DNA of 64,000 bases from Candidatus Omnitrophota bacterium. Its GTDB lineage: Bacteria; Omnitrophota; Gorgyraeia; JACQQV01. The stretch is from contig JACQQV010000008.1 in NCBI GenBank assembly GCA_016206785.1, forward strand, positions 4,402-68,401, given 5' to 3'. Position numbers and translations under genes: made by a program. Under the pieces are notes generated by a model. The model was not told the DNA's origin, ran no database searches, and worked only from the letters and a program-made list of their open reading frames with translations. Positions 1 to 64,000 of this stretch are shown here, piece after piece. The number at the start of each line of letters is the position of its first letter. Position 1 is the stretch's first letter.

Positions 1-676
1 CCATGAGGACCGCCGCTGCAAGGTCCCAGGGGGCCAGCCTCATTTCCCAAAAGCCATCAAACCGGCCACACGCCACATAGCATAGATCGATGGCCGCAGA
101 TCCTGCGCGACGGATCGCCCGTGCCTTTTTGATAAAGGATGAAAAATAGTTGAGATTGTTCCGTCTGGCGACGCGCACATCGTAGGGAAAACCGGTTGCA
201 AGGAGGCTTTTGTCGAGCTGCCTTTCCGTAGAGACATGGATCTTTTTTCCATTCAAGGTGGCACCTTTTTTTCTTTCTGCGATAAAAAGTTCACGAAGCA
301 TAGGGGCGTAAACAATGCCGAAGGAAACCTCTCGGTCGACCTCGAGGCCGATCGAAACACAAAAGAATGGAAAACCATGGGCGAAGTTTGTGGTTCCGTC
401 GATCGGATCAATAATCCATTTATAAGGAGAAGAGGTTTTTGAAAGGGAACCTTCCTCTGCAAGAATTTGGTGGTCTGGAAACTTTTTTAAGAGATTTTTG
501 ACAATAAAGGCTTCACTCTTTTTGTCGATGTCGGTCACGAGGTTAATGGCATGACTTCCTTTATGGTGGACGCTCCGGATCCGTCCGTAGTTTCGGAGGA
601 GCATCTCTCCCGCCGCTACGGCAATTTTGAGTGCGGTCGATCTTATCTTGGGAAGAGGAAACTGACTCCTTTTCAT
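1..676 (-). CDS. suhB: Inositol monophosphatase family protein (SuhB-like). 5' end is at 676; the 3' end is truncated by the window edge.
   Basis: Hand translation of the minus strand from ATG at 676 gives MKRSQFPLPKIRSTALKIAVAAGEMLLRNYGR...WIIDPIDGTTNFAHGFPFF. WIIDPIDGT is the IMPase metal-binding motif. The frame is open to position 1. It is absent from the ORF track because there is no stop codon in the window. Confidence 0.8.
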   Translation of the reverse strand, partial: MKRSQFPLPKIRSTALKIAVAAGEMLLRNYGRIRSVHHKGSHAINLVTDIDKKSEAFIVKNLLKKFPDHQILAEEGSLSKTSSPYKWIIDPIDGTTNFAHGFPFFCVSIGLEVDREVSFGIVYAPMLRELFIAERKKGATLNGKKIHVSTERQLDKSLLATGFPYDVRVARRNNLNYFSSFIKKARAIRRAGSAAIDLCYVACGRFDGFWEMRLAPWDLAAAVLM

Positions 677-1674
677 TTCCGGGAAGGGGGAGGGGGTGGT
701 TTGAGGTGGGAGTCAAAAAACTGGAGTGTCTTCACGCGAATAAAAGGGATTGCCAACGCGGAACTGTAATGCCCGAGTGGAACATAATAGGTTTCGGGAT
801 ACCCGAGGGCCTTGGCGAGTTTTCGGGCATGTTTTCTTCCCACCACAAAGTCGAACCACGCGATGAAAAGATACACCTTGCGGCTGTCGATGAAATGCGC
901 AAACTCCATCGGTTCAGAGATAATCGCCTTCCGAAGCTCTTCATGAAGTTCCTCAAGGGTAAGACCTTTTCTTTTCATGAACTGTTGCCGATACCGTTGG
1001 ATCGCTCCTTCGTGGGAATAACAGATGACATCCGCAAGGTTCCCCCCCGCCAAAGCGATCAAATGACATTTGACGCGTGGTTCTATCCCACCAAGGATGG
1101 TGTTTAATATTCCCCCAAAACTAATCCCATAGGTCCCGATCCTCTCCGGATCGATCCTCTCCTGACGTTCAAGCCAGTCCAGCGCCAGGCGAACCCGGAT
1201 GACAGAGGACCGGAGGTATTCCTCCACCTTGCTCAATTCTTGATCGGGAACAAGCCTCAGTCTTTGCCGGTGGACGATTGCGCAGGCATAGCCCCGGTTC
1301 GCAAAGTAGTTGGCGAAAGAACGCTCAATGCCGTAATTTTTCCCAAGGACCGGCGTAATCACAATCAGGGGATGCCGCCTCTTTTCTTTGGGTTCGTAAT
1401 AATGAATTACCAGGGAAGAGCGATGGCCGGGGAGATCTTCAACCTGGCGGAAAATAACCCGCTTTTCTGTATAGCGTTTATGACTTCTCAACGTGTGGAT
1501 GAGCGGTGTTACGGTCAGGGGAGGATAGCGATAGTAATGGACGAGATGGGCTGGTCTTTCTGTTGGAGGGGGTGGCTGCTTGAGACGTGCGACATGTGCG
1601 CAACTCGACTCGAAGAAGAAAAGGAGGACAAGGAGTAAGATAAACTTTTTCTTAAACTTTGGAGACCGCGTCAC
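673..1674 (-). CDS. Secreted alpha/beta-hydrolase (esterase/lipase-like).
   Basis: 333-aa ORF. N-terminal signal-like segment KKKFILLLVLLFFF. GISFGG nucleophile elbow (GxSxG). Ends 4 nt into the suhB-like start. Confidence 0.6.
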   Translation of the reverse strand: MTRSPKFKKKFILLLVLLFFFESSCAHVARLKQPPPPTERPAHLVHYYRYPPLTVTPLIHTLRSHKRYTEKRVIFRQVEDLPGHRSSLVIHYYEPKEKRRHPLIVITPVLGKNYGIERSFANYFANRGYACAIVHRQRLRLVPDQELSKVEEYLRSSVIRVRLALDWLERQERIDPERIGTYGISFGGILNTILGGIEPRVKCHLIALAGGNLADVICYSHEGAIQRYRQQFMKRKGLTLEELHEELRKAIISEPMEFAHFIDSRKVYLFIAWFDFVVGRKHARKLAKALGYPETYYVPLGHYSSALAIPFIRVKTLQFFDSHLKPPPPPSRK

Positions 1675-1742
1675 GAAGATGCCCTTAAGGTTATCCCCGT
1701 ATTATAGCGCAAAAAATGTGCAACGCAATGAAATAGTTCCTG

Positions 1743-1771
1743 TTGAATGAACCCTTTCTCCATGTTATACT
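1743..1771 (+). promoter_or_regulatory. Sigma70-type promoter for tRNA-Pro. TTGAAT-N17-TATACT.
   Basis: TTGAAT at 1743-1748, 17-nt spacer, TATACT at 1766-1771. This lies about 22 nt upstream of the tRNA 5' end. Confidence 0.6.
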
Positions 1772-1793
1772 GATAAGATTTAAGCCGTAGCCT

Positions 1794-1871
1794 CGGGATG
1801 TGGCTCAGCTTGGCTAGAGCGCTTGGTTCGGGACCAAGAGGTCGGTGGTTCAAATCCACCCATCCCGACCA
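1794..1871 (+). tRNA. tRNA-Pro (anticodon CGG) with encoded CCA.
   Basis: Acceptor stem CGGGATG/CATCCCG. D-arm GCTC..GAGC. Anticodon stem CTTGG/CCAAG with loop TTCGGGA. T-arm GGTGG-TTCAAAT-CCACC. Discriminator A followed by CCA. Confidence 0.85.
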
Positions 1872-1948
1872 AATTTTCGTCTTTCGTCGTTCGTGAAGCG
1901 TCGTTCGCTACGAGATACGCTTCACGAGCTACGCTTCACGAGAGTAAG

Positions 1949-2248
1949 GTGAAAGGGGAGAAAGTTAAGACGCAGCATAAGCGAATTCGTGTCTTTTATA
2001 CCGGGCGTGTCCAGGGGGTCGGATTCCGTTTTACCACGGAACAGATTGCCCTTTCACTTGGCATTACCGGTTGGGTGAAGAATCTTCCGGATGGAAAAGT
2101 GGAAGTGGTGGCAGAGGGAGAAGAAGCAAGACTGGTCAGTTTCCTTGAGAAAATCAAGAATGGCCCTATGAAGCCTTACCTCCGCGGGGTGGAGGTAGAG
2201 TGGGGAGAGGTCAAAGGGGAGTTTAAGGAGTTCGGCATTCGATTCTAA
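1949..2248 (+). CDS. acyP: Acylphosphatase.
   Basis: VQGVGFRFTTEQIALSLGITGWVKNLPDGKVEVVAEGEE is the acylphosphatase signature. The track ORF start at 1823 overlaps the tRNA, so the start is placed at in-frame GTG 1949, which is preceded by AAGG. Confidence 0.7.
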   Translation: MKGEKVKTQHKRIRVFYTGRVQGVGFRFTTEQIALSLGITGWVKNLPDGKVEVVAEGEEARLVSFLEKIKNGPMKPYLRGVEVEWGEVKGEFKEFGIRF

Positions 2249-2308
2249 AATGAAAAACGTATTTTTGAGTTTTGCGTTTTAAATTTTTAGTTGGGAGGTT
2301 TACTCCAT

Positions 2309-5517
<3,209 letters not shown>

Positions 5518-5543
5518 GAGAACCATTGGATTCGAGAGAAGTC

Positions 5544-6416
5544 ATGAAACTTTTTCTGGACCACCTTTCCATCGAGAGGGGTCTTTCCCAGAACACGTTG
5601 TCCGCCTACCAGGGGGACCTCGAGAGGTATTTTCGGTATCTCGAAAAGAAGGGACTCCCTTTAGAGAAAGGGGGAAAAGAGGAGATCCGGTCGTTTATGA
5701 TCTCCGAAAAGGAGAAAGGTCTTTCAGCGAGGTCGATCGGGAGGCGACTGGTCACCCTTCGAACCTTTCATCGATTTCTGATGGGGGAAAAGATTCTCAA
5801 GGAAGATCCGACAGCGCTTCTGGAATCTCCGAAACTTTGGCGAAAACTCCCAGACGTCCTGACGGTGGAAGAAGTCAATCGGTTATTGACCGCTCCGACC
5901 GGACGCCATTGGATGGCTTTACGAGACCGCGCTTTTTTGGAAATTTTGTATGCAGCGGGGCTTCGGGTATCGGAGGCCGCTTCCCTGAAACTCGAAGACC
6001 TTCATTTAGATGTCGGATTTCTCCGTTGTTTGGGGAAGGGGGGGAAAGAGCGGATCGTTCCAGTCGGGCAGTCGGCGATTCAGAGCCTCCGGCATTATCT
6101 GAATCGCGGTCGTCCGAGAATCGCCCGAGTAAAGGACAAAAATTTTCTTTTCCTTTCTCGGTTGGGAAAACACCTCTCCCGTCAAAGTCTTTGGAAGATT
6201 ATCCAGAAAAATGCGAGAGAAGCGCGTCTTAAAAAACGGATTACACCGCACACCCTGCGACATTCCTTTGCGAGCCATCTGTTGGAGCGGGGAGCGGATC
6301 TGCGGGTTGTTCAGGAGATGTTAGGTCATTCCGACATTTCAACGACCCAGCTGTATACCCATGTGGATAAGGGACGGCTCAAGGCGATTCATGAGAAATA
6401 CCACCCGAGGCCCTGA
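5544..6416 (+). CDS. xerD: Tyrosine site-specific recombinase XerD/XerC family.
   Basis: MKLFLDHLSIERGLSQNTLSAYQGDL N-terminal SAM-like domain. C-terminal R..HxxR..Y catalytic residues (LRHSFASHLLERGADLRVVQEMLGHSDISTTQLYTHV). Confidence 0.85.
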   Translation: MKLFLDHLSIERGLSQNTLSAYQGDLERYFRYLEKKGLPLEKGGKEEIRSFMISEKEKGLSARSIGRRLVTLRTFHRFLMGEKILKEDPTALLESPKLWRKLPDVLTVEEVNRLLTAPTGRHWMALRDRAFLEILYAAGLRVSEAASLKLEDLHLDVGFLRCLGKGGKERIVPVGQSAIQSLRHYLNRGRPRIARVKDKNFLFLSRLGKHLSRQSLWKIIQKNAREARLKKRITPHTLRHSFASHLLERGADLRVVQEMLGHSDISTTQLYTHVDKGRLKAIHEKYHPRP

Positions 6417-6419
6417 ACG

Positions 6420-6701
6420 ATGATTGTGGGAATTCTTCAGATTGAACTCCGCCTCCATGAGAGCCATTCATTGAAAGAGAAGAGGATGGTTCTCAAGGGA
6501 CTCAAGGATCGTCTTCATGAACGGTTTAATGTTTCTGTTTCCGAGATCGACCACCAGGATGCGTGGCAACGGGCCTTGATTGGCATTGCGACCATCGGAA
6601 CCGACAAGGTGTATGTGAATGGTCTTTTGTCAAAAGTCCTTGATTGGGTCACTGCCCATCGCGCGGTCGAACTGGTTTCAAGCCAGATGGAGATGTTATA
6701 A
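6420..6701 (+). CDS. DUF503 family protein (YlxP-like).
   Basis: 93-aa ORF located immediately upstream of rbfA, as in nusA-infB-ylxP-rbfA operons. Confidence 0.55.
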   Translation: MIVGILQIELRLHESHSLKEKRMVLKGLKDRLHERFNVSVSEIDHQDAWQRALIGIATIGTDKVYVNGLLSKVLDWVTAHRAVELVSSQMEML

Positions 6702-7062
6702 GATGAGCAATCGTCCGAACAAAGTTGCCATGGCCATTAAGGAGGAGATTAGTCAAATCCTCCTCCGTGAACTGAAGGATCCTCGCATCGGTTTTATTAC
6801 GGTCACACACGTCGAACTTACCCCTGATCTTAAGATCGCCCATATTTTCTACAGCATCCTGGGAGACGCGAAGGTTGTGGAGAATTCCGAACGGGCCTTA
6901 GAGGTCGCCAAAGGATATATCCGGAAACTTCTGGGAGACCGGATGAAGCTCCGATTCGTCCCGGAACTTCATTTCCGGAGAGACGATTCGATCGAGCAGA
7001 GCTTCCGCATCACGGAAATTTTGAATAGACTCAAAGGAGAGAAAGAGGACCATGCAAAGTAA
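6702..7062 (+). CDS. rbfA: Ribosome-binding factor A.
   Basis: MSNRPNKVAMAIKEEISQILLRELKDPRIGFITVTHVELTPDLKIAHIFYS matches the RbfA KH-like domain. ATG at 6702. Confidence 0.85.
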
Positions 7063-8047
7063 GGCGAAAATTATCGAAACGATCCGGCGCCACAAACGGT
7101 TTCTGATCTCCTCCCATATAAACCCTGAAGGGGATTCCCTGGGAAGTGCGTTGGCATTAAGGGGACTTCTTGTGAAATTGGGAAAGAAGGTAGAGGTGGT
7201 GTGGGATGGCCCTGTTCCTCCCGCTTACCGTTTTCTCCCTGGTACCTCGGTCATCAAAAGAAAACCTTCTTTTTCCTACGACACGGCCTTCATTGTCGAT
7301 TGTCCGACGCTCTCCAGGATCGGCCGCACCCAGCAATTCATCGATAAGAGAAAGCCGCTCTGTGCCATTGACCACCATATTTCGAATGAGCGTTTTGGGA
7401 CAGTCAACTGGGTTGACCCTGAAGCGGCCGCCGTCGGTGAAATGGTCTACTTCCTTTTCAAAATGTTTAAGGTCAAACCGGATCGGAATGACGCAACCAA
7501 CCTCTATGCTTCCATCGTGGGGGATACCGGTTCCTTTCGCTATTCCAACACGACACCCAAAATTCATCGGGTGGCTGCGGAACTGATAGCACTTGGGGTG
7601 AGTCCCGCGGTGATCTCAAACGCCCTTTACGAATCGACCTCTCTTCACTCGCGACGTCTTTTGGCCCTTGCGTTGGGAACACTCAAAGTCGATCGGGGCG
7701 GGAAAATGGCCTGGATCAAGGTGACGCAAAAGATGTTTTCAAAATGTCAGGCCACTTCGCAAGATTCAGAAGGATTTGTTGATTACCCTCGCTCCCTCAA
7801 GGGGGTTCAGGCCGCGGTACTCCTGCGGGAGGAAGAAGGGGGAGGGGTCAAGGTCAGTTTCCGCTCCAAGAGCGGTTTCGATGTCAACCGCATCGCCCGC
7901 CGCTTTGGAGGAGGAGGCCATCGCGCGGCGAGCGGTTGCTTCATTCGTGAGACCCTTCCAAAGGCGGAAGCGATGGTCCTTCAAGAAATCAGGAAAGCGC
8001 TTCGTGAAAATGCTGAAAGATCCGTCCGGTATACTCCTCATCGATAA
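7052..8047 (+). CDS. nrnA: DHH/DHHA1 phosphoesterase NrnA (oligoribonuclease/pAp phosphatase).
   Basis: DHH motif region (AIDHHISNERFG). C-terminal GGGH (FGGGGHRAASG). Confidence 0.75.
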   Translation: MQSKAKIIETIRRHKRFLISSHINPEGDSLGSALALRGLLVKLGKKVEVVWDGPVPPAYRFLPGTSVIKRKPSFSYDTAFIVDCPTLSRIGRTQQFIDKRKPLCAIDHHISNERFGTVNWVDPEAAAVGEMVYFLFKMFKVKPDRNDATNLYASIVGDTGSFRYSNTTPKIHRVAAELIALGVSPAVISNALYESTSLHSRRLLALALGTLKVDRGGKMAWIKVTQKMFSKCQATSQDSEGFVDYPRSLKGVQAAVLLREEEGGGVKVSFRSKSGFDVNRIARRFGGGGHRAASGCFIRETLPKAEAMVLQEIRKALRENAERSVRYTPHR

Positions 8048-8726
8048 GCCTGAGGGGGTCACCTCTCATGACGTGGTCGCCTGCGTCCGGAAGAACGGGC
8101 ACTTTAGCAAGGTGGGGCATGCAGGGACGCTGGATCCTTTGGCCACAGGACTTCTTGTCCTTTTGGTGGGAGGCGCCACTCACTATTTCTCTTTTTTAAT
8201 GCAAGGCGAGAAATCTTACGAAGCGATAGTGACTCTCGGCGTTTCGACAGAGACAGGGGATCGGGAAGGGAGAATCACCCGCTCCGCTTCTTATGAGGGG
8301 GTCACCTTGGAGAAAGTTCAGAAGGCATTTGAAACGCTTCAAGGGCCCCAAGAACAGATCCCTCCCATGTATTCGGCGATCAAATATCAGGGGAAGAGAT
8401 TGTATCAAATGGTTCGTAGAGGTGTTTCGGTTGAGAGGCGACCGCGACCCATTTTTATTCGCACCCTTGAACTCCTGGCCTTTCATCCTCCCACCCTTTC
8501 TTTCTTCCTAGTCTGCTCAAAGGGAACCTATGTGCGCGCCCTTGTCGAAACGATGGGAGAGAAGTGGGGATGCCCGAGTCATCTCTCAGCGCTCCGTCGT
8601 GTTCAGTCAGGTTTTTTCTCAGTTGCGGAAGCGGTCCTCTTTGAAAAAGTGCGTCGTCTGGATCGAAGCGCCCTCCTCCCTTTTCTCCGTGAACTTCCAG
8701 CATCCGACAGATCCTCCTTCAGATGA
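8010..8726 (+). CDS. truB: tRNA pseudouridine(55) synthase TruB.
   Basis: ILLIDKPEGVTSHDVV and GHAGTLDPLATGLLVL motifs. Start placed at ATG 8010, overlapping the nrnA end. Confidence 0.85.
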   Translation: MLKDPSGILLIDKPEGVTSHDVVACVRKNGHFSKVGHAGTLDPLATGLLVLLVGGATHYFSFLMQGEKSYEAIVTLGVSTETGDREGRITRSASYEGVTLEKVQKAFETLQGPQEQIPPMYSAIKYQGKRLYQMVRRGVSVERRPRPIFIRTLELLAFHPPTLSFFLVCSKGTYVRALVETMGEKWGCPSHLSALRRVQSGFFSVAEAVLFEKVRRLDRSALLPFLRELPASDRSSFR

Positions 8727-9700
8727 ACGTTTTTTTTGGGCTTCGCCACATCCAACGTCCCTTTCGTCGTCCCATCGTGACCCTCGGTGCCTTTGACGGG
8801 ATTCACCTTGCCCACCGATTCATTTTGCACAGGATCATCCAAAAGGCGCGCCGGGTGAAAGGGACTTCCCTCCTTGTCACCTTTGATCCCCACCCCCTCA
8901 AGATCCTCAGGCCCGATCGCCCTTTTTCTTCCTTAACCTGCATTGAACATCGTCTTAAGATTCTCTCTGAGTTGGGGCTTGACACCTGTGTGGTGCTTCG
9001 GTTCACAAAACAGTTCTCTCGACTTTCGGCGAAGGCCTTCATCGAAGAAATCCTTGTGGGAAAATTAGGAATCTCGGAACTTTGGGTCGGATTTAATTAT
9101 GCCTTCGGAAGAGACAGGGAAGGGAATATCCAGCTTCTTAAGGAGTATGGCAAACGGTACGGGTTCAGGGTGAGACAAATCCCTGAAGTGAAAATGGGGA
9201 AGAAGCGCTTCTCAAGCACCAAAATAAGAACGCTTATTGCCAGGGGGGATCTTACAACGGCTTCCCATTTTTTGGGTCGTCCGTACTCTCTTTACGGGAA
9301 GGTTGTGAAGGGAAGCGGTCGAGGGAAATGGCTTGGCTACCCCACCGCAAACCTGAAACCCTATCATGAAGCGATTCCCCCGAAGGGGGTTTACGGGGTC
9401 AAGGTGTTCCTTCCTCACAAGAGAAAGGGCTATACCGGAATTCTAAATATTGGGCATAGGCCGACGTTTGAAAAGAGAAGTCCTCTTACTCTGGAGGTGC
9501 ACCTTCTTGATTTTCGAGGGGATCTTTACGGCAGGAAAATCGAGGTCGCCTTTCTAAAGAAGATCCGTTCAGAGAGACTGTTTTCTACGAAAGAAGCTCT
9601 CCTTCAAAGGATCCGGTGTGACGAGGATATTGCAAGAAAGATGGCTACCGTTCCAGTCCCGTCAGCAGTTCTTCCAGGTCGAAGGGGTCTGCCTTGGTAA
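8723..9700 (+). CDS. ribF: Bifunctional riboflavin kinase/FMN adenylyltransferase.
   Basis: N-terminal FAD synthetase domain (GAFDGIHLAHR). C-terminal riboflavin kinase domain (GYPTANL...PTFE). Confidence 0.85.
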   Translation: MNVFFGLRHIQRPFRRPIVTLGAFDGIHLAHRFILHRIIQKARRVKGTSLLVTFDPHPLKILRPDRPFSSLTCIEHRLKILSELGLDTCVVLRFTKQFSRLSAKAFIEEILVGKLGISELWVGFNYAFGRDREGNIQLLKEYGKRYGFRVRQIPEVKMGKKRFSSTKIRTLIARGDLTTASHFLGRPYSLYGKVVKGSGRGKWLGYPTANLKPYHEAIPPKGVYGVKVFLPHKRKGYTGILNIGHRPTFEKRSPLTLEVHLLDFRGDLYGRKIEVAFLKKIRSERLFSTKEALLQRIRCDEDIARKMATVPVPSAVLPGRRGLPW

Positions 9701-9974
9701 ATCGAACTCCTGCATCAAATCCCTTTCCCCGGGGGTGGTTTTCCTTAAGCCACACCAACTCTCCTGAGGCGGTGGTAGGACGTGCGCGATGGGGGAGGTA
9801 AATGCGCAGGGAGAGCCGGCATCCCAAATCAAGCCTTTCCTTGACCTGAAATTGGATCCCGCCCAATGAAATATTCTTTGCCGTCGCTTCGCCCTTAACC
9901 CACCCTTTTCCAGGGACGGTGTATTCTACCTCTACCGGAAGATCAAGCCGTTCGAAGCTTCGCCCTTCTGTCAT
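9645..9974 (-). CDS. PilZ domain protein (c-di-GMP receptor).
   Basis: RxxxR (RSFER) and DxSxGG-type (NISLGG) motifs at the PilZ spacing. 109 aa. Confidence 0.65.
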   Translation of the reverse strand: MTEGRSFERLDLPVEVEYTVPGKGWVKGEATAKNISLGGIQFQVKERLDLGCRLSLRIYLPHRARPTTASGELVWLKENHPRGKGFDAGVRFTKADPFDLEELLTGLER

Positions 9975-10105
9975 ACCTTCACTTTACTTTGGATTTTATC
10001 TTCCGTCAAGCGTTATTTTCGGAGATCCGTTACCCCTATAAACCCAATATGTTGTGTGTGACAGAATGTCAAACCACAAAAAACAAAAAAAATTTTTTTT
10101 TCCTC

Positions 10106-10134
10106 TTGACAAGGGTGATCCCCTATGGCATACT
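10106..10134 (+). promoter_or_regulatory. dcw cluster promoter (Pmra). TTGACA-N17-CATACT with TGn.
   Basis: TTGACA at 10106-10111, 17-nt spacer, TGgCATACT at 10126-10134. An A8/T9 tract (UP-element-like) lies immediately upstream. Confidence 0.65.
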
Positions 10135-10135
10135 C

Positions 10136-10183
10136 AGTGGCGTTAAGTGGATAAAAGTGGAGGAAAGTGGTAAATTACAGTGG
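10136..10183 (+). promoter_or_regulatory. MraZ-type operator. Five direct AAGTGG repeats, four of them at exact 10-bp spacing.
   Basis: AGTGG at 10136, 10146, 10156, 10166 and 10179. They sit between the promoter and the mraZ start codon. Confidence 0.6.
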
Positions 10184-10212
10184 AGCATTCGTGCTTCTGA
10201 GTTGAGGGCCTA

Positions 10213-10659
10213 ATGTTCTATGGAGAATACGAACACACACTGGACCGAAAAGGTCGACTTATTGTCCCCTCGAAATTCCGTGAGGTGGCCCAGGCCCACT
10301 ACGTGGAAAAGTTTTTTGTCACAAGGGGGCTTGATAAATGCCTCTTCTTTTTCACGGAGGAGGAGTGGAAACTCCAGGAAGCAAAGTTTAAGTCTTTATC
10401 TTTCACGAAACCTGAAGCCCGTAAGTTCAACAGACTCTATTTTTCTGGAGCCTGTGAACTCACCGTGGACAAGCAGGGAAGAGTCTTAATTCCGAAGTAT
10501 CTGAAAGACTTTGCCGGGATTAAGCAGAATGTGGTCGTGATCGGGGTTTCAAACCGCATCGAGATCTGGGCGAAGGAAAAATGGAAGGAGTTCTACGAAG
10601 GGAACAAAGACTCCTTCGAAGACGTTGCAGATAAATTGGTAGATCCTTCCTCTGAATGA
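10213..10659 (+). CDS. mraZ: Transcriptional regulator MraZ.
   Basis: MFYGEYEHTLDRKGRLIVPSKFR. Two DUF199/MraZ repeats (..DKQGRVLIP..). Confidence 0.9.
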   Translation: MFYGEYEHTLDRKGRLIVPSKFREVAQAHYVEKFFVTRGLDKCLFFFTEEEWKLQEAKFKSLSFTKPEARKFNRLYFSGACELTVDKQGRVLIPKYLKDFAGIKQNVVVIGVSNRIEIWAKEKWKEFYEGNKDSFEDVADKLVDPSSE

Positions 10660-10660
10660 G

Positions 10661-11596
10661 GTGGAAGGGATTTTCAAGGGAACGGTAGGGGACTCGGAAC
10701 CCGAGACACTCCATCACGAAAGTGTACTCGCGAAAGAGGCGCTGGCGATTCTTTCTCCGGGTCCAGGAAAGACCATCGTGGACGCCACGGTCGGTCTAGG
10801 GGGTCATAGTCGATTGATTCTTGAAACCATTCAACCTACAGGGAGACTGATCGGCATCGACCGGGATGATCGGTCCCTGGCAGAGGCCGAAAAAAGACTT
10901 CATTCCTTTAAAGACTCCCTGGTTCTTATTCACGACAATTTCGCAAACTTAGGCAATATCCTCGAAAGCCTCAAGGTTCAGAAACTCGATGGCATCCTTT
11001 TTGACCTGGGGCTTTCTTCATTTCAGCTTTCGGAGGCGGACCGGGGGTTCAGTTTCTTAAGGGAAGGGCCTCTCGATATGCGAATGGACCTCCGCGGGAG
11101 AAGGACCGCCGCCGACTTGGTCAATCACAAAAGCGAGAAAGAACTTGATCGCATTCTTTGGGAATTTGGTGAAGAACGTTGGCATCGGAGGATCGCTCAG
11201 CGGATCGCGAAGGCGAGAAAAAGGGCACCCATAACCACTACTACCCAATTGGCCGAACTCGTTACGCGAGCGATCCCCCGTGCCACATTTACGCGAATTC
11301 ATCCCGCCACCCGAACCTTTATGGCCTTACGGATCGCAGTGAATCAGGAACTTGAGGCGCTGGACCAGGCGATCCGTCAGGCCCTTGATTTTTTAAATCC
11401 CGGTGCTCGAATCGTCGTGATTTCCTTTCATTCCCTCGAGGACCGGATCGTGAAGAACTGTTTCCGCGAGGCTGCAAGGGAAAGGCGGCTGGTCCTTGTG
11501 ACCAAAAAGCCGATCACCCCTTCCCTTGAGGAGATGCGGAAAAATCCCAGGTCTCGTGGTGCGAAACTCCGCAGTGCGGAAAAACCCTCCCCATGA
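10661..11596 (+). CDS. rsmH: 16S rRNA (cytosine1402-N4)-methyltransferase RsmH (MraW).
   Basis: HESVLAKEA..GGHS...GIDRD SAM-MTase motifs. Position in dcw cluster. Confidence 0.85.
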   Translation: MEGIFKGTVGDSEPETLHHESVLAKEALAILSPGPGKTIVDATVGLGGHSRLILETIQPTGRLIGIDRDDRSLAEAEKRLHSFKDSLVLIHDNFANLGNILESLKVQKLDGILFDLGLSSFQLSEADRGFSFLREGPLDMRMDLRGRRTAADLVNHKSEKELDRILWEFGEERWHRRIAQRIAKARKRAPITTTTQLAELVTRAIPRATFTRIHPATRTFMALRIAVNQELEALDQAIRQALDFLNPGARIVVISFHSLEDRIVKNCFREAARERRLVLVTKKPITPSLEEMRKNPRSRGAKLRSAEKPSP

Positions 11597-11946
11597 CGCT
11601 TCCGCGCATCCTTTTTCTCATCGCTGTTGTCACCTTCTCTGTTTGTCTTTATGTCCACGAGCAGGTCTCTAAGGTGATCCTTCTCTACGAGATACAACAT
11701 TACCAGAAGGAAAGGGTTGTACTGGATGACACCCACGATGTCTTGAGGTATCAAGTGAGCGCCCTCCAGTCTCCCAGATCCCTGGAGAGCCTTCTTGCCA
11801 AAAGAAACGTTCTTCTGGACCTGCCTGCAGACCATAAGGTTGTTCGTGTAGCCATGCGAGAGAGAAAGGAACCGCTCCCCACCAAGCAGAAGAACTTTCT
11901 GGAAATCTTCAGCACTACGAAAGTCGCAGAAGCGGGTTCGCGTTAA
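11593..11946 (+). CDS. ftsL: Cell division protein FtsL-like.
   Basis: Small bitopic protein (TM LFLIAVVTFSVCLYV followed by a coiled region) between rsmH and ftsI. Confidence 0.55.
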   Translation: MTLPRILFLIAVVTFSVCLYVHEQVSKVILLYEIQHYQKERVVLDDTHDVLRYQVSALQSPRSLESLLAKRNVLLDLPADHKVVRVAMRERKEPLPTKQKNFLEIFSTTKVAEAGSR

Positions 11947-11982
11947 CTCTCTTCTCTCCAAAACCTATTTTGAGGATGGGGC

Positions 11983-13716
11983 GTGTTTCGAAAGTCCCAA
12001 GCAGTCCGCCTGCGACTTATTTTTTCATTCTTCTTTATCCTCTACATCCTCTTAGCCGCCCGCCTGATAGGCCTACAACTTTTTGCTCATCCGTCACTCC
12101 TTAGGATTGCTGAATCCCAGCATTATCCGACCCTCTCTTTGGAGGCGCGGCGCGGGGCAATTCTTGATCGACAGGGAAAACCGTTTGCACTCACCCACGC
12201 AACCGATTCCCTCTTTGTGGCTTCGCGCGAGATTCCCAATAAGGAAGAAATTTCAAAGGCGTTGTCCCAAAGACTTCATTTAAGCCAACCCTTTCTTCTG
12301 GAGAGACTGAGACGGGACAAATCGTTTGTCTGGATTAAACGGAAATTGCCTTTCCAATTGTCCAGCGAAATCAAGCAGATGAAGTTGAAGGGGGTCGATT
12401 TTGTCAAGGAGACAAAAAGGGTCTATCCGGGGGGACCTCTGGCAAGCCATATTTTAGGGTTCACAGACATCGATCATAAAGGTCTTGAGGGGATTGAGCG
12501 CTATTATGATCGTCTCCTTCGGGGGGAGGATGGCTACCGCCAGGTCCTTCGAGATGCAAAACGACGGGCCCTTCCTTCTTTGGAGCTTAAGTATCAGAAA
12601 CCGGTCGATGGGTTGACCGTCGTCCTCACCCTCGACGAAGTCATCCAGCATATTGCGGAACGGGAATTGGACAAGGCGTATAAGAAATGGAAAGCGAGCG
12701 GTGCCACCATCATTGTCATGGATCCTTGGAACGGAGAGATCCTCGCTCTCGCCAACCGCCCCGCCTACGACCTCAATAGTCCCGGCTCTTCCTCAGGGGC
12801 CAGTCGTCGCAACCGCGCGATCACCGATCTTTTTGAGCCAGGGTCCGTCTTTAAAATCATTACCGCCGCCACTGCCCTTCAGGAAGGGGTGGTGAAGGAG
12901 GAAGACAAGATCTTTTGTGAAAATGGGGCTTACCGCGTTTCCAATCATATCCTTCATGACCATCATCCTCAAGGGACCCTCACCTTTCGTCAGGTGATTG
13001 AGAAATCAAGCAATATCGGGACGGTGAAGGTGGCCCAAAAAATAGGACCGGCGAGGCTCCATCAGTATATTCTGGCCTTCGGGTTCGGCCAAAAGACCGG
13101 CGTCGATCTACCGGGAGAAATCCCAGGAGTTGCGGTTCCTCCCAAGAAATGGTCGGGAACCAGTATCGCCAATATCCCGATCGGGCAGGGGATCGGGGTG
13201 ACGACCCTACAACTCGCCTCGGCCATGGCGGTCATCGCCAATGGAGGGAAATGGGTACGACCCCATCTCTTAAAGGAGATTTTGAGTTCAGAGGGAGGCG
13301 TGATACAATCATACTCAAAAGAGCCGGGTCGCCCTGTCCTTCGAGAAGAGGTCGCAGAGAGACTTCGGGAAATCCTCGTGGGGGCGGTGGGAGAGGGGAC
13401 GGGGAAACTCGCAAAACTGGAAGGGTATGATGCCGGAGGGAAAACCGGCACCTCTCAGAAGCTCGACGAAGACGGTCGTTATTCCCACTCAAAGTATGTG
13501 GCCTCCTTTGTTGGATTTGCTCCCAGCCGGAATCCCCGAATCGTCGTAGCCGTCATGTTGGATGAACCCCACGGTGCCTATTTCGGAGGGGTGGTGGCAG
13601 CCCCTGTTTTTCAAAACGTTGCCGGTCGAACCTTGCGCTATCTAGAAATTCCCCATGAACAAAAGACGGAGACGCAGATGGTCCTGCACAACGAATCCAA
13701 GAAAAACGCTCTATGA
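11983..13716 (+). CDS. ftsI: Peptidoglycan D,D-transpeptidase FtsI (PBP3).
   Basis: N-terminal TM. PBP dimerisation domain. SxxK (SVFK), SSN and KTGT motifs. Confidence 0.9.
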   Translation: MFRKSQAVRLRLIFSFFFILYILLAARLIGLQLFAHPSLLRIAESQHYPTLSLEARRGAILDRQGKPFALTHATDSLFVASREIPNKEEISKALSQRLHLSQPFLLERLRRDKSFVWIKRKLPFQLSSEIKQMKLKGVDFVKETKRVYPGGPLASHILGFTDIDHKGLEGIERYYDRLLRGEDGYRQVLRDAKRRALPSLELKYQKPVDGLTVVLTLDEVIQHIAERELDKAYKKWKASGATIIVMDPWNGEILALANRPAYDLNSPGSSSGASRRNRAITDLFEPGSVFKIITAATALQEGVVKEEDKIFCENGAYRVSNHILHDHHPQGTLTFRQVIEKSSNIGTVKVAQKIGPARLHQYILAFGFGQKTGVDLPGEIPGVAVPPKKWSGTSIANIPIGQGIGVTTLQLASAMAVIANGGKWVRPHLLKEILSSEGGVIQSYSKEPGRPVLREEVAERLREILVGAVGEGTGKLAKLEGYDAGGKTGTSQKLDEDGRYSHSKYVASFVGFAPSRNPRIVVAVMLDEPHGAYFGGVVAAPVFQNVAGRTLRYLEIPHEQKTETQMVLHNESKKNAL

Positions 13717-15215
13717 CGACGCTTGGGACACTTCTGTCAAATTTTGAAGTTTCCCTTTCCCAAAAGGAACTTTTATTACCGGTCCCCGCCGTCTCTTGTG
13801 ACTCGAAACAGGTGAGGGAAGGGGACCTTTTTGTCGCGGTCAAAGGGGCGACCACTGATGGTGCTTCCTATATTCCCGAGGCCCTTTCTCGTGGAGCGAG
13901 AATCATTGTGGCGGAAAAAGATTTTCCCTCTGAATCGGGGATCGTGAAGGTCGTTGTAAAAGACTCCCGCCACGCCTTGGCCCTTCTCGCAAACCGTTTC
14001 TATGAAAATCCGAGTGAGAAGCTACGGGTGATCGGGATTACCGGCACCAACGGGAAAACGACCGCCTCCTATCTCATCGAGTCGGTCCTTCAAAAAGCGG
14101 GATACGGAGTCGGTGTGATTGGAACGATCGCCCACCGGGTCGGGACAAGGGCGATTCCCGCCCAGAATACCACCCCTGGCCCTCCTGAACTTCAATCCCT
14201 TCTTTCTCAAATGGTCAAAGAAAAATTGACCTATGCAGTGATGGAAGTCTCGAGCCACGCCCTCGATCAGAAAAGGGTGGAGACGATCCGATTCGATGCC
14301 GCCCTCTTTATGAATCTTACCCAGGATCATCTGGATTACCACAAGACTCAAGAGGCCTATTTTCAGGCAAAGCGCCGCCTTTTTGAATCCTTGGATGAGA
14401 AATCTACTGCCATCCTCAACGCGGATAGCCCCTTTTGCGAAAGGATGATCCGTGTGACACGAGGACGGCATTTAACCTACGGACTTCATGAGAGGGCAGA
14501 CATTTATGCCACACCTCCTCAGACGTCGTCGTCGGGGAGTTGCCTTGACGTCACAACACCTGCGGGACCGTTGAAGGTCACCTCGAGGCTGATCGGCCTT
14601 CACAATGTCTACAATACCCTCGCCGCCATCGGCACAGCTCTTTCGCAGAGAATTTCTCTTCCGCTCATTCAAGAAGGGGTGCAAGCACTTTCAGGAGTTC
14701 CGGGTCGATTGGAGCGGATCGACGCGGGTCAACCTTTCAGAGTCTTCGTCGATTTCGCCCATACCGAAGATGCATTGCAACAGGTTCTTGCTTCTTTAAG
14801 ACCTCTCACAGCGAGGCGGATTCTTCTTGTTTTTGGGTGCGGAGGGGACCGGGACCGTCTGAAACGACCTCAAATGGCGAAGGTGGCGAGTGAGTTATCG
14901 GACCTTGTCATTGTCACCTCAGACAATCCGAGGAAAGAAGATCCCCGCGCAATTTTAAAAGAGATCGAAACCGGCTTCCCCCCTGATTTTCATCGGTATC
15001 ATCTGGAAGAAGACCGGGCCAAGGCGATTGAGAAGGCCCTCTACGAGGCGGAAGAAGGGGACACGGTCCTCATTGCCGGCAAGGGACATGAAGCCTATCA
15101 GATTTTTAAGGACCGGACCATTCCCTTTGATGATCGACAGGTTGCTTATGAGATCCTTTACCATTCAAGAATTGCTCAAGGCCACGGAGGGGCAGCTTCT
15201 CCACAGAGGGGCTAG
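13713..15215 (+). CDS. murE: UDP-MurNAc-tripeptide synthetase MurE.
   Basis: GITGTNGKTT P-loop. Mur ligase central and C-terminal domains (DNPR). Confidence 0.9.
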   Translation: MTTLGTLLSNFEVSLSQKELLLPVPAVSCDSKQVREGDLFVAVKGATTDGASYIPEALSRGARIIVAEKDFPSESGIVKVVVKDSRHALALLANRFYENPSEKLRVIGITGTNGKTTASYLIESVLQKAGYGVGVIGTIAHRVGTRAIPAQNTTPGPPELQSLLSQMVKEKLTYAVMEVSSHALDQKRVETIRFDAALFMNLTQDHLDYHKTQEAYFQAKRRLFESLDEKSTAILNADSPFCERMIRVTRGRHLTYGLHERADIYATPPQTSSSGSCLDVTTPAGPLKVTSRLIGLHNVYNTLAAIGTALSQRISLPLIQEGVQALSGVPGRLERIDAGQPFRVFVDFAHTEDALQQVLASLRPLTARRILLVFGCGGDRDRLKRPQMAKVASELSDLVIVTSDNPRKEDPRAILKEIETGFPPDFHRYHLEEDRAKAIEKALYEAEEGDTVLIAGKGHEAYQIFKDRTIPFDDRQVAYEILYHSRIAQGHGGAASPQRG

Positions 15216-16512
15216 CGAATCCTTCCGAGGCATTTCTATCGATACGCGCACCCTTCAGGAAGGCGATCTGTTCATCGCGATCAAGGGGAAACGGTTCGAG
15301 GGTCACGACTTTGTGGAGGAGGCTGTCCGTCGAGGGGCCTCAGGCGTCTTGGTTTCCAAAAAAGTCACACCCCTGTCCCCAAAAGTCGCCCTTCTTGTCG
15401 TGCCGGATACCCTCGCAGCGCTCGGCGCGATCGCTTCTTACCACCGAAAACAGTTTTCGATCCCTGTGATTGCCGTGACCGGCTCAAACGGAAAGACGAC
15501 CACCAAGGAAATGATTAGCCATCTCCTTTCCAGCCTCGGCCCTGTTTTAAAGAATGAAGGGACAAAAAATAATCGGATCGGCGTTCCCTTAACCCTCCTC
15601 TCCCTTGAAAGAGACCACCAGTTCGCTGTGTTGGAGTTGGGGATGAGCGAACCGGGAGAGATCGGGATTCTTTCCAGAATGGCTGCTCCCTCAACGGCTC
15701 TCGTGACCAATATCGGTCCCGTGCATCTGGCGCTTCTTAAGGAGCTCGGAACGGTATTTGCCTGTAAGATGGAGATTTTGGAAGGACTTGAGAAAGGGGG
15801 CACTCTCGTCCTAAACGGAGAGGACCCCTATCTCAAAGAAGTCCGTTCGCCCTCCCATCGGGTTGTTTTCTTCGGAAAGGGGAGCCCTTTGAGTGTTTCT
15901 GGGATCGAACAAAGGGAAGAAGGAATCTTTTTCCGCTGCGAGGACCTTCAGGGATTTCTTCCTCTTTTGGGCGAGCAGAATGTTGAGAACGCACTTGCGG
16001 CGATCGCTGTGGCAGATCTCCAGGGCATGTCGCCCTCTCTTTCCATCCAGCGTCTCAAGTCTTTTCGGGGGCTTGAAGGACGGATGAGGCCAAAAAGGAC
16101 GGGAGGCATCGAATGGATCGACGATACGTACAATGCGAACCCGGAGTCAATGCGGCGGGCTGTTGAAAGTTTGAAAGGCCTTTCTGCGACGGGAAGACGG
16201 GTCCTTATCATGGGAGATATGTTGGAATTGGGGGAGAAGGCACAGGCCTACCATGAAACAGTGGGGGAGAAAGTGGCCACTTCCAACATTGACCTATTTG
16301 TGACGGTGGGCCCCCTTTCTCGGTTTGCCCATGAAAAGGCGAAATCGTTAGGGATGAATGGACAGCGTTCGGCTCATTTTAGCACCACGCACGAGGCAGC
16401 GCAGTATCTTGCGGAAACGACGAAACAGGGGGACCGGATTTTGATCAAGGGGTCACGGGGAATGAAAATGGAGGAAGTGATCATTGCTGTATCATCTGCT
16501 TTATCCTCTTAA
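15148..16512 (+). CDS. murF: UDP-MurNAc-pentapeptide synthetase MurF.
   Basis: GSNGKTTTKEM P-loop. Mur ligase domains. Start ambiguous between ATG 15130 and 15148, both overlapping the murE 3' end. Confidence 0.85.
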   Translation: MRSFTIQELLKATEGQLLHRGASESFRGISIDTRTLQEGDLFIAIKGKRFEGHDFVEEAVRRGASGVLVSKKVTPLSPKVALLVVPDTLAALGAIASYHRKQFSIPVIAVTGSNGKTTTKEMISHLLSSLGPVLKNEGTKNNRIGVPLTLLSLERDHQFAVLELGMSEPGEIGILSRMAAPSTALVTNIGPVHLALLKELGTVFACKMEILEGLEKGGTLVLNGEDPYLKEVRSPSHRVVFFGKGSPLSVSGIEQREEGIFFRCEDLQGFLPLLGEQNVENALAAIAVADLQGMSPSLSIQRLKSFRGLEGRMRPKRTGGIEWIDDTYNANPESMRRAVESLKGLSATGRRVLIMGDMLELGEKAQAYHETVGEKVATSNIDLFVTVGPLSRFAHEKAKSLGMNGQRSAHFSTTHEAAQYLAETTKQGDRILIKGSRGMKMEEVIIAVSSALSS

Positions 16513-17572
16513 GGAAATCTTTTTTGGATTCAATGTCTTTCGGTATCTCACCTTCCGTGCCGCTGGCGCCAGCATCACCGCATTCCTCTTGAGTGTCTTG
16601 ATCGGCCCGCTGATTTATCGAAAGATCAAAGCGTTGAGGGTAAGTGAAGATGCGGTTCGAGAGCATGCGCCCTCTCTGACAAAACTCCACCGGAGCAAGA
16701 AGGGAACTCCGACCATGGGGGGACTTGCGATCCTTTTCTCCCTCCTCGGTTCAACGCTCCTCTGGGCCAATCTGAGTAACCCCTATATTCTTCTTCTCCT
16801 CACCGTAAGCATCTGGTTGGGATTGGTGGGGCTTCTGGATGACACCCTCAAGTTCGTGATGAGAAGCTCGCGGGGATTGGCCGCTTCGACAAAATTTTTG
16901 GGCCAGATCATTGCAGGAACCGGGATCGCTCTTTTTCTTTACTTCGCCCCCGATTGGAACAAAATCCTCACCGTTCCCTTTTTGAAAAACTTCAACTTGG
17001 AGCTCGGCCTTCTCTACATTCCGTTTGTCATCCTGGTGATCGTCGGCTCCTCGAATGCGGTGAATCTCACCGATGGATTGGATGGCTTGGCGGTCGGATG
17101 CGTCATTATGGTGGCGATTAGCTACAGCATTCTCGCCTATCTCACCGGGCATGTGAAGTTTAGCGAGTACCTGAAGATTCCTTATGTGGCGGGAAGTGGA
17201 GAATTGGCAATCTTTTGCAGCGCCCTGGTCGGGGCGGGGCTCGGATTTCTCTGGTATAACTGTCATCCGGCCGAGGTCTTCATGGGAGATACCGGCTCGC
17301 TCTCTTTGGGAGGGGTGATCGGGACCGTGGCGGTTTTGATCCATAAGGAACTCGTTCTTTTTATCGCGGGAGGCATCTTTGTGGCGGAGGCGTTCAGCGT
17401 GATCCTTCAGATCCTTTCTTTTAAACTCACCGGAAAAAGAATTTTCTTAATGTCTCCCCTCCATCACCATTTTGAACTGAAGGGATGGGATGAGACAAAG
17501 GTGACCATTCGATTCTGGATCGTCGGCGCGATCCTGGTTTTTTTGAGTCTATCGACGTTAAAGTTGCGTTAA
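16484..17572 (+). CDS. mraY: Phospho-N-acetylmuramoyl-pentapeptide transferase MraY.
   Basis: FNVFRYLTFRAAGA N-terminus. Polytopic. DDxxK / NAVNLTDGLDGLA motifs. Confidence 0.9.
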   Translation: MLYHLLYPLKEIFFGFNVFRYLTFRAAGASITAFLLSVLIGPLIYRKIKALRVSEDAVREHAPSLTKLHRSKKGTPTMGGLAILFSLLGSTLLWANLSNPYILLLLTVSIWLGLVGLLDDTLKFVMRSSRGLAASTKFLGQIIAGTGIALFLYFAPDWNKILTVPFLKNFNLELGLLYIPFVILVIVGSSNAVNLTDGLDGLAVGCVIMVAISYSILAYLTGHVKFSEYLKIPYVAGSGELAIFCSALVGAGLGFLWYNCHPAEVFMGDTGSLSLGGVIGTVAVLIHKELVLFIAGGIFVAEAFSVILQILSFKLTGKRIFLMSPLHHHFELKGWDETKVTIRFWIVGAILVFLSLSTLKLR

Positions 17573-17573
17573 A

Positions 17574-18944
17574 ATGATCAATCTCTCCGGAAAAAAGGTG
17601 ACTGTGGTCGGGTTAGGAAAGAGCGGACTTTCCGCCTGCCAGCTCCTTTTAAGAGAGGGGGCCGAAGTCTTTGTCTCTGAAGCGCGGTCAGACCCTTCTC
17701 TGAAGCAAGCGGCCGAAGTTCTCACAAGAAAAGGTGTTTCAATGGAATTCGGGGGGCATACCCGGGAGTGGATTAGAGGGAAAGATCTTGTTGTCATGAG
17801 CCCCGGTGTTCCTTTCTCAAGCCCTCCTTTCCAGTGGGCGCAGTCAGAAAAGATCCCGATCCTCAGTGAAATTGAATTGGGTTATCTTTTTTGCAAAGGA
17901 AAGATCATCGCAGTGACCGGTAGTAACGGAAAGTCCACAACGGTCACCCTTCTGGGTAAAATGTTGGAAGAGGGAGGGAAGAGAAGTTTTGTGTGTGGAA
18001 ATATCGGAGAACCCTTCTGTAACCATGTCCTTAAGGTGTCGGAGAAAGATTGGGTGGTTCTGGAGGTGAGCTCCTTTCAGCTGGAGCAGTGCCATTCCTT
18101 TAAGCCCCACATTGCAATCCTTTTGAATCTCTCACCCAATCATTTGGACAGGCATCCTTCGTTGGAGAATTATATTTCAGTAAAACGCCGTATCGCCCAA
18201 TGTCAAAAGAAGGAAGACTATTTTTTGCTGAATGCCGACGATCCTCTCGCCCCAGAAGTGGGGAAAGGGTCTCTTTCCCAAAAACGGTATTTTAGTCGTA
18301 CCAAAAAAGTGAAAGGAGTTTTCCTGAAAGGAAGGGACATCTTCTCTTCTCTCAATGGCAGAGAGGAAAAGGTTTGTACCTTCCAAGGGTTTCGACTTCC
18401 CGGGTCCCATAATGAAGAAAACGCCCTTGCAGCGATCGTGGCTGCTCTCCTGGCGGGTGTGAAACCCTTTGCGGTTCAGAAGACTCTCGCGACCTTTGAA
18501 GGCCTCCCGCACCGGATCGAGTTTGTGGAGGAGATCGAGGGAGTCCGTTTTGTCGATGATTCGAAATCGACGACGGTGGCAAGTACCCTCCGCGCGATCG
18601 ATGCCCTCTCTGGTCCCCTTCTTTTGATCGCAGGGGGACGGGAGAAGAACGAAGATTTCCGGTCACTCCAACACCCCCTTCTCAAAAAGGTGAAGCGGAT
18701 TTTCCTTATCGGAGAGGCCAAAGAAAAGATCCGCTCCGCTCTCGCAGGGTCTGTAGAAACCACTCTTGCCGCTACCCTTGAGGAGGCGGTCGCGCTCGCC
18801 TTTGAGGCCTCCCAGGCGGGAGAGACAGTGCTCCTTTCTCCGATGTGCACGAGTTTCGATATGTTTAGAGATTTTGAGGAGCGGGGGGATCATTTCAAAG
18901 AAAATGTTGCGATGCTTAAGGCAAGGAAACTGCATGCGTGCTGA
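17574..18944 (+). CDS. murD: UDP-MurNAc-L-Ala--D-Glu ligase MurD.
   Basis: Rossmann N-terminus (VVGLGKSGLS). GSNGKSTT P-loop. Confidence 0.9.
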   Translation: MINLSGKKVTVVGLGKSGLSACQLLLREGAEVFVSEARSDPSLKQAAEVLTRKGVSMEFGGHTREWIRGKDLVVMSPGVPFSSPPFQWAQSEKIPILSEIELGYLFCKGKIIAVTGSNGKSTTVTLLGKMLEEGGKRSFVCGNIGEPFCNHVLKVSEKDWVVLEVSSFQLEQCHSFKPHIAILLNLSPNHLDRHPSLENYISVKRRIAQCQKKEDYFLLNADDPLAPEVGKGSLSQKRYFSRTKKVKGVFLKGRDIFSSLNGREEKVCTFQGFRLPGSHNEENALAAIVAALLAGVKPFAVQKTLATFEGLPHRIEFVEEIEGVRFVDDSKSTTVASTLRAIDALSGPLLLIAGGREKNEDFRSLQHPLLKKVKRIFLIGEAKEKIRSALAGSVETTLAATLEEAVALAFEASQAGETVLLSPMCTSFDMFRDFEERGDHFKENVAMLKARKLHAC

Positions 18945-20115
18945 ACGGACAGGACTTTTTGTCGTCACCTGTGCTTTGATTTCGATCGGGATCATCATGA
19001 TCTACTCGGCGAGCGCCATCTATGCCTACGAGAGGTATCAAGACAGTTTTTATTTCCTTAAGAGACACCTGATGTATTTGGGGGTCGGTTTTTTGGCGAT
19101 GATGGCGACCCTCGCTTTTCCGTACAGGAAAATTCGTTATTTTGCCAAACCGTTCCTTTTGACGTCGATCGTCCTTTTGCTCCTTGTCCTCATCTCGCCA
19201 TTAGGGAAAGAGAGCGGAGGAGCAAGCCGTTGGTTTCGCGTCGGTCCCTTTAGTTTCCAGCCGAGTGAAGCCGCGAAGATCGCCTTCTTTATCTATTTGG
19301 CAGATATTCTGTCACGGAAGAAAAATGACCTCGATGATTTCATTCATGGCTTCCTTCCACCCCTTCTGGTGCTCGGCGTCATCATCCTCCTGATTCTCCT
19401 GCAGCCCGATCTTGGCACTGCCCTCACCTTTGCCGTCGTGACGCTTCTCATGCTTTTCCTGGCCGGCGTGCGACTCCGTTATCTACTCATGACCCTCGCT
19501 TCTTTTCTACCTGCATTTCTTTTCTTGATCTTAACCAAGCCGTACCGTTTAAGACGCATCATCGCGTTTCTCGATCCATGGCAGGATCCCCAAGGGTCAG
19601 GCTTTCAGATCATCCAATCGTTTCTGGCTCTGGGATCTGGAGGTCTGTCAGGGGTGGGGTTGGGGCAATCCAAACAAAAACTTTTTTATCTTCCTGCCTG
19701 CCATACCGATTTCATCTTTTCGATTATCGGGGAAGAACTGGGACTCTGGGGAACGCTGGCGGTTCTTTTCCTCTTCGTTCTTTTTTCTTGGTACGCGTTT
19801 CAGATGCTCCGCAGGGTTCAGGACCGTTTTGGCCGTCTTTTGGGATTCGGGATCGCTTCGGTCATGACCTTTGAGGCGCTGGTGAATATCGGTGTGACCT
19901 GCGGGGCCATCCCGACCAAAGGGCTCCCTCTCCCATTCGTCAGTTACGGAGGAAGCGCCTTGGTGTTCAATTTGGTGGGGGTGGGGCTTCTTTTGAATAT
20001 CTCCCGATACGGGATGGAAAGTTCTTCTGTTTTTTCTTCCAATATCTTGGAGGCGGGCGAAAACTATTTTGTTCCCAAGAGCCTCCGTTTTCAGATCTGG
20101 AGAAAAAAAGGATGA
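18934..20115 (+). CDS. ftsW: SEDS peptidoglycan glycosyltransferase FtsW.
   Basis: 10-TM SEDS protein. RWFRVGPFSFQPSE and PLPFVSYGGSA motifs. Start at ATG 18934. Confidence 0.85.
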   Translation: MRAERTGLFVVTCALISIGIIMIYSASAIYAYERYQDSFYFLKRHLMYLGVGFLAMMATLAFPYRKIRYFAKPFLLTSIVLLLLVLISPLGKESGGASRWFRVGPFSFQPSEAAKIAFFIYLADILSRKKNDLDDFIHGFLPPLLVLGVIILLILLQPDLGTALTFAVVTLLMLFLAGVRLRYLLMTLASFLPAFLFLILTKPYRLRRIIAFLDPWQDPQGSGFQIIQSFLALGSGGLSGVGLGQSKQKLFYLPACHTDFIFSIIGEELGLWGTLAVLFLFVLFSWYAFQMLRRVQDRFGRLLGFGIASVMTFEALVNIGVTCGAIPTKGLPLPFVSYGGSALVFNLVGVGLLLNISRYGMESSSVFSSNILEAGENYFVPKSLRFQIWRKKG

Positions 20116-21218
20116 AAGTTGTCATTGCGTGCGGGGGGAGCGGAGGTCATCTGTATCCAGGTCTCTCTCTGGCGGCGACCCTCCGAGAACAACGGAAGGA
20201 TGTGGAAACGATTTTTGTCGTGACCCGAAAACCTCTCGATCGCAAGATCGTCGGAAAGGAAAAAATGGTTCTCGCCCTTCCGGTCGTCGGCATGCCACCC
20301 ATTTTTTCCTGGCGCTTCCCAATTTTTCTAATTCAATTGACCTACTCCTTCATGCTTTGTCTTGCTTGGATGATCCGGATCCATCCCGATATCTTCGTGG
20401 GGTTCGGAGGATATGTGTCCGGGCCGGTCATTTTGACAGGGGTTCTCTTGCGGAAGCCGACGTTCATTCATGAGGAGAATCTTGTTCCTGGACGCGCCAA
20501 CCTCTTCCTTTCACGATGGGCCACGCGCGTCGGTGTCGCCTTCGAGGAAACCCAAAAGTTTTTCCGTCGACCGGTGATCCATGTCGGAAATCCCCTGAGG
20601 AAAGACCTTGCGCCTCTACAGCCGGCCGAAGCGCGCGAGGCCTTGGGACTCAAGAGGGATCATTTCACCCTTTTGGTCATGGGAGGAAGTCAGGGGGCCC
20701 ACCGGCTCAACCGGGCGATGGTAGAACTTTTTGAAAGGTTTCCTCACAGAGAACGTGCCGATCTCCAACTCATTCATCTGGCGGGTGAAAAAGACGCCTT
20801 GTGGGTCGAAGAACGGTATCGGTCCCTTGAAGTGATTGCCCGTGTCTATCCCTTCCTTCAAAGAATGGGGGAAGCGTACAGTGCAGCGGATCTTGTGATT
20901 GCCCGGGGCGGGGCGATGACCATTACGGAAATTGCTCACTTCCGAAAGGTAGCCCTTCTTGTCCCCCTTGCCCTTGCGAGAAATCATCAGGGGGAAAATG
21001 TCCGGTATCTTGCCCGTCACGGAGCCTGCCTCTGTTATGAGGAAGAGAGCATCGCCACAGAGTCTTTTCTTCGAGAGATCTTGAGTCTTAAAAAGGATGA
21101 TGCTCGCCGGAAAGTACTTTCAGAAACGCTCGCTTCGCTCTGTCCCAATAGAAGTGCCGGGCGTCTCGCACAGGAGGTCATCGCCTTGACCCAGAAGGAG
21201 ACTGCCCATGTCGCCTGA
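20112..21218 (+). CDS. murG: UDP-GlcNAc:lipid I transferase MurG.
   Basis: GGSGGHLYP N-terminal motif. GT28 fold. Confidence 0.9.
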   Translation: MKVVIACGGSGGHLYPGLSLAATLREQRKDVETIFVVTRKPLDRKIVGKEKMVLALPVVGMPPIFSWRFPIFLIQLTYSFMLCLAWMIRIHPDIFVGFGGYVSGPVILTGVLLRKPTFIHEENLVPGRANLFLSRWATRVGVAFEETQKFFRRPVIHVGNPLRKDLAPLQPAEAREALGLKRDHFTLLVMGGSQGAHRLNRAMVELFERFPHRERADLQLIHLAGEKDALWVEERYRSLEVIARVYPFLQRMGEAYSAADLVIARGGAMTITEIAHFRKVALLVPLALARNHQGENVRYLARHGACLCYEEESIATESFLREILSLKKDDARRKVLSETLASLCPNRSAGRLAQEVIALTQKETAHVA

Positions 21219-22626
21219 TGCGCTTTCGAGAAAGAGATTTCATTTTGTGGGGATCGGCGGTATCGGCATGAGCGGACTCGCCCATCTCCTTTTGGCGAAG
21301 GGGCGCCAGGTGAGCGGGTCGGATGTGAAGCGTTCCTCTCTCCTTTCAAGACTTGAGAAAGAGGGAGCAAAAATTTTTATCGGTCACCGACGGGAACATA
21401 TTACGGACGCAGAAGTTTTGATTTACTCTTCCTGTATCCGTCCAGATAATCCTGAAAGGGAGGAAGCTGCGCAAAGGTCTCTCCTCAGCCTTTCAAGGGG
21501 CGAGCTCCTTTCCCTTCTTTTTAAAGAAAAGAGAACCGGTGTCGCCGTCTCAGGGTCCCATGGAAAGACCACGACGACGGCACTCGCCGCCTGGCTCCTG
21601 CGGAAGGGGGGGCTCGATCCTTCTTTCCTCATCGGAGGCGTTTCCCACAACCTGGATGGAAATGCAGCAATGGGACGAGGAGATTATTTTGTGACGGAAG
21701 CGGATGAGAGCGACGGTTCTTTTTTAGCCCTAACACCCACTTACAGCATTGTGACCAATATGGATGCCGAGCATCTTGATTTTTATGAGACGCTTGAGAA
21801 GTCTCTCGATGCCTATGCCGCTTTTCTCGATAAAACGAAAGGGACCCTTTTCGTCTCCTCGGATTGCCCGAATACGCAAAAGGTGCTTAAGAAACTCGGC
21901 ACGCGTCCTATCGTCACCTTCGGTCTTACCCAAGGGGCGCACTATTTTCCAACCTTAATCGAGCGGGAGGGACGTTCCTCCCGTTTTGACTGTATCGCCC
22001 ATGGCGAGCGTCTCGGCTCGTTTCTCCTCAATCTGCCGGGACTCCATAATATTACGAATGCCCTCGCCGTCATCGCCCTCGGCGGGGAGCTTGAAATTCC
22101 CGTACCCGTCCTACAGGAAGCGATCGAGACCTTCGACGGAGTCCAAAGAAGATTGGAAATGAAACAGTTTCCGGCACTCACCATCGTGGAAGATTACGCA
22201 CATCATCCCGCCGAGATTGAGGCGACTCTCGAGGCCTTGCGGGGGATGGGGAACGGGCGTCGCATCGTCAGCGTTTTTCAACCCCATCGTTACACCCGGA
22301 CCCGTCTTTTGGCGGAACGCTTTGGCAGTTGTTTTCAGAATGCAGATCTTTTGATCGTCACGGAAATCTACGCCGCGAGCGAAGCTCCGATTCCGGGGGT
22401 GGATGCAGAAACCATTCTGGGCGAGGTACGGCGGGCAGGAAAAAATAAGGAACTTCTTTTCGTCCCTAAAAAGGAGATCATCTCACGCCTCTTAGAGATT
22501 TTAAGACCCAAAGACATCCTCGTTGTGATGGGAGCGGGAGATGTGGGCGAGGTTGCCCGCGAGATGTCACGCTTATGTTCACAAGGAACTCTTTCGTGGA
22601 TCCACAGACCCTCCGAGACCACTTAA
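21208..22626 (+). CDS. murC: UDP-MurNAc--L-Ala ligase MurC.
   Basis: FVGIGGIGMSGLA and GSHGKTTTT motifs. Confidence 0.9.
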   Translation: MSPDALSRKRFHFVGIGGIGMSGLAHLLLAKGRQVSGSDVKRSSLLSRLEKEGAKIFIGHRREHITDAEVLIYSSCIRPDNPEREEAAQRSLLSLSRGELLSLLFKEKRTGVAVSGSHGKTTTTALAAWLLRKGGLDPSFLIGGVSHNLDGNAAMGRGDYFVTEADESDGSFLALTPTYSIVTNMDAEHLDFYETLEKSLDAYAAFLDKTKGTLFVSSDCPNTQKVLKKLGTRPIVTFGLTQGAHYFPTLIEREGRSSRFDCIAHGERLGSFLLNLPGLHNITNALAVIALGGELEIPVPVLQEAIETFDGVQRRLEMKQFPALTIVEDYAHHPAEIEATLEALRGMGNGRRIVSVFQPHRYTRTRLLAERFGSCFQNADLLIVTEIYAASEAPIPGVDAETILGEVRRAGKNKELLFVPKKEIISRLLEILRPKDILVVMGAGDVGEVAREMSRLCSQGTLSWIHRPSETT

Positions 22627-23507
22627 GCGAACAGATTCAGTCGACGATGCTCCTCGATGAGCCGTTGTCACGGCATACCTCGCTCCGGATAGGAGGTCCT
22701 GCATGGGCCTGGATTTGGGTGAAAGACCTCGAGAATCTTCTTAAAATTCTTCAGTTTTCAAAAGAAGAAAACCGTCCTGTCACCCTCATGGGGGGCGGCT
22801 GTAATATCCTTCCGAAGGACAAAGGGTATGAGGGCATCGTTCTCAACCTACGGACCCCCTTTTTCCGACGGATGGAGCTGGGGGGAGAGACAACGCTTCG
22901 CGTTGGAGCGGGGGTCTCTTTGGAAGAACTCGTCGCGTTTACGAGAAGGAAGGGACTAGGAGGTCTTGAGATGATGACGGGGGTTCCGGGAACGGTGGGA
23001 GGGGCGATCGCCGTCAATGCCGGAAGCCACGACCGGTCGATCGGTGATCAGGTCGAAGAAATCGTTTTTCTGAACGCCAAGAAAGAGGTGGTTCGGCTTC
23101 GAAAAGGGGAGATCCATTTTGAATATCGTGCCTCCAATCTGGCCAATGGAATTATTCTTGAGTCGAAACTGAAAGTCGCGCCGGTCAATCGCGCCCAACT
23201 GGATGAACAGTGTCGGCAATTCCTGATTTATAAAAAAAATACACAGGATTTGGTGAGACCGAGTGCGGGATGCATCTTCAAGAATCCAAAAAATGGTCAC
23301 AAAACGAGTGGAGAACTCATTGATCTCTCGGGACTGAAGGGACTACGAATCGGAGATGCGCAGGTTTCGGAGAAGCATGCCAATTTTATCGTGAATCTGG
23401 GTCACGCCACTTCGGACCATGTCTTTGCACTGATCGATCGGGTCCGGCAGAGGGTGAAAAAAGATCATCGCTGCGAATTAGAACTGGAGGTTCGGCTCTT
23501 GGCATGA
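22575..23507 (+). CDS. murB: UDP-N-acetylenolpyruvoylglucosamine reductase MurB.
   Basis: FAD-binding RIGGPA. C-terminal MurB domain. Start could also be the internal ATG near 22644. Confidence 0.85.
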   Translation: MFTRNSFVDPQTLRDHLSEQIQSTMLLDEPLSRHTSLRIGGPAWAWIWVKDLENLLKILQFSKEENRPVTLMGGGCNILPKDKGYEGIVLNLRTPFFRRMELGGETTLRVGAGVSLEELVAFTRRKGLGGLEMMTGVPGTVGGAIAVNAGSHDRSIGDQVEEIVFLNAKKEVVRLRKGEIHFEYRASNLANGIILESKLKVAPVNRAQLDEQCRQFLIYKKNTQDLVRPSAGCIFKNPKNGHKTSGELIDLSGLKGLRIGDAQVSEKHANFIVNLGHATSDHVFALIDRVRQRVKKDHRCELELEVRLLA

Positions 23508-24496
23508 AGTCGCTTACCGAAAAAGAACGTGAAGTCTTATCAGATCTCCGTCGGTCAAAGACGATCGGCGTTCTCATGGGAGGGTCCTCTTCCGAACGGG
23601 ACATCTCTCTCAAATCAGGTGCAGCGGTTTTAACACACCTCTCAGAGGGGGGGTATCGGGTGGAACCGTGTGCCTTTGACAGGGAAGAGGAATTACCCGT
23701 TCAATTAAAGAAGAAAAGAATTCAGCTCGCCTTTTTGGCCCTTCACGGAAAATTTGGAGAAGACGGAACGGTTCAGGCCCTTTTGGAATCTTTAAAGATT
23801 TCTTATACCGGCTCGGATGTTTTGGCGAGCCGGCGGGCGATTGACAAATGGGCTGCCAAAGAGACGTTTCGCAAGAAAGGACTTCTGACCCCCGTTTCGT
23901 GGATGGTGAAACCCTCAGATCCGATCCCTTCTTCAGGCTTTTCCTTTCCCATCGTCGTAAAACCGGTGTGTCAGGGATCGAGCATCGGGCTTTCCATTGT
24001 AGATCGTCCGGAGGAGTTACCGGAGGCGGTCAAGAAGGCTTTTCAGTTTGATGCCCGTGTTCTTCTTGAGGAATATATCCGAGGATCAGAGCTCACGGTA
24101 GGGATTCTCGGAGAAGAGGCCCTTCCGGTGATCCAGATTCTCCCGGGAAACCGTTGCTATGACTATGAAGCCAAGTACACAAGTGATAAGACCCAGTTTC
24201 TGATTCCGGCGCCGATCGATGATGGGACTACCTGCTCAGTTCAGGAAGCTGCGCTTCAGGCCCATGAGGCGTTGGGATGTTCTTCCTTTTCTCGGGTCGA
24301 CCTTCTTTTGAATGAGGAAGGACAACCCGTCATCTTGGAAGTCAACACGATTCCGGGAATGACAGCACGGAGCCTCCTTCCCAAGGCCTGTGAGGCGGCG
24401 GGGATCTCTTTTCTAGAACTGTGCGAGCGATTGCTTCTCATGGCGCTTTTCAAAACAAAGACACAGGGCATCCATGCCGAAAAAAAATCCCAGTAA
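23504..24496 (+). CDS. ddl: D-alanine--D-alanine ligase.
   Basis: ATP-grasp. LHGKFGEDGTVQ and EVNTIPGMT motifs. Confidence 0.9.
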   Translation: MKSLTEKEREVLSDLRRSKTIGVLMGGSSSERDISLKSGAAVLTHLSEGGYRVEPCAFDREEELPVQLKKKRIQLAFLALHGKFGEDGTVQALLESLKISYTGSDVLASRRAIDKWAAKETFRKKGLLTPVSWMVKPSDPIPSSGFSFPIVVKPVCQGSSIGLSIVDRPEELPEAVKKAFQFDARVLLEEYIRGSELTVGILGEEALPVIQILPGNRCYDYEAKYTSDKTQFLIPAPIDDGTTCSVQEAALQAHEALGCSSFSRVDLLLNEEGQPVILEVNTIPGMTARSLLPKACEAAGISFLELCERLLLMALFKTKTQGIHAEKKSQ

Positions 24497-25286
24497 ACCG
24501 ACCAAAAAGAAGAAAAGAGACTTCCCCCTCGGAAACTTTTTTGTAGGGATCGTGGGAAGGATGCTGCGGATTGGCATTCCGCTGGCCTTCTTTGGATTTT
24601 TCTTCTTTTTCCTTTCAAAGGCTACACTTCATTTCTTGAGTCGTTCTCCCTATTTTTCCATTGAAACCGTGGAGGCCTCTTCCTCGAAGAGCGGCTTTGC
24701 GTTTCAGGACCAGAGCCTGATGGGTTCTCTCCTGGGTCGGAATATCTTTTCGGTCGATCTTTCCGCCCTCCAAGAGGAGGTCAAGGAAAAACATCCCGAA
24801 CTCCTCACCGCAAAGGTCGAGCGCACCTTTCCTAACCGCATCCGTATCGATGTCACGCCGCGTACGCCTGTCGCCCAAGTCCAGAGCGGCGGTTATTTAT
24901 TGGTAGACAAAGACGGCGTCATCCTTCCATTTCCCCAAGGTCCTCATGAGAAGAATCTCCCGATCATCGTCGGTGTCCAAGAAAAACTGGAACGGCTTCA
25001 AGTCGGATATCAGCTCGTCTCCAAGGCATTGGATGAGGCGCTTCTCTTTGTTGAGACGATTGAAAAACTGCCGGAGTTTTCCCGTTACGTCCACACCATT
25101 GATGTCAGCGACTACAAAAACCTTTCTTTCAGGACGACGGAAGGACTGGAGGTCAAGGTGGGTCACGGAGACTTTAAAGAGAAGTTGTACCGCTTTGACC
25201 GCACGCGGGTCACGCTCGGCGGTCGGATCGGGGAGGTCAAGTATATCGATCTTCGATTTGACGAAGTCGTCATCGGTTCCCGATAA
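24474..25286 (+). CDS. ftsQ: Cell division protein FtsQ (POTRA).
   Basis: Lys-rich N-terminus, single TM, POTRA/FtsQ domain. Position between ddl and ftsA. Confidence 0.75.
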   Translation: MPKKNPSKPTKKKKRDFPLGNFFVGIVGRMLRIGIPLAFFGFFFFFLSKATLHFLSRSPYFSIETVEASSSKSGFAFQDQSLMGSLLGRNIFSVDLSALQEEVKEKHPELLTAKVERTFPNRIRIDVTPRTPVAQVQSGGYLLVDKDGVILPFPQGPHEKNLPIIVGVQEKLERLQVGYQLVSKALDEALLFVETIEKLPEFSRYVHTIDVSDYKNLSFRTTEGLEVKVGHGDFKEKLYRFDRTRVTLGGRIGEVKYIDLRFDEVVIGSR

Positions 25287-25299
25287 GGACTCTTTTCGA

Positions 25300-26502
25300 A
25301 TGAAGAAGAACTGGATGTGTGGCATTGAGATGGGATCGAGCAAGATGGTTGGCTCGGTCGGCAGGATCAAGGGAACGACCCTTTCCATTTTTGGGGCTGC
25401 CTGGGTGGATGCCGGCGGGATGACGAAAGGGGTTGTCTCAGATTTAGGAGAGGCCTCCTCAGCCATGAAGGAGCTGGTGGACCGTCTCGAATTTCAAACC
25501 AAACTCCGTCTGGAAGGAACCCTTTTGGGTGTGCAGGGATCGCATCTTGAATGTGTGAGCATTCAGGGAAAAGATCTGATTTCTGAGAAAGGAAGAGAGA
25601 TTGCCTCACGGGAAGTTCGGCGGGCGCTTCAAGCAGCTCAATCGGTTTCTCTGCCGATGAATCGCCGGGCCCTCCACGCCCTCCTTCAGGGTTACGACGT
25701 GGATGGTCAAGAAGGGATTCGTAACCCGATCGGGATGTACGCGACCCGATTCAGAGTTCATCTTAAAGTGATCACAGGAAACAGTTCTTTTATTCAAAAT
25801 GCGGTGACATGCGTCAATCGGGCGGGACTCGAGGTGGAGGGGATTGTCTTTTCAGGGTATGCCACAGCGCTCGCCGTTTTGGAAAGGGAAGAGCGAAATT
25901 TTGGGTGTGGTCTTCTTGAAATCGGTGAAGGGACAAGTAGTTTCCTCGCCTTTCGGGGTGGAGGGGTGACGCACCTTAAGGTTTTTCCCGTCGGAGGAGA
26001 ACTCATTACCCAACAGATTGCCGAGCGTTTTCAGATTCCCCTTCAGGAAGCAGAGACCCTGAAGAAACAGTACGGCTCCCTGATCTTAAGTAGCTCTGCA
26101 AAAGATCATGAATTTCTTGTGAGCGACGGCACCCGTCAAAAGGTCATTCGGCGGGCGGAACTTTGCGAGGTCATCCAAGGAGCCGTGGAAAAGCTCCTGC
26201 AGACTTTTAAGAAGGAGGTCAAAGAACTCCCTTCTCCCAACGCAACCCTTATTCTGGCGGGAGGCACAGCCCTCCTGGAAGGGATGGTGGAAGGGACGAG
26301 CCAATTTTTTCAGTGCCGTGTGCGTCTCGGCGAAGTTCAAGAGGTCCATTCTACCAAGCCTCTCCCGCTTCCTTTTGCCACTTCCGTCGGTCTTCTCCGG
26401 TACGGATACGAAAAACAAAAAGAAGGAAAGGAACTTCTTCCAGAAGGGCCTGTCGGGAAAGCCTTCACGAAGGTCAAAGAACTTTTTCTGGATTATTTTT
26501 AG
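25300..26502 (+). CDS. ftsA: Cell division protein FtsA (actin-like).
   Basis: CGIEMGSSKMVGSV N-terminus. ILAGGTALLEGM. Actin-fold motifs. No ftsZ follows. Confidence 0.85.
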   Translation: MKKNWMCGIEMGSSKMVGSVGRIKGTTLSIFGAAWVDAGGMTKGVVSDLGEASSAMKELVDRLEFQTKLRLEGTLLGVQGSHLECVSIQGKDLISEKGREIASREVRRALQAAQSVSLPMNRRALHALLQGYDVDGQEGIRNPIGMYATRFRVHLKVITGNSSFIQNAVTCVNRAGLEVEGIVFSGYATALAVLEREERNFGCGLLEIGEGTSSFLAFRGGGVTHLKVFPVGGELITQQIAERFQIPLQEAETLKKQYGSLILSSSAKDHEFLVSDGTRQKVIRRAELCEVIQGAVEKLLQTFKKEVKELPSPNATLILAGGTALLEGMVEGTSQFFQCRVRLGEVQEVHSTKPLPLPFATSVGLLRYGYEKQKEGKELLPEGPVGKAFTKVKELFLDYF

Positions 26503-28421
26503 TAAAGACCGGCAGGGTTAAAGATAATTTCGATTTCTTCAGGGGGGTTCTCGATCCTGATGAATCCTAAATCATCCCCCTCCAGATCTTCCTTCCCAAT
26601 CTTCCGCTCCGGGTAAGTTCGGATTCCTGGAGACCAGTGATACTTCAAGATCACCTCACCCGCCTCAGCCTCCACCTCTTTTAAAGAGATCCGGTTAAAA
26701 TCGGCAGAGACCCTTCCCGAACCTTTTAGAAAAAAGCTCCCGGTGTGATGGATCTGGTAGCAAGCGAAAGGACCGATCAACGCCTCTTCCTTAAGATAGG
26801 AAGGAGATAGGTGTCTTAAGTATTTCTTCGCCATTTGGCTAAAGCAGATGACCCATCGGATATTATAACGATCTACGTACTCCCGGAAGGCTGCGGAGGA
26901 AAGTTGTTCAATCGGCTTTCCTAAGAGTCTTCCATCCGTGAAGCCCATGAGGAGAAGTTGAGAAGGGACCTCAGGGGTAGGAGGGGTAATGACCTCCCTT
27001 CCGGTTAAAAGAGGGACAATGGCGGGAAGATGGGTCCCCCAATACACATGGTGAGGATGGTCGCTATCCTCCATCAAGAGACGTCCTTCTTGACCCCTAT
27101 TTTTTTGTACCCAGGCCAGAAGCCGATCAAGTTCTAGCGGCCTCATGGAAGTGGTGAGGGGGGAAGATGAGGCAAAGTTTTTCTCTTTAAGGAAGAGGCG
27201 TTTGACGCAGAAGGTATAGCGATTTTTATCGGTGGCGATACTCTGAAGGAGACCCAGAAGGATGATTCCATAAAAAAGGAGGAGAGAAGCCTTTTGAAGA
27301 TCGAGAGAGATAACCTTTTTTCCTTGCCGGCGCAACAGATCGAAAAACTGCGAACCCTTTTCGGCGATCAAGGCTGAGGCCGGAACCGACAGAAAAAGTG
27401 AGAGGGGCCAATCATAGCGATGTCTCTGAAGGAGGAGGGCGGTAGGCCCTTTGAGGAAAAACATGAAACTGAAGAGAAGGGCGATACCGACGGCAAAGGG
27501 GACTGCGGCGTTAAACTTCCTCCGGAACCATCTCCCCGTTCCCCAGAGGCCTAACATGAGAAGGAGAATCCGTGAAGCATCCTGATGGAGATACCAGGCG
27601 GAGAGCGTCGGCGGTTTCTCAAGGAACGCCCCAGAGAGGGCCGTGTGGAGAAAAGAGCGATAATGGAAATAGGGAAGAATCCAGAAAAGATTTGCGGCCA
27701 CGGTGACAAAGAGACCGAGCCCACCCAGGAGAGGGATCCCCCTCGGTTTTCTCTTCAGGGCACAAAGTAACAGCATCACGGCGGGAGGGAAGAGAATGCT
27801 GAAGGTCACCGTGTGGATCAAAAGGGCGAACGCCCCCCATAAGCAGAAAAGGAAAAAGGAGCGTAAGGTCCGTGCTTCGAGAAAATGAAGAAGGGTCACA
27901 AGGGCGAGGAGTGCCGGTGGACAGGCGAGGATATAGGAAATAGAACCCCACCGGACACTTGAGATATTTGGAATTTTCCAGAAGAAGAGCATTCCGAGGA
28001 TCCCGGCAATTGCAATAGAGGAAGAACGGAGTTTTAACGCCTTGGTGGCAGCCATGATCCAAAAAGGAAAAGTCAAGAGACCGATCAAGATATAAAGTTT
28101 CAGGAGTTCGGCAGCGTCTGCGAAAGGAAAAAGGAGAGAAAGCACCTGTTCCCCTTTGGAACTACTGATGGCAAAGGGATAATAGGGATAGCCAGCAAGA
28201 TGATACGGGCTGTAACCCCACAGCGTTCGCGAGGTCTTAAAGAGGATCCGTGCGTCATAAAGAGAAGAAGAGCGAAACGCATAGTCATCGGTGAGAAGCG
28301 GTCTTCCACTTCCCCATTCAAAGAAGGAGACGAAGCCGAGTATCCCAAAAAGATGCAAGGCATAGAAAAGAACAAAAAGAGATACAACAGGACGCTTCCA
28401 AAGAAGTTCAAAGGGTTTCAT
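26499..28421 (-). CDS. Large polytopic membrane protein, putative GT-C-type glycosyltransferase, with a ~250-aa C-terminal soluble domain.
   Basis: 640-aa ORF. At least 10 predicted TM segments over the first ~400 aa. Convergent with ftsA. Function unknown. Confidence 0.4.
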   Translation of the reverse strand: MKPFELLWKRPVVSLFVLFYALHLFGILGFVSFFEWGSGRPLLTDDYAFRSSSLYDARILFKTSRTLWGYSPYHLAGYPYYPFAISSSKGEQVLSLLFPFADAAELLKLYILIGLLTFPFWIMAATKALKLRSSSIAIAGILGMLFFWKIPNISSVRWGSISYILACPPALLALVTLLHFLEARTLRSFFLFCLWGAFALLIHTVTFSILFPPAVMLLLCALKRKPRGIPLLGGLGLFVTVAANLFWILPYFHYRSFLHTALSGAFLEKPPTLSAWYLHQDASRILLLMLGLWGTGRWFRRKFNAAVPFAVGIALLFSFMFFLKGPTALLLQRHRYDWPLSLFLSVPASALIAEKGSQFFDLLRRQGKKVISLDLQKASLLLFYGIILLGLLQSIATDKNRYTFCVKRLFLKEKNFASSSPLTTSMRPLELDRLLAWVQKNRGQEGRLLMEDSDHPHHVYWGTHLPAIVPLLTGREVITPPTPEVPSQLLLMGFTDGRLLGKPIEQLSSAAFREYVDRYNIRWVICFSQMAKKYLRHLSPSYLKEEALIGPFACYQIHHTGSFFLKGSGRVSADFNRISLKEVEAEAGEVILKYHWSPGIRTYPERKIGKEDLEGDDLGFIRIENPPEEIEIIFNPAGLY

Positions 28422-30496
28422 TGCACTTTAAGTGTTTCAACTCGTTTTAGATTCTCAACGGTCTCGTTGGCATAGGGATTCACCTTTAAAATATCCTTGA
28501 ATTCCTTCTCTGCTTTTTCAAGTTCACCCTTCTCTGCATAAAGAATTCCGAGGGCGTTATGCGCTGAAAGATAAGCGGCGTCAAAAGGGCTCACACGACG
28601 ATATTCTTTTTCCGCGTAGAGCCACTGTTTCCTGCTCGCATAAAGCCTTCCCAGTTGGAATCGGCTTTCTCCAAAATGAGGATTCAGCCTCACACTCTCC
28701 TTGAATTCTTTGAGAGCCAGGTCTTCCTTTCCCATGAGGGTATAGAGAACCCCTAGACTATAACGGAAGAGGTAGACTGTGGGTTGAAGGGCCACCGCCT
28801 GACGATAGGCGGATAACGCCTCTTCAAGTTTTCCTTGTTGACGGAGGAGATTTCCAAGGTTGTGATAAATGAGAGCACTCCGGGGTGAACGAGAAAGGTT
28901 TTTTCTGTAGAGAACCTCTGCTTTATCCACGATCCCCATCTTTCCATAAAAATCAGCGAGCCTTAGTTCAGCCGTCGAATCTTCAGCATTCAAAGGAATG
29001 GGGTCCTTTGCCAGATCGATGGCGTGAGCATGGAGGATGGGGCGATTTTCAGGGCTTTTCTTCATAAAAATGATGATCTGTTCATCCAGATAAATGGGGA
29101 CCCATTCAGCATCGCGGGAGAGCCAGCGTAGAAAGTTCGCTTGTTTTTGGATCGTGTGATCCAAGATGCAGAAGTTAATGTTGTACTTTTCCACCCATTT
29201 CGGCCAGAAAGCCGGAACATTGAAGAGGTGAAAAAGTTCTTGGAAGAAAGATGCTCCATAGACTTCGAGTCGCCCATCCATGAAGACCTTCCTTTCCGGG
29301 TAAAGGCGCCAGATGAGGTAATTTCCAACGTCCAGACCCGAGTTAAAGAAATTCCCGGGGAGATCACTTTCTGCAATAAAATTTGCTGCTTGAATGCAAT
29401 AGCGGTGTTCCGAAACGCCCAGGCCAAATCTTTTGTGAAGTCCTTCGTGGACATAAAAGGCGTTCGTTACAAAGGGGAGCGGCAGAAGAAGCGTCAAGGA
29501 GAAGAGAAGGTGCGTTTTCACGCCTTCTAAAAAACGCAGCCTTTCGTGAGAAAGGCCTTCAAGATTTTTAAGGAGAAGGAAACAACAAACGAAGGAAAAG
29601 GGAGCGATATTCCTTCTCGCTAAGAGAGAAAGGAAGGCAAAGATCAAAAATAAGACACCGTGAGAATAAGAGAAGCGTTTATGGTTTAGAAGAAAGGAAA
29701 AAGAGGTAAGAAGTAATAACGTTTTGTAAAGAAGGAGGGTGATACTCGCGTCATAGGTCGCGAGAGGCCTCGTGAATTCACCGATCCCCGCTGTGAAGAT
29801 TTCAATTTCACCGCTAATCCGGCTGTAAAGCGTCAGGGGAAAGAGGGATCCCTTCACGCCATACGGATTCACAAGCGTTGCAGCACTGGAGAGGAGAAAA
29901 AAGAGAAGGAGTCTTGCAGGGAACGATTTTTTCTCACAGATTTCACCGACGCAGAAAGCCCCGATGGCCAAGAGTCCAAAGATGAAGAGGCTGTGGCTAT
30001 TGACCCAAAGGATCTGAAGCAATGGGAGGAGGAACAGTCGTTTCGTGGGGCCCCGACGCTCCTTTTCAAGGATTAAAAGGGTAATGACCAGAAGAAGGAA
30101 ACTGAGCACCTCCGGTCGCTCAACGAGACGTTCGTGAGCTGTCCAGAGGGTTAAGGAAAGGATGGGGAGAAGAAGCAATGGTTCGATTTTTCGATAGAAA
30201 AATCGGAAGAGAAGAAAAAAGGTGAGTGTGGCAATGAAGACCTTAAAAAAAATGATCCCGTTAATCCCGAGCAGCTTGTAAAAAAAATAGATGAGGAGTT
30301 GAAAAAACCAGGAGAGATCGATCCAGGGATGGGTGGAGACGGTATAAGAGAAAAGGTCTATCCGAGGAATCGCATGGTGCTTCCAAATCCACTCCCCTGT
30401 TTTTAAATGCCACCAGACATCATAGGCCCAAAGGGTGTGGGTGACGGAGAGGATGACCCCAAGAAAAAAGAGAAAAATGATTACTTTCTCTCTCAT
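28418..30496 (-). CDS. Polytopic membrane protein (GT-C/PMT-like N-terminal region) with a C-terminal TPR repeat domain.
   Basis: The track ORF (to 31240) overlaps the bona fide pilB on the other strand, so the start is placed at ATG 30496 (MREKVIIFLFFLG...). Multi-TM N-terminal half. C-terminal TPRs (ALIYHNLGNLLRQQGKLEEALSAYRQAVALQP...). Confidence 0.5.
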   Translation of the reverse strand: MREKVIIFLFFLGVILSVTHTLWAYDVWWHLKTGEWIWKHHAIPRIDLFSYTVSTHPWIDLSWFFQLLIYFFYKLLGINGIIFFKVFIATLTFFLLFRFFYRKIEPLLLLPILSLTLWTAHERLVERPEVLSFLLLVITLLILEKERRGPTKRLFLLPLLQILWVNSHSLFIFGLLAIGAFCVGEICEKKSFPARLLLFFLLSSAATLVNPYGVKGSLFPLTLYSRISGEIEIFTAGIGEFTRPLATYDASITLLLYKTLLLLTSFSFLLNHKRFSYSHGVLFLIFAFLSLLARRNIAPFSFVCCFLLLKNLEGLSHERLRFLEGVKTHLLFSLTLLLPLPFVTNAFYVHEGLHKRFGLGVSEHRYCIQAANFIAESDLPGNFFNSGLDVGNYLIWRLYPERKVFMDGRLEVYGASFFQELFHLFNVPAFWPKWVEKYNINFCILDHTIQKQANFLRWLSRDAEWVPIYLDEQIIIFMKKSPENRPILHAHAIDLAKDPIPLNAEDSTAELRLADFYGKMGIVDKAEVLYRKNLSRSPRSALIYHNLGNLLRQQGKLEEALSAYRQAVALQPTVYLFRYSLGVLYTLMGKEDLALKEFKESVRLNPHFGESRFQLGRLYASRKQWLYAEKEYRRVSPFDAAYLSAHNALGILYAEKGELEKAEKEFKDILKVNPYANETVENLKRVETLKVQ

Positions 30497-30526
30497 AACG
30501 GATACTATACCAAAGGATAGCGTTCG

Positions 30527-30555
30527 TTGACAAGGTGAATATATTATGCTATACT
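30527..30555 (+). promoter_or_regulatory. Consensus sigma70 promoter of the pilB1-pilC1 operon. TTGACA-N17-TGcTATACT.
   Basis: TTGACA at 30527-30532, 17-nt spacer, TATACT at 30550-30555. AAGGAGGAG RBS and GTG start follow. Confidence 0.65.
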
Positions 30556-30583
30556 TAAAGAGGTTACGAAAAAGGAGGAGGTC

Positions 30584-32263
30584 GTGACGCAGACAAAAAG
30601 GTCGATTGGGAAGACGCTTGTGGAAGCGGGCCGACTTTCCAGTGAGGAACTCAGGCAGGCCGAAGAAGAGGCCCGCCAAAAGAACCTTTCCCTGGATGAG
30701 GTCCTGATCCGCAATAACTTCATTTCTCAGGAAGAAAGAGGGGTGCTGTTGGCGGATCAGATGGGGGTCCTCTATGTCGATCTTGAAAATTATCTGGTCG
30801 ACCCCGCCGCCATTGCCCTTGTTTCTGAAGCTTTTGCTAAAAAACATTCCTTGGTTCCCCTTTTCCGGATCGGAAACACCTTGACCGTGGCCATGGCCAA
30901 TCCTCAGGATGTTCTTGTCATCGATGATCTTCGTCAGAAGACCAAATGTGAAATCGAACCCTGCTATACCACCGTCGGTGCCATTCAAAATGCGATCGAT
31001 CAATATTACGGAGTGAGCGGTTCTCTCGAAGAATTGATCAAAGACATCGATCGAGAGAAACTGGCGCAGGAAGCCCAACGGAAGGGGAGGACGCCGGAAC
31101 AGATCGCGGAGGAGGCCCCTATCATTAAACTGGTCAATATGATTGTGATGCAGGCGATCCGCGATCGGGCAAGCGACATCCATGTGGAACCTGCAGAAAC
31201 CGTTCTCCGCATCCGGTATCGTATTGACGGTATCTTGCACGAAATCGTAACCACTCCCCTCGAATTGCAGCCACCGATCGTCTCCCGCATCAAGATCCTT
31301 TCAAAAATGGATATCGCAGAAAAGAGGATTCCACAGGACGGCCGTTTTCAAATGAAGAGCGAGGGGAAAGAAATAGACCTTCGCGTCTCTTCCTTTCCGA
31401 CCGTCTACGGAGAAAATGTGGTGATGCGTCTTCTCGATCGAAGCAATCTCCTCTTAAGCCTCGAGGATATCGGTTTTCCAACGGCAACGCTCAAAAATTA
31501 TAATCAACTGATCCATCGGCCCTACGGCATTATCTTGGTGACCGGACCGACGGGGAGTGGCAAAACCACGACCCTCTATGCCACCCTCCAAGCCATCAAT
31601 ACCGTCGCAAAGAATATCGTTACGATCGAGGACCCTGTCGAATATCATTTGGAACTGGTCCGCCAATGTCAAGTCAACCCGAAAGTGGGTCTGACCTTTG
31701 CCAATGGACTTCGTTCGATCGTCCGCCAAGACCCGGACATCGTGATGGTGGGCGAGATCCGTGATATGGAAACCGCCGAGATCGCGATTCATGCGGCCCT
31801 CACCGGCCAACTCGTTTTCTCAACCCTTCACACCAATGACGCCCCCTCTGCGGTGACACGCCTCGTCGATATGGGGATAGAACCCTTTTTGCTCTCCTCC
31901 TCGGTCGTTGGCGTTTTAGCACAGCGTCTGGTCCGTATCATCTGTCTGAAATGCAAAGCCTCTTATACACCTCCTGCCGAACTCTTGAAAGAGTTAAACC
32001 TGCCGCTCAACACCCTCTTCTACCGGGGAAAGGGATGCAGCCATTGCAAGAATACCGGGTACCGGGGACGGCTCGGTATCTTTCAACTGATGCTCATGAC
32101 CGCGGAAGTGAGGGAGCTTATCTTAAAGAATAGTTCTGCAGACCAAATCCGGAAGGAGGCCCATAGAGCGGGAATGATCACCCTCCGTGACGACGGTCTC
32201 GACAAAGCCCGCCAAGGCATCACGACCGTCGAAGAGGTCCTCCGAGTGACTCAGGAAGTATAA
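30584..32263 (+). CDS. pilB: Type IV pilus / T2SS assembly ATPase (PilB/GspE family).
   Basis: N-terminal GSPII_E_N domain. Walker A GPTGSGKTTT. Asp box. His box. Tetracysteine Zn motif (CLKC...CSHC). Confidence 0.9.
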   Translation: MTQTKRSIGKTLVEAGRLSSEELRQAEEEARQKNLSLDEVLIRNNFISQEERGVLLADQMGVLYVDLENYLVDPAAIALVSEAFAKKHSLVPLFRIGNTLTVAMANPQDVLVIDDLRQKTKCEIEPCYTTVGAIQNAIDQYYGVSGSLEELIKDIDREKLAQEAQRKGRTPEQIAEEAPIIKLVNMIVMQAIRDRASDIHVEPAETVLRIRYRIDGILHEIVTTPLELQPPIVSRIKILSKMDIAEKRIPQDGRFQMKSEGKEIDLRVSSFPTVYGENVVMRLLDRSNLLLSLEDIGFPTATLKNYNQLIHRPYGIILVTGPTGSGKTTTLYATLQAINTVAKNIVTIEDPVEYHLELVRQCQVNPKVGLTFANGLRSIVRQDPDIVMVGEIRDMETAEIAIHAALTGQLVFSTLHTNDAPSAVTRLVDMGIEPFLLSSSVVGVLAQRLVRIICLKCKASYTPPAELLKELNLPLNTLFYRGKGCSHCKNTGYRGRLGIFQLMLMTAEVRELILKNSSADQIRKEAHRAGMITLRDDGLDKARQGITTVEEVLRVTQEV

Positions 32264-32266
32264 ACC

Positions 32267-33502
32267 ATGCCGGTATACCGATACAAGGTGCGTGACGCCT
32301 CGGGACAGGCCATCACCGGCACTGTGGCGATGGAGTCTCCGGAGGCGACCGCACGGCATTTAGAGGAAAAGGGATATATCCCGATTTCCATCGAGGAGGA
32401 AGGGGCTGTCAGCACGATGCTGAAACCCTCTTCTTTCAGAACCCGCTTCGCCTCCGTCAAAGACAAAGATCTCAATTTCTTTACCCGTCAGATGGTGACA
32501 CTCACAAAAGCAGGGATTCCCCTCGTGGCGGGCCTTCAAACCCTCAGGGACCAAACCGCGAGTGGAACCCTGAAAGGGGTCATCGCCGCTGTGGTGAGCG
32601 ATCTTGAGAGAGGAGAAAGTTTCTCAAGCGCCCTTTCCCACCATCCCCGCGTCTTTTCGGAGCTTTATGTGGCGATGGTGAGGGCGGGGGAAGCGACGGG
32701 ACAGTTGGATGAAATCTTATTCCGTCTGGTAGAACTCGGGGAGTATGACACCTATGTAAAATCGAAGATCAAGACCGCCACCTTCTATCCTAAGCTCATC
32801 ATGAGTATCATGTTTCTCGCGTTTCTCTTCATCACCACTTTTGTTCTCCCCCGTTTCGCCTCCTTTTTTCAACAGGCGGGGGTGGAACTCTTATGGACGA
32901 CGAAATTTCTCCTCTGGTTAAACTTTGCGTTACGGAATTACTGGTATGCGGCGATCGCCATCGTCGGAATGTTTGTCTACGGATTCCGTTATTTTTTAAA
33001 GACGAAGGTTGGGAGGAGACTGTGGGACACGGTGAATCTGAAGATCCCCGTTTTCGGAACGCTCTTTCACCAATTTGCGATGTCTCGTTTCTCACGTGTC
33101 CTCTCCATTACGAGTAGGAGCGGCGTTCCCATTCTTGAATCCCTTGAAATCGTTTCCCGTTCTGTAGGAAATGTCACGATCTCCTCCGAGGTCTTGAGAC
33201 TTCGGGAATCGGTTCGTCGAGGGGAAGGTCTTGCGAAGCCCATGTCGGAAGGTAAGCTTTTTCCTCCCATTGTGATCCGGATGGTCTCTGTCGGCGAGGA
33301 GACGGGGAAGTTGGATGAACTCCTTTTGCGGGTTTCGGAATACTACGATTTTGAAGTGGACAATGCCATTCAAAAGCTGACCATCTTGATCGAGCCGATT
33401 CTCCTCGTTGTTCTCGGCGGTATGGTTCTCTTTCTCATCCTTTCCATTTTTGTGCCGCTCCTCCGGTTCTACACCAAGATTGCCGGAGGAGGGGGAAGAT
33501 AA
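32267..33502 (+). CDS. pilC: Type IV pilus / T2SS inner-membrane platform protein (PilC/GspF family).
   Basis: Two GspF repeats. 3 TM. ~410 aa. Immediately downstream of pilB. Confidence 0.9.
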   Translation: MPVYRYKVRDASGQAITGTVAMESPEATARHLEEKGYIPISIEEEGAVSTMLKPSSFRTRFASVKDKDLNFFTRQMVTLTKAGIPLVAGLQTLRDQTASGTLKGVIAAVVSDLERGESFSSALSHHPRVFSELYVAMVRAGEATGQLDEILFRLVELGEYDTYVKSKIKTATFYPKLIMSIMFLAFLFITTFVLPRFASFFQQAGVELLWTTKFLLWLNFALRNYWYAAIAIVGMFVYGFRYFLKTKVGRRLWDTVNLKIPVFGTLFHQFAMSRFSRVLSITSRSGVPILESLEIVSRSVGNVTISSEVLRLRESVRRGEGLAKPMSEGKLFPPIVIRMVSVGEETGKLDELLLRVSEYYDFEVDNAIQKLTILIEPILLVVLGGMVLFLILSIFVPLLRFYTKIAGGGGR

Positions 33503-33514
33503 AGGGGCTGACCC

Positions 33515-33543
33515 TTGACAAAAAACGGATCGTCAGGTATACT
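33515..33543 (+). promoter_or_regulatory. Consensus sigma70 promoter. TTGACA-N17-TATACT.
   Basis: TTGACA at 33515-33520, 17-nt spacer, TATACT at 33538-33543. It begins 12 nt after the pilC stop. Confidence 0.65.
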
Positions 33544-33550
33544 CTTCAGA

Positions 33551-33651
33551 AGACAAGATCCGAAAAAGGCACACCCGGGGAAACCCGGGGCCGCAAAGCT
33601 ATGGGTCTAAAGCCCCTGGGCATGACCGCCAAGCGTACCGAGGGTATGATC
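33551..33651 (+). ncRNA. Candidate c-di-GMP-I (GEMM-like) riboswitch aptamer / structured leader.
   Basis: GGCACA-CCCGGG-GAAA-CCCGGG-G-CCGCAAAGC at 33568-33599 mirrors the GEMM GGCAAA-P2-GNRA-P2-GACGCAAAGC core. A UCUAAAG...UAUGAUC tetraloop-receptor-like pair follows. See findings. Confidence 0.4.
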
Positions 33652-33686
33652 GCCAAGCTGCCGAAGGCAGGCTTGGCATTTTTTTT
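33652..33686 (+). terminator. Intrinsic terminator (expression platform of the leader).
   Basis: GCCAAGCUGCC-GAAG-GCAGGCUUGGC hairpin followed by an 8-U tract. Confidence 0.8.
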
Positions 33687-33746
33687 CGCCAGAAATTAAA
33701 GCATCTTAGAAAGTTTTGCATTTGGACATTTGCACAAAAATTTGGC

Positions 33747-33775
33747 TTGATTTTTCTACAACATTGTGTTAAAAT
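33747..33775 (+). promoter_or_regulatory. Proximal pilA promoter. TTGATT-N17-TGtTAAAAT (extended -10).
   Basis: TTGATT at 33747-33752, 17-nt spacer, TAAAAT at 33770-33775 preceded by TG. GGGAGG RBS before ATG 33804. Confidence 0.45.
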
Positions 33776-33803
33776 TAAAGATCGAAGAAGGGAGGTAGCG
33801 TTT

Positions 33804-34319
33804 ATGGAAAGAACAAAGAAACGGACTCATCGTGGGTTCACGTTGATTGAACTTGTCATCGTGATCACCATTCTAGCGATCTTGGCTGCTGTGGCTATTC
33901 CAGCCTTCCAGAACCTTACCACTCAGGCGAGGAACGCAGGAACCAATGGGGCGCTTGGGGGACTTCGGAGCGCACTCGCCGTCTATAGAGCGAACGCGAT
34001 TTCAGCGGGTTGCGATCCTGCTGGAACAACAGGATTAGCCGCAACCGACTGTTGGCCGAGACTTGTAGATATAACGTCGAATAGCGTGATGGAGAATAAC
34101 ATTGTTCCTGCGAACCCTTGGGCTGTTACAGCAGGGATGACCGCTGCGGAGTCCAGTGGTATCGAGGCTGCCACTTCGGCACAGGCGGCCGCCCGTACCG
34201 TCGATGGCACTGGTGCTGGATGGCGATACTATATTGCAGACAATGCGACTCCCAATGGGATCATCTACGCCAATAGCACTTCAAACGGTGGAGGGACAGC
34301 CACAGAGAATACTTTCTAA
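33804..34319 (+). CDS. pilA: Type IV major pilin (PilA-like).
   Basis: Class III signal MERTKKRTHRG|FTLIELVIVITILAILAAVAIPAF with Glu+5. Ala/Thr/Gly/Ser-rich C-terminal region. Two Cys. Confidence 0.85.
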   Translation: MERTKKRTHRGFTLIELVIVITILAILAAVAIPAFQNLTTQARNAGTNGALGGLRSALAVYRANAISAGCDPAGTTGLAATDCWPRLVDITSNSVMENNIVPANPWAVTAGMTAAESSGIEAATSAQAAARTVDGTGAGWRYYIADNATPNGIIYANSTSNGGGTATENTF

Positions 34320-34344
34320 CAGGATTCTATGTCGTTGCATGACA

Positions 34345-34380
34345 AAAGAGCTGGGGAGAAAACCCAGCTCTTTTATTTTT
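34345..34380 (+). terminator. Intrinsic terminator after pilA.
   Basis: AAGAGCUGGG-GAGAAAA-CCCAGCUCUU hairpin followed by UUAUUUUU. Confidence 0.8.
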
Positions 34381-34384
34381 CAGT

Positions 34385-36103
34385 TTGAAAGAGAGCCGCT
34401 TCATTAAAACCCCCTTCATCTTTTTTCTGCTTTTACTCGGGACCATCCTCTACTGGAATAGTCTTCAAACCCCTTTTATGTGGGATGAGAATTTCCTCAT
34501 CATCAAAGATCCGAGGGTGCATGCGTGGTCTCGATTTCTGGACATCTTTCGAGAACCCTTTCAAAGTAGAGAATCCGGCTTTTCAACATACCACCGTCCC
34601 TTCGTCACCCTCTCCTTCCGCATCGACCATCTCTTTTGGAAGCTGAATCCCCTCGGATACCATCTTACCAATCTGTTATTTCATCTTTCAAACACCCTTT
34701 TGGTCTACCTGTTATTCAGACGCCTGTTCCAGAGACCGTCTCTTTCTTTCTGGGGGGCCTTTCTCTTTTTGGCCCATCCGGCCCATGTGGAAGCGGTCAC
34801 CTATATTCCGGGACGGGTCGATCTCATCTCCTTTTTCTTTTTTCTTTGCAGTTTCCACTTTTACCTGAAAGGGAAAGCGCTCGAACAAACAGTTTGGTCT
34901 TATGCGTTATCCCTCCTTTTTTACCTTTTTGCGCTCCTCTCAAAAGAGATGGCGGCCTCTCTTCCACTTCTTGTTTTTTCCTATACACTTTTCGTGGATT
35001 TGAAAAAGACAAAACATAAAGATGCTGAACGAATTCTTTTGTTGGGATTCTTTCTTCTTTTGATCGCCTGGCTCCTTTTTCGTCAGTGGATTGTGATTCA
35101 AGTTCCATTGAAGACTCTCTTGGATCTTCCCCATCTTTTAAGAAGAGTCCTTGTGCTCCCGGTCGTGTTGTGGGCCTATCTCAACATTTGGTTTTTCCCC
35201 TGGCCTCTCTATATGGATCGGATGATTCCGATCATTCCTCTTGGGTTCCTTCCCTATCTTGTGGCATGGATTTTTCTTTTCCTTTGCGTGATCGGAATCT
35301 TTCTTTCTCTGCATCGGCCCCTCGAGAGATTTTGGCTTCTTTGGATCGGCTGGACGCTGCTTCCCGTGATTCACATCGTTCCGATCTACCTCAAATACCC
35401 CGACTCTCTTTTTATTGCAGAGCATTTTCTCTATTTCTCAAGTGTCGGAATCATCGGACTCCTCTTGTGCCGCTTCGGTCATTTCCTGGTTGCACAAAAC
35501 GGACACGAGGACCTCCCACCGAAAGGAGTTCTGGTATGGGGAGTCCTCTTAACTTGTTTCTCGTTTCTGGTGATCTGGAGGAATGGGGAATTTAGAGACC
35601 GCATTATCTTTTTTGAACAGACCGTCCGACATGCGCCCTGGGACAGCCGTGCCCATAATCAGCTGGGTCTTGCGTATCTTGAAAGAGGAAACTTGGAGAA
35701 GGCTGGGAAGTTATTTCGAAGGTCTGTCTCCTTAGCTCCCAACCCGAGTCCCTATGGGAACCTTGGAATTCTTGCGCAACAACAAGGGAAGATCGAGGAA
35801 GCGATTCAGTATCATCAAAAGGCGCTTGATCTGCTTCCAGGATATAGCGTCGCTCTTTTTAACCTTGGGAATCTGTACGCCCATCAGAAAGAATGGGATA
35901 AGGCGATTCAATTTTATGAGAATGCGGTAGAGAGCGATCCAGATCTCCTACAGAGTTACATAGAGGTAAGCCGCCTTTACTGGAAATTGGGGAAAATAAA
36001 AGAGGCACTTGGCGCAGTCCATCAGGGACTCCAAAAAGATCCTTCAGATCCCCATCTTCAGAGAATCAAAAGGTGGATCGAGGATGGGCCTTCTAACCCA
36101 TAG
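34385..36103 (+). CDS. TMTC-like (DUF1736 + TPR) GT-C family membrane protein, putative protein O-glycosyltransferase.
   Basis: WDENFLIIKDP, YHRPFVTLSF and NPLGYHLTNLLFH motifs typical of the DUF1736/TMTC family. ~11 TM. C-terminal TPRs. The TTG start sits in the terminator U-tract, so the start is uncertain. Confidence 0.6.
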   Translation: MKESRFIKTPFIFFLLLLGTILYWNSLQTPFMWDENFLIIKDPRVHAWSRFLDIFREPFQSRESGFSTYHRPFVTLSFRIDHLFWKLNPLGYHLTNLLFHLSNTLLVYLLFRRLFQRPSLSFWGAFLFLAHPAHVEAVTYIPGRVDLISFFFFLCSFHFYLKGKALEQTVWSYALSLLFYLFALLSKEMAASLPLLVFSYTLFVDLKKTKHKDAERILLLGFFLLLIAWLLFRQWIVIQVPLKTLLDLPHLLRRVLVLPVVLWAYLNIWFFPWPLYMDRMIPIIPLGFLPYLVAWIFLFLCVIGIFLSLHRPLERFWLLWIGWTLLPVIHIVPIYLKYPDSLFIAEHFLYFSSVGIIGLLLCRFGHFLVAQNGHEDLPPKGVLVWGVLLTCFSFLVIWRNGEFRDRIIFFEQTVRHAPWDSRAHNQLGLAYLERGNLEKAGKLFRRSVSLAPNPSPYGNLGILAQQQGKIEEAIQYHQKALDLLPGYSVALFNLGNLYAHQKEWDKAIQFYENAVESDPDLLQSYIEVSRLYWKLGKIKEALGAVHQGLQKDPSDPHLQRIKRWIEDGPSNP

Positions 36104-36122
36104 CACTTATAACGATAAATTC

Positions 36123-36151
36123 TTGCAAAAATTTTTGGACCGTGCTATAAT
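36123..36151 (+). promoter_or_regulatory. Sigma70 promoter. TTGCAA-N17-TGcTATAAT.
   Basis: TTGCAA at 36123-36128, 17-nt spacer, TATAAT at 36146-36151 with extended TG. Confidence 0.6.
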
Positions 36152-36182
36152 CCTTTACCATAAAAAGGGTTAATCTCAAACG

Positions 36183-37868
36183 ATGGGGGTGAAACCGACA
36201 AAAAAAAGGGTAGGACGGAAGACTGAACTTTTTTGGCTCAATACCCTCTATGAAATCGTTCGAGATGTCAATTCAACCTTAGGCCTCAAAAGCACCTTAA
36301 AGACGATTGTTGAAAAGGCAAAGACACTCCTTAAAGTCGAACGGGCTTCTCTCATGCTTCTCGATAAGAAAGGGAAGACGCTCACCATCCATTTTGCGGA
36401 GGGCCTCTCCCCCTTGATTCTCCGCAATACGCGCATCAGGATCGGCGAAGGCGTTTCCGGATGGGTGGCTCAAAAGGGGAAGCCGCTTCTCATCCAAGAC
36501 ATTAGCAAAGACCGGCGCTTCAAGAAAAAAGAAGGGGCCCGCTACTCCACCGATTCCCTCCTTTCGGTTCCCCTCAAGGTCAAAGGAAAAACAATCGGCG
36601 TTTTAAATGTCAACAATAAAAGAGGAAGGAAGATTTTTACCCACGACGACCTGGAACTTTTAACCGCCCTTGCCGATGAAGCGGCGATCGCCATCCACAA
36701 TGCAACGCTTTATGATGAACTGGTCCAGGTGAATGAGCGTCTCAAGGAACTCGATAAACTGAAATCCGATTTTGTGGCGAAGGTCTCCCATGAACTTCGA
36801 ACCCCTCTTGCCACAACCCGTTACTTTATTACCGCGGTGCGGGGGGAGACCCAGAACACAGGCGCAACCCGCCAGAAAGAATACCTGGGCCTCATCGAAG
36901 ACAACCTTGACCGACTCACGCGGCTCATTGATAATCTCCTCGATTTTTCCAAGATGGAGGTGGGACGGTTTGAACTGAAGAAGGAGCGCGTCGATCTTTT
37001 ATCGATTGCGCGGTCGGCGATCGAAACCCTCCGAAGAAAAGGAGAGGAAAAGGAGATCGCCTTGGTGCTCTTAAGTCCAGGAAAAGTTCCTCCCACCTAT
37101 TTGGATCAGGACCGGATGACCCAAGTAGTCACGAATCTCGTCGACAATGCGATCAAGTATACCCCTTCAAAGGGGTCTGTTTCGGTTGAGATCAAAAGGG
37201 GGAACGGGAATATTCTCCTCACTGTTCGAGATACCGGGGTCGGGATCCGTTCGTCCGATCAGGAAAGGCTTTTCGAAAAGTTCCGGCAGCTCGGACCGAG
37301 CATCCCCCACGAAAAAGGGGTAGGGTTGGGGCTCGCCATTGTGAAAGAGATTGTAATACTTCACAAAGGAAAGATCTGGGTAAAATCGCAGGAAGGGAAG
37401 GGGAGCACATTCACCATCTCCCTTCCGGTTTTAAGCGACGAAGAATTTTTTATGGAGAGGTTGTCGCAGGAAATTCAGAAGGCGCGTGAAAACGGGGATT
37501 TCCTCTCCCTCGTGATTTTAGGAATTGCAAATTTCGAGCATCTTAAAGAAAATATCGGAGAAGAAGGGATGGAATCCCTTTTGGATGAGATCGCCCGCCT
37601 GGTGAAGGAAACGGTCCGCCGACCGAGCGACATCGTCGCCAGTTACAAGCAGGGGAAGGTGATCGCCATTTTAGCGGGTGCCGATAAGGCGGGGGCACTC
37701 GCGCTTGCAGAACGTGTGAAAAAGACGATCCTTTCTCAGCCTTTTCCGATCAAGGGTTCCCCGGTTTCACCGGAACTTCAGTTCGGGATCGGGACCTTTC
37801 CGGAGGATGGAGGAAGCCAAGAAGAATTGGTGAAGCAGGCAGAAAAAAGTTTATACGGTCATTCCTAA
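36183..37868 (+). CDS. GAF-sensor histidine kinase with a C-terminal degenerate GGDEF domain (RxxD I-site retained).
   Basis: GAF (LLKVERASLMLLD...GEGVSGWV). HisKA H-box (SHELRTPL). HATPase_c (NLVDNAIKYT...GVGLGL). C-terminal GGDEF fold with A-site SYKQGK in place of GG(D/E)EF, preceded by RPSD (RxxD). Confidence 0.7.
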   Translation: MGVKPTKKRVGRKTELFWLNTLYEIVRDVNSTLGLKSTLKTIVEKAKTLLKVERASLMLLDKKGKTLTIHFAEGLSPLILRNTRIRIGEGVSGWVAQKGKPLLIQDISKDRRFKKKEGARYSTDSLLSVPLKVKGKTIGVLNVNNKRGRKIFTHDDLELLTALADEAAIAIHNATLYDELVQVNERLKELDKLKSDFVAKVSHELRTPLATTRYFITAVRGETQNTGATRQKEYLGLIEDNLDRLTRLIDNLLDFSKMEVGRFELKKERVDLLSIARSAIETLRRKGEEKEIALVLLSPGKVPPTYLDQDRMTQVVTNLVDNAIKYTPSKGSVSVEIKRGNGNILLTVRDTGVGIRSSDQERLFEKFRQLGPSIPHEKGVGLGLAIVKEIVILHKGKIWVKSQEGKGSTFTISLPVLSDEEFFMERLSQEIQKARENGDFLSLVILGIANFEHLKENIGEEGMESLLDEIARLVKETVRRPSDIVASYKQGKVIAILAGADKAGALALAERVKKTILSQPFPIKGSPVSPELQFGIGTFPEDGGSQEELVKQAEKSLYGHS

Positions 37869-38261
37869 ATGGGACAGAAAAGAATCCTTGTCGTCGAAGA
37901 TGAAGCAGATTTTTCAAAAGCCCTGAGGGCAGTGCTTGAGGGCCAGGGTTTCGAGGTCCATACAGCCGCCACAGGCAAGGAAGGGCTTTTCCTTGCCAAA
38001 AGCATTACGCCAGACCTCATCATTCTCGATGTGATGCTTCCTGAAATTGACGGCTACAAGGTCTGCCGTCTCCTTAAGTTCGACGAACGCTACAACAAAA
38101 TTCCGATCATCATGCTGACCGCCCGTGCCCAAGAGGAAGACAAGAACCTGGGGCAACAAACCGGTGCAGATGCCTACCTGGTCAAAGGTCAAAAGCCTGA
38201 AGTGCTGATCGAGCAGATCAAAGCGATTCTTGCAAAAGGTCCTTCTCTCCCGCCCGCTTAA
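37869..38261 (+). CDS. Stand-alone response-regulator receiver (CheY-like).
   Basis: ILVVEDEADF...ILDVMLPEIDG...IIMLTA...DAYLVK receiver motifs. 130 aa. No output domain. Confidence 0.8.
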   Translation: MGQKRILVVEDEADFSKALRAVLEGQGFEVHTAATGKEGLFLAKSITPDLIILDVMLPEIDGYKVCRLLKFDERYNKIPIIMLTARAQEEDKNLGQQTGADAYLVKGQKPEVLIEQIKAILAKGPSLPPA

Positions 38262-38287
38262 TCTTCTTAAATCTTTTTATCACCTAT

Positions 38288-38315
38288 TGACTTTTTAAAA
38301 CTCTCATGATATACT
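38288..38315 (+). promoter_or_regulatory. Sigma70 promoter. TTGACT-N16-TGaTATACT.
   Basis: TTGACT at 38288-38293, TATACT at 38310-38315. Confidence 0.6.
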
Positions 38316-38338
38316 TTTAACAGATATTTAGAAAGTTC

Positions 38339-38373
38339 ACCCCGTTAGAAAGGGTGTAACTTTCTAACGGGGT
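38339..38373. repeat. 14-bp perfect inverted repeat ACCCCGTTAGAAAG-N7-CTTTCTAACGGGGT (copy 1 of 3).
   Basis: Arms at 38339-38352 and 38360-38373. Lies in the 5' UTR immediately before the AAAGGAG RBS of the HTH gene. Confidence 0.85.
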
Positions 38374-38384
38374 AAAGGAGCCGG

Positions 38385-38609
38385 ATGAAACAGGTCGCTT
38401 TTGCAAGGTCGAATTCCCAACTCATGACGGTCGAGGAGGTTGCCCGTTATCTTGGAATTCATGCCATCACCGTTTATCGGATGCTCAAGAAAACAGACAT
38501 CCCTGCCACCAAACTGTTAGGGAAGTGGCGTTTTAAGAAGGATGTCCTGGACCGCTGGCTCGAATCCCGGATGGAGGAAAGATCTCTTCCCCTCAAACGG
38601 AGAAGGTGA
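38385..38609 (+). CDS. Excisionase-family helix-turn-helix DNA-binding protein (HTH_17-like).
   Basis: MTVEEVARYLGIHAITVYRMLKKTDIPATKLLGKWRFKKDVLDRWLE matches the excisionase-family HTH domain. 74 aa. The stop is 4 nt before the pilB2 start. Confidence 0.65.
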   Translation: MKQVAFARSNSQLMTVEEVARYLGIHAITVYRMLKKTDIPATKLLGKWRFKKDVLDRWLESRMEERSLPLKRRR

Positions 38610-38613
38610 AGCG

Positions 38614-40287
38614 ATGCCGAGGCAGAAGAATCTATCTTTAGAAGAGGTGATCCTGGCCAAGGGACTGTTGGATCCTGAACGGCTGGAAAGGGCCAAAAAA
38701 GAATCAGAAAACTCGAAGGAATCTCTTCAGAAAACTTTGATCCGGCTGGGATATCTTACAGAAGAATTACTCATTCCTCTTTTGGAGGAACGGTCCGGCC
38801 TTCCCTACGTGGATCTCGATACCTACACGATGGACCCCGAACTCATTAAGCTCATTCCGGAGGCGGTTGCGCGCCGGTATCAACTGATCCCTCTTTTTAA
38901 GATCGGAAAGATCCTCACGGTGGCGATGGCAGATCCCTCCAACTATTTTGCCCTCGATGAAATACGCCTTAAGGCCCATTGCGATGTGGAGGCGGTCGTG
39001 AGTACCGAAGAGAAGATCCGACAGGCGATCGACCAACACTATGGTACTGGTGGTTCCATGGAAGCATTGGTGAAGTCGATTACCCAGCGGACGATGGATC
39101 TGGGGGATGAAAAATTGGTAGAAGAAGCCCCCATTATCCAACTCGTCAACCTCCTCATTTCCCAAGCGGTCCGGGAAAGGGCGAGCGATATCCATATTGA
39201 GCCGGAGACAGACACATTGCGCATCCGCCTTCGGATTGATGGCGTTCTTCATGAAATTCCTGCTCCCCCGAAGGAATTGGAACGGGCGGTGATCTCCCGG
39301 ATCAAGGTCCTTTCAAAGATGGACATCGCAGAAAGAAGAATTCCTCAGGATGGACGTTTCAGGGTGCAGGTCGATCACAAAGAGATTGATCTGCGCGTTT
39401 CAACGATTCCAAGCCATCATGGAGAGAATGTGGTCATGAGGCTTCTGGATACAGCGACCGTCTTGATCGGCCTCGAGGAACTCGGTCTTCCGCATGATGC
39501 CTTTGAACCCTTTCATCATCTGATCCACCGGCCGCATGGCATCATTCTTGTGACAGGTCCCACAGGAAGCGGGAAGACAACGACACTTTATGCGTGTCTC
39601 AATAAAATCAGCACCCTTGAAAAAAATATCATCACGATTGAAGATCCGATCGAATATGAAATGGAAGTCATCCGCCAAATGCAGGTCAATCCCAAGATCG
39701 GCGTTACCTTTGCAAACGGCCTCCGCTCCATCTTAAGGCAAGACCCAGACATCATCATGGTCGGCGAGATCCGTGATGTAGAGACTGCAGAGATGGCGAT
39801 TCACGCGGCCCTCACAGGACATCTTGTTTTCTCAACCCTTCATACCAACGATGCCCCGGGGGCGCTTACCCGTCTTATGGACATGGGTGTTGAGCCATTC
39901 CTTATCGCCTCTTCTGTGATCGGGATCGTGGCCCAGCGGCTCGTCCGACTCATCTGCCCGCAATGCAAAAAATCGTATGTCCCTTCCCAAGAACTTTTGA
40001 AGACATTAAGGCTTCCTCTCGGGAAGGGCCCCATTCCCCCTCTGTATCGGGGAGAAGGATGCCGTTTCTGCAAGGAGACAGGATACAAAGGAAGGACCGC
40101 GATTTTTGAACTGATGGTCATGGAGGAGGAAATCCGGGAACTGGTGATTCAGAGAGCCTCTTCGCCAAAAATGAAGGATGCGGCCTGTCGGAAGGGCATG
40201 CAGGTTTTGAGGGAGGATGGCCTGGCCAAGGCGATGGCAGGAATTACTTCGATTGAAGAAGTGCTTCGTGTGACGCAGGACGAGTAA
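38614..40287 (+). CDS. gspE: Second PilB/GspE-family secretion ATPase.
   Basis: Walker A GPTGSGKTTT. Asp and His boxes. CPQC...CRFC Zn motif. N-terminal GSPII_E_N-like domain. The track start at 38542 overlaps the HTH gene, so the start is ATG 38614. Confidence 0.9.
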   Translation: MPRQKNLSLEEVILAKGLLDPERLERAKKESENSKESLQKTLIRLGYLTEELLIPLLEERSGLPYVDLDTYTMDPELIKLIPEAVARRYQLIPLFKIGKILTVAMADPSNYFALDEIRLKAHCDVEAVVSTEEKIRQAIDQHYGTGGSMEALVKSITQRTMDLGDEKLVEEAPIIQLVNLLISQAVRERASDIHIEPETDTLRIRLRIDGVLHEIPAPPKELERAVISRIKVLSKMDIAERRIPQDGRFRVQVDHKEIDLRVSTIPSHHGENVVMRLLDTATVLIGLEELGLPHDAFEPFHHLIHRPHGIILVTGPTGSGKTTTLYACLNKISTLEKNIITIEDPIEYEMEVIRQMQVNPKIGVTFANGLRSILRQDPDIIMVGEIRDVETAEMAIHAALTGHLVFSTLHTNDAPGALTRLMDMGVEPFLIASSVIGIVAQRLVRLICPQCKKSYVPSQELLKTLRLPLGKGPIPPLYRGEGCRFCKETGYKGRTAIFELMVMEEEIRELVIQRASSPKMKDAACRKGMQVLREDGLAKAMAGITSIEEVLRVTQDE

Positions 40288-40288
40288 G

Positions 40289-41500
40289 ATGCCGGTCTAT
40301 ACCTACAAAGCGCGTGATGCATTCGGTCATGTGATTCATGGAAGGATGGAAGCGAAGGACGAGGAGACTCTTGCCACCCGGCTTAAAAAGCTCGGGTTTC
40401 TGGCTACCGCCCTTCGGGAGAAGACCGAGACCTTCGCGATCGAAGACCTCCTCGAGACATTCCGGCGGGTGAAGGAAGATCACCTTGTCATGACGACATT
40501 ACAACTCTCCAAGATGGTCCGTGCAGGGATCCCTCTTCTGGATACCTTAAAAACGCTCACCGATCAGACAGAAGACCGTTATTTTCGGGCAGTCCTCGCC
40601 GACGTGTCGAGGAACGTGGAAGGGGGGAGCGCTCTTTCTGAAGCACTTTCTCAATATCCCCGCATCTTTGATGCAGGGTATGTGAGTATTGTGAAGGCGG
40701 GTGAGACGAGCGGAAAACTTCCGGATGTTCTCGAAAGAATCGCGCAGCTTTTAGAGGATCGTCTGGAGCTCAAGCAAAAAATTAAAACAGCGCTCATGTA
40801 TCCCTGTGTTTTGCTTGTCTTCGGGGTTTGTCTCTCCGGTTTTATGGTGGTTTATCTTTTGCCCTCATTTATGGATATTTTTCAGAAGGCGAAAGTTCCC
40901 CTTCCCAGCCCGACGCAATTCCTCTACGACGTAAGCCAATTCCTCCGTCACTGTTGGGGGCTGATCCTCTTTGTCGTTCTTTCTCTCCCGTTTATCTGGC
41001 AGTCTCTCCTTCATTGGAAAAAGAGCCACATTCTCATCGACCGGTTCTTTTTGGAGTTCCCGCTTTTCGGGCCGCTCGTCCGTCAGGTCACGGTCACCCG
41101 ATTCGCCCAGAATCTTGAAACACTCCTTTCAAGCGGCGTACCGATCTTAGAGGCGTTGGATGTGGCGAAAAAGACCTCAGGGAATCTTGTCATGATGGAG
41201 GTTCTGGAGAAGGCGCAGGCGCGGGTCTCTCAAGGAGAATCTTTGGCGAAACCGCTCAAGGAGAGCAAGGAGTTTCCCCTCATGCCGGTTCATATGATTG
41301 CGGTGGGAGAGGAGTCTGGGACGCTCGATGAGATGCTCGGCCATATCGCCAGTTTCTACCAAAAGACGGTGGATCATGCCATTAAACAGCTCACTGCGCT
41401 GGTAGAGCCCCTCTTTCTCATTCTCATGGGAGGGATGGTCGGTTTTATCATGGCCTCCCTTCTTCTTCCGATCTTTAGGATGGTTAAACTCATTCAATAA
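40289..41500 (+). CDS. gspF: Second PilC/GspF-family platform protein.
   Basis: Two GspF repeats, 3 TM, ~400 aa. Confidence 0.9.
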   Translation: MPVYTYKARDAFGHVIHGRMEAKDEETLATRLKKLGFLATALREKTETFAIEDLLETFRRVKEDHLVMTTLQLSKMVRAGIPLLDTLKTLTDQTEDRYFRAVLADVSRNVEGGSALSEALSQYPRIFDAGYVSIVKAGETSGKLPDVLERIAQLLEDRLELKQKIKTALMYPCVLLVFGVCLSGFMVVYLLPSFMDIFQKAKVPLPSPTQFLYDVSQFLRHCWGLILFVVLSLPFIWQSLLHWKKSHILIDRFFLEFPLFGPLVRQVTVTRFAQNLETLLSSGVPILEALDVAKKTSGNLVMMEVLEKAQARVSQGESLAKPLKESKEFPLMPVHMIAVGEESGTLDEMLGHIASFYQKTVDHAIKQLTALVEPLFLILMGGMVGFIMASLLLPIFRMVKLIQ

Positions 41501-41503
41501 AGG

Positions 41504-41532
41504 TTGACAAAAAAGGAAAATTGTGGTATTCT
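41504..41532 (+). promoter_or_regulatory. Sigma70 promoter. TTGACA-N17-TGgTATTCT.
   Basis: TTGACA at 41504-41509, 17-nt spacer, TATTCT at 41527-41532. AAGGGGGAG RBS follows, before ATG 41606. Confidence 0.6.
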
Positions 41533-41605
41533 ATAAAGTTGGTATTTCATAGTCTCACAATGAGATAGGTGAATTTTCCATAGGCGAAAAAAGGGGGAGT
41601 GACAA

Positions 41606-42103
41606 ATGACCAAAAAAAGTGCTTTTACCCCGTTAAAGATGAAATCTTTAACGGGGTTTACCCTTATTGAACTGATGATCGTCATGGCGGTGATTGCGAT
41701 CTTAATCGGTATCATCCTCCCGATGGTTGGGGGGTTTCGAGAAGAGGCGAACATCAACCGGGCGAGGGGAGATTTGTCCACGTTACGAACCGCGATGGAG
41801 TCTTATTATATTCACCACAGTAACGCCTATCCGCCAGCGCTTACCGGACTCACCGACACGACGACAAATCCGAAGATTGTCACAAGAATTCCGGATGATC
41901 CTTTTTTGCCGGGAACGACCTATCAGGTTCTTTACAGTACCAATAACCAGTTCTACGCGCTCTGGTCGGTTGGACCGGGGGGAACAGCTTCTGTCACAGC
42001 AGTAGCAAACACAGGGGGTGTGACCCAAGCCCAAGGAGCGGGGGCTCGGAACCCGATCTGGGTTGCCAATGGGGATGAACAGACTCCTGCCGAATCCCCT
42101 TAA
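41606..42103 (+). CDS. gspG: GspG-like major pseudopilin (prepilin-type N-terminal cleavage/methylation domain).
   Basis: G|FTLIELMIVMAVIAILIGIILP with E+5. RARGDLSTLRTAMESYY resembles the GspG helix. Two candidate starts, ATG 41606 (strong RBS) or ATG 41639. Confidence 0.8.
   Translation: MTKKSAFTPLKMKSLTGFTLIELMIVMAVIAILIGIILPMVGGFREEANINRARGDLSTLRTAMESYYIHHSNAYPPALTGLTDTTTNPKIVTRIPDDPFLPGTTYQVLYSTNNQFYALWSVGPGGTASVTAVANTGGVTQAQGAGARNPIWVANGDEQTPAESP
41627..41657. repeat. 14-bp perfect inverted repeat ACCCCGTTAAAGAT-gaa-ATCTTTAACGGGGT (copy 2) enclosing ATG 41639.
   Basis: Arms at 41627-41640 and 41644-41657. The second arm encodes KSLTG of the prepilin leader. Confidence 0.85.
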
Positions 42104-42150
42104 CCTCTGAGGAGCCCGTTCATTTTAACGGTTGGAAACAAGAAAACTTC

Positions 42151-42179
42151 AGGCCCCTTTCTGCAAGAAGGGGCTTTTT
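42151..42179 (+). terminator. Intrinsic terminator between the gspG-like and gspI-like genes.
   Basis: GCCCCUU-UCUGCAAGA-AGGGGC hairpin followed by UUUUUUG. Confidence 0.7.
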
Positions 42180-42201
42180 TGTTTGAGGTCTTATTTTCAA
42201 G

Positions 42202-42630
42202 ATGACCCAAAAAGGATTTACCCCGTTAGAGATGAAATCTCTAACGGGGTTTACCCTGATTGAACTGATCCTTGCTATTATTCTTTTTGCAGGGGCGACG
42301 GTCCCTCTCCTCCTCGCTCTCAATCAGGGGCTTTTTGCCACCACCTATTCGGAACATCGTCAGATCGCCGTAGGTCTCGCCCTCAATGAACTGGAGGATG
42401 TGGAACGGGATGCGGGACAAAATTGCGGTCGGTGGGATCGGGTGAGGAACGCCGCCAAGGCCCCCATTGCGGATTTTCCGACATTCCAAAGGCAAATTGT
42501 TGTTTCGAATCCTCCCGGTACGGATACGAATTTAAAAGAGGTGCGCGTCATCGTCTATTGGACGGATCAGGTAGAAAATTCAGCAACGCTTGTCACTTAT
42601 TTTGTGAACAATCCGAACGGTTGCCCATGA
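42202..42630 (+). CDS. gspI: GspI/PilV-like minor pseudopilin.
   Basis: G|FTLIELILAIILFAGA with E+5. ~140 aa. Candidate starts ATG 42202 (no RBS) or ATG 42232 (inside the hairpin). Confidence 0.7.
   Translation: MTQKGFTPLEMKSLTGFTLIELILAIILFAGATVPLLLALNQGLFATTYSEHRQIAVGLALNELEDVERDAGQNCGRWDRVRNAAKAPIADFPTFQRQIVVSNPPGTDTNLKEVRVIVYWTDQVENSATLVTYFVNNPNGCP
42220..42250. repeat. 14-bp perfect inverted repeat ACCCCGTTAGAGAT-gaa-ATCTCTAACGGGGT (copy 3) enclosing ATG 42232.
   Basis: Arms at 42220-42233 and 42237-42250. It differs from copy 2 by a compensated A/G plus T/C pair. Confidence 0.85.
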
Positions 42631-43271
42631 AAAAAAGTGGTTTAACCCTTATGGAACTGATGCTCGTTATGATTGGGATGTCGATCCTGTTTGGCGTCGG
42701 CGTCTTCGCTTTTCTGGCCGCTTCCAAAGCGGTCCAGAGGCAGCAGGAAAGAATTTCACCGGGAGAGGAACTTTCACAGGGACTGCAGAAGGTGGCGCGG
42801 GAACTTCGGGAAGCGGCCGATGATGCCATCGGAGATTCGAACGGAACGATCACACAGTCTAGTAGTACCGGCGGTAGCGGGAATATTGCCAACACCATTC
42901 GATATCAGGATGTGGAGGATAATCAATTTTACGTCCTCTATCTTTATGGCATTGATGGTGATTCTTCTACGCCAGATGATACCGTTTTCGACAGCTCGTA
43001 CATTTCTACCGTCCTTTATCAGTTACGATTAGCACCTGCCGCGGGATTCACGTATGGTTCAGGAAGAATTTTGGCGCGAACCATCATGTCTCCCAATGCG
43101 TCGGACCCGGTCGATCAGGCGGTGATTCAGCGGGGAAGCGGTCGTGAGCAGCGACGGATCGAACTCATACTGACCGCAACACAGATTTCTGGAGCAGTTT
43201 CTCAAAAAAGCGAGAAGGTCAAAATGCGCCTTATGATCCGTCCAAGAAATCAGGGAAACTCAGTCATTTAG
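42627..43271 (+). CDS. GspJ/PilW-like minor pseudopilin.
   Basis: MKKSGLTLMELMLVMIGMSILFGV prepilin-type N-terminus. Start ATG 42627 overlaps the upstream stop (ATGA). Confidence 0.65.
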   Translation: MKKSGLTLMELMLVMIGMSILFGVGVFAFLAASKAVQRQQERISPGEELSQGLQKVARELREAADDAIGDSNGTITQSSSTGGSGNIANTIRYQDVEDNQFYVLYLYGIDGDSSTPDDTVFDSSYISTVLYQLRLAPAAGFTYGSGRILARTIMSPNASDPVDQAVIQRGSGREQRRIELILTATQISGAVSQKSEKVKMRLMIRPRNQGNSVI

Positions 43272-43281
43272 GAGAAAAGGA

Positions 43282-43749
43282 ATGAACCTGAGGAATCACA
43301 GAGGGGTGACCCTTCTCCTTGTTTTTATCTTGATGATCGCTCTCCTCGGCCTTGTCTCTTCTTTTCTTTTCATGGCGATGGTGCAGGCCCGTCATTCAGG
43401 AGGGCATCTCGATGATGAGAAAGCCTTTTACGTGGCTCAAGCGGCACTGCGAAGAGGGGTCTGGCGCCTTCTTTATACGGAACCCCCTCCTCTTACGAAT
43501 TGGAGACTTAACGACGGAACTTGGCCGAAAACTGAACCATCGGGTTCCATGGACACGGGAGATGGGATGACCGGGACTTATTCTCTCACGGTGACACTGA
43601 CGGCCCTCGACGGAGGCCCTTGGAATGTTACCTTTGACGCGACCGGTACCATGCATGGTATTTCCCGTCGGGTTCAGCGCATCTACCGTTCTACAAACCT
43701 CAATGTGAACGCTTTAACGCCTGTCTTTAACTCATGGAAAGAAATTTGA
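43282..43749 (+). CDS. GspK/PilX-like minor pseudopilin (short).
   Basis: RGVTLLLVFILMIALLGLV (GspK-type, no Glu+5). DEKAFYVAQAALRRGVW helix. Confidence 0.6.
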   Translation: MNLRNHRGVTLLLVFILMIALLGLVSSFLFMAMVQARHSGGHLDDEKAFYVAQAALRRGVWRLLYTEPPPLTNWRLNDGTWPKTEPSGSMDTGDGMTGTYSLTVTLTALDGGPWNVTFDATGTMHGISRRVQRIYRSTNLNVNALTPVFNSWKEI

Positions 43750-45419
43750 ACAACATCCTTCGTCGCATCGATTGGAAGAAAGGGATTGAAAAAATCCCGT
43801 GGAAAAGGGAAGAGTTTGTCCTCAGTCTCGACATCGGGACGAGTGCCATCAAGTGGGTTCTTTTGAGAAATTCAAAGGAAGGACCCCTTTTTTTGGAAGG
43901 GGGGATGGAAGATCCGAAAAACCTCCGGGCGATTCTTGAGAAAAAGGCGACGTCCAAAAAGTGCAGGGTGCGGATCGCGATCTCGGGGCCAAAGGTTCTT
44001 TTAAAAAGGGTCCTTCTTCCCAAGATGCCACCTCAAGAGATTGAGACGGCCTTGCGTTGGCAGGTGAAAGAGGAAATCCCTTTTCCGATTCAAGAAGTCT
44101 ATCTTGATTTTCAGGAGATTCGCTCTATTGAAAAGGAAGGAAAGCATCTCCTTGATCTTCTGGTGGGGGTCGTCCATAAAGAATTGGTCGATTCCCTTTT
44201 AAGTATCGGTCCCTTTGAGATAGACACGATTGAGCCGGCTCTCCTTCTTCTTCCCCGTCTTTTTTCCCTTGAAAAGAGAAACGATTATGCACTCATCGAT
44301 TTGGGCGCCTCCACCACCCATGTCGGCATTTTTCATGAAGGGATATTGGAGATGGCAAGGGAGATCTCGATTGGAGGAGAGACCCTGACCCAGGCCTTAA
44401 CCTGTGAAATCATGATTGGGGAAAAGAAATGCTCCCTGGGGAAAGAAGAGGCGGAAAAGGCAAAACTCTCTTACGGTATTTCTCAAGAGACTTCCACCGC
44501 TTCCGTCGGTACGGAGATGCCGCCGGAGAAATTGTGGGTTCTCATGCGGCCGATTCTTGAAAGACTTCTTGGGGATCTGGAACGTTTCTTCCAGTTTTAC
44601 GAGAAGAGAGATCCTCCTCGCGAAATTCAAGAAGTCTGGGTCACCGGAGGCGGTGCCGGCCTTCAGCATCTCGACGATCTTCTGAAGAGGCATCTCGGTC
44701 TTGCACCTGAAGGACTTTCCTTTTTGAGTCAATTTCGTTTTTCGCAAGGCTTTTTGAGAGACACCCCCCAGGAGGAGATTGAAAGGCGTCTGGGTGTGGC
44801 TGTGGCGGCGGCCCTTCCTCGGAAAGAGATCATCAATTTTCTCCCGCCCTCTGTGAAGGCTTCGCGGCAATGGCGGTTTCGGGTCCGGATGACAAAAACC
44901 GCTTCTTTCTTGACCATCATTTTTTTGGCAGGGTTTCAGCTTTTCTTTGCCATCGAGAGGGTGGCATTGAAAAACGCGATTCAAAAGAAAAAGAAAATCT
45001 GGGAGGAACTCGCTTCCCAGCGGGAGACCTATATGCGTTGGATGGACAAGAAGAAGCATGCCGAAAAGGTGGTTCAAACGTTTTCAAATTTTTTGGAGAG
45101 AGAACCTCTGTGGGAGGGAGTCTTAAAAGAACTTTCTTGGCTCGTTCCGAAAGCGGTTTCTTTAAAGGAGCTCAAGATGGAAAACGGTTCTTTAAGTCAA
45201 GGAAAGAAGAACTACCGGGTTCATCTCAAGGGGGAGGTGGGAGGGTCAAAGGAATCGGCAGAGGAGACCCTCACCCATTTCTTGGAGGCGCTTGAAGCTT
45301 CTCCCTTCTTTGAGGGAATCCGACTTGTTTCGACGGAAGGGGAGGCCTCTTCCGAAGGAGGGATTCCATTTGAAGTTACCGGCCAGCTTGAATTGGAAGG
45401 CGCTTCAAAAGAGGATTGA
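43734..45419 (+). CDS. GspL-like assembly protein: PilM-type actin-like cytoplasmic domain fused to a PilN-type TM and periplasmic domain (copy 1).
   Basis: LSLDIGTSAIKWVLL and ALIDLGASTTHVGIF actin-fold motifs. Then TM SFLTIIFLAGFQLFFAI and a coiled-coil periplasmic region. Confidence 0.7.
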   Translation: MERNLNNILRRIDWKKGIEKIPWKREEFVLSLDIGTSAIKWVLLRNSKEGPLFLEGGMEDPKNLRAILEKKATSKKCRVRIAISGPKVLLKRVLLPKMPPQEIETALRWQVKEEIPFPIQEVYLDFQEIRSIEKEGKHLLDLLVGVVHKELVDSLLSIGPFEIDTIEPALLLLPRLFSLEKRNDYALIDLGASTTHVGIFHEGILEMAREISIGGETLTQALTCEIMIGEKKCSLGKEEAEKAKLSYGISQETSTASVGTEMPPEKLWVLMRPILERLLGDLERFFQFYEKRDPPREIQEVWVTGGGAGLQHLDDLLKRHLGLAPEGLSFLSQFRFSQGFLRDTPQEEIERRLGVAVAAALPRKEIINFLPPSVKASRQWRFRVRMTKTASFLTIIFLAGFQLFFAIERVALKNAIQKKKKIWEELASQRETYMRWMDKKKHAEKVVQTFSNFLEREPLWEGVLKELSWLVPKAVSLKELKMENGSLSQGKKNYRVHLKGEVGGSKESAEETLTHFLEALEASPFFEGIRLVSTEGEASSEGGIPFEVTGQLELEGASKED

Positions 45420-45978
45420 GAAAAGAGATCTTCTTCTGATAGGAGCCGTGGGGGCCCTTTTCTTCCTTCTTCTCCTTTATGGGTTTTGGTTTCGTCCCCG
45501 TCTCCGGCTGATTCAGGGACTCTCTCGGGAACTTCAGACGCTCCGGATCCAAATCAGGGATGCGCAGCTCTTGGAGAATGTGTCCCGCATCCAGAATGAA
45601 ATTTCCGAGATCGAGAAGACCTACGGAGGAAGATTTTTCAAGCGGAATGAAATCCCACGCGCCTTGGAATTTTTGAAGGATTACCTCACAAAATATCGCT
45701 TGGACATTCTGTTTCTTAAACCTGAATTGAAGGAGGATCTCTCTCCTTTTGTCTTGGGTCCCACTCTTTTCCTGGATACCATTCCTGTTCGCCTTCGCCT
45801 CAAAGGGGATTATGTAGATACGGGACGCTTTTTAGGAAGCCTTAAGGAACTTCCTTTTCTAACAACCGTGGAACTTCTTCAGATGGGGAGCCCTCAAACG
45901 GTCTATCCGAAAGTGGAAACTCAGCTCACGTTATTCCTTTATCTTGAAAGACAAGAAGGAGCCGTTCGTGGAAGGTAA
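45388..45978 (+). CDS. GspM/PilO-like bitopic protein (copy 1).
   Basis: TM LLLIGAVGALFFLLLLYGFWF, a coiled coil and a C-terminal domain. Start uncertain (track TTG 45292; TTG 45388 proposed). Confidence 0.55.
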   Translation: MNWKALQKRIEKRDLLLIGAVGALFFLLLLYGFWFRPRLRLIQGLSRELQTLRIQIRDAQLLENVSRIQNEISEIEKTYGGRFFKRNEIPRALEFLKDYLTKYRLDILFLKPELKEDLSPFVLGPTLFLDTIPVRLRLKGDYVDTGRFLGSLKELPFLTTVELLQMGSPQTVYPKVETQLTLFLYLERQEGAVRGR

Positions 45979-46405
45979 AAAGCAGAAGATCCTCATCCTT
46001 TTTGCCCTTTGCCTTGTGGTGATGGGCGTCTGGTCCCGCGTGCTGTTGAAAAAAAGAGTGCTTAAGATGCAGGGCCCGCCACAGACAGAAGAAAGGGCCT
46101 TCTCCGGGAGAAGCACTTCCCTTTCGTCGCGGTCGCTCAGGAAACTTCAAGAGGGAAAGATGGTCAAAGAGTGGAACCGAAATCCTTTCCTTGCGATCGG
46201 GAAAGAAAAAGAGGCGACCTACCTCTCAGGGCTTTCTTTGACCGGGATCCTCTGGGATAAGGATCGGCCCCTCGCCATGATTAATAACGTTGTCGTGAGC
46301 GTCCATGATACGATCGATAGTTATACCATCAAAGAGATCGCCTCTGATGCTGTGGTCCTTGAACGGGACGGCGAAGAATATGTCCTTCGATTGGGGGCGA
46401 AATAA
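45968..46405 (+). CDS. PilP/GspC-HR-like protein (copy 1).
   Basis: N-terminal TM. C-terminal beta-domain LTGILWDKDRPLAMINNVVVSVHDTIDSYTIKEIASDAVVLERDGEEYVLRL. GTG 45968 is preceded by AAGGAG. Confidence 0.6.
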   Translation: MEGKKQKILILFALCLVVMGVWSRVLLKKRVLKMQGPPQTEERAFSGRSTSLSSRSLRKLQEGKMVKEWNRNPFLAIGKEKEATYLSGLSLTGILWDKDRPLAMINNVVVSVHDTIDSYTIKEIASDAVVLERDGEEYVLRLGAK

Positions 46406-46424
46406 GGGGGCCCTGTTCTTCCCG

Positions 46425-46453
46425 TTGACATCCTGAGAGATGTATGCTAACTT
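46425..46453 (+). promoter_or_regulatory. Sigma70 promoter. TTGACA-N17-TGcTAACTT.
   Basis: TTGACA at 46425-46430, 17-nt spacer, TAACTT at 46448-46453. Precedes the second gspL-like gene. Confidence 0.5.
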
Positions 46454-46475
46454 GTTGTGTTATAGGATGTAAGAA

Positions 46476-48179
46476 ATGAAGCCACCCGCCACAAAGATCC
46501 CGTTGGAAAAGATAAAATTGAGCAAAAAGGAAACCCTCTCACTCTTAAGTTATGCCTTGGGAGTGGGTGAGAAGCCGGGTCCCTTTGCCGCTCTCTCCGT
46601 CGGAAACCGTTCTTTAAAATTGGTGGAGGTCATGGTTGAAGAAGGGAAACGGGAACTCTTGGGGCATTGGTTTAAGGAAATTTTCATCAGGGAAGATCTT
46701 GCGGAGGATCTGAGACAGAAGGAGCTTCAAAAAAGCGCCATCGCTTTTTTGAAAGGGTGCCCGATCTCTTCCAGGAAAATCCACCTCGGTTTTGGAGCAG
46801 AGGTGATGCCTGTGAAGAAGGTGACTGTTCCAGAGATGCCGAAGGAAGAACTTCCTCAGGCCCTCCGATGGGCGGTCCGTGCCCAGCTCCCCTTTGATGT
46901 AGAACGGGCCCTCTTCGAATTTGACATCTTAAGTACAGTGGGAAGGAAGCAAGAGGCCGTTGTCGTCTCTGCCCGCGAGGGGCTTCTCACGGAGTGGGTG
47001 TTTACGATGCAGGAGGCAGGTTACCACGTGGCCAGTATCACATCCAATCCATTATCCCTTTTGGCCTGGATGAAAGAAGGGAATATTCTTTCAGGGCCAG
47101 ATCCGATCGCTTTGTTGGACATCGGGACCCTGCGCACCTCTCTTTATATTTCGATCCATGGGAAGCCCAGTTTTATACGGGAGCTGGACATCGGGGGTGA
47201 GGCCATCACTCAAGCCTTGACCCGTCCCCTCGCGACGGAGAGGGGGGAGCTCAAACTGGGTTACGAAGAAGCCGAACAGCTCAAACGTTCTTACGGCTTT
47301 CCTCTGGAAGGGCAGATCTCCGATGAAAAAGTCAATGCCTCTCAAATAGTTTCTTTAATGCGTCCTCTTCTGGAACGGCTGGCGAGCGAGATCAGACGCT
47401 CTTTTGATTATTATCAGGAAGAATTTGAAGGTCGGGTCCAGAAGGTTTACCTGTTGGGGGGTTCTTCCCACCTCAAACATCTCACCGACTTTCTTTCGGA
47501 AAAATTGGTCCTTTCGGTCGAGATCCTTCCTTTACCCCCAGGGTTTCTCTGGCAGACGCAGAAGATCAACGAGGCGGATCTCCGCGAACGTTTGCCCCTC
47601 CTCGCCCCTGCTCTCGGTCTGGCGTTTCAGGAGGGGAGGGGATTTAACCTTTTGCCATCCCGCTTCCGACTGAAGAAATCGCAGAAGGTCGAGCGGATCG
47701 CGATGAGGATCTCCACGATCGTCATCGTCTTCATGCTTTTCATCGTTTTTTCTTATCGATTGAAAGAGGTCGGTTCACTGGAGAGGCAGCGCTCCCTTTC
47801 GCAGTCCTCCTGGAAGGCGATCCAGGAGATCGAAACGATGAAACAGGCGCTTAAGGAGCGAAGAGGGGTCGTTGCGAAAATCAAAGAGGGGCACCCTTAT
47901 CTCTTGGAGACTCTCTCGGAAATCTCCAGTCTTCTTCCCCCGCATGCAGTGCTTGATAAGATCTCACAACCGCGGGGAACCGCCGAACTCCATTTTTCAG
48001 GGACGATTTTCGGGTTGCATGAGAAGTCTACGGAGGTTCTACTGGGAGAACTGATCTCCAGTTTTGAAAAATCTCCTTTTGTTAAAGAGGTGAAGTTGGT
48101 TTCATTCCAGCGGGATGAGACGTACGATCGGCCTGCCAGTAATTTTGAAATTTTTTTCCGGTTAAAGGTGCACCAATGA
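46476..48179 (+). CDS. GspL-like PilM+PilN fusion protein (copy 2).
   Basis: LLDIGTLRTSLYISI and ELDIGGEAITQAL actin-fold motifs. TM ISTIVIVFMLFIVFSY. Periplasmic coiled coil. Confidence 0.7.
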   Translation: MKPPATKIPLEKIKLSKKETLSLLSYALGVGEKPGPFAALSVGNRSLKLVEVMVEEGKRELLGHWFKEIFIREDLAEDLRQKELQKSAIAFLKGCPISSRKIHLGFGAEVMPVKKVTVPEMPKEELPQALRWAVRAQLPFDVERALFEFDILSTVGRKQEAVVVSAREGLLTEWVFTMQEAGYHVASITSNPLSLLAWMKEGNILSGPDPIALLDIGTLRTSLYISIHGKPSFIRELDIGGEAITQALTRPLATERGELKLGYEEAEQLKRSYGFPLEGQISDEKVNASQIVSLMRPLLERLASEIRRSFDYYQEEFEGRVQKVYLLGGSSHLKHLTDFLSEKLVLSVEILPLPPGFLWQTQKINEADLRERLPLLAPALGLAFQEGRGFNLLPSRFRLKKSQKVERIAMRISTIVIVFMLFIVFSYRLKEVGSLERQRSLSQSSWKAIQEIETMKQALKERRGVVAKIKEGHPYLLETLSEISSLLPPHAVLDKISQPRGTAELHFSGTIFGLHEKSTEVLLGELISSFEKSPFVKEVKLVSFQRDETYDRPASNFEIFFRLKVHQ

Positions 48180-48778
48180 ATCTTCCAACACCTCTCAGCA
48201 AGATCTTCAAGGCTCGATTCAGTCATCGCGAACTGGTCCTCTGGTCGATCGGCCTCATTCTTTTCATCGTTCTTTTTATACAGTTTTTCATTATCCCGGC
48301 TGGCCATCGCGCCCTCCGACTCAAGAAAGAAATTGCCGTCATGAAAACACGCTATCAACAACTGGTCGCGCAAGAGGGATCTTTGGAGCAGACCATCATT
48401 TCCCTGCAGAAAGAGCTCACGAGCCTGGAAGAGAGTCTTCCCCACCAAGAGAAAATTTCAGGAATTCTAAAGGCCCTCTCGGAGAAGGCCAGTCATTTGG
48501 GCATTCAGGTTATTTCGATACGTCCCGAATCGGCCGTCCCTTACCCCAATGCGACAAATCCCCTCCTTTTGGGCGGTCGGTCTTGCGAGGCCCTTTCGAT
48601 TCAGATGGAACTTCGGTGTTCCTATCGGGTGCTGGGAGGATACCTCACCTCGATTGAACAGGCATTTCCCTCCGCGATTACGATAGACGGAGTGAATATT
48701 CAAAAGGAGGGTGGGAAATCTTCCACCCTGAAGGTAACCCTTTTTGTGACAACCTATCTTTTCGGAAATTCTCCGTAA
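48176..48778 (+). CDS. GspM/PilO-like protein (copy 2).
   Basis: TM LVLWSIGLILFIVLFIQFFII, a coiled coil and a C-terminal domain. ATGA overlap with the upstream gene. Confidence 0.6.
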   Translation: MNLPTPLSKIFKARFSHRELVLWSIGLILFIVLFIQFFIIPAGHRALRLKKEIAVMKTRYQQLVAQEGSLEQTIISLQKELTSLEESLPHQEKISGILKALSEKASHLGIQVISIRPESAVPYPNATNPLLLGGRSCEALSIQMELRCSYRVLGGYLTSIEQAFPSAITIDGVNIQKEGGKSSTLKVTLFVTTYLFGNSP

Positions 48779-48786
48779 GGTTCCCT

Positions 48787-49251
48787 ATGGCTGGCGACCC
48801 GCAGAAAGAAAGAAGGAAAAAGATCATCGCAGTCGTCCTTGTCTGCTTCTTTCTCCCCCTTCTCTGGTATAACGTGCATCGTGCGCAGAAGAGTATTTCT
48901 CCGGTGCCACAAACGATGCCTCCGCAAGAAACACCTCCCTCTCCCGCCTCTTCTGAAGCGTTGACGGCAACGGAACTTCTCACGTGGAAACGGGATCCTT
49001 TTATTTTGGGTATCGGGAAAGAAGGTGAGCTTCCGACATTGCAACTCAAGGTGAGCGGGATTATCTACGATGAGACACGGCCTGAAGCGACCTACGCGAT
49101 TATTAATGAAGAGGTAGTCCGGATCGGGGATAACCTCCACGGGATTAAGGTGATCGACATTCAACCCGATTATGTGCGTCTCAAGAAATTTAACCAAGAA
49201 GTGATCCTTTATCTTTACCAGGAAAAAGTCACAGGGGAAGAGGGAGAATGA
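48787..49251 (+). CDS. PilP/GspC-HR-like protein (copy 2).
   Basis: TM. Pro-rich linker. LKVSGIIYDETRPEATYAIINEEVVRIGDNLHGIKVIDIQPDYVRLK beta-domain. Confidence 0.6.
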   Translation: MAGDPQKERRKKIIAVVLVCFFLPLLWYNVHRAQKSISPVPQTMPPQETPPSPASSEALTATELLTWKRDPFILGIGKEGELPTLQLKVSGIIYDETRPEATYAIINEEVVRIGDNLHGIKVIDIQPDYVRLKKFNQEVILYLYQEKVTGEEGE

Positions 49252-49257
49252 GAGGGG

Positions 49258-49938
49258 TTGGGAATCAGGGAAAAGATTTTATCCATTCGAGAAAGGATTG
49301 AGCGCTCCAAACGGAATGCCCCGGAGTTAAACACCCCTGTTCTTTTGGTGGGGGTTACAAAGGGGGTCGGACTTGAGAGACTTCGAGAGGCGATTCAAGG
49401 AGGACTCGGTGATCTGGGAGAGAATCGCGTTTTAGAAGCGCAAGGAAAAATCTCCCACGTACAGGAGGGTGTTCAGTGGCACATGGTGGGACACCTCCAA
49501 AGAAATAAGGTGAGAGATGCGATACAACTTTTCCATCTTATCCACTCGGTCGATTCTCTTCGCTTGGCCCAAGCGATTGAGAAAGAGGCCTCTCTCGTTG
49601 GAAAAGAAGTTCCGGTCCTCCTCCAGGTAAACCTTCAGGGGAAAACCGCTCCGTTTGGCGCTTCTGTGGACTCCGCGGCATTTCTTGTGAAAGAAATTTC
49701 TTCATTGAAACATCTGAAACTCTCGGGACTCATGACGATCGCCCCCCTCACGGAAGATCCAGAAAAGACGCGTCCTTATTTTAGACGCCTCTGGGAATTG
49801 AAGAAAGCGCTTGAGAGAGAAAACCCTTCGCTGGCATTGCGGTACCTTTCGATGGGAATGAGTCAAGATTTTGAGGTCGCCATCGAAGAAGGGGCAAATG
49901 TGGTGAGGATTGGAAGGGCTATTTTTGGTACAGGGTAA
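49258..49938 (+). CDS. yggS: PLP homeostasis protein YggS/YlmE family.
   Basis: LLVGVTKGV...HMVGHLQRNKV...RIGRAIFG alanine-racemase-N fold. Confidence 0.8.
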   Translation: MGIREKILSIRERIERSKRNAPELNTPVLLVGVTKGVGLERLREAIQGGLGDLGENRVLEAQGKISHVQEGVQWHMVGHLQRNKVRDAIQLFHLIHSVDSLRLAQAIEKEASLVGKEVPVLLQVNLQGKTAPFGASVDSAAFLVKEISSLKHLKLSGLMTIAPLTEDPEKTRPYFRRLWELKKALERENPSLALRYLSMGMSQDFEVAIEEGANVVRIGRAIFGTG

Positions 49939-49962
49939 AAGGTACAAAGTACAAGGGAAAGC

Positions 49963-50778
49963 GTGAAGACATTACGAAGAGTGACGATCGGGATTATCGG
50001 CGGGGGAAATATGGGAGAGGCGTTATTGTCCGGTCTCCTGAACCATCGTCTTGTTTCGAAGAACCAGATAGGGGTGGGGGAAGAGGCCGCTTCAAAACGG
50101 AAATCCCTCGCAAGGCGTTACGGTGTTTTTGTGACTGCGGACAATCGGCGGCTCGCTGATCGGAGTGGGGTAGTGATTCTTGCGGTAAAACCGCAACAGA
50201 TGGAAAAGGTGCTGAAGGGGATTTTCCCTCTTTGGAAAAGGCCCCTTGTCATTTCCATTGCGGCAGGGGTGCGGCTCTCGTTTCTGAGAAGGCACTTGGG
50301 AGATCTTCCGATGATCCGTGTCATGCCGAATCTGGCGGCGGCCGTCGGAGAGGCGATCTCAGCCATGTCTCAAGGACGCTTCGCCACCCGATCCCATCGC
50401 TTCATGGCAGAAGCGATCTTTCAATCTGTCGGTGAGACGGTCTGGGTGGAGGAATCGAAGTTGGATGCTGTGACGGCTCTCAGCGGAAGCGGCCCTGCCT
50501 ATGTGGCAAGTTTTATGAGAGCGCTTGAGGAAGGCGCTCGGCAGGTCGGTCTTCCACGGGATCTTTCTCTCCGTCTCATTCAGAAGACCTTTCAGGGGAG
50601 CCTCACTTACCTCCTCAAGAAAGGGCTTGATCCCAATTCCTTTATTCAAAAAGTCGCCTCCAAAGGAGGAACCACGGAAGCGGCCCTTCGGGTGTTTCGG
50701 TCTCGTCGTCTTTCTCAAACCGTTGCCTTGGCCCTCCGCCGGGCTGCGGCACGTTCACGGCAACTTTCGAAAGGGTGA
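49963..50778 (+). CDS. proC: Pyrroline-5-carboxylate reductase.
   Basis: IGIIGGGNMGEALLSG Rossmann. C-terminal P5CR dimerisation domain (GGTTEAAL). Confidence 0.85.
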   Translation: MKTLRRVTIGIIGGGNMGEALLSGLLNHRLVSKNQIGVGEEAASKRKSLARRYGVFVTADNRRLADRSGVVILAVKPQQMEKVLKGIFPLWKRPLVISIAAGVRLSFLRRHLGDLPMIRVMPNLAAAVGEAISAMSQGRFATRSHRFMAEAIFQSVGETVWVEESKLDAVTALSGSGPAYVASFMRALEEGARQVGLPRDLSLRLIQKTFQGSLTYLLKKGLDPNSFIQKVASKGGTTEAALRVFRSRRLSQTVALALRRAAARSRQLSKG

Positions 50779-50782
50779 AGCC

Positions 50783-51085
50783 ATGTTTATTCTCTCGAAT
50801 TTTCTGGCGAGTGTGGCACGTCTTTTGGAAGTCGCACTCACCATTTTCTACTGGTTGATGCTCATCCGGTGCCTGATCAGTTGGGTGAACCCCGATCCTT
50901 ATAATAGCCTTGTACAATTTCTCTACAAAGTGACGGAACCGGTTTTAGCACCCATCCGACGGGTGATCCCGATGGCATGGGGAATAGGTTTTGATCTTTC
51001 TCCCCTCATCGCCTTTTTACTTCTACTCTTCCTTCAATCTTTTTTGGTCAGAACCCTCCTCGATCTCGCGGCACGCATCAGGTAA
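50783..51085 (+). CDS. yggT: YggT family membrane protein.
   Basis: ~100 aa, 2 TM. LIRCLISWVNPDPYNSLVQFLYKVTEPVLAPIRRVIP. Confidence 0.75.
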   Translation: MFILSNFLASVARLLEVALTIFYWLMLIRCLISWVNPDPYNSLVQFLYKVTEPVLAPIRRVIPMAWGIGFDLSPLIAFLLLLFLQSFLVRTLLDLAARIR

Positions 51086-51098
51086 CCCAGGAACGGTG

Positions 51099-51920
51099 AT
51101 GAAGGACTTAAGAGAGAAAATCGGAGAATCGCTTGAAGCGGTTCAAAGAAAGGCCAAAGGGAAATGGGAGATCGGGATCATTTTGGGAACAGGTCTGGGC
51201 CAATTGGCACGAAAGGTCACCCAGAAAAAGGAGATGGATTATCAGGAGATTCCTCATTTTCCTCACACGACCGCCCTGACGCATACCGGGCGGCTCATCC
51301 TCGGTAAGATCGGGAAAAAAAGGGTGGTGGCCATGGAAGGGCGGTTCCATTATTATGAAGGGTATTCTCTTGCAGAGGTGACCTACCCGGTCCGGGTGAT
51401 GCACCAATTGGGCTGTCGCGCTTTAATCGTTTCCAACGCCGCCGGCGGTCTCAATCCCAACTTTTCGGGGGGGGACCTCATGGTGATTACCGATCATATC
51501 AATCTCATGGGGGTGAATCCACTTATCGGACCGAATGAAGAATGGTTGGGGTCCCGGTTTCCGGATATGTCTGAACCGTACGACACCCGCCTCATTCGGG
51601 TGGCGGAGTCGGTCGCATCTTCCCTCCGGATGAAATTGCACAGAGGGGTCTATGTCGGTGTCACAGGCCCGAACCTTGAGACAAAAGCCGAATACCGGTT
51701 TCTCAGACAGATCGGCTCAGATGCGGTCGGGATGTCCACCGTTCCGGAGGTGATCGTTGCACGCCATTGCGGCATGCGTGTGCTGGGGATCAGTTGCATC
51801 ACGGATCTCTGTGATCCCGATGCCCTGGAAGTGGCTGATATTGAAAAAATCATTCGTGTCGCGAAGGCGTCCGAGCCGAAATTGACGAAACTTGTTATGA
51901 AAGTTATCGAATCTCTGTGA
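51099..51920 (+). CDS. punA: Purine nucleoside phosphorylase (PNP/MTAP family).
   Basis: IGIILGTGLG...GRFHYYEGY...STVPEVIVARHCGMRVLGISCITD motifs. Confidence 0.8.
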   Translation: MKDLREKIGESLEAVQRKAKGKWEIGIILGTGLGQLARKVTQKKEMDYQEIPHFPHTTALTHTGRLILGKIGKKRVVAMEGRFHYYEGYSLAEVTYPVRVMHQLGCRALIVSNAAGGLNPNFSGGDLMVITDHINLMGVNPLIGPNEEWLGSRFPDMSEPYDTRLIRVAESVASSLRMKLHRGVYVGVTGPNLETKAEYRFLRQIGSDAVGMSTVPEVIVARHCGMRVLGISCITDLCDPDALEVADIEKIIRVAKASEPKLTKLVMKVIESL

Positions 51921-52098
51921 GGCGGGTCCTGGCTCCTGGTGTGGTTCGTCGCACCGCTTGCGGCGCCCAGCGTGCGCCGCTGCGCTTGAATGCTCGGCCT
52001 CGCTCCTCCCCGCCTTCGGCGGGGGTGACCATGCCCGCTCGGCCTGCGCACATACGTCTCACCACAACCAGTCGCCACTCGCTCCAAATGGATGACCC

Positions 52099-54870
52099 AT
52101 GATTGAAAAAATGGACTACAAATCGACGCTGAATTTACCGAAAACCGATTTCCCGATGAAGGCAAATCTCAACACCCTCGAACCGAAGATGCTCGCCTAC
52201 TGGGAGCATCAGAATCTCTACGGGGAGATCCGGGAAAAAAGAAAGACAAAACCGAAATATATCCTCCATGATGGACCCCCCTATGCCAATGGAGACATCC
52301 ATATCGGGCATGCCCTGAACAAGATCCTCAAGGACATTATCGTGAAGTATGAGACGATGAAAGGTCTGGATGCCCCTTATGTGCCGGGATGGGATTGTCA
52401 TGGAATGCCGATCGAGCATGCCCTCTTTGAGAAACTCGGGAAGAAAAAACAGGATATCGACCGGATCGCGTTTCGGGAAAAGGCAAAAGAGTTTGCACTT
52501 CAATTTGTGGACAAGCAACGGGAGCAATTCAAGCGGCTAGGCGTTTTTGGAGACTGGAAACGACCCTATCTGACCCTGGACCCCAAGTATGAAGAGAGGA
52601 TCATTCGGGTTTTCAAGGAGCTTTATCTTAAAGGGTATATTTACCGACGGAAAAAGCCGGTTTACTGGTGTGCCACCTGCGAGACGGCTCTCGCAGAAGC
52701 GGAGGTGGAATACGAGGATCGGCAGGATACTTCGATTTATGTGAAATTTGAAATTTCAAAAGGGCTTTATTTTGTCATCTGGACGACGACCCCCTGGACA
52801 CTTCCTGCAAATCTCGCGGTGGCCCTCCATCCGGGAAAAAGATATCATGCCGTCGAAGTTGGGAAACGGGAGACTTGGATCTTGGCGGAAGAACGGGTCC
52901 ACCCGGTCCTTGAGAGTCTGGGGAGGAAAGCGGTCACGACGGTCTGGTCTCAGGAAGGAGAAAAACTCATCGGAACAAAATATATCCGGCCCTGTTCTTC
53001 AGAATTAGGGCAGGCGGTCGTCTCAGAATTTGTCTCTATGGAGGAAGGGACCGGCATCGTGCATATCGCCCCTGGCCACGGAGAGGAAGATTATCACATA
53101 GGACTTAAAAATAACCTCCCCATTTTTTCTCCAGTCGATCAGAGCGGAAATTTTACAGAGGAAGCCCCTCTTCCTTTTCTCAAAGGAAAAAATGTTTTTC
53201 AAGCCAACGGTGAGATCATTCAGGAACTGAAGAAAAGGGAAACACTCCTTTTCGAAGAAAAGATTTCTCACTCCTACCCCCATTGCTGGCGCTGCAAGGA
53301 GCCGATCATTTTTCGTGCGACGGAGCAATGGTTCTTGAATGTCGAGAAAGAGGATTTACGGAAACGTCTCCTTGAGGCGACGGAATCCGTGACCTGGACC
53401 CCCGGCTACGGAAAGAGCCGGATTCAGGGCATGCTCTCTGCGAGGCCTGACTGGTGTCTTTCAAGACAGAGGTATTGGGGGACACCGATTCCGATTGTTA
53501 CCTGCAGCCGTTGCAAAAAGGTCGTCGAGGAACGTTCTTTTTTTGACCGGGTGGAGAAAATTTTTGGCGCGGTCGGATCGGATGCGTGGTTTAAGAAACC
53601 TGTGGAAGAGTTTCTGCCGAAGGGGTTCCGATGTCCCTGTGGCTCCGTCCAATTTGAAAAGGAGGAGGATATTCTGGATGTCTGGTTCGAGTCAGGGGTA
53701 AGTTATGAAGCGGTCTTGAAAACAGATACGGAGCGTCTCGGTTATCCCGCTTCTCTGTATTTGGAAGGGTCTGATCAACATCGGGGATGGTTTCAAGTAT
53801 CGCTTATCCCTGCGGTCGCCAATGAAGGGAAGCCCCCTTACCGCCAAGTTTTGACCCACGGTTTTGTGATGGATGGCGAAGGACTCAAGATGTCAAAGTC
53901 GAGGGGGAATGTGGTGAGTCCTCAGGAGGTGATTGAGAAATATGGCGCAGATGTTCTGCGTCTCTGGGTCTTTTCAAGCCAATACGGCGAAGATGTTCGG
54001 ATCTCAGAGGAAATTCTGGAGCGGACCGCAGATGCCTATCGCAAAATTCGCAACACATTTAAATACCTTTTGGGAAATCTCTACGATTTTCGGAAAGAGG
54101 ACCTCCTAGAACATCGCCGTCTCCTGGAAGTGGACCGGTGGGCCCTTTCGAAACTGGCGGAACTCCTCCAGAGGGTGACGGAGGCGATGGAGAGTTTCGA
54201 ATTCCACAAAGCGCACCAAGCGATCCACCAATTCTGTGTGGTAGAGATGTCTTCTTTTTATCTTGATATTTTGAAGGATCGGCTATATACTTTAAAGTTC
54301 GACGACCTCAAGCGGCGTTCGGCCCAAACCGCTCTTTACCATATTTTAAATAGTCTCGCACGGATCCTGGCCCCCGTTCTCTCCTTTACCGTGGAAGAGG
54401 TTGCGCAGACGCGGACGGTCGAAACGGCTTCGATGCATCTTCTGGATTGGCCCAAGCCGGAAAAGGGATGGTTGGACCCCTCTCTGGAGAAGCGATGGGA
54501 GACCCTGCTTCTTTTAAGGGATGGGGTGCTCAAAGAAATCGAGAAGTTCCGCGCGGAAGGGAAGTGCGGCAGCTCTCTAGAGACCTCTCTCCGTTTCTTC
54601 CTCCAGAAGGGGGGAAGCTTTGATTGGCTTGAAGGAGAGGGTGAAGCTCTAACGATGCTTCTTATCGTTTCGGATGTCGCCTTTGAAAAGGTGGCGCAAC
54701 TTCCAGCGGGGAGTCCTCTTCCAGTGCTGGAGGGGATCGGCGTCCAGGTGGAGCGCTCCAGCGGAAAAAAATGTCTCCGATGTTGGAACTGGCGCCAGAG
54801 CGTCGGTAACGACCCGGAGCATCCCAAACTGTGCGATCGGTGTACTCATGTCATTCGATCACTTTCTTAA
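52099..54870 (+). CDS. ileS: Isoleucine--tRNA ligase.
   Basis: HIGH (PYANGDIHIGH). KMSKS. CP1 editing domain. C-terminal Zn finger (CLRCWNW...CDRC). Confidence 0.95.
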   Translation: MIEKMDYKSTLNLPKTDFPMKANLNTLEPKMLAYWEHQNLYGEIREKRKTKPKYILHDGPPYANGDIHIGHALNKILKDIIVKYETMKGLDAPYVPGWDCHGMPIEHALFEKLGKKKQDIDRIAFREKAKEFALQFVDKQREQFKRLGVFGDWKRPYLTLDPKYEERIIRVFKELYLKGYIYRRKKPVYWCATCETALAEAEVEYEDRQDTSIYVKFEISKGLYFVIWTTTPWTLPANLAVALHPGKRYHAVEVGKRETWILAEERVHPVLESLGRKAVTTVWSQEGEKLIGTKYIRPCSSELGQAVVSEFVSMEEGTGIVHIAPGHGEEDYHIGLKNNLPIFSPVDQSGNFTEEAPLPFLKGKNVFQANGEIIQELKKRETLLFEEKISHSYPHCWRCKEPIIFRATEQWFLNVEKEDLRKRLLEATESVTWTPGYGKSRIQGMLSARPDWCLSRQRYWGTPIPIVTCSRCKKVVEERSFFDRVEKIFGAVGSDAWFKKPVEEFLPKGFRCPCGSVQFEKEEDILDVWFESGVSYEAVLKTDTERLGYPASLYLEGSDQHRGWFQVSLIPAVANEGKPPYRQVLTHGFVMDGEGLKMSKSRGNVVSPQEVIEKYGADVLRLWVFSSQYGEDVRISEEILERTADAYRKIRNTFKYLLGNLYDFRKEDLLEHRRLLEVDRWALSKLAELLQRVTEAMESFEFHKAHQAIHQFCVVEMSSFYLDILKDRLYTLKFDDLKRRSAQTALYHILNSLARILAPVLSFTVEEVAQTRTVETASMHLLDWPKPEKGWLDPSLEKRWETLLLLRDGVLKEIEKFRAEGKCGSSLETSLRFFLQKGGSFDWLEGEGEALTMLLIVSDVAFEKVAQLPAGSPLPVLEGIGVQVERSSGKKCLRCWNWRQSVGNDPEHPKLCDRCTHVIRSLS

Positions 54871-54884
54871 TTGAGGAGGTTTCA

Positions 54885-55271
54885 ATGAACAAAAAGGAAT
54901 TTGAGACGTTTCGAGAGATGCTTTTGGAGAAACGTCAGTCGGTCCTTGAGAATATTCAGCAGATTGAGAAGAACACTCTCAAGAAATCTCCGCGGGAGGC
55001 GAGCGGGGATCTCTCCGGCTACACCTACCATATGGCGGACATGGCGACGGACAATTATGACACGGAACTTTCTCTCAACCTCGCTTCGAGCGAACAACGG
55101 GTCCTTCACGAAATCGATGAGGCCTTGAAGCGGATTGAAGAGGGAACCTACGGCGATTGTCTCGACTGTGGTAAGAAAATCAGTCAGCAGCGGCTCAAGG
55201 CGGTTCCCTACACCACTTATTGCATTACCTGTCAGGAGAAGCAGGAGAAAAAGGAGAAGGAAAAGATGTGA
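54885..55271 (+). CDS. DksA/TraR family C4-type zinc-finger protein.
   Basis: Coiled-coil N-terminus. CLDCGKKI...CITC zinc finger. GAGGAGG RBS. Confidence 0.75.
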   Translation: MNKKEFETFREMLLEKRQSVLENIQQIEKNTLKKSPREASGDLSGYTYHMADMATDNYDTELSLNLASSEQRVLHEIDEALKRIEEGTYGDCLDCGKKISQQRLKAVPYTTYCITCQEKQEKKEKEKM

Positions 55272-55699
55272 TTCGGATCATTCTCCTTGTTGTTTTTCTC
55301 CTCGACCAGCTCTCAAAGAGTTTTGTTCTTCGTCATATGTCCCTCAACCAATCGATTCCCGTTCTTCCGCCGATATTCTCGATCACCCTCATCGCCAACA
55401 CGGGGGTTGCCTTCGGCCTTTTTAAGGAAAAATCGGACCTCTTTGTCTGGGTGGGTCTCCTCGTCCTTTTCTGGATTTATCAAGTGACGCGACATACCCC
55501 CCTCGAAAACCGATGGGCCAAGGTCGGAGTGGGGCTTATCTCCGGGGGGGCGCTGGGGAATCTTTTGGATCGGCTCCGCCACGGCTATGTCGTCGATTTT
55601 TTAGATTTCCGCGTCTGGCCCGTTTTTAACATTGCGGATAGTTGCATTTTCATCGGGACGCTCCTTTTTCTCATCGTCTGTTTTAAACCGTCTCATTAA
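55268..55699 (+). CDS. lspA: Lipoprotein signal peptidase II.
   Basis: 4 TM. NTGVAFGLF and FNIADSCIFIG motifs. GTG start overlaps the dksA-like stop. Confidence 0.85.
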   Translation: MIRIILLVVFLLDQLSKSFVLRHMSLNQSIPVLPPIFSITLIANTGVAFGLFKEKSDLFVWVGLLVLFWIYQVTRHTPLENRWAKVGVGLISGGALGNLLDRLRHGYVVDFLDFRVWPVFNIADSCIFIGTLLFLIVCFKPSH

Positions 55700-55701
55700 C
55701 G

Positions 55702-56433
55702 ATGCATCCAATCCTTTTTTCAGTCTGGATTTTTACCATTTATTCCTTCGGAACGCTCTTGGCGGTGGGGTATCTCTTCGCCGCATTCCTCCTCTTCCGA
55801 GACGCCCGTCGAAGGGGAAAGGACCCTGCGTCCCTCCTCGATCTTGGGACAGGTCTTCTTCTTTCGGGGCTTTTGGGGGCACGGCTCCTCTATATTTTTC
55901 TTCATCTGGAAGAGTATCTGGAGGACCCCTTAGAAGTTTTCAGGCTCCAGCGTGGGGGTCTTGTTTTCTATGGGGGGCTTGCCGCGGCAGTTGTCTTCGC
56001 AATCCTTTTTATCCAACGGAAAAGACTTCCTCTTTGGCAGACCCTGGATGAGATCGTTCCCTATGCGACTTTGGTTCAGGCATTTGGACGGATCGGTTGT
56101 TTTCTCAATGGCTGCTGTTATGGAAAACCGACCCTCTCCCGAATCGGTATTCTTTTCCCAGGGCACCCCGTTCCACTTCATCCGACTCAGCTTTACGAAT
56201 CGTTTTCTCTTTTCATTCTTTTTATTCTGTTTCGCTCCCTGGCTCAAAAAAGGGCCCTTCCCGTCGGGAGACTCTTTGTCCTCTATCTTTTTTCTTACGG
56301 ACTCCTCAGATTTATCGTAGAATTTTTTAGGGGGGATCAGGACCTTTGGATGTGGGGATGGACTCTTCCACAGGGGGTCAGTCTTTTCCTCATAGGTCTT
56401 TCTCTCATGCTTTGGAAGAGAGGTCTTTCGTGA
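55702..56433 (+). CDS. lgt: Prolipoprotein diacylglyceryl transferase.
   Basis: FGRIGCFLNGCCYGKP signature. Polytopic. Confidence 0.85.
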   Translation: MHPILFSVWIFTIYSFGTLLAVGYLFAAFLLFRDARRRGKDPASLLDLGTGLLLSGLLGARLLYIFLHLEEYLEDPLEVFRLQRGGLVFYGGLAAAVVFAILFIQRKRLPLWQTLDEIVPYATLVQAFGRIGCFLNGCCYGKPTLSRIGILFPGHPVPLHPTQLYESFSLFILFILFRSLAQKRALPVGRLFVLYLFSYGLLRFIVEFFRGDQDLWMWGWTLPQGVSLFLIGLSLMLWKRGLS

Positions 56434-57338
56434 AACAGCACTACGCCTTCACGGTTCAAGGTCATCCAGGGAAACGACTCGACCGCTACCTTCTCGATCA
56501 TCTTCCAAAGACTATTTCTCGGTCTCAACTCCATCGACTCTTTGATCAAGGAAAGGTTCAAGTCAATGGGAAGGCGATCAAGCCTCACCATGCTGTGGCT
56601 GCAGGGGAGACAATCGAAGTGGACTATCTTCCTCCCCCAGGTCCCTCACTCCTTCCAGAGCATCTGCCGCTTACGATCGTCTTTGAAGACCCTTATCTTT
56701 TGGTCATCGACAAGGAGGCGGGGAGGGTGGTGCATCCTGCGGCGGGGAACTGGTCTGGCACGTTGGTGAACGCGCTTCTTTACCATGCCGAGGAACTTTC
56801 AACGCTCTCTGGACCTTTTCGGCCTGGCATTGTCCACCGGCTCGATAAAGACACTTCAGGTCTCCTGGTCTGCGCAAAGAATGACGTGGTTCACAGAGAC
56901 CTTGCAGAGCAGTTTGAGAAAAGAGCGATCCAGAGGAGTTATCTTGCCCTTGTGAAAGGGATCGTTCAATTTGACGAAGGGGTTGTTGATCTTCCGATCG
57001 GTCGTTCCCGGCGTGATCGGAAAAAATTTTCGGTACGGGTGATAGAAGGGAAGGTGGCGGTCACCCATTACGAAGTGATCAAACGACTGAAAGATTTCAC
57101 GTTTTTGAAACTGAGACTTGAGACCGGCAGAACCCATCAGATCCGGGTCCATATGGCGCATCTCGGCCATCCCCTTCTGGGAGACCGTACCTACGGCTCG
57201 GCGCAGGGCCTCTCCCGTCAGGCGCTTCATGCACAGACCCTGGGATTTTATCATCCCATCACGAAAGAATTCCTGGAGTTTGAAAGTCCCCTTCCCGAGG
57301 ACATGAAACGGTTGGTTGAAAAGGGGTCTCTCCGATGA
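56430..57338 (+). CDS. rluD: 23S rRNA pseudouridine synthase RluD family.
   Basis: S4 domain. HRLDKDTSGLLV catalytic Asp motif. Confidence 0.85.
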   Translation: MKQHYAFTVQGHPGKRLDRYLLDHLPKTISRSQLHRLFDQGKVQVNGKAIKPHHAVAAGETIEVDYLPPPGPSLLPEHLPLTIVFEDPYLLVIDKEAGRVVHPAAGNWSGTLVNALLYHAEELSTLSGPFRPGIVHRLDKDTSGLLVCAKNDVVHRDLAEQFEKRAIQRSYLALVKGIVQFDEGVVDLPIGRSRRDRKKFSVRVIEGKVAVTHYEVIKRLKDFTFLKLRLETGRTHQIRVHMAHLGHPLLGDRTYGSAQGLSRQALHAQTLGFYHPITKEFLEFESPLPEDMKRLVEKGSLR

Positions 57339-58624
57339 AGATGGAAAACTTAACCGTTTCTCCGATTCAAAAATTCTCAAAGACCCTTCCCCTGCCGGGG
57401 GATAAATCGATCTCCCATCGGGCCGCGATGCTGGGAGCGATCGCAAAGGGAAAAACCGAAATCCGGAATTTTCTCGTTGCCGAAGACTGCCTCCACACCG
57501 TCAAAGCGTTTCAAAAAATGGGAGTCGAAACCTCTTTTCAAGGGAAAGATCAGTTGACCATTAAGGGAAGAGGACTCCATGGACTTAAAAGACCCGGCGG
57601 ACCGATTTATCTCGGAAATTCTGGGACCTCGATGCGGCTCCTCTTGGGAATTCTTGCAGGACAACCTTTTTCTGCAACTGTTACCGGAGATCCTTCTCTT
57701 TCACAGAGGCCGATGCGACGCGTCGTCTTTCCGTTGGAGAAGATGGGTGCAGCCATCGAGGGGAAGGGAGGAGAGCATTTTGCACCGCTGACCATTCGGG
57801 GAGGCGTCCTTAAGGGAATTCGTTATCACCTGCCGGTGCCGAGTGCACAGGTTAAATCAGCAATCCTTCTCGCAGGATTATATGCAGAGGGAATAACGTC
57901 GGTGATCGAATCGTCTAAGACAAGGGACCACACAGAAAGGATGCTTCAGCATTTTGGGAAAAAACTTGCCGTGAGGGGCTTAACTGTTTCTCTCAAAGGG
58001 AATGGAGAACTGGAAGGATCCCGCGTGGCGGTTCCAGGAGACATTTCAAGCGCCGCCTTTTTCATTGTTCTGGCGAGTGCCTTGGAAGGATCAAAACTCA
58101 TTGTGCACAATGTCGGGGTCAATCCAACGCGCATCGGATTTATCCGGGTCCTTAAGCGGATGGGGGCAGACATCACCCTTATTCCAAAAAAAGAAAGCCG
58201 CGAGAAAGGAGAACCGGAGGGGGACATCGAGGTGAGAGGAAGGAATCTTAAGGGTACCACCGTGCTCGCTTCGGAAATTCCGGGTCTCATTGATGAGCTT
58301 CCGATCCTCATGGTTGCCGGAGCCTGCGCGAAAGGGAAGACCCAATTCCAACAGGCCTCGGAACTCCGGGTCAAAGAGACCGACCGGATCTACTCCATGG
58401 TGACCAATCTGCGAAAGATGGGAGTCTCCATTTGGAATGAGTCGGATGACGTGATCATCGATGGAGGTAAGCCATTTCATGGCAGTACGTTACAGAGTTA
58501 CAAAGACCACCGGACCGCCATGAGCCTTGCCGTGGCGGGTCGACTCGCCCAGAAGGGGAAGACCCTCATTCGGGATGTCGCCTGCATCCGAACCTCGTTT
58601 CCCGACTTTATAAATTTGATTTGA
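57335..58624 (+). CDS. aroA: 3-phosphoshikimate 1-carboxyvinyltransferase (EPSP synthase).
   Basis: [16 protein letters not shown] and [11 protein letters not shown] motifs. Confidence 0.9.
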
Positions 58625-58648
58625 CACTCCCCTCCTGCGGAGTATAAT
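58621..58648 (+). promoter_or_regulatory. Sigma70 promoter for the mre operon. TTGACA-N16-TATAAT.
   Basis: TTGACA at 58621-58626 overlaps the aroA stop. TATAAT at 58643-58648. Confidence 0.6.
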
Positions 58649-58685
58649 AAAAGATTGCAATTTTTTACTCCTTTCGGAGAAAAAG

Positions 58686-59795
58686 ATGGTCGTCAAACTC
58701 TTTCCAAACGGGAAAACGCCTGAAGCCCTTCTCAAAGGGATGGAGCTGGCCAAAAGATCCTACCAATATGTGGCCAGCCTTTTCTCGAACGACATGGGGA
58801 TCGATCTCGGAACCGCGAATACGTTGATCTATCTGCGGGGGAAGGGGATTGTCCTCTGTGAACCCTCCGTTGTGGCGATCAAGAAGGGGAGCTCCAAAGT
58901 CTGCGCGGTCGGAGAAGAGGCGAAGCGGATGCTCGGTCGCACCCCTGGAAATATTGTAGCCATCCGTCCGATGAAAGACGGGGTCATCACCGATTTCGAA
59001 GTTACGGAAGGGATGCTCCGTCATTTTATTCGCAAGGTTCAGACGCGCACGGTCCTGACTTCTCCGCGGATTGTGGTCGCAGTTCCCTCGGGTCTCACAG
59101 AAGTGGAACGGCGGGCGGTAAAAGATTCTGCCTTAAGTGCCGGGGCGAGCAAGGTGATTCTCGTCGAGGAACCTCGCGCGGCTGCCATCGGCGTCGGACT
59201 TCCGATTTATGAGCCTTTCGGCAATATGGTCATCGACATCGGCGGAGGGACCACCGAGATGGCGGTCTTGTCTTTGGCCGAAATTGTGGTGAGCCGCAGT
59301 ATCCGGGTGGGCGGCGATGAAATGGACGAAGCGATCATCCAATACCTTCGGAAAACCTACAATCTCATGATCGGTGAGAGGACGGCCGAAGAGATCAAAA
59401 TCAAAATAGGGTCGGCCTATCCTCTGGATGAGGAACTCAAGATGGAAGTGCGGGGACGGGACCTGGGAGCCGGCCTTCCCAAGATGCAGGTGGTGGCCTC
59501 GGAAGAGGTGCGCGAAGCCCTGCAGGATCCGATTACACAAATTGTCGATACGGTCCGTTCTACGTTGGAATCGACCCCGCCTGAACTTTCGGCGGATCTC
59601 ATTGAACGGGGAATCATCTTGGCAGGGGGGGGAGCGCTTCTGCGGGGAATTGACAAACTCCTTACGGAAGAGACGGGACTTCCTGTGCATGTGGCGGACG
59701 ATCCTCTGACGGCGGTGGCACTCGGGACAGGGATGGTCATGGATGAGCCCCGTTACCTTCGCATCCTCATGGAGGACAGCCGCCTCACCTCGTAG
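58686..59795 (+). CDS. mreB: Rod-shape determining actin homolog MreB.
   Basis: [10 protein letters not shown]...DIGGGTTE motifs. GGAGA RBS before ATG 58686. Confidence 0.9.
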
Positions 59796-59805
59796 GTCCT
59801 CCGTG

Positions 59806-60591
59806 ATGCACTTTTCCAGAAAACGACTTTTTGCAATAGGCCTTCTCCTTCTTTTTTTCCTTTCTCTTCTTTTTGGAAATAGCCCTCCGTTTCGTCTCTT
59901 GCGCACCTCGATCGCCGATCCTTCATTCACGCTTTTACGCGTAAGCACTCTTTTCTTGAATGACCTCCTTTACCTTTCCCGAAATTCACGCCTCGTGGGA
60001 GAAAACCGTCTCCTCAAAAGAAAAGTCGCCTTGCTCAAAGAGGAGGTTTCTTCTCTCCAAGAAGATCTCCAGCAGTCTCATCGCTTCTCCCTCTTTTCAG
60101 AATTCCAAAAAGCCCACTCGGAGACGAGGGGGCTTTTTTGTCGCATTATCGGGAGGGACCCTTCCCGCTGGAACCAAATCATTCTTCTGGACAAGGGAAA
60201 AAAAGAGGGGTTGCAGGAAGACATGGCGGTCTTGGGGATGGAGGGGCTTGTGGGAAGGTTGATCCAGGTGGAGGAGAGTTGGAGCAAGGCGCTTCTCATC
60301 ACCGATCCGAATTCAAAAGTAGGGGCGGTCCTGGAGCGGAGTCGAGAAGTGGGTCTTTTGGTTGGCGAGTCGCGGGGGCTTCTCTTCATGGAATATCTCT
60401 CCCCAGGCGCGGATGTCCGCGAAGGAGATCGGGTCTTGACAGCGGGGTTTGGAGAAATTTTTCCCAAGGGGATTGTCATCGGTGAGGTGGTTGGTTTCGG
60501 AAGAAGGGAAGAAGATCTTCTCATGTATGCGTTGGTGAAGCCGATTGAGCGGCTCTCCCAACTGGAAGAGGTGCTGTGCGTCCAACGATAG
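59806..60591 (+). CDS. mreC: Rod shape-determining protein MreC.
   Basis: N-terminal TM, coiled coil, beta-domains (GDRVLTAGFGEIFPKGIVIGEV). Confidence 0.8.
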   Translation: MHFSRKRLFAIGLLLLFFLSLLFGNSPPFRLLRTSIADPSFTLLRVSTLFLNDLLYLSRNSRLVGENRLLKRKVALLKEEVSSLQEDLQQSHRFSLFSEFQKAHSETRGLFCRIIGRDPSRWNQIILLDKGKKEGLQEDMAVLGMEGLVGRLIQVEESWSKALLITDPNSKVGAVLERSREVGLLVGESRGLLFMEYLSPGADVREGDRVLTAGFGEIFPKGIVIGEVVGFGRREEDLLMYALVKPIERLSQLEEVLCVQR

Positions 60592-61007
60592 TTTTTCTTT
60601 TTATTTTTCTTCAGTCTCTCTTCGGGAAATGGATGATCTGGAGTCGTATCTTTCCGGAAGGGGATCTCGCGTGCCTTGTCCTTTTGTCTTATACGATGGG
60701 GCCTTTCAAAGGCGCTTCTTTGGGGGGCGCGGCGGGTCTTTTCCGGGACGCCCTCTCGAGCCACCCTTTCGGAGTCGACATCGTTCTCTTCGGGGGGATC
60801 GGTTTGTTCTCCGGGTTTCTGGGACAACGCCGACGTTTTGGGCTCCCTTGGCAAAAAGTGGTGCTGATCTTTATGGCGGTCCTCCTGAGAGATGCCTTTT
60901 TTATCGGTTCATCGTTTCATTTCCTCTCTGATTATCAAGACTCTGTTTTTCCGAGCGCAACGCTCACAGCCCTCCTTGGCGTAATCCTTTTATTCTTTTT
61001 TCCATGA
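60576..61007 (+). CDS. mreD: Rod shape-determining protein MreD.
   Basis: Small polytopic protein. Position between mreC and mrdA. Confidence 0.6.
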   Translation: MRPTIVFLFIFLQSLFGKWMIWSRIFPEGDLACLVLLSYTMGPFKGASLGGAAGLFRDALSSHPFGVDIVLFGGIGLFSGFLGQRRRFGLPWQKVVLIFMAVLLRDAFFIGSSFHFLSDYQDSVFPSATLTALLGVILLFFFP

Positions 61008-62695
61008 GGATAAGACATCTCGAAAAAATCCTGTCGTCCCTTTTCTTCCTTCTCCTCCTTGGACTTTTAATCCTTCAGGTCTTTCAAGGAAAGTCGTACC
61101 GCCTTCAGAGCCAAGGCAACATCATTCGGCTCATTCCGATGCCGGCTCCCCGGGGAGAGATTTCCGATCGGAATGGGGTCCTCCTTGCCGATACCCACCT
61201 CACCTTGGACCTCGCCCTTATCCCTCAAGAGACAAAGAATTTGAACGCATTGGTAGAGAAACTCTCGAGGATCCTTGGGGTGGATCGGGAGAGGATGTTT
61301 CAGGTCTATGCCAAAGGGCTCTCCGCCCCTTTTACACCGGTTCCCGTCGTGAAAGATATCTCCAAGGAGATGGCGATCTCTCTTGAGGAGAGGCGGGACC
61401 TTCCGGGGACCGTGGTGATGAATACCCCCCATCGCCGTTATCTGTATGGGATAGAAACGGCGCATCTTCTTGGAAGGCTGGGCGAGATCGACCCCTGGGA
61501 ACTGGAACGGTTGCGTCCTTATGGATACAAGATGAAGGACCTCTTGGGGCAAGGAGGGATCGAAGAATCGTTTGACAATTACCTGAGGGGGGAGGATGGC
61601 GGCGTTCAACTCAAAGTGAACAATAAAGGATTCAAGGTGGAGACACTTGGGTCTCGTCGGCCTGTCAAAGGAAAAGATTTGGCCCTCACTCTCGATATCC
61701 GCCTTCAGGGCTTTATCACTTCGCTCCTTCAGGGACGGCCTTCGGCGGTTTGCGTGATGAACCCCCAAACGGGCGAAATTTTGGCACTGGCCAGTTCTCC
61801 TTCCTTTGATCCCAACGGAGATATTTCTCCTCTTCTCCATTCGCAGGAGAGACCTTTCCTCAATCGGGTGACGCAAGGCCTCTATCCTCCCGGCTCTACC
61901 TTTAAAGTGGCGATTGCGGCCACGGCCCTTGAAACAAGAAAGATAGGCGAACAGACGTCGTTTTTTTGCCCAGGGTCTCTCACCCTCGGGAAAGATCAAT
62001 TTGATTGTTGGAGGGAAGGGGGCCACGGGGAACAGCGCCTCATCGGTGCTCTCCAACATTCCTGCAATGTGTTTTTCTACCATGCGGGTCTCCTCACAGG
62101 ACCGGATCTCATCGCAGAGTATGCCCGCTTTTTTGGATTTGGAGAGAAATCGTCTCTTGAACTTCCCCATGAGGCGAAAGGGTTTGTTCCAAATTCTCTT
62201 TGGAAGCGGTTGGCCAAGCGGGAAAGATGGTACGACGGGGAAACGGTGAACTTTGCGATCGGTCAAGGGTACCTTACGGTCACACCCCTCCAAGTCCTCC
62301 GCATGGCTTCTGCGATCGCCACCGATGGGAAACTCGTCGACCCTTATCTGGTGAAGCGGATTGGCGTTTTGGAAACGAAGGCAGGAAAAACGCGTCACCT
62401 TCCCCTCTCAAAAAAGACGCTTGCGGCGATCCAAGAAGGGATGTTTCTCGTCGTCAATTCAGATGAAGGAACAGGACGATACGCAGCGGTGCCAGGTCTT
62501 GAAATCGCCGGCAAGACCGGCACAGCGCAGGTGCATGGCAAGGCCCCCCATGCCTGGTTCGTTGGATACAGTCCCAGCCGCGATCCCCGAGCCAGTCTTG
62601 TGGTGTTTATGGAGCATGGAGGAAAAGGAGGTCTTGTGGCCAGTCAAATTGCCGCATCCATTTTTCAGAAGATGAAGGAGTTGGAACTCTTGTGA
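61004..62695 (+). CDS. mrdA: Peptidoglycan D,D-transpeptidase MrdA (PBP2).
   Basis: STFK (SxxK). SCN-type. KTGTAQ motifs. Confidence 0.9.
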   Translation: MRIRHLEKILSSLFFLLLLGLLILQVFQGKSYRLQSQGNIIRLIPMPAPRGEISDRNGVLLADTHLTLDLALIPQETKNLNALVEKLSRILGVDRERMFQVYAKGLSAPFTPVPVVKDISKEMAISLEERRDLPGTVVMNTPHRRYLYGIETAHLLGRLGEIDPWELERLRPYGYKMKDLLGQGGIEESFDNYLRGEDGGVQLKVNNKGFKVETLGSRRPVKGKDLALTLDIRLQGFITSLLQGRPSAVCVMNPQTGEILALASSPSFDPNGDISPLLHSQERPFLNRVTQGLYPPGSTFKVAIAATALETRKIGEQTSFFCPGSLTLGKDQFDCWREGGHGEQRLIGALQHSCNVFFYHAGLLTGPDLIAEYARFFGFGEKSSLELPHEAKGFVPNSLWKRLAKRERWYDGETVNFAIGQGYLTVTPLQVLRMASAIATDGKLVDPYLVKRIGVLETKAGKTRHLPLSKKTLAAIQEGMFLVVNSDEGTGRYAAVPGLEIAGKTGTAQVHGKAPHAWFVGYSPSRDPRASLVVFMEHGGKGGLVASQIAASIFQKMKELELL

Positions 62696-63768
62696 GAAAG
62701 AGAGATCCTCTTTTTTGGACAGTCCTTCTTCTCTGTTTTCTGGGACTTTTGTCCCTCTATAGTGCGAGTCCTGATCGCTCTTTTTCTCTTAGGGGAAATT
62801 TTGCGTTGCGACAATGCCTCTGGATGATTGTCGCCTTTTCTTTGTTTTGGGTCACTTTCTCTGTGGACTATAAGAAATTTTACGACCTTGCCTATCTTCT
62901 ATACGGGATGAATGTACTCCTTCTTGTCCTTGTCCTTCTTCTGGGAAGGGCAACCCGTCTCGGCGCCCAGCGGTGGTTGGGGGTGGGGCCCTTTGCGTTT
63001 CAACCGTCGGAGTTTATCAAGATCACCCTTGTCTTGGCGGCCGCCCGATTCTTAAGCGGAAAGGACCTTCATGCTTGCGGATGGCGAACCCTTTTGGGCG
63101 CATTCCTTTTGGCAGCCTTTCCGGCACTTTTGATTCTCAAAGAACCGCATCTCGGCACCTCTCTCATCCTTTTCCCAATACTCCTCGGGATGCTGTATGC
63201 GGCGAACTTACGGCGGGACTTTTTCCTCTGGATTCTTTTTATGGCCCTCATCGTCAGCCCTCTCGGCTGGTTCATCCTCAAAGAGTATCAGAAGAACCGG
63301 CTTCTCATCTTCATCAATCCCAATCTTGATCCCTTAGGGGCAGGGTATTCGGTGATTCAATCCCGCATTTCGCTCGGTTCAGGATGGCTTTTCGGAAAGG
63401 GATACCTTTCCGGCACCCAGAGTCAACTGAACTTTCTCCCTGAACGTCACACCGATTTCATCTTTTCCGTGATCGGGGAGGAGTGGGGGTTTCTTGGCAC
63501 CAGTTTTCTTATCTTTTTATACCTCTTTCTTGTCAAAAGGGGTCTTGCCATCGCTGCCCGGGCCCGGGAAGCATTCGCCCAGCTCGTTGTAGCGGGGCTC
63601 ACCACCCTCCTGGCAGGCCACATTTTTGTGAATATCGCCATGACCATGGGGTTCCTTCCGGTCGTAGGACTCCCTCTTCCTTTCCTAAGTTATGGAGGGA
63701 GTTGGCTCACCAGTTGTCTCATCTCAGTCGCGCTCATCCTGAACGTGGGAACCGAGCATAGTCGTTAA
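62692..63768 (+). CDS. mrdB: SEDS peptidoglycan glycosyltransferase RodA.
   Basis: SEDS. RWLGVGPFAFQPSE. PLPFLSYGGS. Confidence 0.9.
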   Translation: MRKRDPLFWTVLLLCFLGLLSLYSASPDRSFSLRGNFALRQCLWMIVAFSLFWVTFSVDYKKFYDLAYLLYGMNVLLLVLVLLLGRATRLGAQRWLGVGPFAFQPSEFIKITLVLAAARFLSGKDLHACGWRTLLGAFLLAAFPALLILKEPHLGTSLILFPILLGMLYAANLRRDFFLWILFMALIVSPLGWFILKEYQKNRLLIFINPNLDPLGAGYSVIQSRISLGSGWLFGKGYLSGTQSQLNFLPERHTDFIFSVIGEEWGFLGTSFLIFLYLFLVKRGLAIAARAREAFAQLVVAGLTTLLAGHIFVNIAMTMGFLPVVGLPLPFLSYGGSWLTSCLISVALILNVGTEHSR

Positions 63769-63820
63769 ATACCTCGCTTTGCTCCCTGTCTGCCGACAGG
63801 CAGGCGTAAGTCACGTTCTC

Positions 63821-63849
63821 ATTGACAAAACCTCTTGTTTATGCTATAC
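63821..63849 (+). promoter_or_regulatory. Consensus sigma70 promoter. TTGACA-N17-TGcTATACT.
   Basis: TTGACA at 63821-63826, 17-nt spacer, TATACT at 63844-63849. Confidence 0.6.
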
Positions 63850-63935
63850 TTACACCAGTTTATAAAATGTAACTTATATCAGAGGTGCTTTTGGACAAAA
63901 GAGAGGTTCCTAAGTACTTTCGGATAGGGGAGGTG

Positions 63936-64000
63936 ATGGAAAACTCCAACCTTTCCCGACAGGTGATCCATAACTATACCCAACTCGATCTCATCCGGGA
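63936..64000 (+). CDS. Hypothetical protein, 5' end only (truncated by the window edge).
   Basis: GGAGG RBS then ATG 63936 (MENSNLSRQVIHNYTQLDLIR...). Open to the end of the window. Confidence 0.4.
   Translation, partial: MENSNLSRQVIHNYTQLDLIR

Follow-up and report, generated by a model that had tools for sequence, protein, structure and literature searches.

Three palindromes at a pilus locus of an Omnitrophota bacterium are probably solo copies of a dispersed hairpin repeat whose gene-carrying version brackets a GIY-YIG gene

The window analyzed here, a 64-kb stretch of an Omnitrophota contig, contains a pilus locus in which three palindromes are found at three genes. The first gene (38385..38609, forward strand) encodes a 74-aa excisionase-family HTH protein (HTH_17; Pfam PF12728, E = 8e-17) and is preceded by a sigma-70-like promoter on the same strand (38287..38315; TTGACT-17-TATACT with TG). 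The other two, also on the forward strand, encode prepilins according to their domain matches: prepilin 1 (41606..42103; 165 aa; N_methyl and T2SSG), with its promoter at 41504-41532 and its terminator at 42151-42176, and prepilin 2 (42202..42630; 142 aa; N_methyl).

A pattern search of the 64 kb for ACCCCGTTA-N(10-25)-TAACGGGGT gave exact matches at 38339-38373, 41627-41657, and 42220-42250, which confirmed the three perfect 14-bp palindromes of the original prediction, and no further exact ACCCCGTTA was found in the 64 kb beyond them. None of 100 dinucleotide-preserving shuffles yielded any match to this pattern, in agreement with the view that a chance origin is unlikely. All three stems are perfect over 14 bp, with loops of 7, 3, and 3 nt in copies 1, 2, and 3, respectively, and the inner five stem positions vary by copy with compensation on the opposite arm (GAAAG/CTTTC, AAGAT/ATCTT, and GAGAT/ATCTC). 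The outer 9 nt, previously regarded as the conserved unit, are indeed shared; however, comparison with other copies showed that the conserved core is CCCCGTTA…TAACGGGG and that the outermost A/T pair is part of a 4-nt flank, TTCA…TAAA in copy 1 and TTTA…TTTA in copies 2 and 3. Including these flanks, and with no strand assigned, copy 1 occupies 38336..38376 (TTCA, core CCCCGTTAGAAAG-ggtgtaa-CTTTCTAACGGGG at 38340-38372, TAAA), copy 2 occupies 41624..41660 (TTTA, core CCCCGTTAAAGAT-gaa-ATCTTTAACGGGG at 41628-41656, TTTA), and copy 3 occupies 42217..42253 (TTTA, core CCCCGTTAGAGAT-gaa-ATCTCTAACGGGG at 42221-42249, TTTA). The hairpins are predicted to be very stable, the stem reaching about -25 kcal/mol as RNA, and folding as ssDNA gave -14.4 to -15.2 kcal/mol (z = -6.4 to -8). 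No Rfam covariance model matched, only sub-threshold chance matches to miRNA hairpin models being returned.

Copy 1 precedes the SD of the HTH gene, as had been noted before; it follows the promoter, beginning about 17 nt 3' of the expected transcription start, and its stem abuts the SD. Copies 2 and 3 are present at the pseudopilin genes as described, but they are not upstream of them: both sit within the ORFs, among the leader-peptide codons (MTKKSAFTPLKMKSLTG|FTLIEL and MTQKGFTPLEMKSLTG|FTLIEL), with stems beginning 22 nt past the start codon. Spaced by 593 bp and sharing one register, these two copies flank the region for mature pilin 1; in both of them, as well as in the hairpin at locus L206, ATGAAA is read at the stem top and loop, and the ATG at the loop of the pilin copies is in frame. 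The window copies all fall within 3.9 kb of the pilus locus (chance clustering, P ~ 0.011).

Comparison with orthologous loci demonstrated that each window copy is an insertion. In loci L122-L124, whose GspE is 91% identical to that of the window, the HTH gene, both promoters, and both pilins are present and all three palindromes are absent; in L121, the copy at the HTH gene is missing, and the HTH-gene promoter is kept in both L121 and L122. The empty copy-1 site reads …TTTAGAAAGT|AGGAAGCC… in L121 and …TTTAAAAAGT|GAAGGGACC… in L122/L124, and copy 1 is thus an insertion of about 38 nt that separates the HTH_17 promoter from its SD, with no direct-repeat duplication (flanks TTCA…TAAA). Copies 2 and 3 are 33-nt in-frame insertions in the leaders of prepilin 1 (11 codons, …PLKMKSLTGFT) and prepilin 2, respectively; both come with a duplicated TTTA, and the corresponding empty sites in L122 are AGCGCC-TTTA-CCCTGATTGAA and AAAAGT-TTTA-CCCTGATCGAA. 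For copy 2, a short leader, MHKKSA|FTLIEL, was observed in the orthologs P0002, P0003, and P0005. In L121, the copy-2 site is filled, with a C-G pair changed to T-A in a compensated manner (ATCCC…GGGAT), and the copy-3 codon carries two tandem copies with flanks TTCA…TTCA, the local Phe codon being TTC. The converse situation was found at a YggS-family gene, where the window has the empty target site (49621..49635, forward strand; …CAG-GTAAAC-CTT…) and the L121 ortholog is filled (GTGAA|CCCCGTTAGAGATAAGATCTCTAACGGGG|TGAA), with an in-frame 11-aa insert, NPVRDKISNGV. Duplication of TNNA was seen in three clean filled/empty pairs. Since L121 branches outside the sister pair formed by the window and L122, the occupancy of the pilin-1 site requires either precise loss or repeated gain.

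Beyond the window, the same element was found in more than 119 genome loci of Omnitrophota, Nitrospirota, CPR, Planctomycetota, and others, many of these phyla being uncultivated, where its neighbors are unrelated housekeeping genes with no enriched family. These results bear directly on the original prediction, which had read the palindromes as a pilus-locus element bound by the 74-aa HTH protein, that is, as operators or RNA targets for autoregulation at copy 1 and pseudopilin co-regulation at copies 2 and 3. Both the position of copy 1 between the HTH promoter and SD and the confinement of the three copies to 3.9 kb of the pilus locus fit such a model; however, copies 2 and 3 lie at least 87 nt past the promoter and within coding sequence, a dimeric operator would not need the compensated inner positions, the HTH gene is kept in relatives that have no hairpin at that gene (L121) or no hairpin at all (L122-L124), and no HTH_17 homolog was found beside the hairpin at any of the 119 other loci. 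Both observations that the original prediction had named as counting against it were made: the motif is a dispersed repeat, and orthologous loci (L122-L124) are free of the palindromes. The motif is therefore not a pilus-specific operator. Given the empty orthologous sites, the operator model is largely refuted, and we consider it highly improbable; the HTH_17 gene is a conserved member of the locus that is unlinked to the hairpins.

The dispersed copies share a consensus core, CCCCGTTAG…CTAACGGGG, in the frame R-T-N-N-A|core|T-N-N-A-Y, with core lengths of 26-35 nt and stems of 13-16 bp; in 109 of the 122 matches, the stem extends beyond the 9 bp that the search pattern imposed (p ~ 6e-51). 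Larger members of 65-140 nt exist, as do nested copies. The flanks are symmetric, R-T-N-N-A 5' of the core (head GTNNA) and T-N-N-A-Y 3' of it, and the 4-nt TNNA flanks are identical on both sides in 52/122 copies (permutation mean 12, maximum 23). Among solo copies, identical flanks were found in only 43%, the duplication being absent in over half; site-specific duplications include TATG, TGGG, TGAG, TGAT, TCAG, and CAAA. Copies also lie in frame inside ORFs, such as those of YggS and hsdS, and core plus 4 nt is a multiple of three in 10/14 copies within long ORFs versus 38/108 elsewhere (p = 0.011). Pilin-leader copies recur (L019, L107, L121, L206, P0004, P0082, P0242, and P0244); pilin leaders hold three of the four copies in the genome piece of the window and likewise three of four in L121, and across phyla pilins hold only about 3% of copies.

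The arms of this family also bracket a gene. L028 and L074 link the family to a GIY-YIG gene, and a 13-nt inverted repeat brackets the GIY-YIG ORF in 48 of 80 protein-selected metagenome loci, versus 13 and 6 in two controls; GIY-YIG is the only gene found between the arms. Usually half-arms lie on each side of the gene, sometimes with complete hairpins as well. Across independent loci, 97% of the cells in the cassette arms are paired and 12/13 stem pairs show double changes, which 0/500 shuffles attained; the earlier interpretation of the mirrored inner changes as a constraint on a hairpin or inverted repeat was thus upheld. G·U pairs are scarce among the arm variants (7/377 cells). Such arm covariation would also be expected if a protein recognized both ends as double-stranded terminal repeats. 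On the L207 contig, a cassette and solo hairpins share arms, three such hairpins lying no more than 5 kb from the cassette, and extra hairpin copies were present in 10 of the 80 short loci. The flank pair of copy 1, TTCA…TAAA, is the commonest pair around gene-carrying GIY-YIG cassettes. A GIY-YIG gene was sought in the 64-kb window and a further 4.3 kb recovered, and none was found.

The cassette protein consists of a GIY-YIG domain alone (PF01541, E = 1e-16 and 3e-17). Stand-alone proteins of this kind measure 84-94 aa, the cassette gene encoding 84-88 aa, and the family comprises more than 3,100 clusters with 74-93% identity across phyla. The cassette proteins are 36-39% identical to an S. 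meliloti Ssn-type protein, which is embedded in NTS-like hairpins and carries Y6/Y17/E64, collinear with the SsnA catalytic mutants; the CCCTGTG/CACAGGG stem of these S. meliloti hairpins also occurs among the family arms. Similar scores were obtained for the cassette proteins against the UPF0213 structures 1zg2 and 1ywl as against the Ssn-type protein.

The arrangement looks like the Ssn/SRM system, in which dispersed hairpin repeats (SRM; in Neisseria, NTS/dRS3) flank the genes of small GIY-YIG ssDNA nucleases (Chenal et al., Nat Commun 2025, PMC11893778). In that system, the protein has a single GIY-YIG domain and about 85-95 aa, its gene is flanked by 20-50-nt hairpin-forming inverted repeats, nuclease and repeat co-evolve, and the repeats are recognized as folded single-stranded DNA, with site-specific, ssDNA-only cleavage a few nt 5' of the hairpin (PMC11893778). 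The authors remarked on the IS-like look of repeat-gene-repeat and listed Rickettsia among the SRM-rich genera; they reported NTS as only 2% intragenic and as an oriented motif, with a GTCAT-type sequence upstream and C after the palindrome (PMC11893778). The present family shares with it a single-domain GIY-YIG protein of about 80-100 aa (PF01541) in its cassettes and a nuclease gene flanked on both sides by hairpin-forming inverted repeats (48/80 loci). However, its consensus (CCCCGTTAG…) and longer stems of 13-16 bp differ, and none of 133 hairpins fits the published pattern HGTCWYN(0-2)YYVSBRHN(0-5)WNVSBRGN(0-2)RNCYNB, which likewise had no matches in the window, L121, or L122. In addition, its flanks are symmetric whereas NTS are oriented, its gene is usually enclosed by the halves of a single inverted repeat rather than by two complete hairpins, it shows target duplications, filled and empty sites, and frequent in-frame coding insertions, and its hosts (Omnitrophota, CPR, Nitrospirota, and Planctomycetota) fall outside the coverage of that study. 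Ssn/SRM is the closest known system; the hairpin family departs from the published SRM pattern.

The hairpins might instead act mainly as RNA, being retained in this lineage as modulators of mRNA stability or of translation initiation for the HTH gene and the pilins. Consistent with this are the RNA stem energies of about -25 kcal/mol, the pilin-1 copy, which is a perfect hairpin in the window and, with a compensated pair, also in L121, the more distant of the relatives, and the ATGAAA of copies 2, 3, and L206, from which a canonical short leader, MK(S/F)LTG|FT, would result. However, the closest relatives have intact promoters, SDs, and genes without hairpins, the element is scattered at random over intergenic and coding sequence in other phyla, the rarity of G·U points to a constraint at the DNA level, and the Ssn precedent works on ssDNA rather than RNA; we therefore consider a primarily RNA-level role quite unlikely.

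Another candidate is an ordinary MITE or REP moved in trans by a conventional transposase (DDE with a 4-bp duplication, or a RAYT/IS200-like Y1), with the GIY-YIG ORF as a passenger or itself inserted into the hairpin loop. Bacterial MITEs, such as Correia elements, are usually 50-500 bp long, are non-autonomous, and affect neighboring genes. The family resembles them in its terminal inverted repeats, short non-autonomous copies, 65-140-nt size variants, nested and tandem insertions, and 4-nt target-site duplication, the repeats and duplication being demonstrated by filled versus empty sites, with window copy 1 lacking the duplication; moreover, no GIY-YIG enzyme is known to act as a cut-and-paste transposase. 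On the other hand, the family is far smaller, its putative parent carries a GIY-YIG nuclease gene in place of one for a DDE transposase, and the duplication is lacking in over half of the copies. Among the 181 flanking genes, no transposase family recurred and no DDE or Y1 enzyme (Y1_Tnp) linked to the family was found, the only matches being two to ISL3, a family with 8-bp duplications; GIY-YIG was the sole gene seen between the family termini, in 48 of 80 loci and with co-varying arms. REP/BIME elements of the RAYT type are short dispersed palindromes recognized as ssDNA hairpins by a small nuclease (Y1, IS200/IS605-like) whose gene they flank; their flanking tetranucleotides matter, and the enzyme is perhaps domesticated or selfish. 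Dispersed short palindromes flanking a small nuclease gene are thus common to both, but the present family has neither a Y1 transposase nor the GTAG head, is not confined to extragenic space, and is near-identical across phyla, whereas REPs are species-specific. Altogether, we regard a conventional MITE/REP as unlikely. Rickettsia palindromic elements also insert in frame in coding genes and add a peptide without destroying the protein (PMC10969869). They share with our family the in-frame palindromic insertion of a peptide segment; however, they measure about 100-150 bp and are genus-confined, whereas the family has a core of 29-35 nt, many host phyla, and an identified associated gene.

The window palindromes are probably solo copies belonging to a cross-phylum family of tiny, insertion-polymorphic hairpin repeats, the gene-carrying version of which brackets a GIY-YIG gene. 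The copies are insertions, many with a 4-nt target duplication, in unrelated contexts that include in-frame positions in ORFs, and they have arms in common with the nuclease cassette. The GIY-YIG nuclease is predicted to bind and cut at the hairpin in ssDNA, and either the nuclease, or replication or repair at the hairpin, would drive spread and precise loss. One window copy inserted between the HTH-gene promoter and SD; the other two occupy the F(+1)T(+2) codons (TTT ACC C) in the two prepilin genes, where the 3' arm reads …L-T-G and, with the duplicated TTTA, rebuilds the canonical G|FTLIEL cleavage site. The 11 extra residues would then leave with the cleaved leader, and the mature pilin would therefore be unchanged. 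Most likely, this is a selfish hairpin repeat tolerated in a disposable prepilin leader, and the clustering at the pilus locus may result from permissive sites, possibly with gene conversion between pilin paralogs, rather than from HTH regulation. On the other hand, the concentration of copies in pilin leaders in this genome piece, together with their clustering, leaves room for a host function.

A host-beneficial system was also considered, because Neisseria NTS cluster near surface-protein genes and reduce the integration of transforming DNA (PMC11893778). Hairpins at the 5' edge of pilin cassettes would mark ssDNA cleavage sites, limiting or steering recombination (e.g., in pilus-mediated transformation) or promoting cassette exchange or deletion between direct repeats of about 60 nt (hairpin plus conserved N-terminus). 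Although the bracketing of mature pilin 1 by copies 2 and 3 and the share of copies in pilin leaders here and in L121 accord with this idea, sister lineages with the same pilus locus manage without hairpins, pilins are a small minority of sites across phyla, no nuclease gene was seen in the 64-kb window or the further 4.3 kb of this genome, and a permissive cleaved leader plus gene conversion between paralogs is the simpler explanation of the bias; we thus judge it very unlikely.

A more specific form of the selfish-repeat interpretation is possible, and we put it forward tentatively: the arms and the 84-aa GIY-YIG gene may constitute an autonomous mobile element that has a minimal Ssn-like nuclease for ssDNA as its sole enzyme. 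Solo hairpins of 29-35 nt would then be non-autonomous derivatives that integrate at R-T-N-N-A-Y, duplicating 4 nt, leave by precise excision, and spread from one phylum to another, with the prepilin junction as a safe harbor. If true, this would be a mobile element of a new kind, whose own 3' arm (…LTG) regenerates the peptidase site at the prepilin leader/mature junction.

The three palindromes in the window are real and structurally constrained, and they belong to a family of hairpins that spans phyla, is polymorphic for insertion, and is tied to a small GIY-YIG nuclease. The pattern ACCCCGTTA-N(10-25)-TAACGGGGT matched exactly three times in the window (copy 1, 38339-38373; copy 2, 41627-41657; copy 3, 42220-42250) and never in 100 dinucleotide-preserving shuffles of it; no further exact half-sites occurred elsewhere in the 64 kb. 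As in the original prediction, all three copies formed a perfect 14-bp stem, in which the inner five positions varied by copy and the opposite arm mirrored each change. The predicted stability of the stem was approximately -25 kcal/mol as RNA and -14.4 to -15.2 kcal/mol as ssDNA (z = -6.4 to -8). Copy 1 directly adjoined the SD of the 74-aa excisionase-family HTH gene (HTH_17) and showed no flank duplication. Copies 2 and 3 each began 22 nt past a start codon, with a direct repeat, TTTA(CCC), on both sides of the hairpin. As a correction to the original description, these two copies were placed in the leader codons inside two prepilin ORFs: prepilin 1 (41606-42103; N_methyl and T2SSG; leader MTKKSAFTPLKMKSLTG/FTLIEL) for copy 2 and prepilin 2 (42202-42630; N_methyl; leader MTQKGFTPLEMKSLTG/FTLIEL) for copy 3. 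At 38328-38367, the hairpin of copy 1 faces competition from a second pairing (TTAGAAAGTTCACCC / GGGTGTAACTTTCTAA). The longest inverted repeat reported for the window was an imperfect inverted/direct repeat cluster at 1868-1950 (…CGTGAAGCGT… / …ACGCTTCACGA…).

The motif had been taken to be specific to the pilus locus; instead, it proved to be a dispersed repeat with unrelated neighbours. In a scan of one genome per species, exact outer arms were found in more than 119 loci, with hosts including Omnitrophota, Nitrospirota, many CPR/Patescibacteria, Planctomycetota, Desulfobacterota, Elusimicrobia, and an Aenigmatarchaeota MAG. At least one hairpin of the type CCCCGTTAG-N-CTAACGGGG (L015) is present in the complete genome of Ca. 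Velamenicoccus archaeovorus (CP019384). The stems were perfect and longer than 9 bp, the length fixed by the pattern, in 109 of the 122 matches listed (p ~ 6e-51), and the inner arm ACCCCGTTAGAnA… was also common to most of the listed matches. The flanks followed the frame R-T-N-N-A/CCCC…GGGG/T-N-N-A-Y, and the 4-nt TNNA was the same on both sides in 52 of the 122 copies listed, whereas permutations averaged 12 and never exceeded 23. Degenerate copies carried site-specific duplications (CAAA, TCAG, TTAG, TGAA) and compensated stem variants (TCCC/GGGA, CCCTG/CAGGG). The length of the core (arms plus loop) plus 4 was divisible by 3 for 10 of 14 copies in long ORFs versus 38 of 108 elsewhere (p = 0.011), an enrichment that agrees with real coding insertions of the core and a 4-nt duplication. 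Pfam analysis of 181 flanking ORFs revealed no enriched neighbour family or transposase; the neighbours were SecA, MreB, RtcB, tRNA synthetases, ribosomal protein L13, and similar housekeeping genes. Rfam contained no matching family, and a literature text search with the element sequence returned only unrelated primers.

The three window copies are insertions of this dispersed repeat. The DNA comes from a Candidatus Omnitrophica MAG, according to the name that P0001 carries. The closest orthologs of pilin 1 (P0002, P0003, and P0005; 83%, 78%, and 62% identical) carry the short canonical leader MHKKSA/FTLIEL, and P0004 (68% identical) carries the same 11-codon insert as the window. We compared the syntenic loci of P0004 (L121) and P0003 (L122-L124), which have in common with the window the gene order GAF-HK-GGDEF, response regulator, HTH_17, GspE, GspF, and pilins. 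At pilin 1, L122 was empty (GCC-TTTA-CCCTGATTGAA), the window was filled (TTTA/29-nt core/TTTA/CCC…), and L121 was filled with a compensated pair (ATCCC…GGGAT). At pilin 2, L122 was again empty and the window filled; L121 bore two tandem copies between TTCA…TTCA. Phe is encoded by TTC at that site, and thus the duplicated flank follows the target sequence. An extra in-frame copy was present in a YggS-family gene of L121 (…LLQV-NPVRDKISNGV-NPQ…; GTGAA/core/TGAA), whereas the window ortholog was empty (CAG-GTAAAC-CTT). Two of the three window insertions were exact 33-nt in-frame additions at TTT-ACC-C codons, F(+1)T(+2). Identities to the window of GspE, GspF, and the histidine kinase (91, 87, and 87% for L122; 81, 76, and 68% for L121) make L122 the sister of the window and L121 the outgroup. 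Since the pilin-1 copy was present in the window and the outgroup and absent in the sister, precise loss or repeated gain is needed.

The palindromes had further been proposed as a pilus regulon operator bound by the HTH protein, and this part of the prediction failed. The HTH 5' UTR of the window reads …TTTAGAAAGT-TCACCCC…GGGGTA-AAGGAGCC…; in L121 and L122, …AAAGT runs directly into the SD region without a hairpin. The HTH gene, its promoter (TTGACT-17-TATACT, 38287-38315, kept in all loci compared), and the pilins were retained at orthologous loci where the hairpins were missing, and no HTH_17 gene lay near the listed hairpin loci. As a candidate binder, HTH_17 was rejected: a phmmer search of the HTH protein against ORFs around the hairpin loci listed yielded no match beyond the source contig. 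A tempting but wrong regulatory model of the secretion-pilus locus is thereby removed. The native TTTAGAAAGT upstream of copy 1, present at empty sites too, repeats the inner arm of the element (GTTAGAAAG), a match that may reflect microhomology where the element inserted or may be due to chance. The gene order GAF-histidine kinase-GGDEF hybrid, single-domain response regulator, HTH_17, GspE/PilB-type ATPase, GspF/PilC, and pilins was conserved in all relatives regardless of hairpins (window 36183-41500; L121; L122-L124), which suggests that the real regulators of the pilus locus are the small HTH protein and a c-di-GMP/two-component module.

In the pilin leaders, the 3' arm of the element reads CTA-ACG-GGG (L-T-G) and, with the duplicated TTTA, restores G/FTLIEL; as read from the sequence, the leader lengthens from 5-6 residues to 16-17 and the mature pilin is unchanged. 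In pilin 1, the -1 residue changed from Ala to the canonical Gly after insertion. Pilins harbored three of the four copies in the window genome piece and three of four in L121, a bias that may have arisen because the prepilin leader/mature junction would be one of the few coding sites where insertion is harmless, and because of putative gene conversion between near-identical N-terminal segments of pilin paralogs. The same signature was observed in other pilins, from a Phycisphaerae locus (L019, RRGFTPLEIRRCFLTG/FTLIEL), L107, P0082, P0244, and P0242. The last (210 aa) has three tandem hairpin-derived leader units; such tandem arrays of two or three (P0242; L121 9970-10045), reading MEDRGFTPLDSKHLTG-FTPLDRFIPSDKKPYLTG-FTPLDSKHLTG/FTLIEV, show repeated insertion at the regenerated target. 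Searching a representative library with the 40-aa pilin N-terminus, a query too short for frequency, returned two real examples and two unrelated eukaryotic repeat proteins. N-terminal extensions of one to three tandem ~14-aa units (MNCV[SL]LK[EK]QKG[EA]xK) before MKRGFTLIEL were seen in the related pilins P0048, P0053, P0076, P0077, P0086, P0090, P0101, P0104, P0105, P0110, and P0114; these look like tandem duplications of the segment with SD and ATG that precedes the pilin start, a second repeat kind at pilin 5' ends.

The fourth copy was found in 4.3 kb of additional sequence recovered to the left of the window, on a contig of the same sample (L206 6142-6171, ~4.3 kb past the left edge): TTTA/CCCCGTTAGAAAT-gaa-ATTTCTAACG…, with the same GAA loop. 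It also appears to occupy a prepilin-leader position, reading …AGFTPLEMKFLT…; no in-frame ATG lies upstream, and thus the ATG at the stem/loop boundary may act as the start (MKFLTG/FT…). The contig terminates inside this hairpin. Such hairpins break assemblies and, in MAG annotation, produce odd long prepilin leaders and spurious ORFs.

Seemingly unpaired arms bounded longer members of 65-140 nt with matching 4-nt flanks (TATG, TGGG, TGAG, TTTA), one further member having TGAT flanks and a nested copy inside. Among the unpaired arms in ~1 Mb of loci, no full-length IS with the element termini and a DDE gene was found. In L028, the arms bracketed an 84-aa ORF encoding a stand-alone GIY-YIG nuclease (PF01541, E = 1e-16), and L074 held a second GIY-YIG gene with a variant repeat on both sides; neither the 64-kb window nor the extra 4.3 kb contained such a gene. 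A metagenome search with these two proteins gave 80 loci of at least 404 relatives, chosen by protein and not by repeat. A 13-nt inverted repeat (≤2 mismatches) bracketed the ORF in 48 of the 80, compared with 13 in the reversed and 6 in the shuffled control (p = 8e-9). The 5' arm lay 3-45 nt ahead of the ATG, and the 3' arm often overlapped the final codons (…YLTG-stop). The arms varied by locus and stayed complementary (ACCCCGTTAGATA, ACCCCGTGAAATA, ACCCTGTTAAATA, ACCCTGTCAAATA, ATCCCGTTAGAGA, ATTGCGTTAGAGA, GCCACGTGAGATA, and others). Across 29 distinct arm pairs, 97% of cells were paired, a percentage partly built in since the pairs were selected as inverted repeats, which does not apply to the diversity of pair types. 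Both-side changes occurred at 12 of 13 positions, G·T pairs were scarce (7/377 cells), none of 500 shuffles reached this covariation, and slid controls were 30-46% paired. The nuclease family is large: clustering at 90% identity leaves more than 3,100 clusters, and its members in MAGs of Sungbacteria, Paceibacterota, Parcubacteria, Deltaproteobacteria, and Planctomycetes are 74-93% identical. Neither NCBIfam nor PDB offered a name more specific than GIY-YIG/UPF0213-like.

Among known systems, Ssn/SRM is the closest relative. Its single-domain GIY-YIG proteins (~94 aa, CDD cd10448) recognise a hairpin repeat, called NTS/dRS3 in Neisseria and SRM generally, exclusively in ssDNA form, and they cleave a few nucleotides upstream of it (Chenal et al. 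2025, PMC11893778). In that system, the hairpin loop is dispensable, a hairpin split across two strands is still functional, and Ssn genes are bordered by 20-50-nt inverted repeats that are also dispersed in hundreds of copies; this repeat-gene-repeat unit was called IS-like, with no duplications reported and with only 2% of NTS intragenic (PMC11893778). The family described here has the same architecture and the same protein type. A Sinorhizobium meliloti homolog, with Y6/Y17/E64 at the positions of SsnA catalytic mutants, was 36-39% identical to the GIY-YIG proteins found here and is surrounded by NTS-like hairpins (…TCATCCCTGTG-CTCG-TCACAGGGATC…); the stem of these hairpins is also seen in our set of arms. 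However, the published SRM pattern fits 0 of the 133 hairpins found here, the flanks are symmetric, the gene lies between halves of one repeat, and the PDB neighbours of the nuclease are UPF0213 proteins; therefore, we regard the family as a variant of the Ssn kind and not a proven member. In the S. meliloti locus (L205; CP090106.1, 1662201-1667413), three ~190-230-nt repeat units precede the Ssn-type gene and a partial unit follows; each unit has two NTS-like hairpins, none an exact match to the published SRM regular expression. The family also resembles MITEs, Rickettsia palindromic elements, which likewise insert in frame into genes (PMC10969869), and REP/RAYT, but has no Y1 transposase, GTAG head, or extragenic restriction. 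Integron attC, CRISPR repeats, DNA-uptake sequences, and Xer/dif were rejected because GTT/AAC box order, solitary copies, cross-phylum spread, and lengths misfit.

Spread and precise loss are probably driven either by a cognate GIY-YIG nuclease that acts on the hairpin once it has folded in ssDNA or by slippage during replication between direct repeats of 4-7 nt. The window case is probably that of a neutral parasite in a permissive site. There is a small probability that the hairpins serve the host as NTS does in Neisseria, where the Ssn system reduces integration of transforming DNA and the repeats cluster close to surface-protein genes (PMC11893778); this small probability rests on the clustering of copies in the window (P ~ 0.011) and on the position of copies 2 and 3 either side of the mature portion of pilin 1. 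The Ssn/SRM idea is extended, with a repeat missed by the published search pattern, to Omnitrophota, CPR, Nitrospirota, Planctomycetota, and others, the first three of which are without mention in the Ssn study (PMC11893778). New relative to that work are the filled and empty sites, the duplicated targets, the insertions in frame within coding sequence, and the near-identity of both repeat and nuclease across phyla, which make the mobility of such cassettes directly testable; the family is direct, testable evidence for Ssn-type cassettes behaving as mobile elements. Should the nucleases prove to be ssDNases specific for hairpins, the numerous pairs of arm and nuclease that co-vary would be a ready catalogue of specificities.

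An 88-aa GIY-YIG cassette interrupted a type I restriction-modification operon, with hsdS on one side and hsdR on the other (L207-L210; GIY at 10001-10267 in L207), and another separated AbiEi from AbiEii of an abortive-infection pair (L211-L214; GIY at 10001-10267 in L211); the cassette is thus found inside defence operons. Three solo hairpins with the cassette's arms occurred within 5 kb in L207, one inside hsdS. The flanks of gene-carrying cassettes were mostly TTCA…TAAA or TTTA…TGAA, where TAA/TGA is the nuclease stop codon; copy 1 of the window is flanked by TTCA…TAAA, a pair usual for such cassettes. L211 also contained a second GIY-YIG gene, whose own 3' end bears a solo hairpin (…FTPLEKNSLTG…). 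By eye, many same-family GIY-YIG genes without bracketing arms adjoined tRNA-like sequences downstream (L152, L160, L174, L175, L177, L178, L189, L191, L192, and L197).

Follow-up and report, generated by a model that had tools for sequence, protein, structure and literature searches.

Rickettsia palindromic elements (RPEs) were reportedly described by Ogata et al. in 2000 and 2002. The passages on RPEs in PMC10969869 portray dispersed palindromic repeats that lie in frame in unrelated genes, essential ones included, where they are tolerated as an extra peptide, and that form Rickettsia-specific families of about 100–150 bp with a conserved peptide. In-frame fusions are also made by bacterial MITEs, among them Correia/CREE, ERIC, Coxiella QMITE1 and the Anabaena MITEs; known MITEs are typically 100–400 bp long, specific to a genus or species, and share their interior sequence (PMC10969869, PMC5896051). 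REP/REPIN sequences, which are mobilised by RAYT, are multicopy palindromes of 20–40 nt located outside genes; they bear a GTAG or CGTC tag and produce no target duplication (PMC3733652). The piggyBac/IS1380 elements duplicate a 4-bp AT-rich target (TTAA, TAAA, TCAA etc.) and have inverted repeats starting with CC(C) (PMC10813416); precise loss is a hallmark of piggyBac. Here we analyzed hairpins at a pilus locus within a 64,000-nucleotide stretch of DNA (the window), each of them very probably a copy of a MITE-like mobile element that is palindromic, very short and non-autonomous.

The window contains three copies, which all lie within 4 kb at a single pilus locus, the remaining 60 kb having none; this clustering speaks against the mobile-element reading. 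Two of them lie in pseudopilin genes, for which the labels GspG-like and GspI-like denote best profile matches only:

41504–41532, + strand: sigma-70-like promoter TTGACA-17-TATTCT, 5' of the GspG-like gene; a consensus match only (10/12, with a TG extension)
41591–41599, + strand: Shine-Dalgarno (SD) sequence AAGGGGGAG for ATG 41606, conserved in filled and empty orthologues
41606–42103, + strand: GspG-like major pseudopilin gene, translation from 41606, with a predicted 17-aa leader (MTKKSAFTPLKMKSLTG) and cleavage expected before F18; orthologues keep the SD and ATG
41624–41627, no strand: TTTA target-site duplication (TSD), left copy, of element copy 1, from the filled versus empty comparison and the family-wide 4-bp flank repeat
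41628–41656, no strand: element copy 1, 29-nt palindromic core CCCCGTTAAAGAT-GAA-ATCTTTAACGGGG in the GspG-like gene; site empty in the relative L002, filled in the relative L001
41657–41660, no strand: TTTA TSD, right copy, of element copy 1, from the filled versus empty comparison
42151–42176, + strand: intrinsic-terminator-like hairpin with T-run between the major and minor pseudopilin genes
42202–42630, + strand: GspI-like minor pseudopilin gene, start 42202, predicted leader MTQKGFTPLEMKSLTG (16 aa); ATG context conserved in orthologues
42217–42220 and 42250–42253, no strand: TTTA flanks (TSD) of element copy 2
42221–42249, no strand: element copy 2, core CCCCGTTAGAGAT-GAA-ATCTCTAACGGGG in the GspI-like gene; site empty in L002

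In the GspG-like gene the palindrome comprises arm 41627–41640 (ACCCCGTTAAAGAT), the loop GAA and arm 41644–41657; in the GspI-like gene it comprises arm 42220–42233 (ACCCCGTTAGAGAT), the same loop and arm 42237–42250. All 14 of 14 arm positions are complementary in each, and a single compensatory pair is the sole difference between 41627–41657 and 42220–42250. The preliminary description had called this a 14-bp GC-rich stem; the 14 pairs are present, but the stems have a G+C content of only 43–50%, with the GC-rich part confined to the outer 6 bp. Repeat-family analysis found 53 nt common to the two genes at 94% identity, and both contain the direct repeat GG(A/G)TTTACCC, which to the left of copy 1 reaches TTTACCC at 41624–41630. 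In shuffles of the window, the full pattern was expected 0.00 times by chance. The predicted RNA folds of the two hairpins have energies of -26.2 and -33.2 kcal/mol (z of -3.5 and -5.3), and the start of the neighboring third pseudopilin gave a z of +0.14 in the same folding test. In both genes the insertion unit is 33 nt, consisting of the 29-nt core (CCCCGTTARA...TYTAACGGGG) and the 4-bp TTTA duplication. Within the window, no degenerate copies were found at the pilin at 33805 or at the third pseudopilin at 42627, and Rfam returned only sub-threshold miRNA noise for 37800–43500. A sequencing or assembly artefact was ruled out by the identical protein on three contigs from NCBI and Logan assemblies, by a copy in a complete genome (L020), by in-frame selection and by the compensatory changes.

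Leaders of type IVb prepilins are about 15–30 residues long and are cleaved off by prepilin peptidase ahead of a G↓(F/M)xxxE N-terminus (the arrow marks cleavage). The long leaders at this locus differ in being no family trait: each is a short type IVa/T2SS-like leader interrupted by an 11-codon insertion. The preliminary description had placed ATGs 41639 and 42232 across arm 1 and the loop, had read KSLTG from arm 2 in both genes, and had noted in-frame ATGs upstream that would yield unusually long leaders with two G-F-T motifs, all of which the sequence bears out. Of the upstream ATGs, 41606 follows the SD at 41591–41599 and 42202 has merely GAGG, 12 nt upstream, in a context (TTTCAAGATG) that is the same in L001 and L002; neither internal ATG is preceded by an SD. 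Because filled and empty orthologues share these ATGs and pilin-borne copies elsewhere mostly keep the upstream Met, translation is predicted to start at 41606 and 42202, with leaders of 17 and 16 aa. In the GspG-like protein, Pfam N_methyl matched residues 16–38, T2SSG scored 26.7 (cutoff 21), and NCBIfam TIGR02532 matched residues 17–38 above its cutoff; the best match was GspG TIGR01710, at 55.4 bits against a cutoff of 88.85. In the GspI-like protein, N_methyl matched residues 15–30 and TIGR02532 residues 16–31 (above cutoff), and GspI TIGR01707 matched weakly (21.4 against a cutoff of 44.35). Both proteins contain the G↓F-x-x-x-E cleavage/methylation motif and a hydrophobic helix, and the profile models cover them only from residue 16–17 onward.

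The landing site is TTTA within GGN-TTT-ACN, a stretch of the two prepilin genes that encodes Gly(-1)-Phe(+1)-Thr(+2). The 33-nt insertion contributes 11 codons, stop-free in frame, for the peptide T-P-L-(E/K)...L-T-G, and its right end with the duplicated TTTA gives GGG-TTT-ACC, restoring G↓F-T. In copy 1, the terminal GGGG and the right TTTA (41657–41660) read ...ACG GGG TTT ACC, or T-G↓F-T, with the cleavage site rebuilt. The ancestral ATGs 41606 and 42202 would still be used, the leaders being 11 residues longer, and of the two candidate cleavage sites in each host protein, the predicted target of prepilin peptidase is the regenerated one adjoining the hydrophobic helix (G17↓F18 and G16↓F17). 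With that cut, the mature pseudopilin would be unchanged and the insertion nearly neutral, and the ATG at the hairpin apex would be an accident of the loop variant (GATGAAATC). The element would presumably be mobilised in trans, the enzyme being a DDE-type transposase whose cuts are staggered by 4 bp.

Relatives provide both filled and empty sites. In L002, the closest syntenic relative (82–88% amino acid identity in neighboring genes), all three element sites are empty: the G-like site reads GCC TTTACCC TGATTGAA where the window has the 33-nt insertion, and the I-like site reads ATGACCCAAAAAAGT TTTACCC TGATCGAA, with AGT before TTTACCC. The SD and ATG upstream of the pilin insertion sites are the same in this empty relative. 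In the orthologue comparison proposed in the preliminary description, the upstream ATGs are conserved in L001 and L002, and the FTPL segment and hairpin are absent from L002. In L001 the G-like site is filled by the same variant with a double compensatory change (ATCCCG..CGGGAT), and the I-like site holds two tandem copies, of 34 and 32 nt, that jointly restore the frame. YggS carries the element in L001 and is empty in the window. The loop ATG is missing from the L001 I-like copies and is out of frame in L004. The nearest protein homologues (P0002, P0003, and P0005) have the N-terminus M(H/Y)(K/R)K(S/N)A↓FTLIEL, and the ancestral short leaders are MxKKSA↓FTLIEL and MTQK(G/S)↓FTLIEL.

The third palindrome, at 38339–38373 in the 5'UTR of an HTH_17 gene, was overlooked in the preliminary description. 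Its outer 9 bp are the same as in the pilin copies, its inner stem is different yet complementary, and its loop is 7 nt long:

38287–38315, + strand: sigma-70-like promoter TTGACT-17-TATACT, 5' of copy 3 and of the HTH_17/GspE operon; kept in L001 and L002
38340–38372, no strand: element copy 3, core CCCCGTTAGAAAG-GGTGTAA-CTTTCTAACGGGG, in the interval between promoter and SD of the HTH_17 gene; neither L001 nor L002 has an insertion at this site
38385–38609, + strand: HTH_17/excisionase-family DNA-binding protein gene, context outside the element; L001 and L002 have the gene but no element in front of it

A scan of species-representative genomes with the pattern ACCCCGTTARAN{3,33}TYTAACGGGGT matched at least 119 stretches from many phyla, against a chance expectation of about 4; genome and metagenome counts in this work are lower bounds, and the matches listed are an arbitrary sample. 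Hosts include Omnitrophota, Patescibacteria, Planctomycetota, and others, with labels of metagenome-assembled genomes that may include mis-binned contigs. Copies of the palindrome lie within unrelated genes as well as between genes, and some loci have several, with four to five in 20 kb of L001 and several per contig in L039, L073, L090, and L114. About 10 nt at each end are invariant (CCCCGTTARA...TYTAACGGGG), the next three to four positions vary but stay complementary, and the interior is short and variable, with cores from 24–29 nt up to about 140 nt and a size mode of 31 nt. Among the matches listed, perfect stems are 11–14 bp long (mode 13), of which the scan imposed only 10; copies of the 31-nt class are paired in 96.3% of cells and covary at positions 12–14. 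The outer A...T of the scan pattern partly imposes a T-N-N-A flank shape. At the two middle flank positions, both sides carry the same bases in 82 of 131 copies among the matches listed; the chance expectation is 22.4 ± 3.9, and none of 2000 shuffles exceeded 36. This identity is limited to four positions, and exact 4-bp flank repeats (CGAG, TATG, TGGG, and TGAG) occur in copies free of the pattern constraint.

Four characteristics of MITEs are found here: terminal inverted repeats, a TSD of fixed length, presence/absence polymorphism, and small (26–140 nt), dispersed, transposase-free copies. Both pilin copies are flanked by TTTA/TTTA; the exception is the copy at 38339, whose flanks (TTCA/TAAA) are mismatched, a pair also seen in about 12 other copies among the matches listed. 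A viral vehicle was rejected, with just 10 matches on 2.9 million viral contigs. Integron attC sites carry GTTRRRY/RYYYAAC boxes; in the element these are in reverse order and a TSD is present, which excluded that assignment, and a DNA-uptake sequence was ruled out because the copies have a TSD, are alike across phyla and favor in-frame lengths. Our literature search found no published description of the element, its matches being primer coincidences or general papers on MITEs, RPEs or REPs.

Copies within long open frames keep the frame: among the matches listed, the insertion length is divisible by three in 32 of 38. Only two reading frames are used, TPLE..LTG and NPVR..SNGV, the third carrying TAG/TAA; IF-2, YggS, and radical-SAM enzymes are among the non-pilin hosts. 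At least 120 metagenomic stretches have the element in a prepilin leader at the same GGN-TTTA-CN position. Among those listed, 114 of 124 pilin-borne copies are in frame, and the regenerated right junction is seen in 124; the hosts fall into 40 clusters at ≥40% identity and carry 84 distinct element sequences. The upstream Met and a short basic leader are retained in 106 of 113 listed pilin copies (94%), and a Met lies inside the element in seven (6%). Some pilin genes contain two to three copies in tandem, and in old copies, such as the 55-nt class, the palindrome has decayed and the frame is kept.

The interpretation of the hairpins as mobile elements draws on the filled and empty sites, the 4-bp duplication, the dispersal across genomes, the enrichment of in-frame lengths, the recurrence in prepilin leaders and the conservation of upstream starts, and several of these observations speak against the two ideas raised in the preliminary description. 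One was a start-codon trap, in which 41639 and 42232 are the real starts and are held in the hairpin apex, throttling or regulating pilin translation. Such starts would yield a textbook leader, MKSLTG↓FTLIEL, from an ATG at the apex of a 14-bp stem, but this is very unlikely, since the internal ATGs lack an SD, the strong SD belongs to 41606 and is kept where the orthologous site is empty, the element supplies a Met in only 7 of 113 listed pilin copies, the loop Met is absent or out of frame in the L001 I-like copies and L004, and the palindrome is also present in unrelated genes and intergenic DNA. A trap specific to this locus is further disfavored by the empty L002 sites, the non-conserved loop ATG and the accessibility of the upstream SD and AUG, which folding predictions show to be unaltered, with the element folding independently (unpaired probability of the 41606 SD of 0.33 with the element and 0.22 without). 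The other idea, that the cleavage-site segment was duplicated in tandem within the gene and one GFTLIE then diverged to GFTPLE, is the least credible of the explanations considered. TTTACCC, with its F-T codons, does stand on both sides of the palindrome within the directly repeated GG(A/G)TTTACCC, and FTPLE retains Glu at +5; however, the duplicated stretch is 7 nt only, the intervening 26 nt are a perfect palindrome of the dispersed family that also occurs in non-pilin genes, drift is unable to build a 14-bp perfect palindrome twice, and both the comparison of filled with empty sites and the existence of dispersed copies contradict it. What survives is thus the flanking repeat and not an evolved, duplicated processing motif, the PL(E/K)...LTG residues stemming from an element that is dispersed in unrelated genes.

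The proximity of the HTH_17 gene suggests a further alternative, that its product binds the three palindromes as operators and autoregulates its own operon along with the pilin genes. The half-sites are identical over 9 bp and one copy lies between the promoter and the HTH gene, but half-site spacing is unequal (13 versus 17 bp), L001 and L002 keep the HTH gene (76–81% identity) without the upstream site, L002 lacks all three sites, and the palindrome is found in more than 100 genomes with no recurrent neighbor gene family among the matches listed; we consider operator function extremely improbable. Exaptation is compatible with a mobile-element origin and is unlikely: the copies may now tune expression of the pilus locus, for example by slowing early elongation 21 nt past the start codon, stabilising the mRNA 5' end or changing SD accessibility for HTH_17/GspE. 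Three copies in one 4-kb pilus locus, very stable hairpins, retention of the G-like copy in L001 with its double compensatory change, and a predicted rise in SD accessibility of the HTH gene from 0.23 without the element to 0.68 with it are consistent with such a role. Against it, the same operon in L002 has all three sites empty, old pilin copies of the 55-nt class lose the palindrome but keep the frame, predicted SD/AUG accessibility of the pilin genes is unchanged, and arm homogenisation can also yield compensatory changes in a DNA palindrome.

Viewed as a mobile element, the palindrome resembles RPEs in its in-frame insertion into protein-coding genes, but differs in its core, which can be as short as 29 nt (11 codons with the duplication), its invariant 10-nt ends, 4-bp duplication, occurrence in many phyla and strongly recurrent prepilin-leader site. 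With MITEs it shares terminal inverted repeats, a TSD, a non-coding nature, hairpin transcripts and occasional in-frame insertion; unlike them, it is conserved at the ends only, with interiors unrelated between genomes and the smallest copies being roughly two joined ends. It is a multicopy palindrome like REP/REPIN sequences, but has CCCCGTTAGA ends and a 4-bp TSD and is frequent inside coding sequences, and no RAYT-like neighbors were seen among the ORFs near elements. If undescribed, it is among the smallest elements with the hallmarks of transposition, and it shows that 'selfish DNA inside protein-coding genes', a phenomenon familiar from Rickettsia, reaches into many lineages. For annotation, at least 120 pilin-type genes in uncultivated phyla have an 11–19-codon leader insertion, which can mislead start calling, signal and leader prediction, and family models. 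For pilus biology, prepilin leaders would appear to tolerate large insertions provided that the G↓F site adjoining the helix stays. RNA screens call for caution: the hairpin here is stable, spans a start codon and shows compensatory changes, as a riboregulator would, and yet is very probably a transposon footprint.

The conservation of the ends across phyla implies either that the enzyme acting on them is itself conserved or that horizontal transfer is frequent. Across 1.70 Mb of element-bearing DNA, we found no autonomous element or transposase with these termini, and termini pairs 0.6–4.5 kb apart revealed no cognate autonomous IS; termini 0.09–5 kb apart comprised only longer MITE-like members (92–140 nt) and coincidental pairs of separate small copies. 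No neighboring protein family recurred among the matches listed (maximum, 7 of 119 loci), all-versus-all clustering of 1151 ORFs near elements gave housekeeping families only, and phmmer with the ISEcp1 transposase had zero matches in 1089 and then 1781 ORFs (all loci plus the window). The element resembles piggyBac/IS1380 in its 4-bp AT-rich target duplication and in inverted repeats starting CC(C), as in the ISEcp1 IRL (CCTAGATTCTACGT); this is a resemblance only, its targets extending beyond TTAA and no such transposase or full-length element having been found in the 1.7 Mb. We tentatively propose, at somewhat less than an even chance, a previously undescribed cross-phylum family of ultra-short palindromic transposable elements (core 29–140 nt, invariant ends, 4-bp duplication) that is spreading among uncultivated Omnitrophota, Patescibacteria/CPR, Planctomycetota, Nitrospirota, Desulfobacterota, and possibly DPANN archaea as an in-frame coloniser of coding sequences. 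The prepilin leader would serve it as a self-regenerating safe harbour, in which the TTTA target and G↓FT are rebuilt each time, so that tandem pile-ups arise, and it may be moved by an unrecognised piggyBac/IS1380-like enzyme with seamless excision. At the G-like site, the window shares its variant with L001, the more distant relative, and L002, the closer one, has no insertion. This pattern, which counts against the mobile-element reading, requires either repeated insertion or precise loss, the latter, where implied for L002, being the likeness to piggyBac.

The palindromes at the starts of two pseudopilin genes in the window, which comes from a Candidatus Omnitrophica MAG, were confirmed in the sequence as the preliminary description had them, together with the ATGs at their apices, the in-frame ATGs upstream, the arm encoding KSLTG and the flanking repeats. 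A third copy, overlooked there, is located downstream of a sigma-70-like promoter and upstream of the SD/ATG of a small HTH_17 gene, which in turn comes before the GspE-like ATPase gene.

38287-38315: sigma-70-like promoter
38339-38373: third copy of the element, in the 5'UTR of the HTH_17 gene
38385-38609 (+): HTH_17 gene
41606-42103 (+): GspG-like gene; upstream ATG at 41606 (SD AAGGGGGAG), apex ATG at 41639
41627-41640 and 41644-41657: palindrome arms in the GspG-like gene, ACCCCGTTAAAGAT and ATCTTTAACGGGGT, perfectly paired around a GAA loop
42202-42630 (+): GspI-like gene; upstream ATG at 42202, apex ATG at 42232
42220-42233 and 42237-42250: palindrome arms in the GspI-like gene, ACCCCGTTAGAGAT and ATCTCTAACGGGGT, which pair

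The two pilin-gene palindromes differ solely by one compensatory pair, and each is bracketed on both sides by GG(A/G)TTTACCC; the apex ATG spans the junction of arm 1 with the loop, and the residues KSLTG are read from arm 2. The full pattern gave 0.00 matches in shuffles, so chance occurrences are not expected. The two hairpins fold at -26.2 and -33.2 kcal/mol (z -3.5 and -5.3), and the uninterrupted start of a third pseudopilin gene gives a z of +0.14. The 5'UTR copy has its outer 9 bp in common with the pilin copies, a different yet complementary inner stem, a 7-nt loop and mismatched flanks, TTCA/TAAA. Such flanks (or their reverse-complement equivalent, TTTA...TGAA), in place of a clean 4-bp duplication, were seen at 38336-38376 and in about 12 other copies, including those on the element-bearing stretches L024, L037, L064, L069, L075, L089 and L115; they may point to a subfamily whose inverted repeats are longer and imperfect, or to copies nested in larger repeats.

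Among homologues of the GspG-like protein, the closest start M(H/Y)(K/R)K(S/N)A↓FTLIEL (arrow, cleavage position), without the extra segment; the same 11 extra residues occur in one homologue (P0004) and a longer version in another (P0082). We compared the window at the DNA level with two syntenic loci: L002, the closest relative (82-88% identity in neighbouring proteins), and L001, a more distant related Omnitrophota contig (65-76%).

G-like site: L002, GCC TTTACCC TGATTGAA; window, GCT TTTACCC-CGTTAAAGATGAAATCTTTAACGGGG-TTTACCC TTATTGAA
I-like site: L002, AGT TTTACCC TGATCGAA; window, equivalent 33-nt insertion

The upstream SD and start codon are kept in filled and empty alleles alike, and neither relative has a copy at the HTH 5'UTR site. 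In L001, the G-like copy carries a double compensatory change (ATCCCG...CGGGAT), and the I-like gene contains two tandem copies of 34 and 32 nt that switch the frame and then restore it (FTPLEIRFRNGVYPVRGLPLTG↓FTLLEL). A further L001 copy (17349-17379) lies in-frame within a gene of the YggS/Ala_racemase_N family (16979-17686), where the product gains exactly 11 residues, PVRDKISNGVN, placed between two VN codons with GTGAA as the repeat; the element is missing from the window orthologue (49258-49938). Judged from these alignments, the pilin-gene hairpins are insertions. The G-like site is filled in the window and in L001 and empty in the closer L002, which requires either repeated insertion or precise loss; for the latter, seamless excision and slippage between the 7-bp TTTACCC repeats are two conceivable routes.

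When one genome per species was scanned with the pattern ACCCCGTTARAN{3,33}TYTAACGGGGT, at least 119 stretches matched, against about 4 expected by chance from database size. By the labels as deposited, the matches listed span Omnitrophota (including one complete genome), many Patescibacteria/CPR lineages, Planctomycetota, Nitrospirota, Desulfobacterota, Elusimicrobia and others, with some archaeal MAGs. Several copies whose contigs are assigned to archaeal bins (Aenigmatarchaeota, Methanosarcinales; L039:2531-2561, 3113-3143 and 3346-3374; L047) reflect either true cross-domain presence or mis-binning. The CCCC...GGGG core is bracketed by 4-bp direct repeats; the pattern fixes A...T outside the core and so partly imposes the T-N-N-A flank shape, and the two unconstrained middle bases are identical in 82 of the 131 copies listed (22 ± 4 expected). 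Secondary copies without the A...T constraint show the exact repeats CGAG, TATG, TGGG and TGAG, and flank identity is limited to four positions. The arms are perfectly complementary over 11-14 bp, only 10 of which the pattern imposes, with covariation at positions 12-14. Interiors measure between a few nt and about 120 nt, with no relation from one genome to the next, and no recurrent protein family lies beside the element among the matches listed. Together, these are the traits to be expected of a non-autonomous, MITE-like element.

Like MITEs, the element is small, multicopy and bounded by inverted repeats, duplicates its target and has both filled and empty sites; no autonomous partner was found in 1.70 Mb of element-bearing DNA. 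The 4-bp AT-rich duplication and ends starting CCC(C) resemble piggyBac/IS1380-type elements (PMC10813416) and the ISEcp1 end, but no transposase or full-length element of this type was found in the same 1.70 Mb; only 10 copies lay on viral contigs. Insertion within genes parallels the Rickettsia palindromic elements (RPEs; PMC10969869), although the element is a fraction of their size and spread across phyla, and it lacks the defining features of the RPE families and of REP elements. Overall it resembles a MITE and, where it sits in coding sequence, an RPE; no prior description turned up in the searchable literature, which is part of the published work only.

Among the matches listed, insertion length is divisible by three in 32 of 38 copies within long open frames. 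Only two frames are used, ...TPL(E/D)...LTG... and ...(N/H/Y)PV(R/K)...SNGV...; the third contains TAG or TAA within GTTAGA/GTTAAA. Hosts include, besides YggS, radical-SAM enzymes and the translation initiation factor IF-2 of a Jorgensenbacteria MAG, the in-frame copies in these two kinds of host lying at L018:2205-2238, L054:3278-3332 and L091:3837-3888, so that essential genes tolerate an 11-19-residue insert.

Prepilin leaders are a recurrent landing site. A pilin-specific pattern (the element, then TTT ACN YTN NTN GA) matched at least 120 metagenomic stretches, and among the matches listed 114 of 124 pilin-borne copies are in-frame, mostly with GGN TTT or GCN TTT as left flank, giving M-x(3-6)-(G/A/S)-FTPLE...(F/S)LTG↓FTLIEL. 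The 100 analysable hosts among them fall into 40 clusters at ≥40% identity, with 84 distinct element sequences between them, which indicates many events and not one expanded paralogue. The TTTA target is contained in GGN-TTT-ACN, and the GGGG end followed by duplicated TTTA reads GGG-TTT-AC, so that the G↓F-T cleavage motif is rebuilt and the target along with it; this restoration would account for the recurrence. Because the leader is absent from the mature protein, we infer that such insertions are nearly neutral. Within one genome, copies may also be spread by gene conversion among the conserved N-termini of pilins. Some prepilin genes carry two or three tandem leader copies (L206:8745-8809 and upstream, L142, L158, L244; e.g. 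GFTPLEVGRARERPRLLTG three times), which fits re-insertion into the regenerated TTTA. The commonest pilin-borne form among the metagenomic matches listed (L135-L254) is a 55-nt class (e.g. ACCCCGTTAGAAATAAAGAATTCTAATGGGGCAAGTAAAAGATTTCTAACGGGGT); this class consists of a full copy, now decayed, and a lone right end, encodes FTPLEIKISN(G/R)xSKRFLTG in Planctomycetota-like pilins and keeps its frame despite palindrome decay.

The preliminary description had offered either a duplicated processing motif or a hairpin that traps the start codon. The segment is indeed literally duplicated, by a mobile element that had not been anticipated. The trap is not supported: of the 113 in-frame pilin copies listed, only 7 have a Met inside the element, and 106 keep an upstream in-frame Met, whose original leader is usually 5-7 residues, basic, and ends in G (82) or A (18). 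Deleting the element in silico barely altered how likely the upstream SD and AUG are predicted to be unpaired (AUG probability with and without it: 0.82 in the G-like gene, 0.52 in the I-like gene), so the element folds into a self-contained hairpin that begins downstream of the start codon, by 21 nt in the G-like and 18 nt in the I-like gene. Pfam N_methyl and NCBIfam TIGR02532 also align from residue 16-17 in both proteins. We conclude that translation starts at 41606 and 42202, with leaders of 17 and 16 residues. Prepilin cleavage requires Gly(-1) adjoining the hydrophobic segment, and the predicted sites are accordingly G17↓F18 and G16↓F17; cleavage probably does not occur at the upstream G-F-T-P-L-E pseudo-site. 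The hairpins may still exert a regulatory effect in the pilus locus; the predicted SD accessibility of the HTH gene is higher with the element present.

A strong intrinsic-terminator-like hairpin with a T-run (42151-42176) separates the major (G-like) from the first minor (I-like) pseudopilin gene, is kept in L002 and, apart from the palindromes, could plausibly set major/minor pilin stoichiometry. Synteny across 36183-38261 and 38385-49251 is kept in L001 and L002: a GAF-HisKA-HATPase-GGDEF hybrid protein, a response regulator, HTH_17, GspE, GspF, four pseudopilin-like genes, two PilM/N-like fusion proteins and PilO-like proteins; these two window intervals showed neither a secretin nor a prepilin peptidase gene. 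Upstream lie a second T2SSF (32267-33502) and another pilin (ATG ~33805, MERTKKRTHRG↓FTLIEL). Two further inverted repeats in the window bear no relation to the element family: a perfect 12-bp palindrome, TTCAAAAAAGCG-CCAT-CGCTTTTTTGAA (46726-46753), within the second PilM/N-like gene (46476-48179), and an 11-bp repeat, TCGTGAAGCGT / ACGCTTCACGA (1891-1941), near the start of ORF 1823-2248, the right arm of which is tandemly duplicated 14 nt apart.
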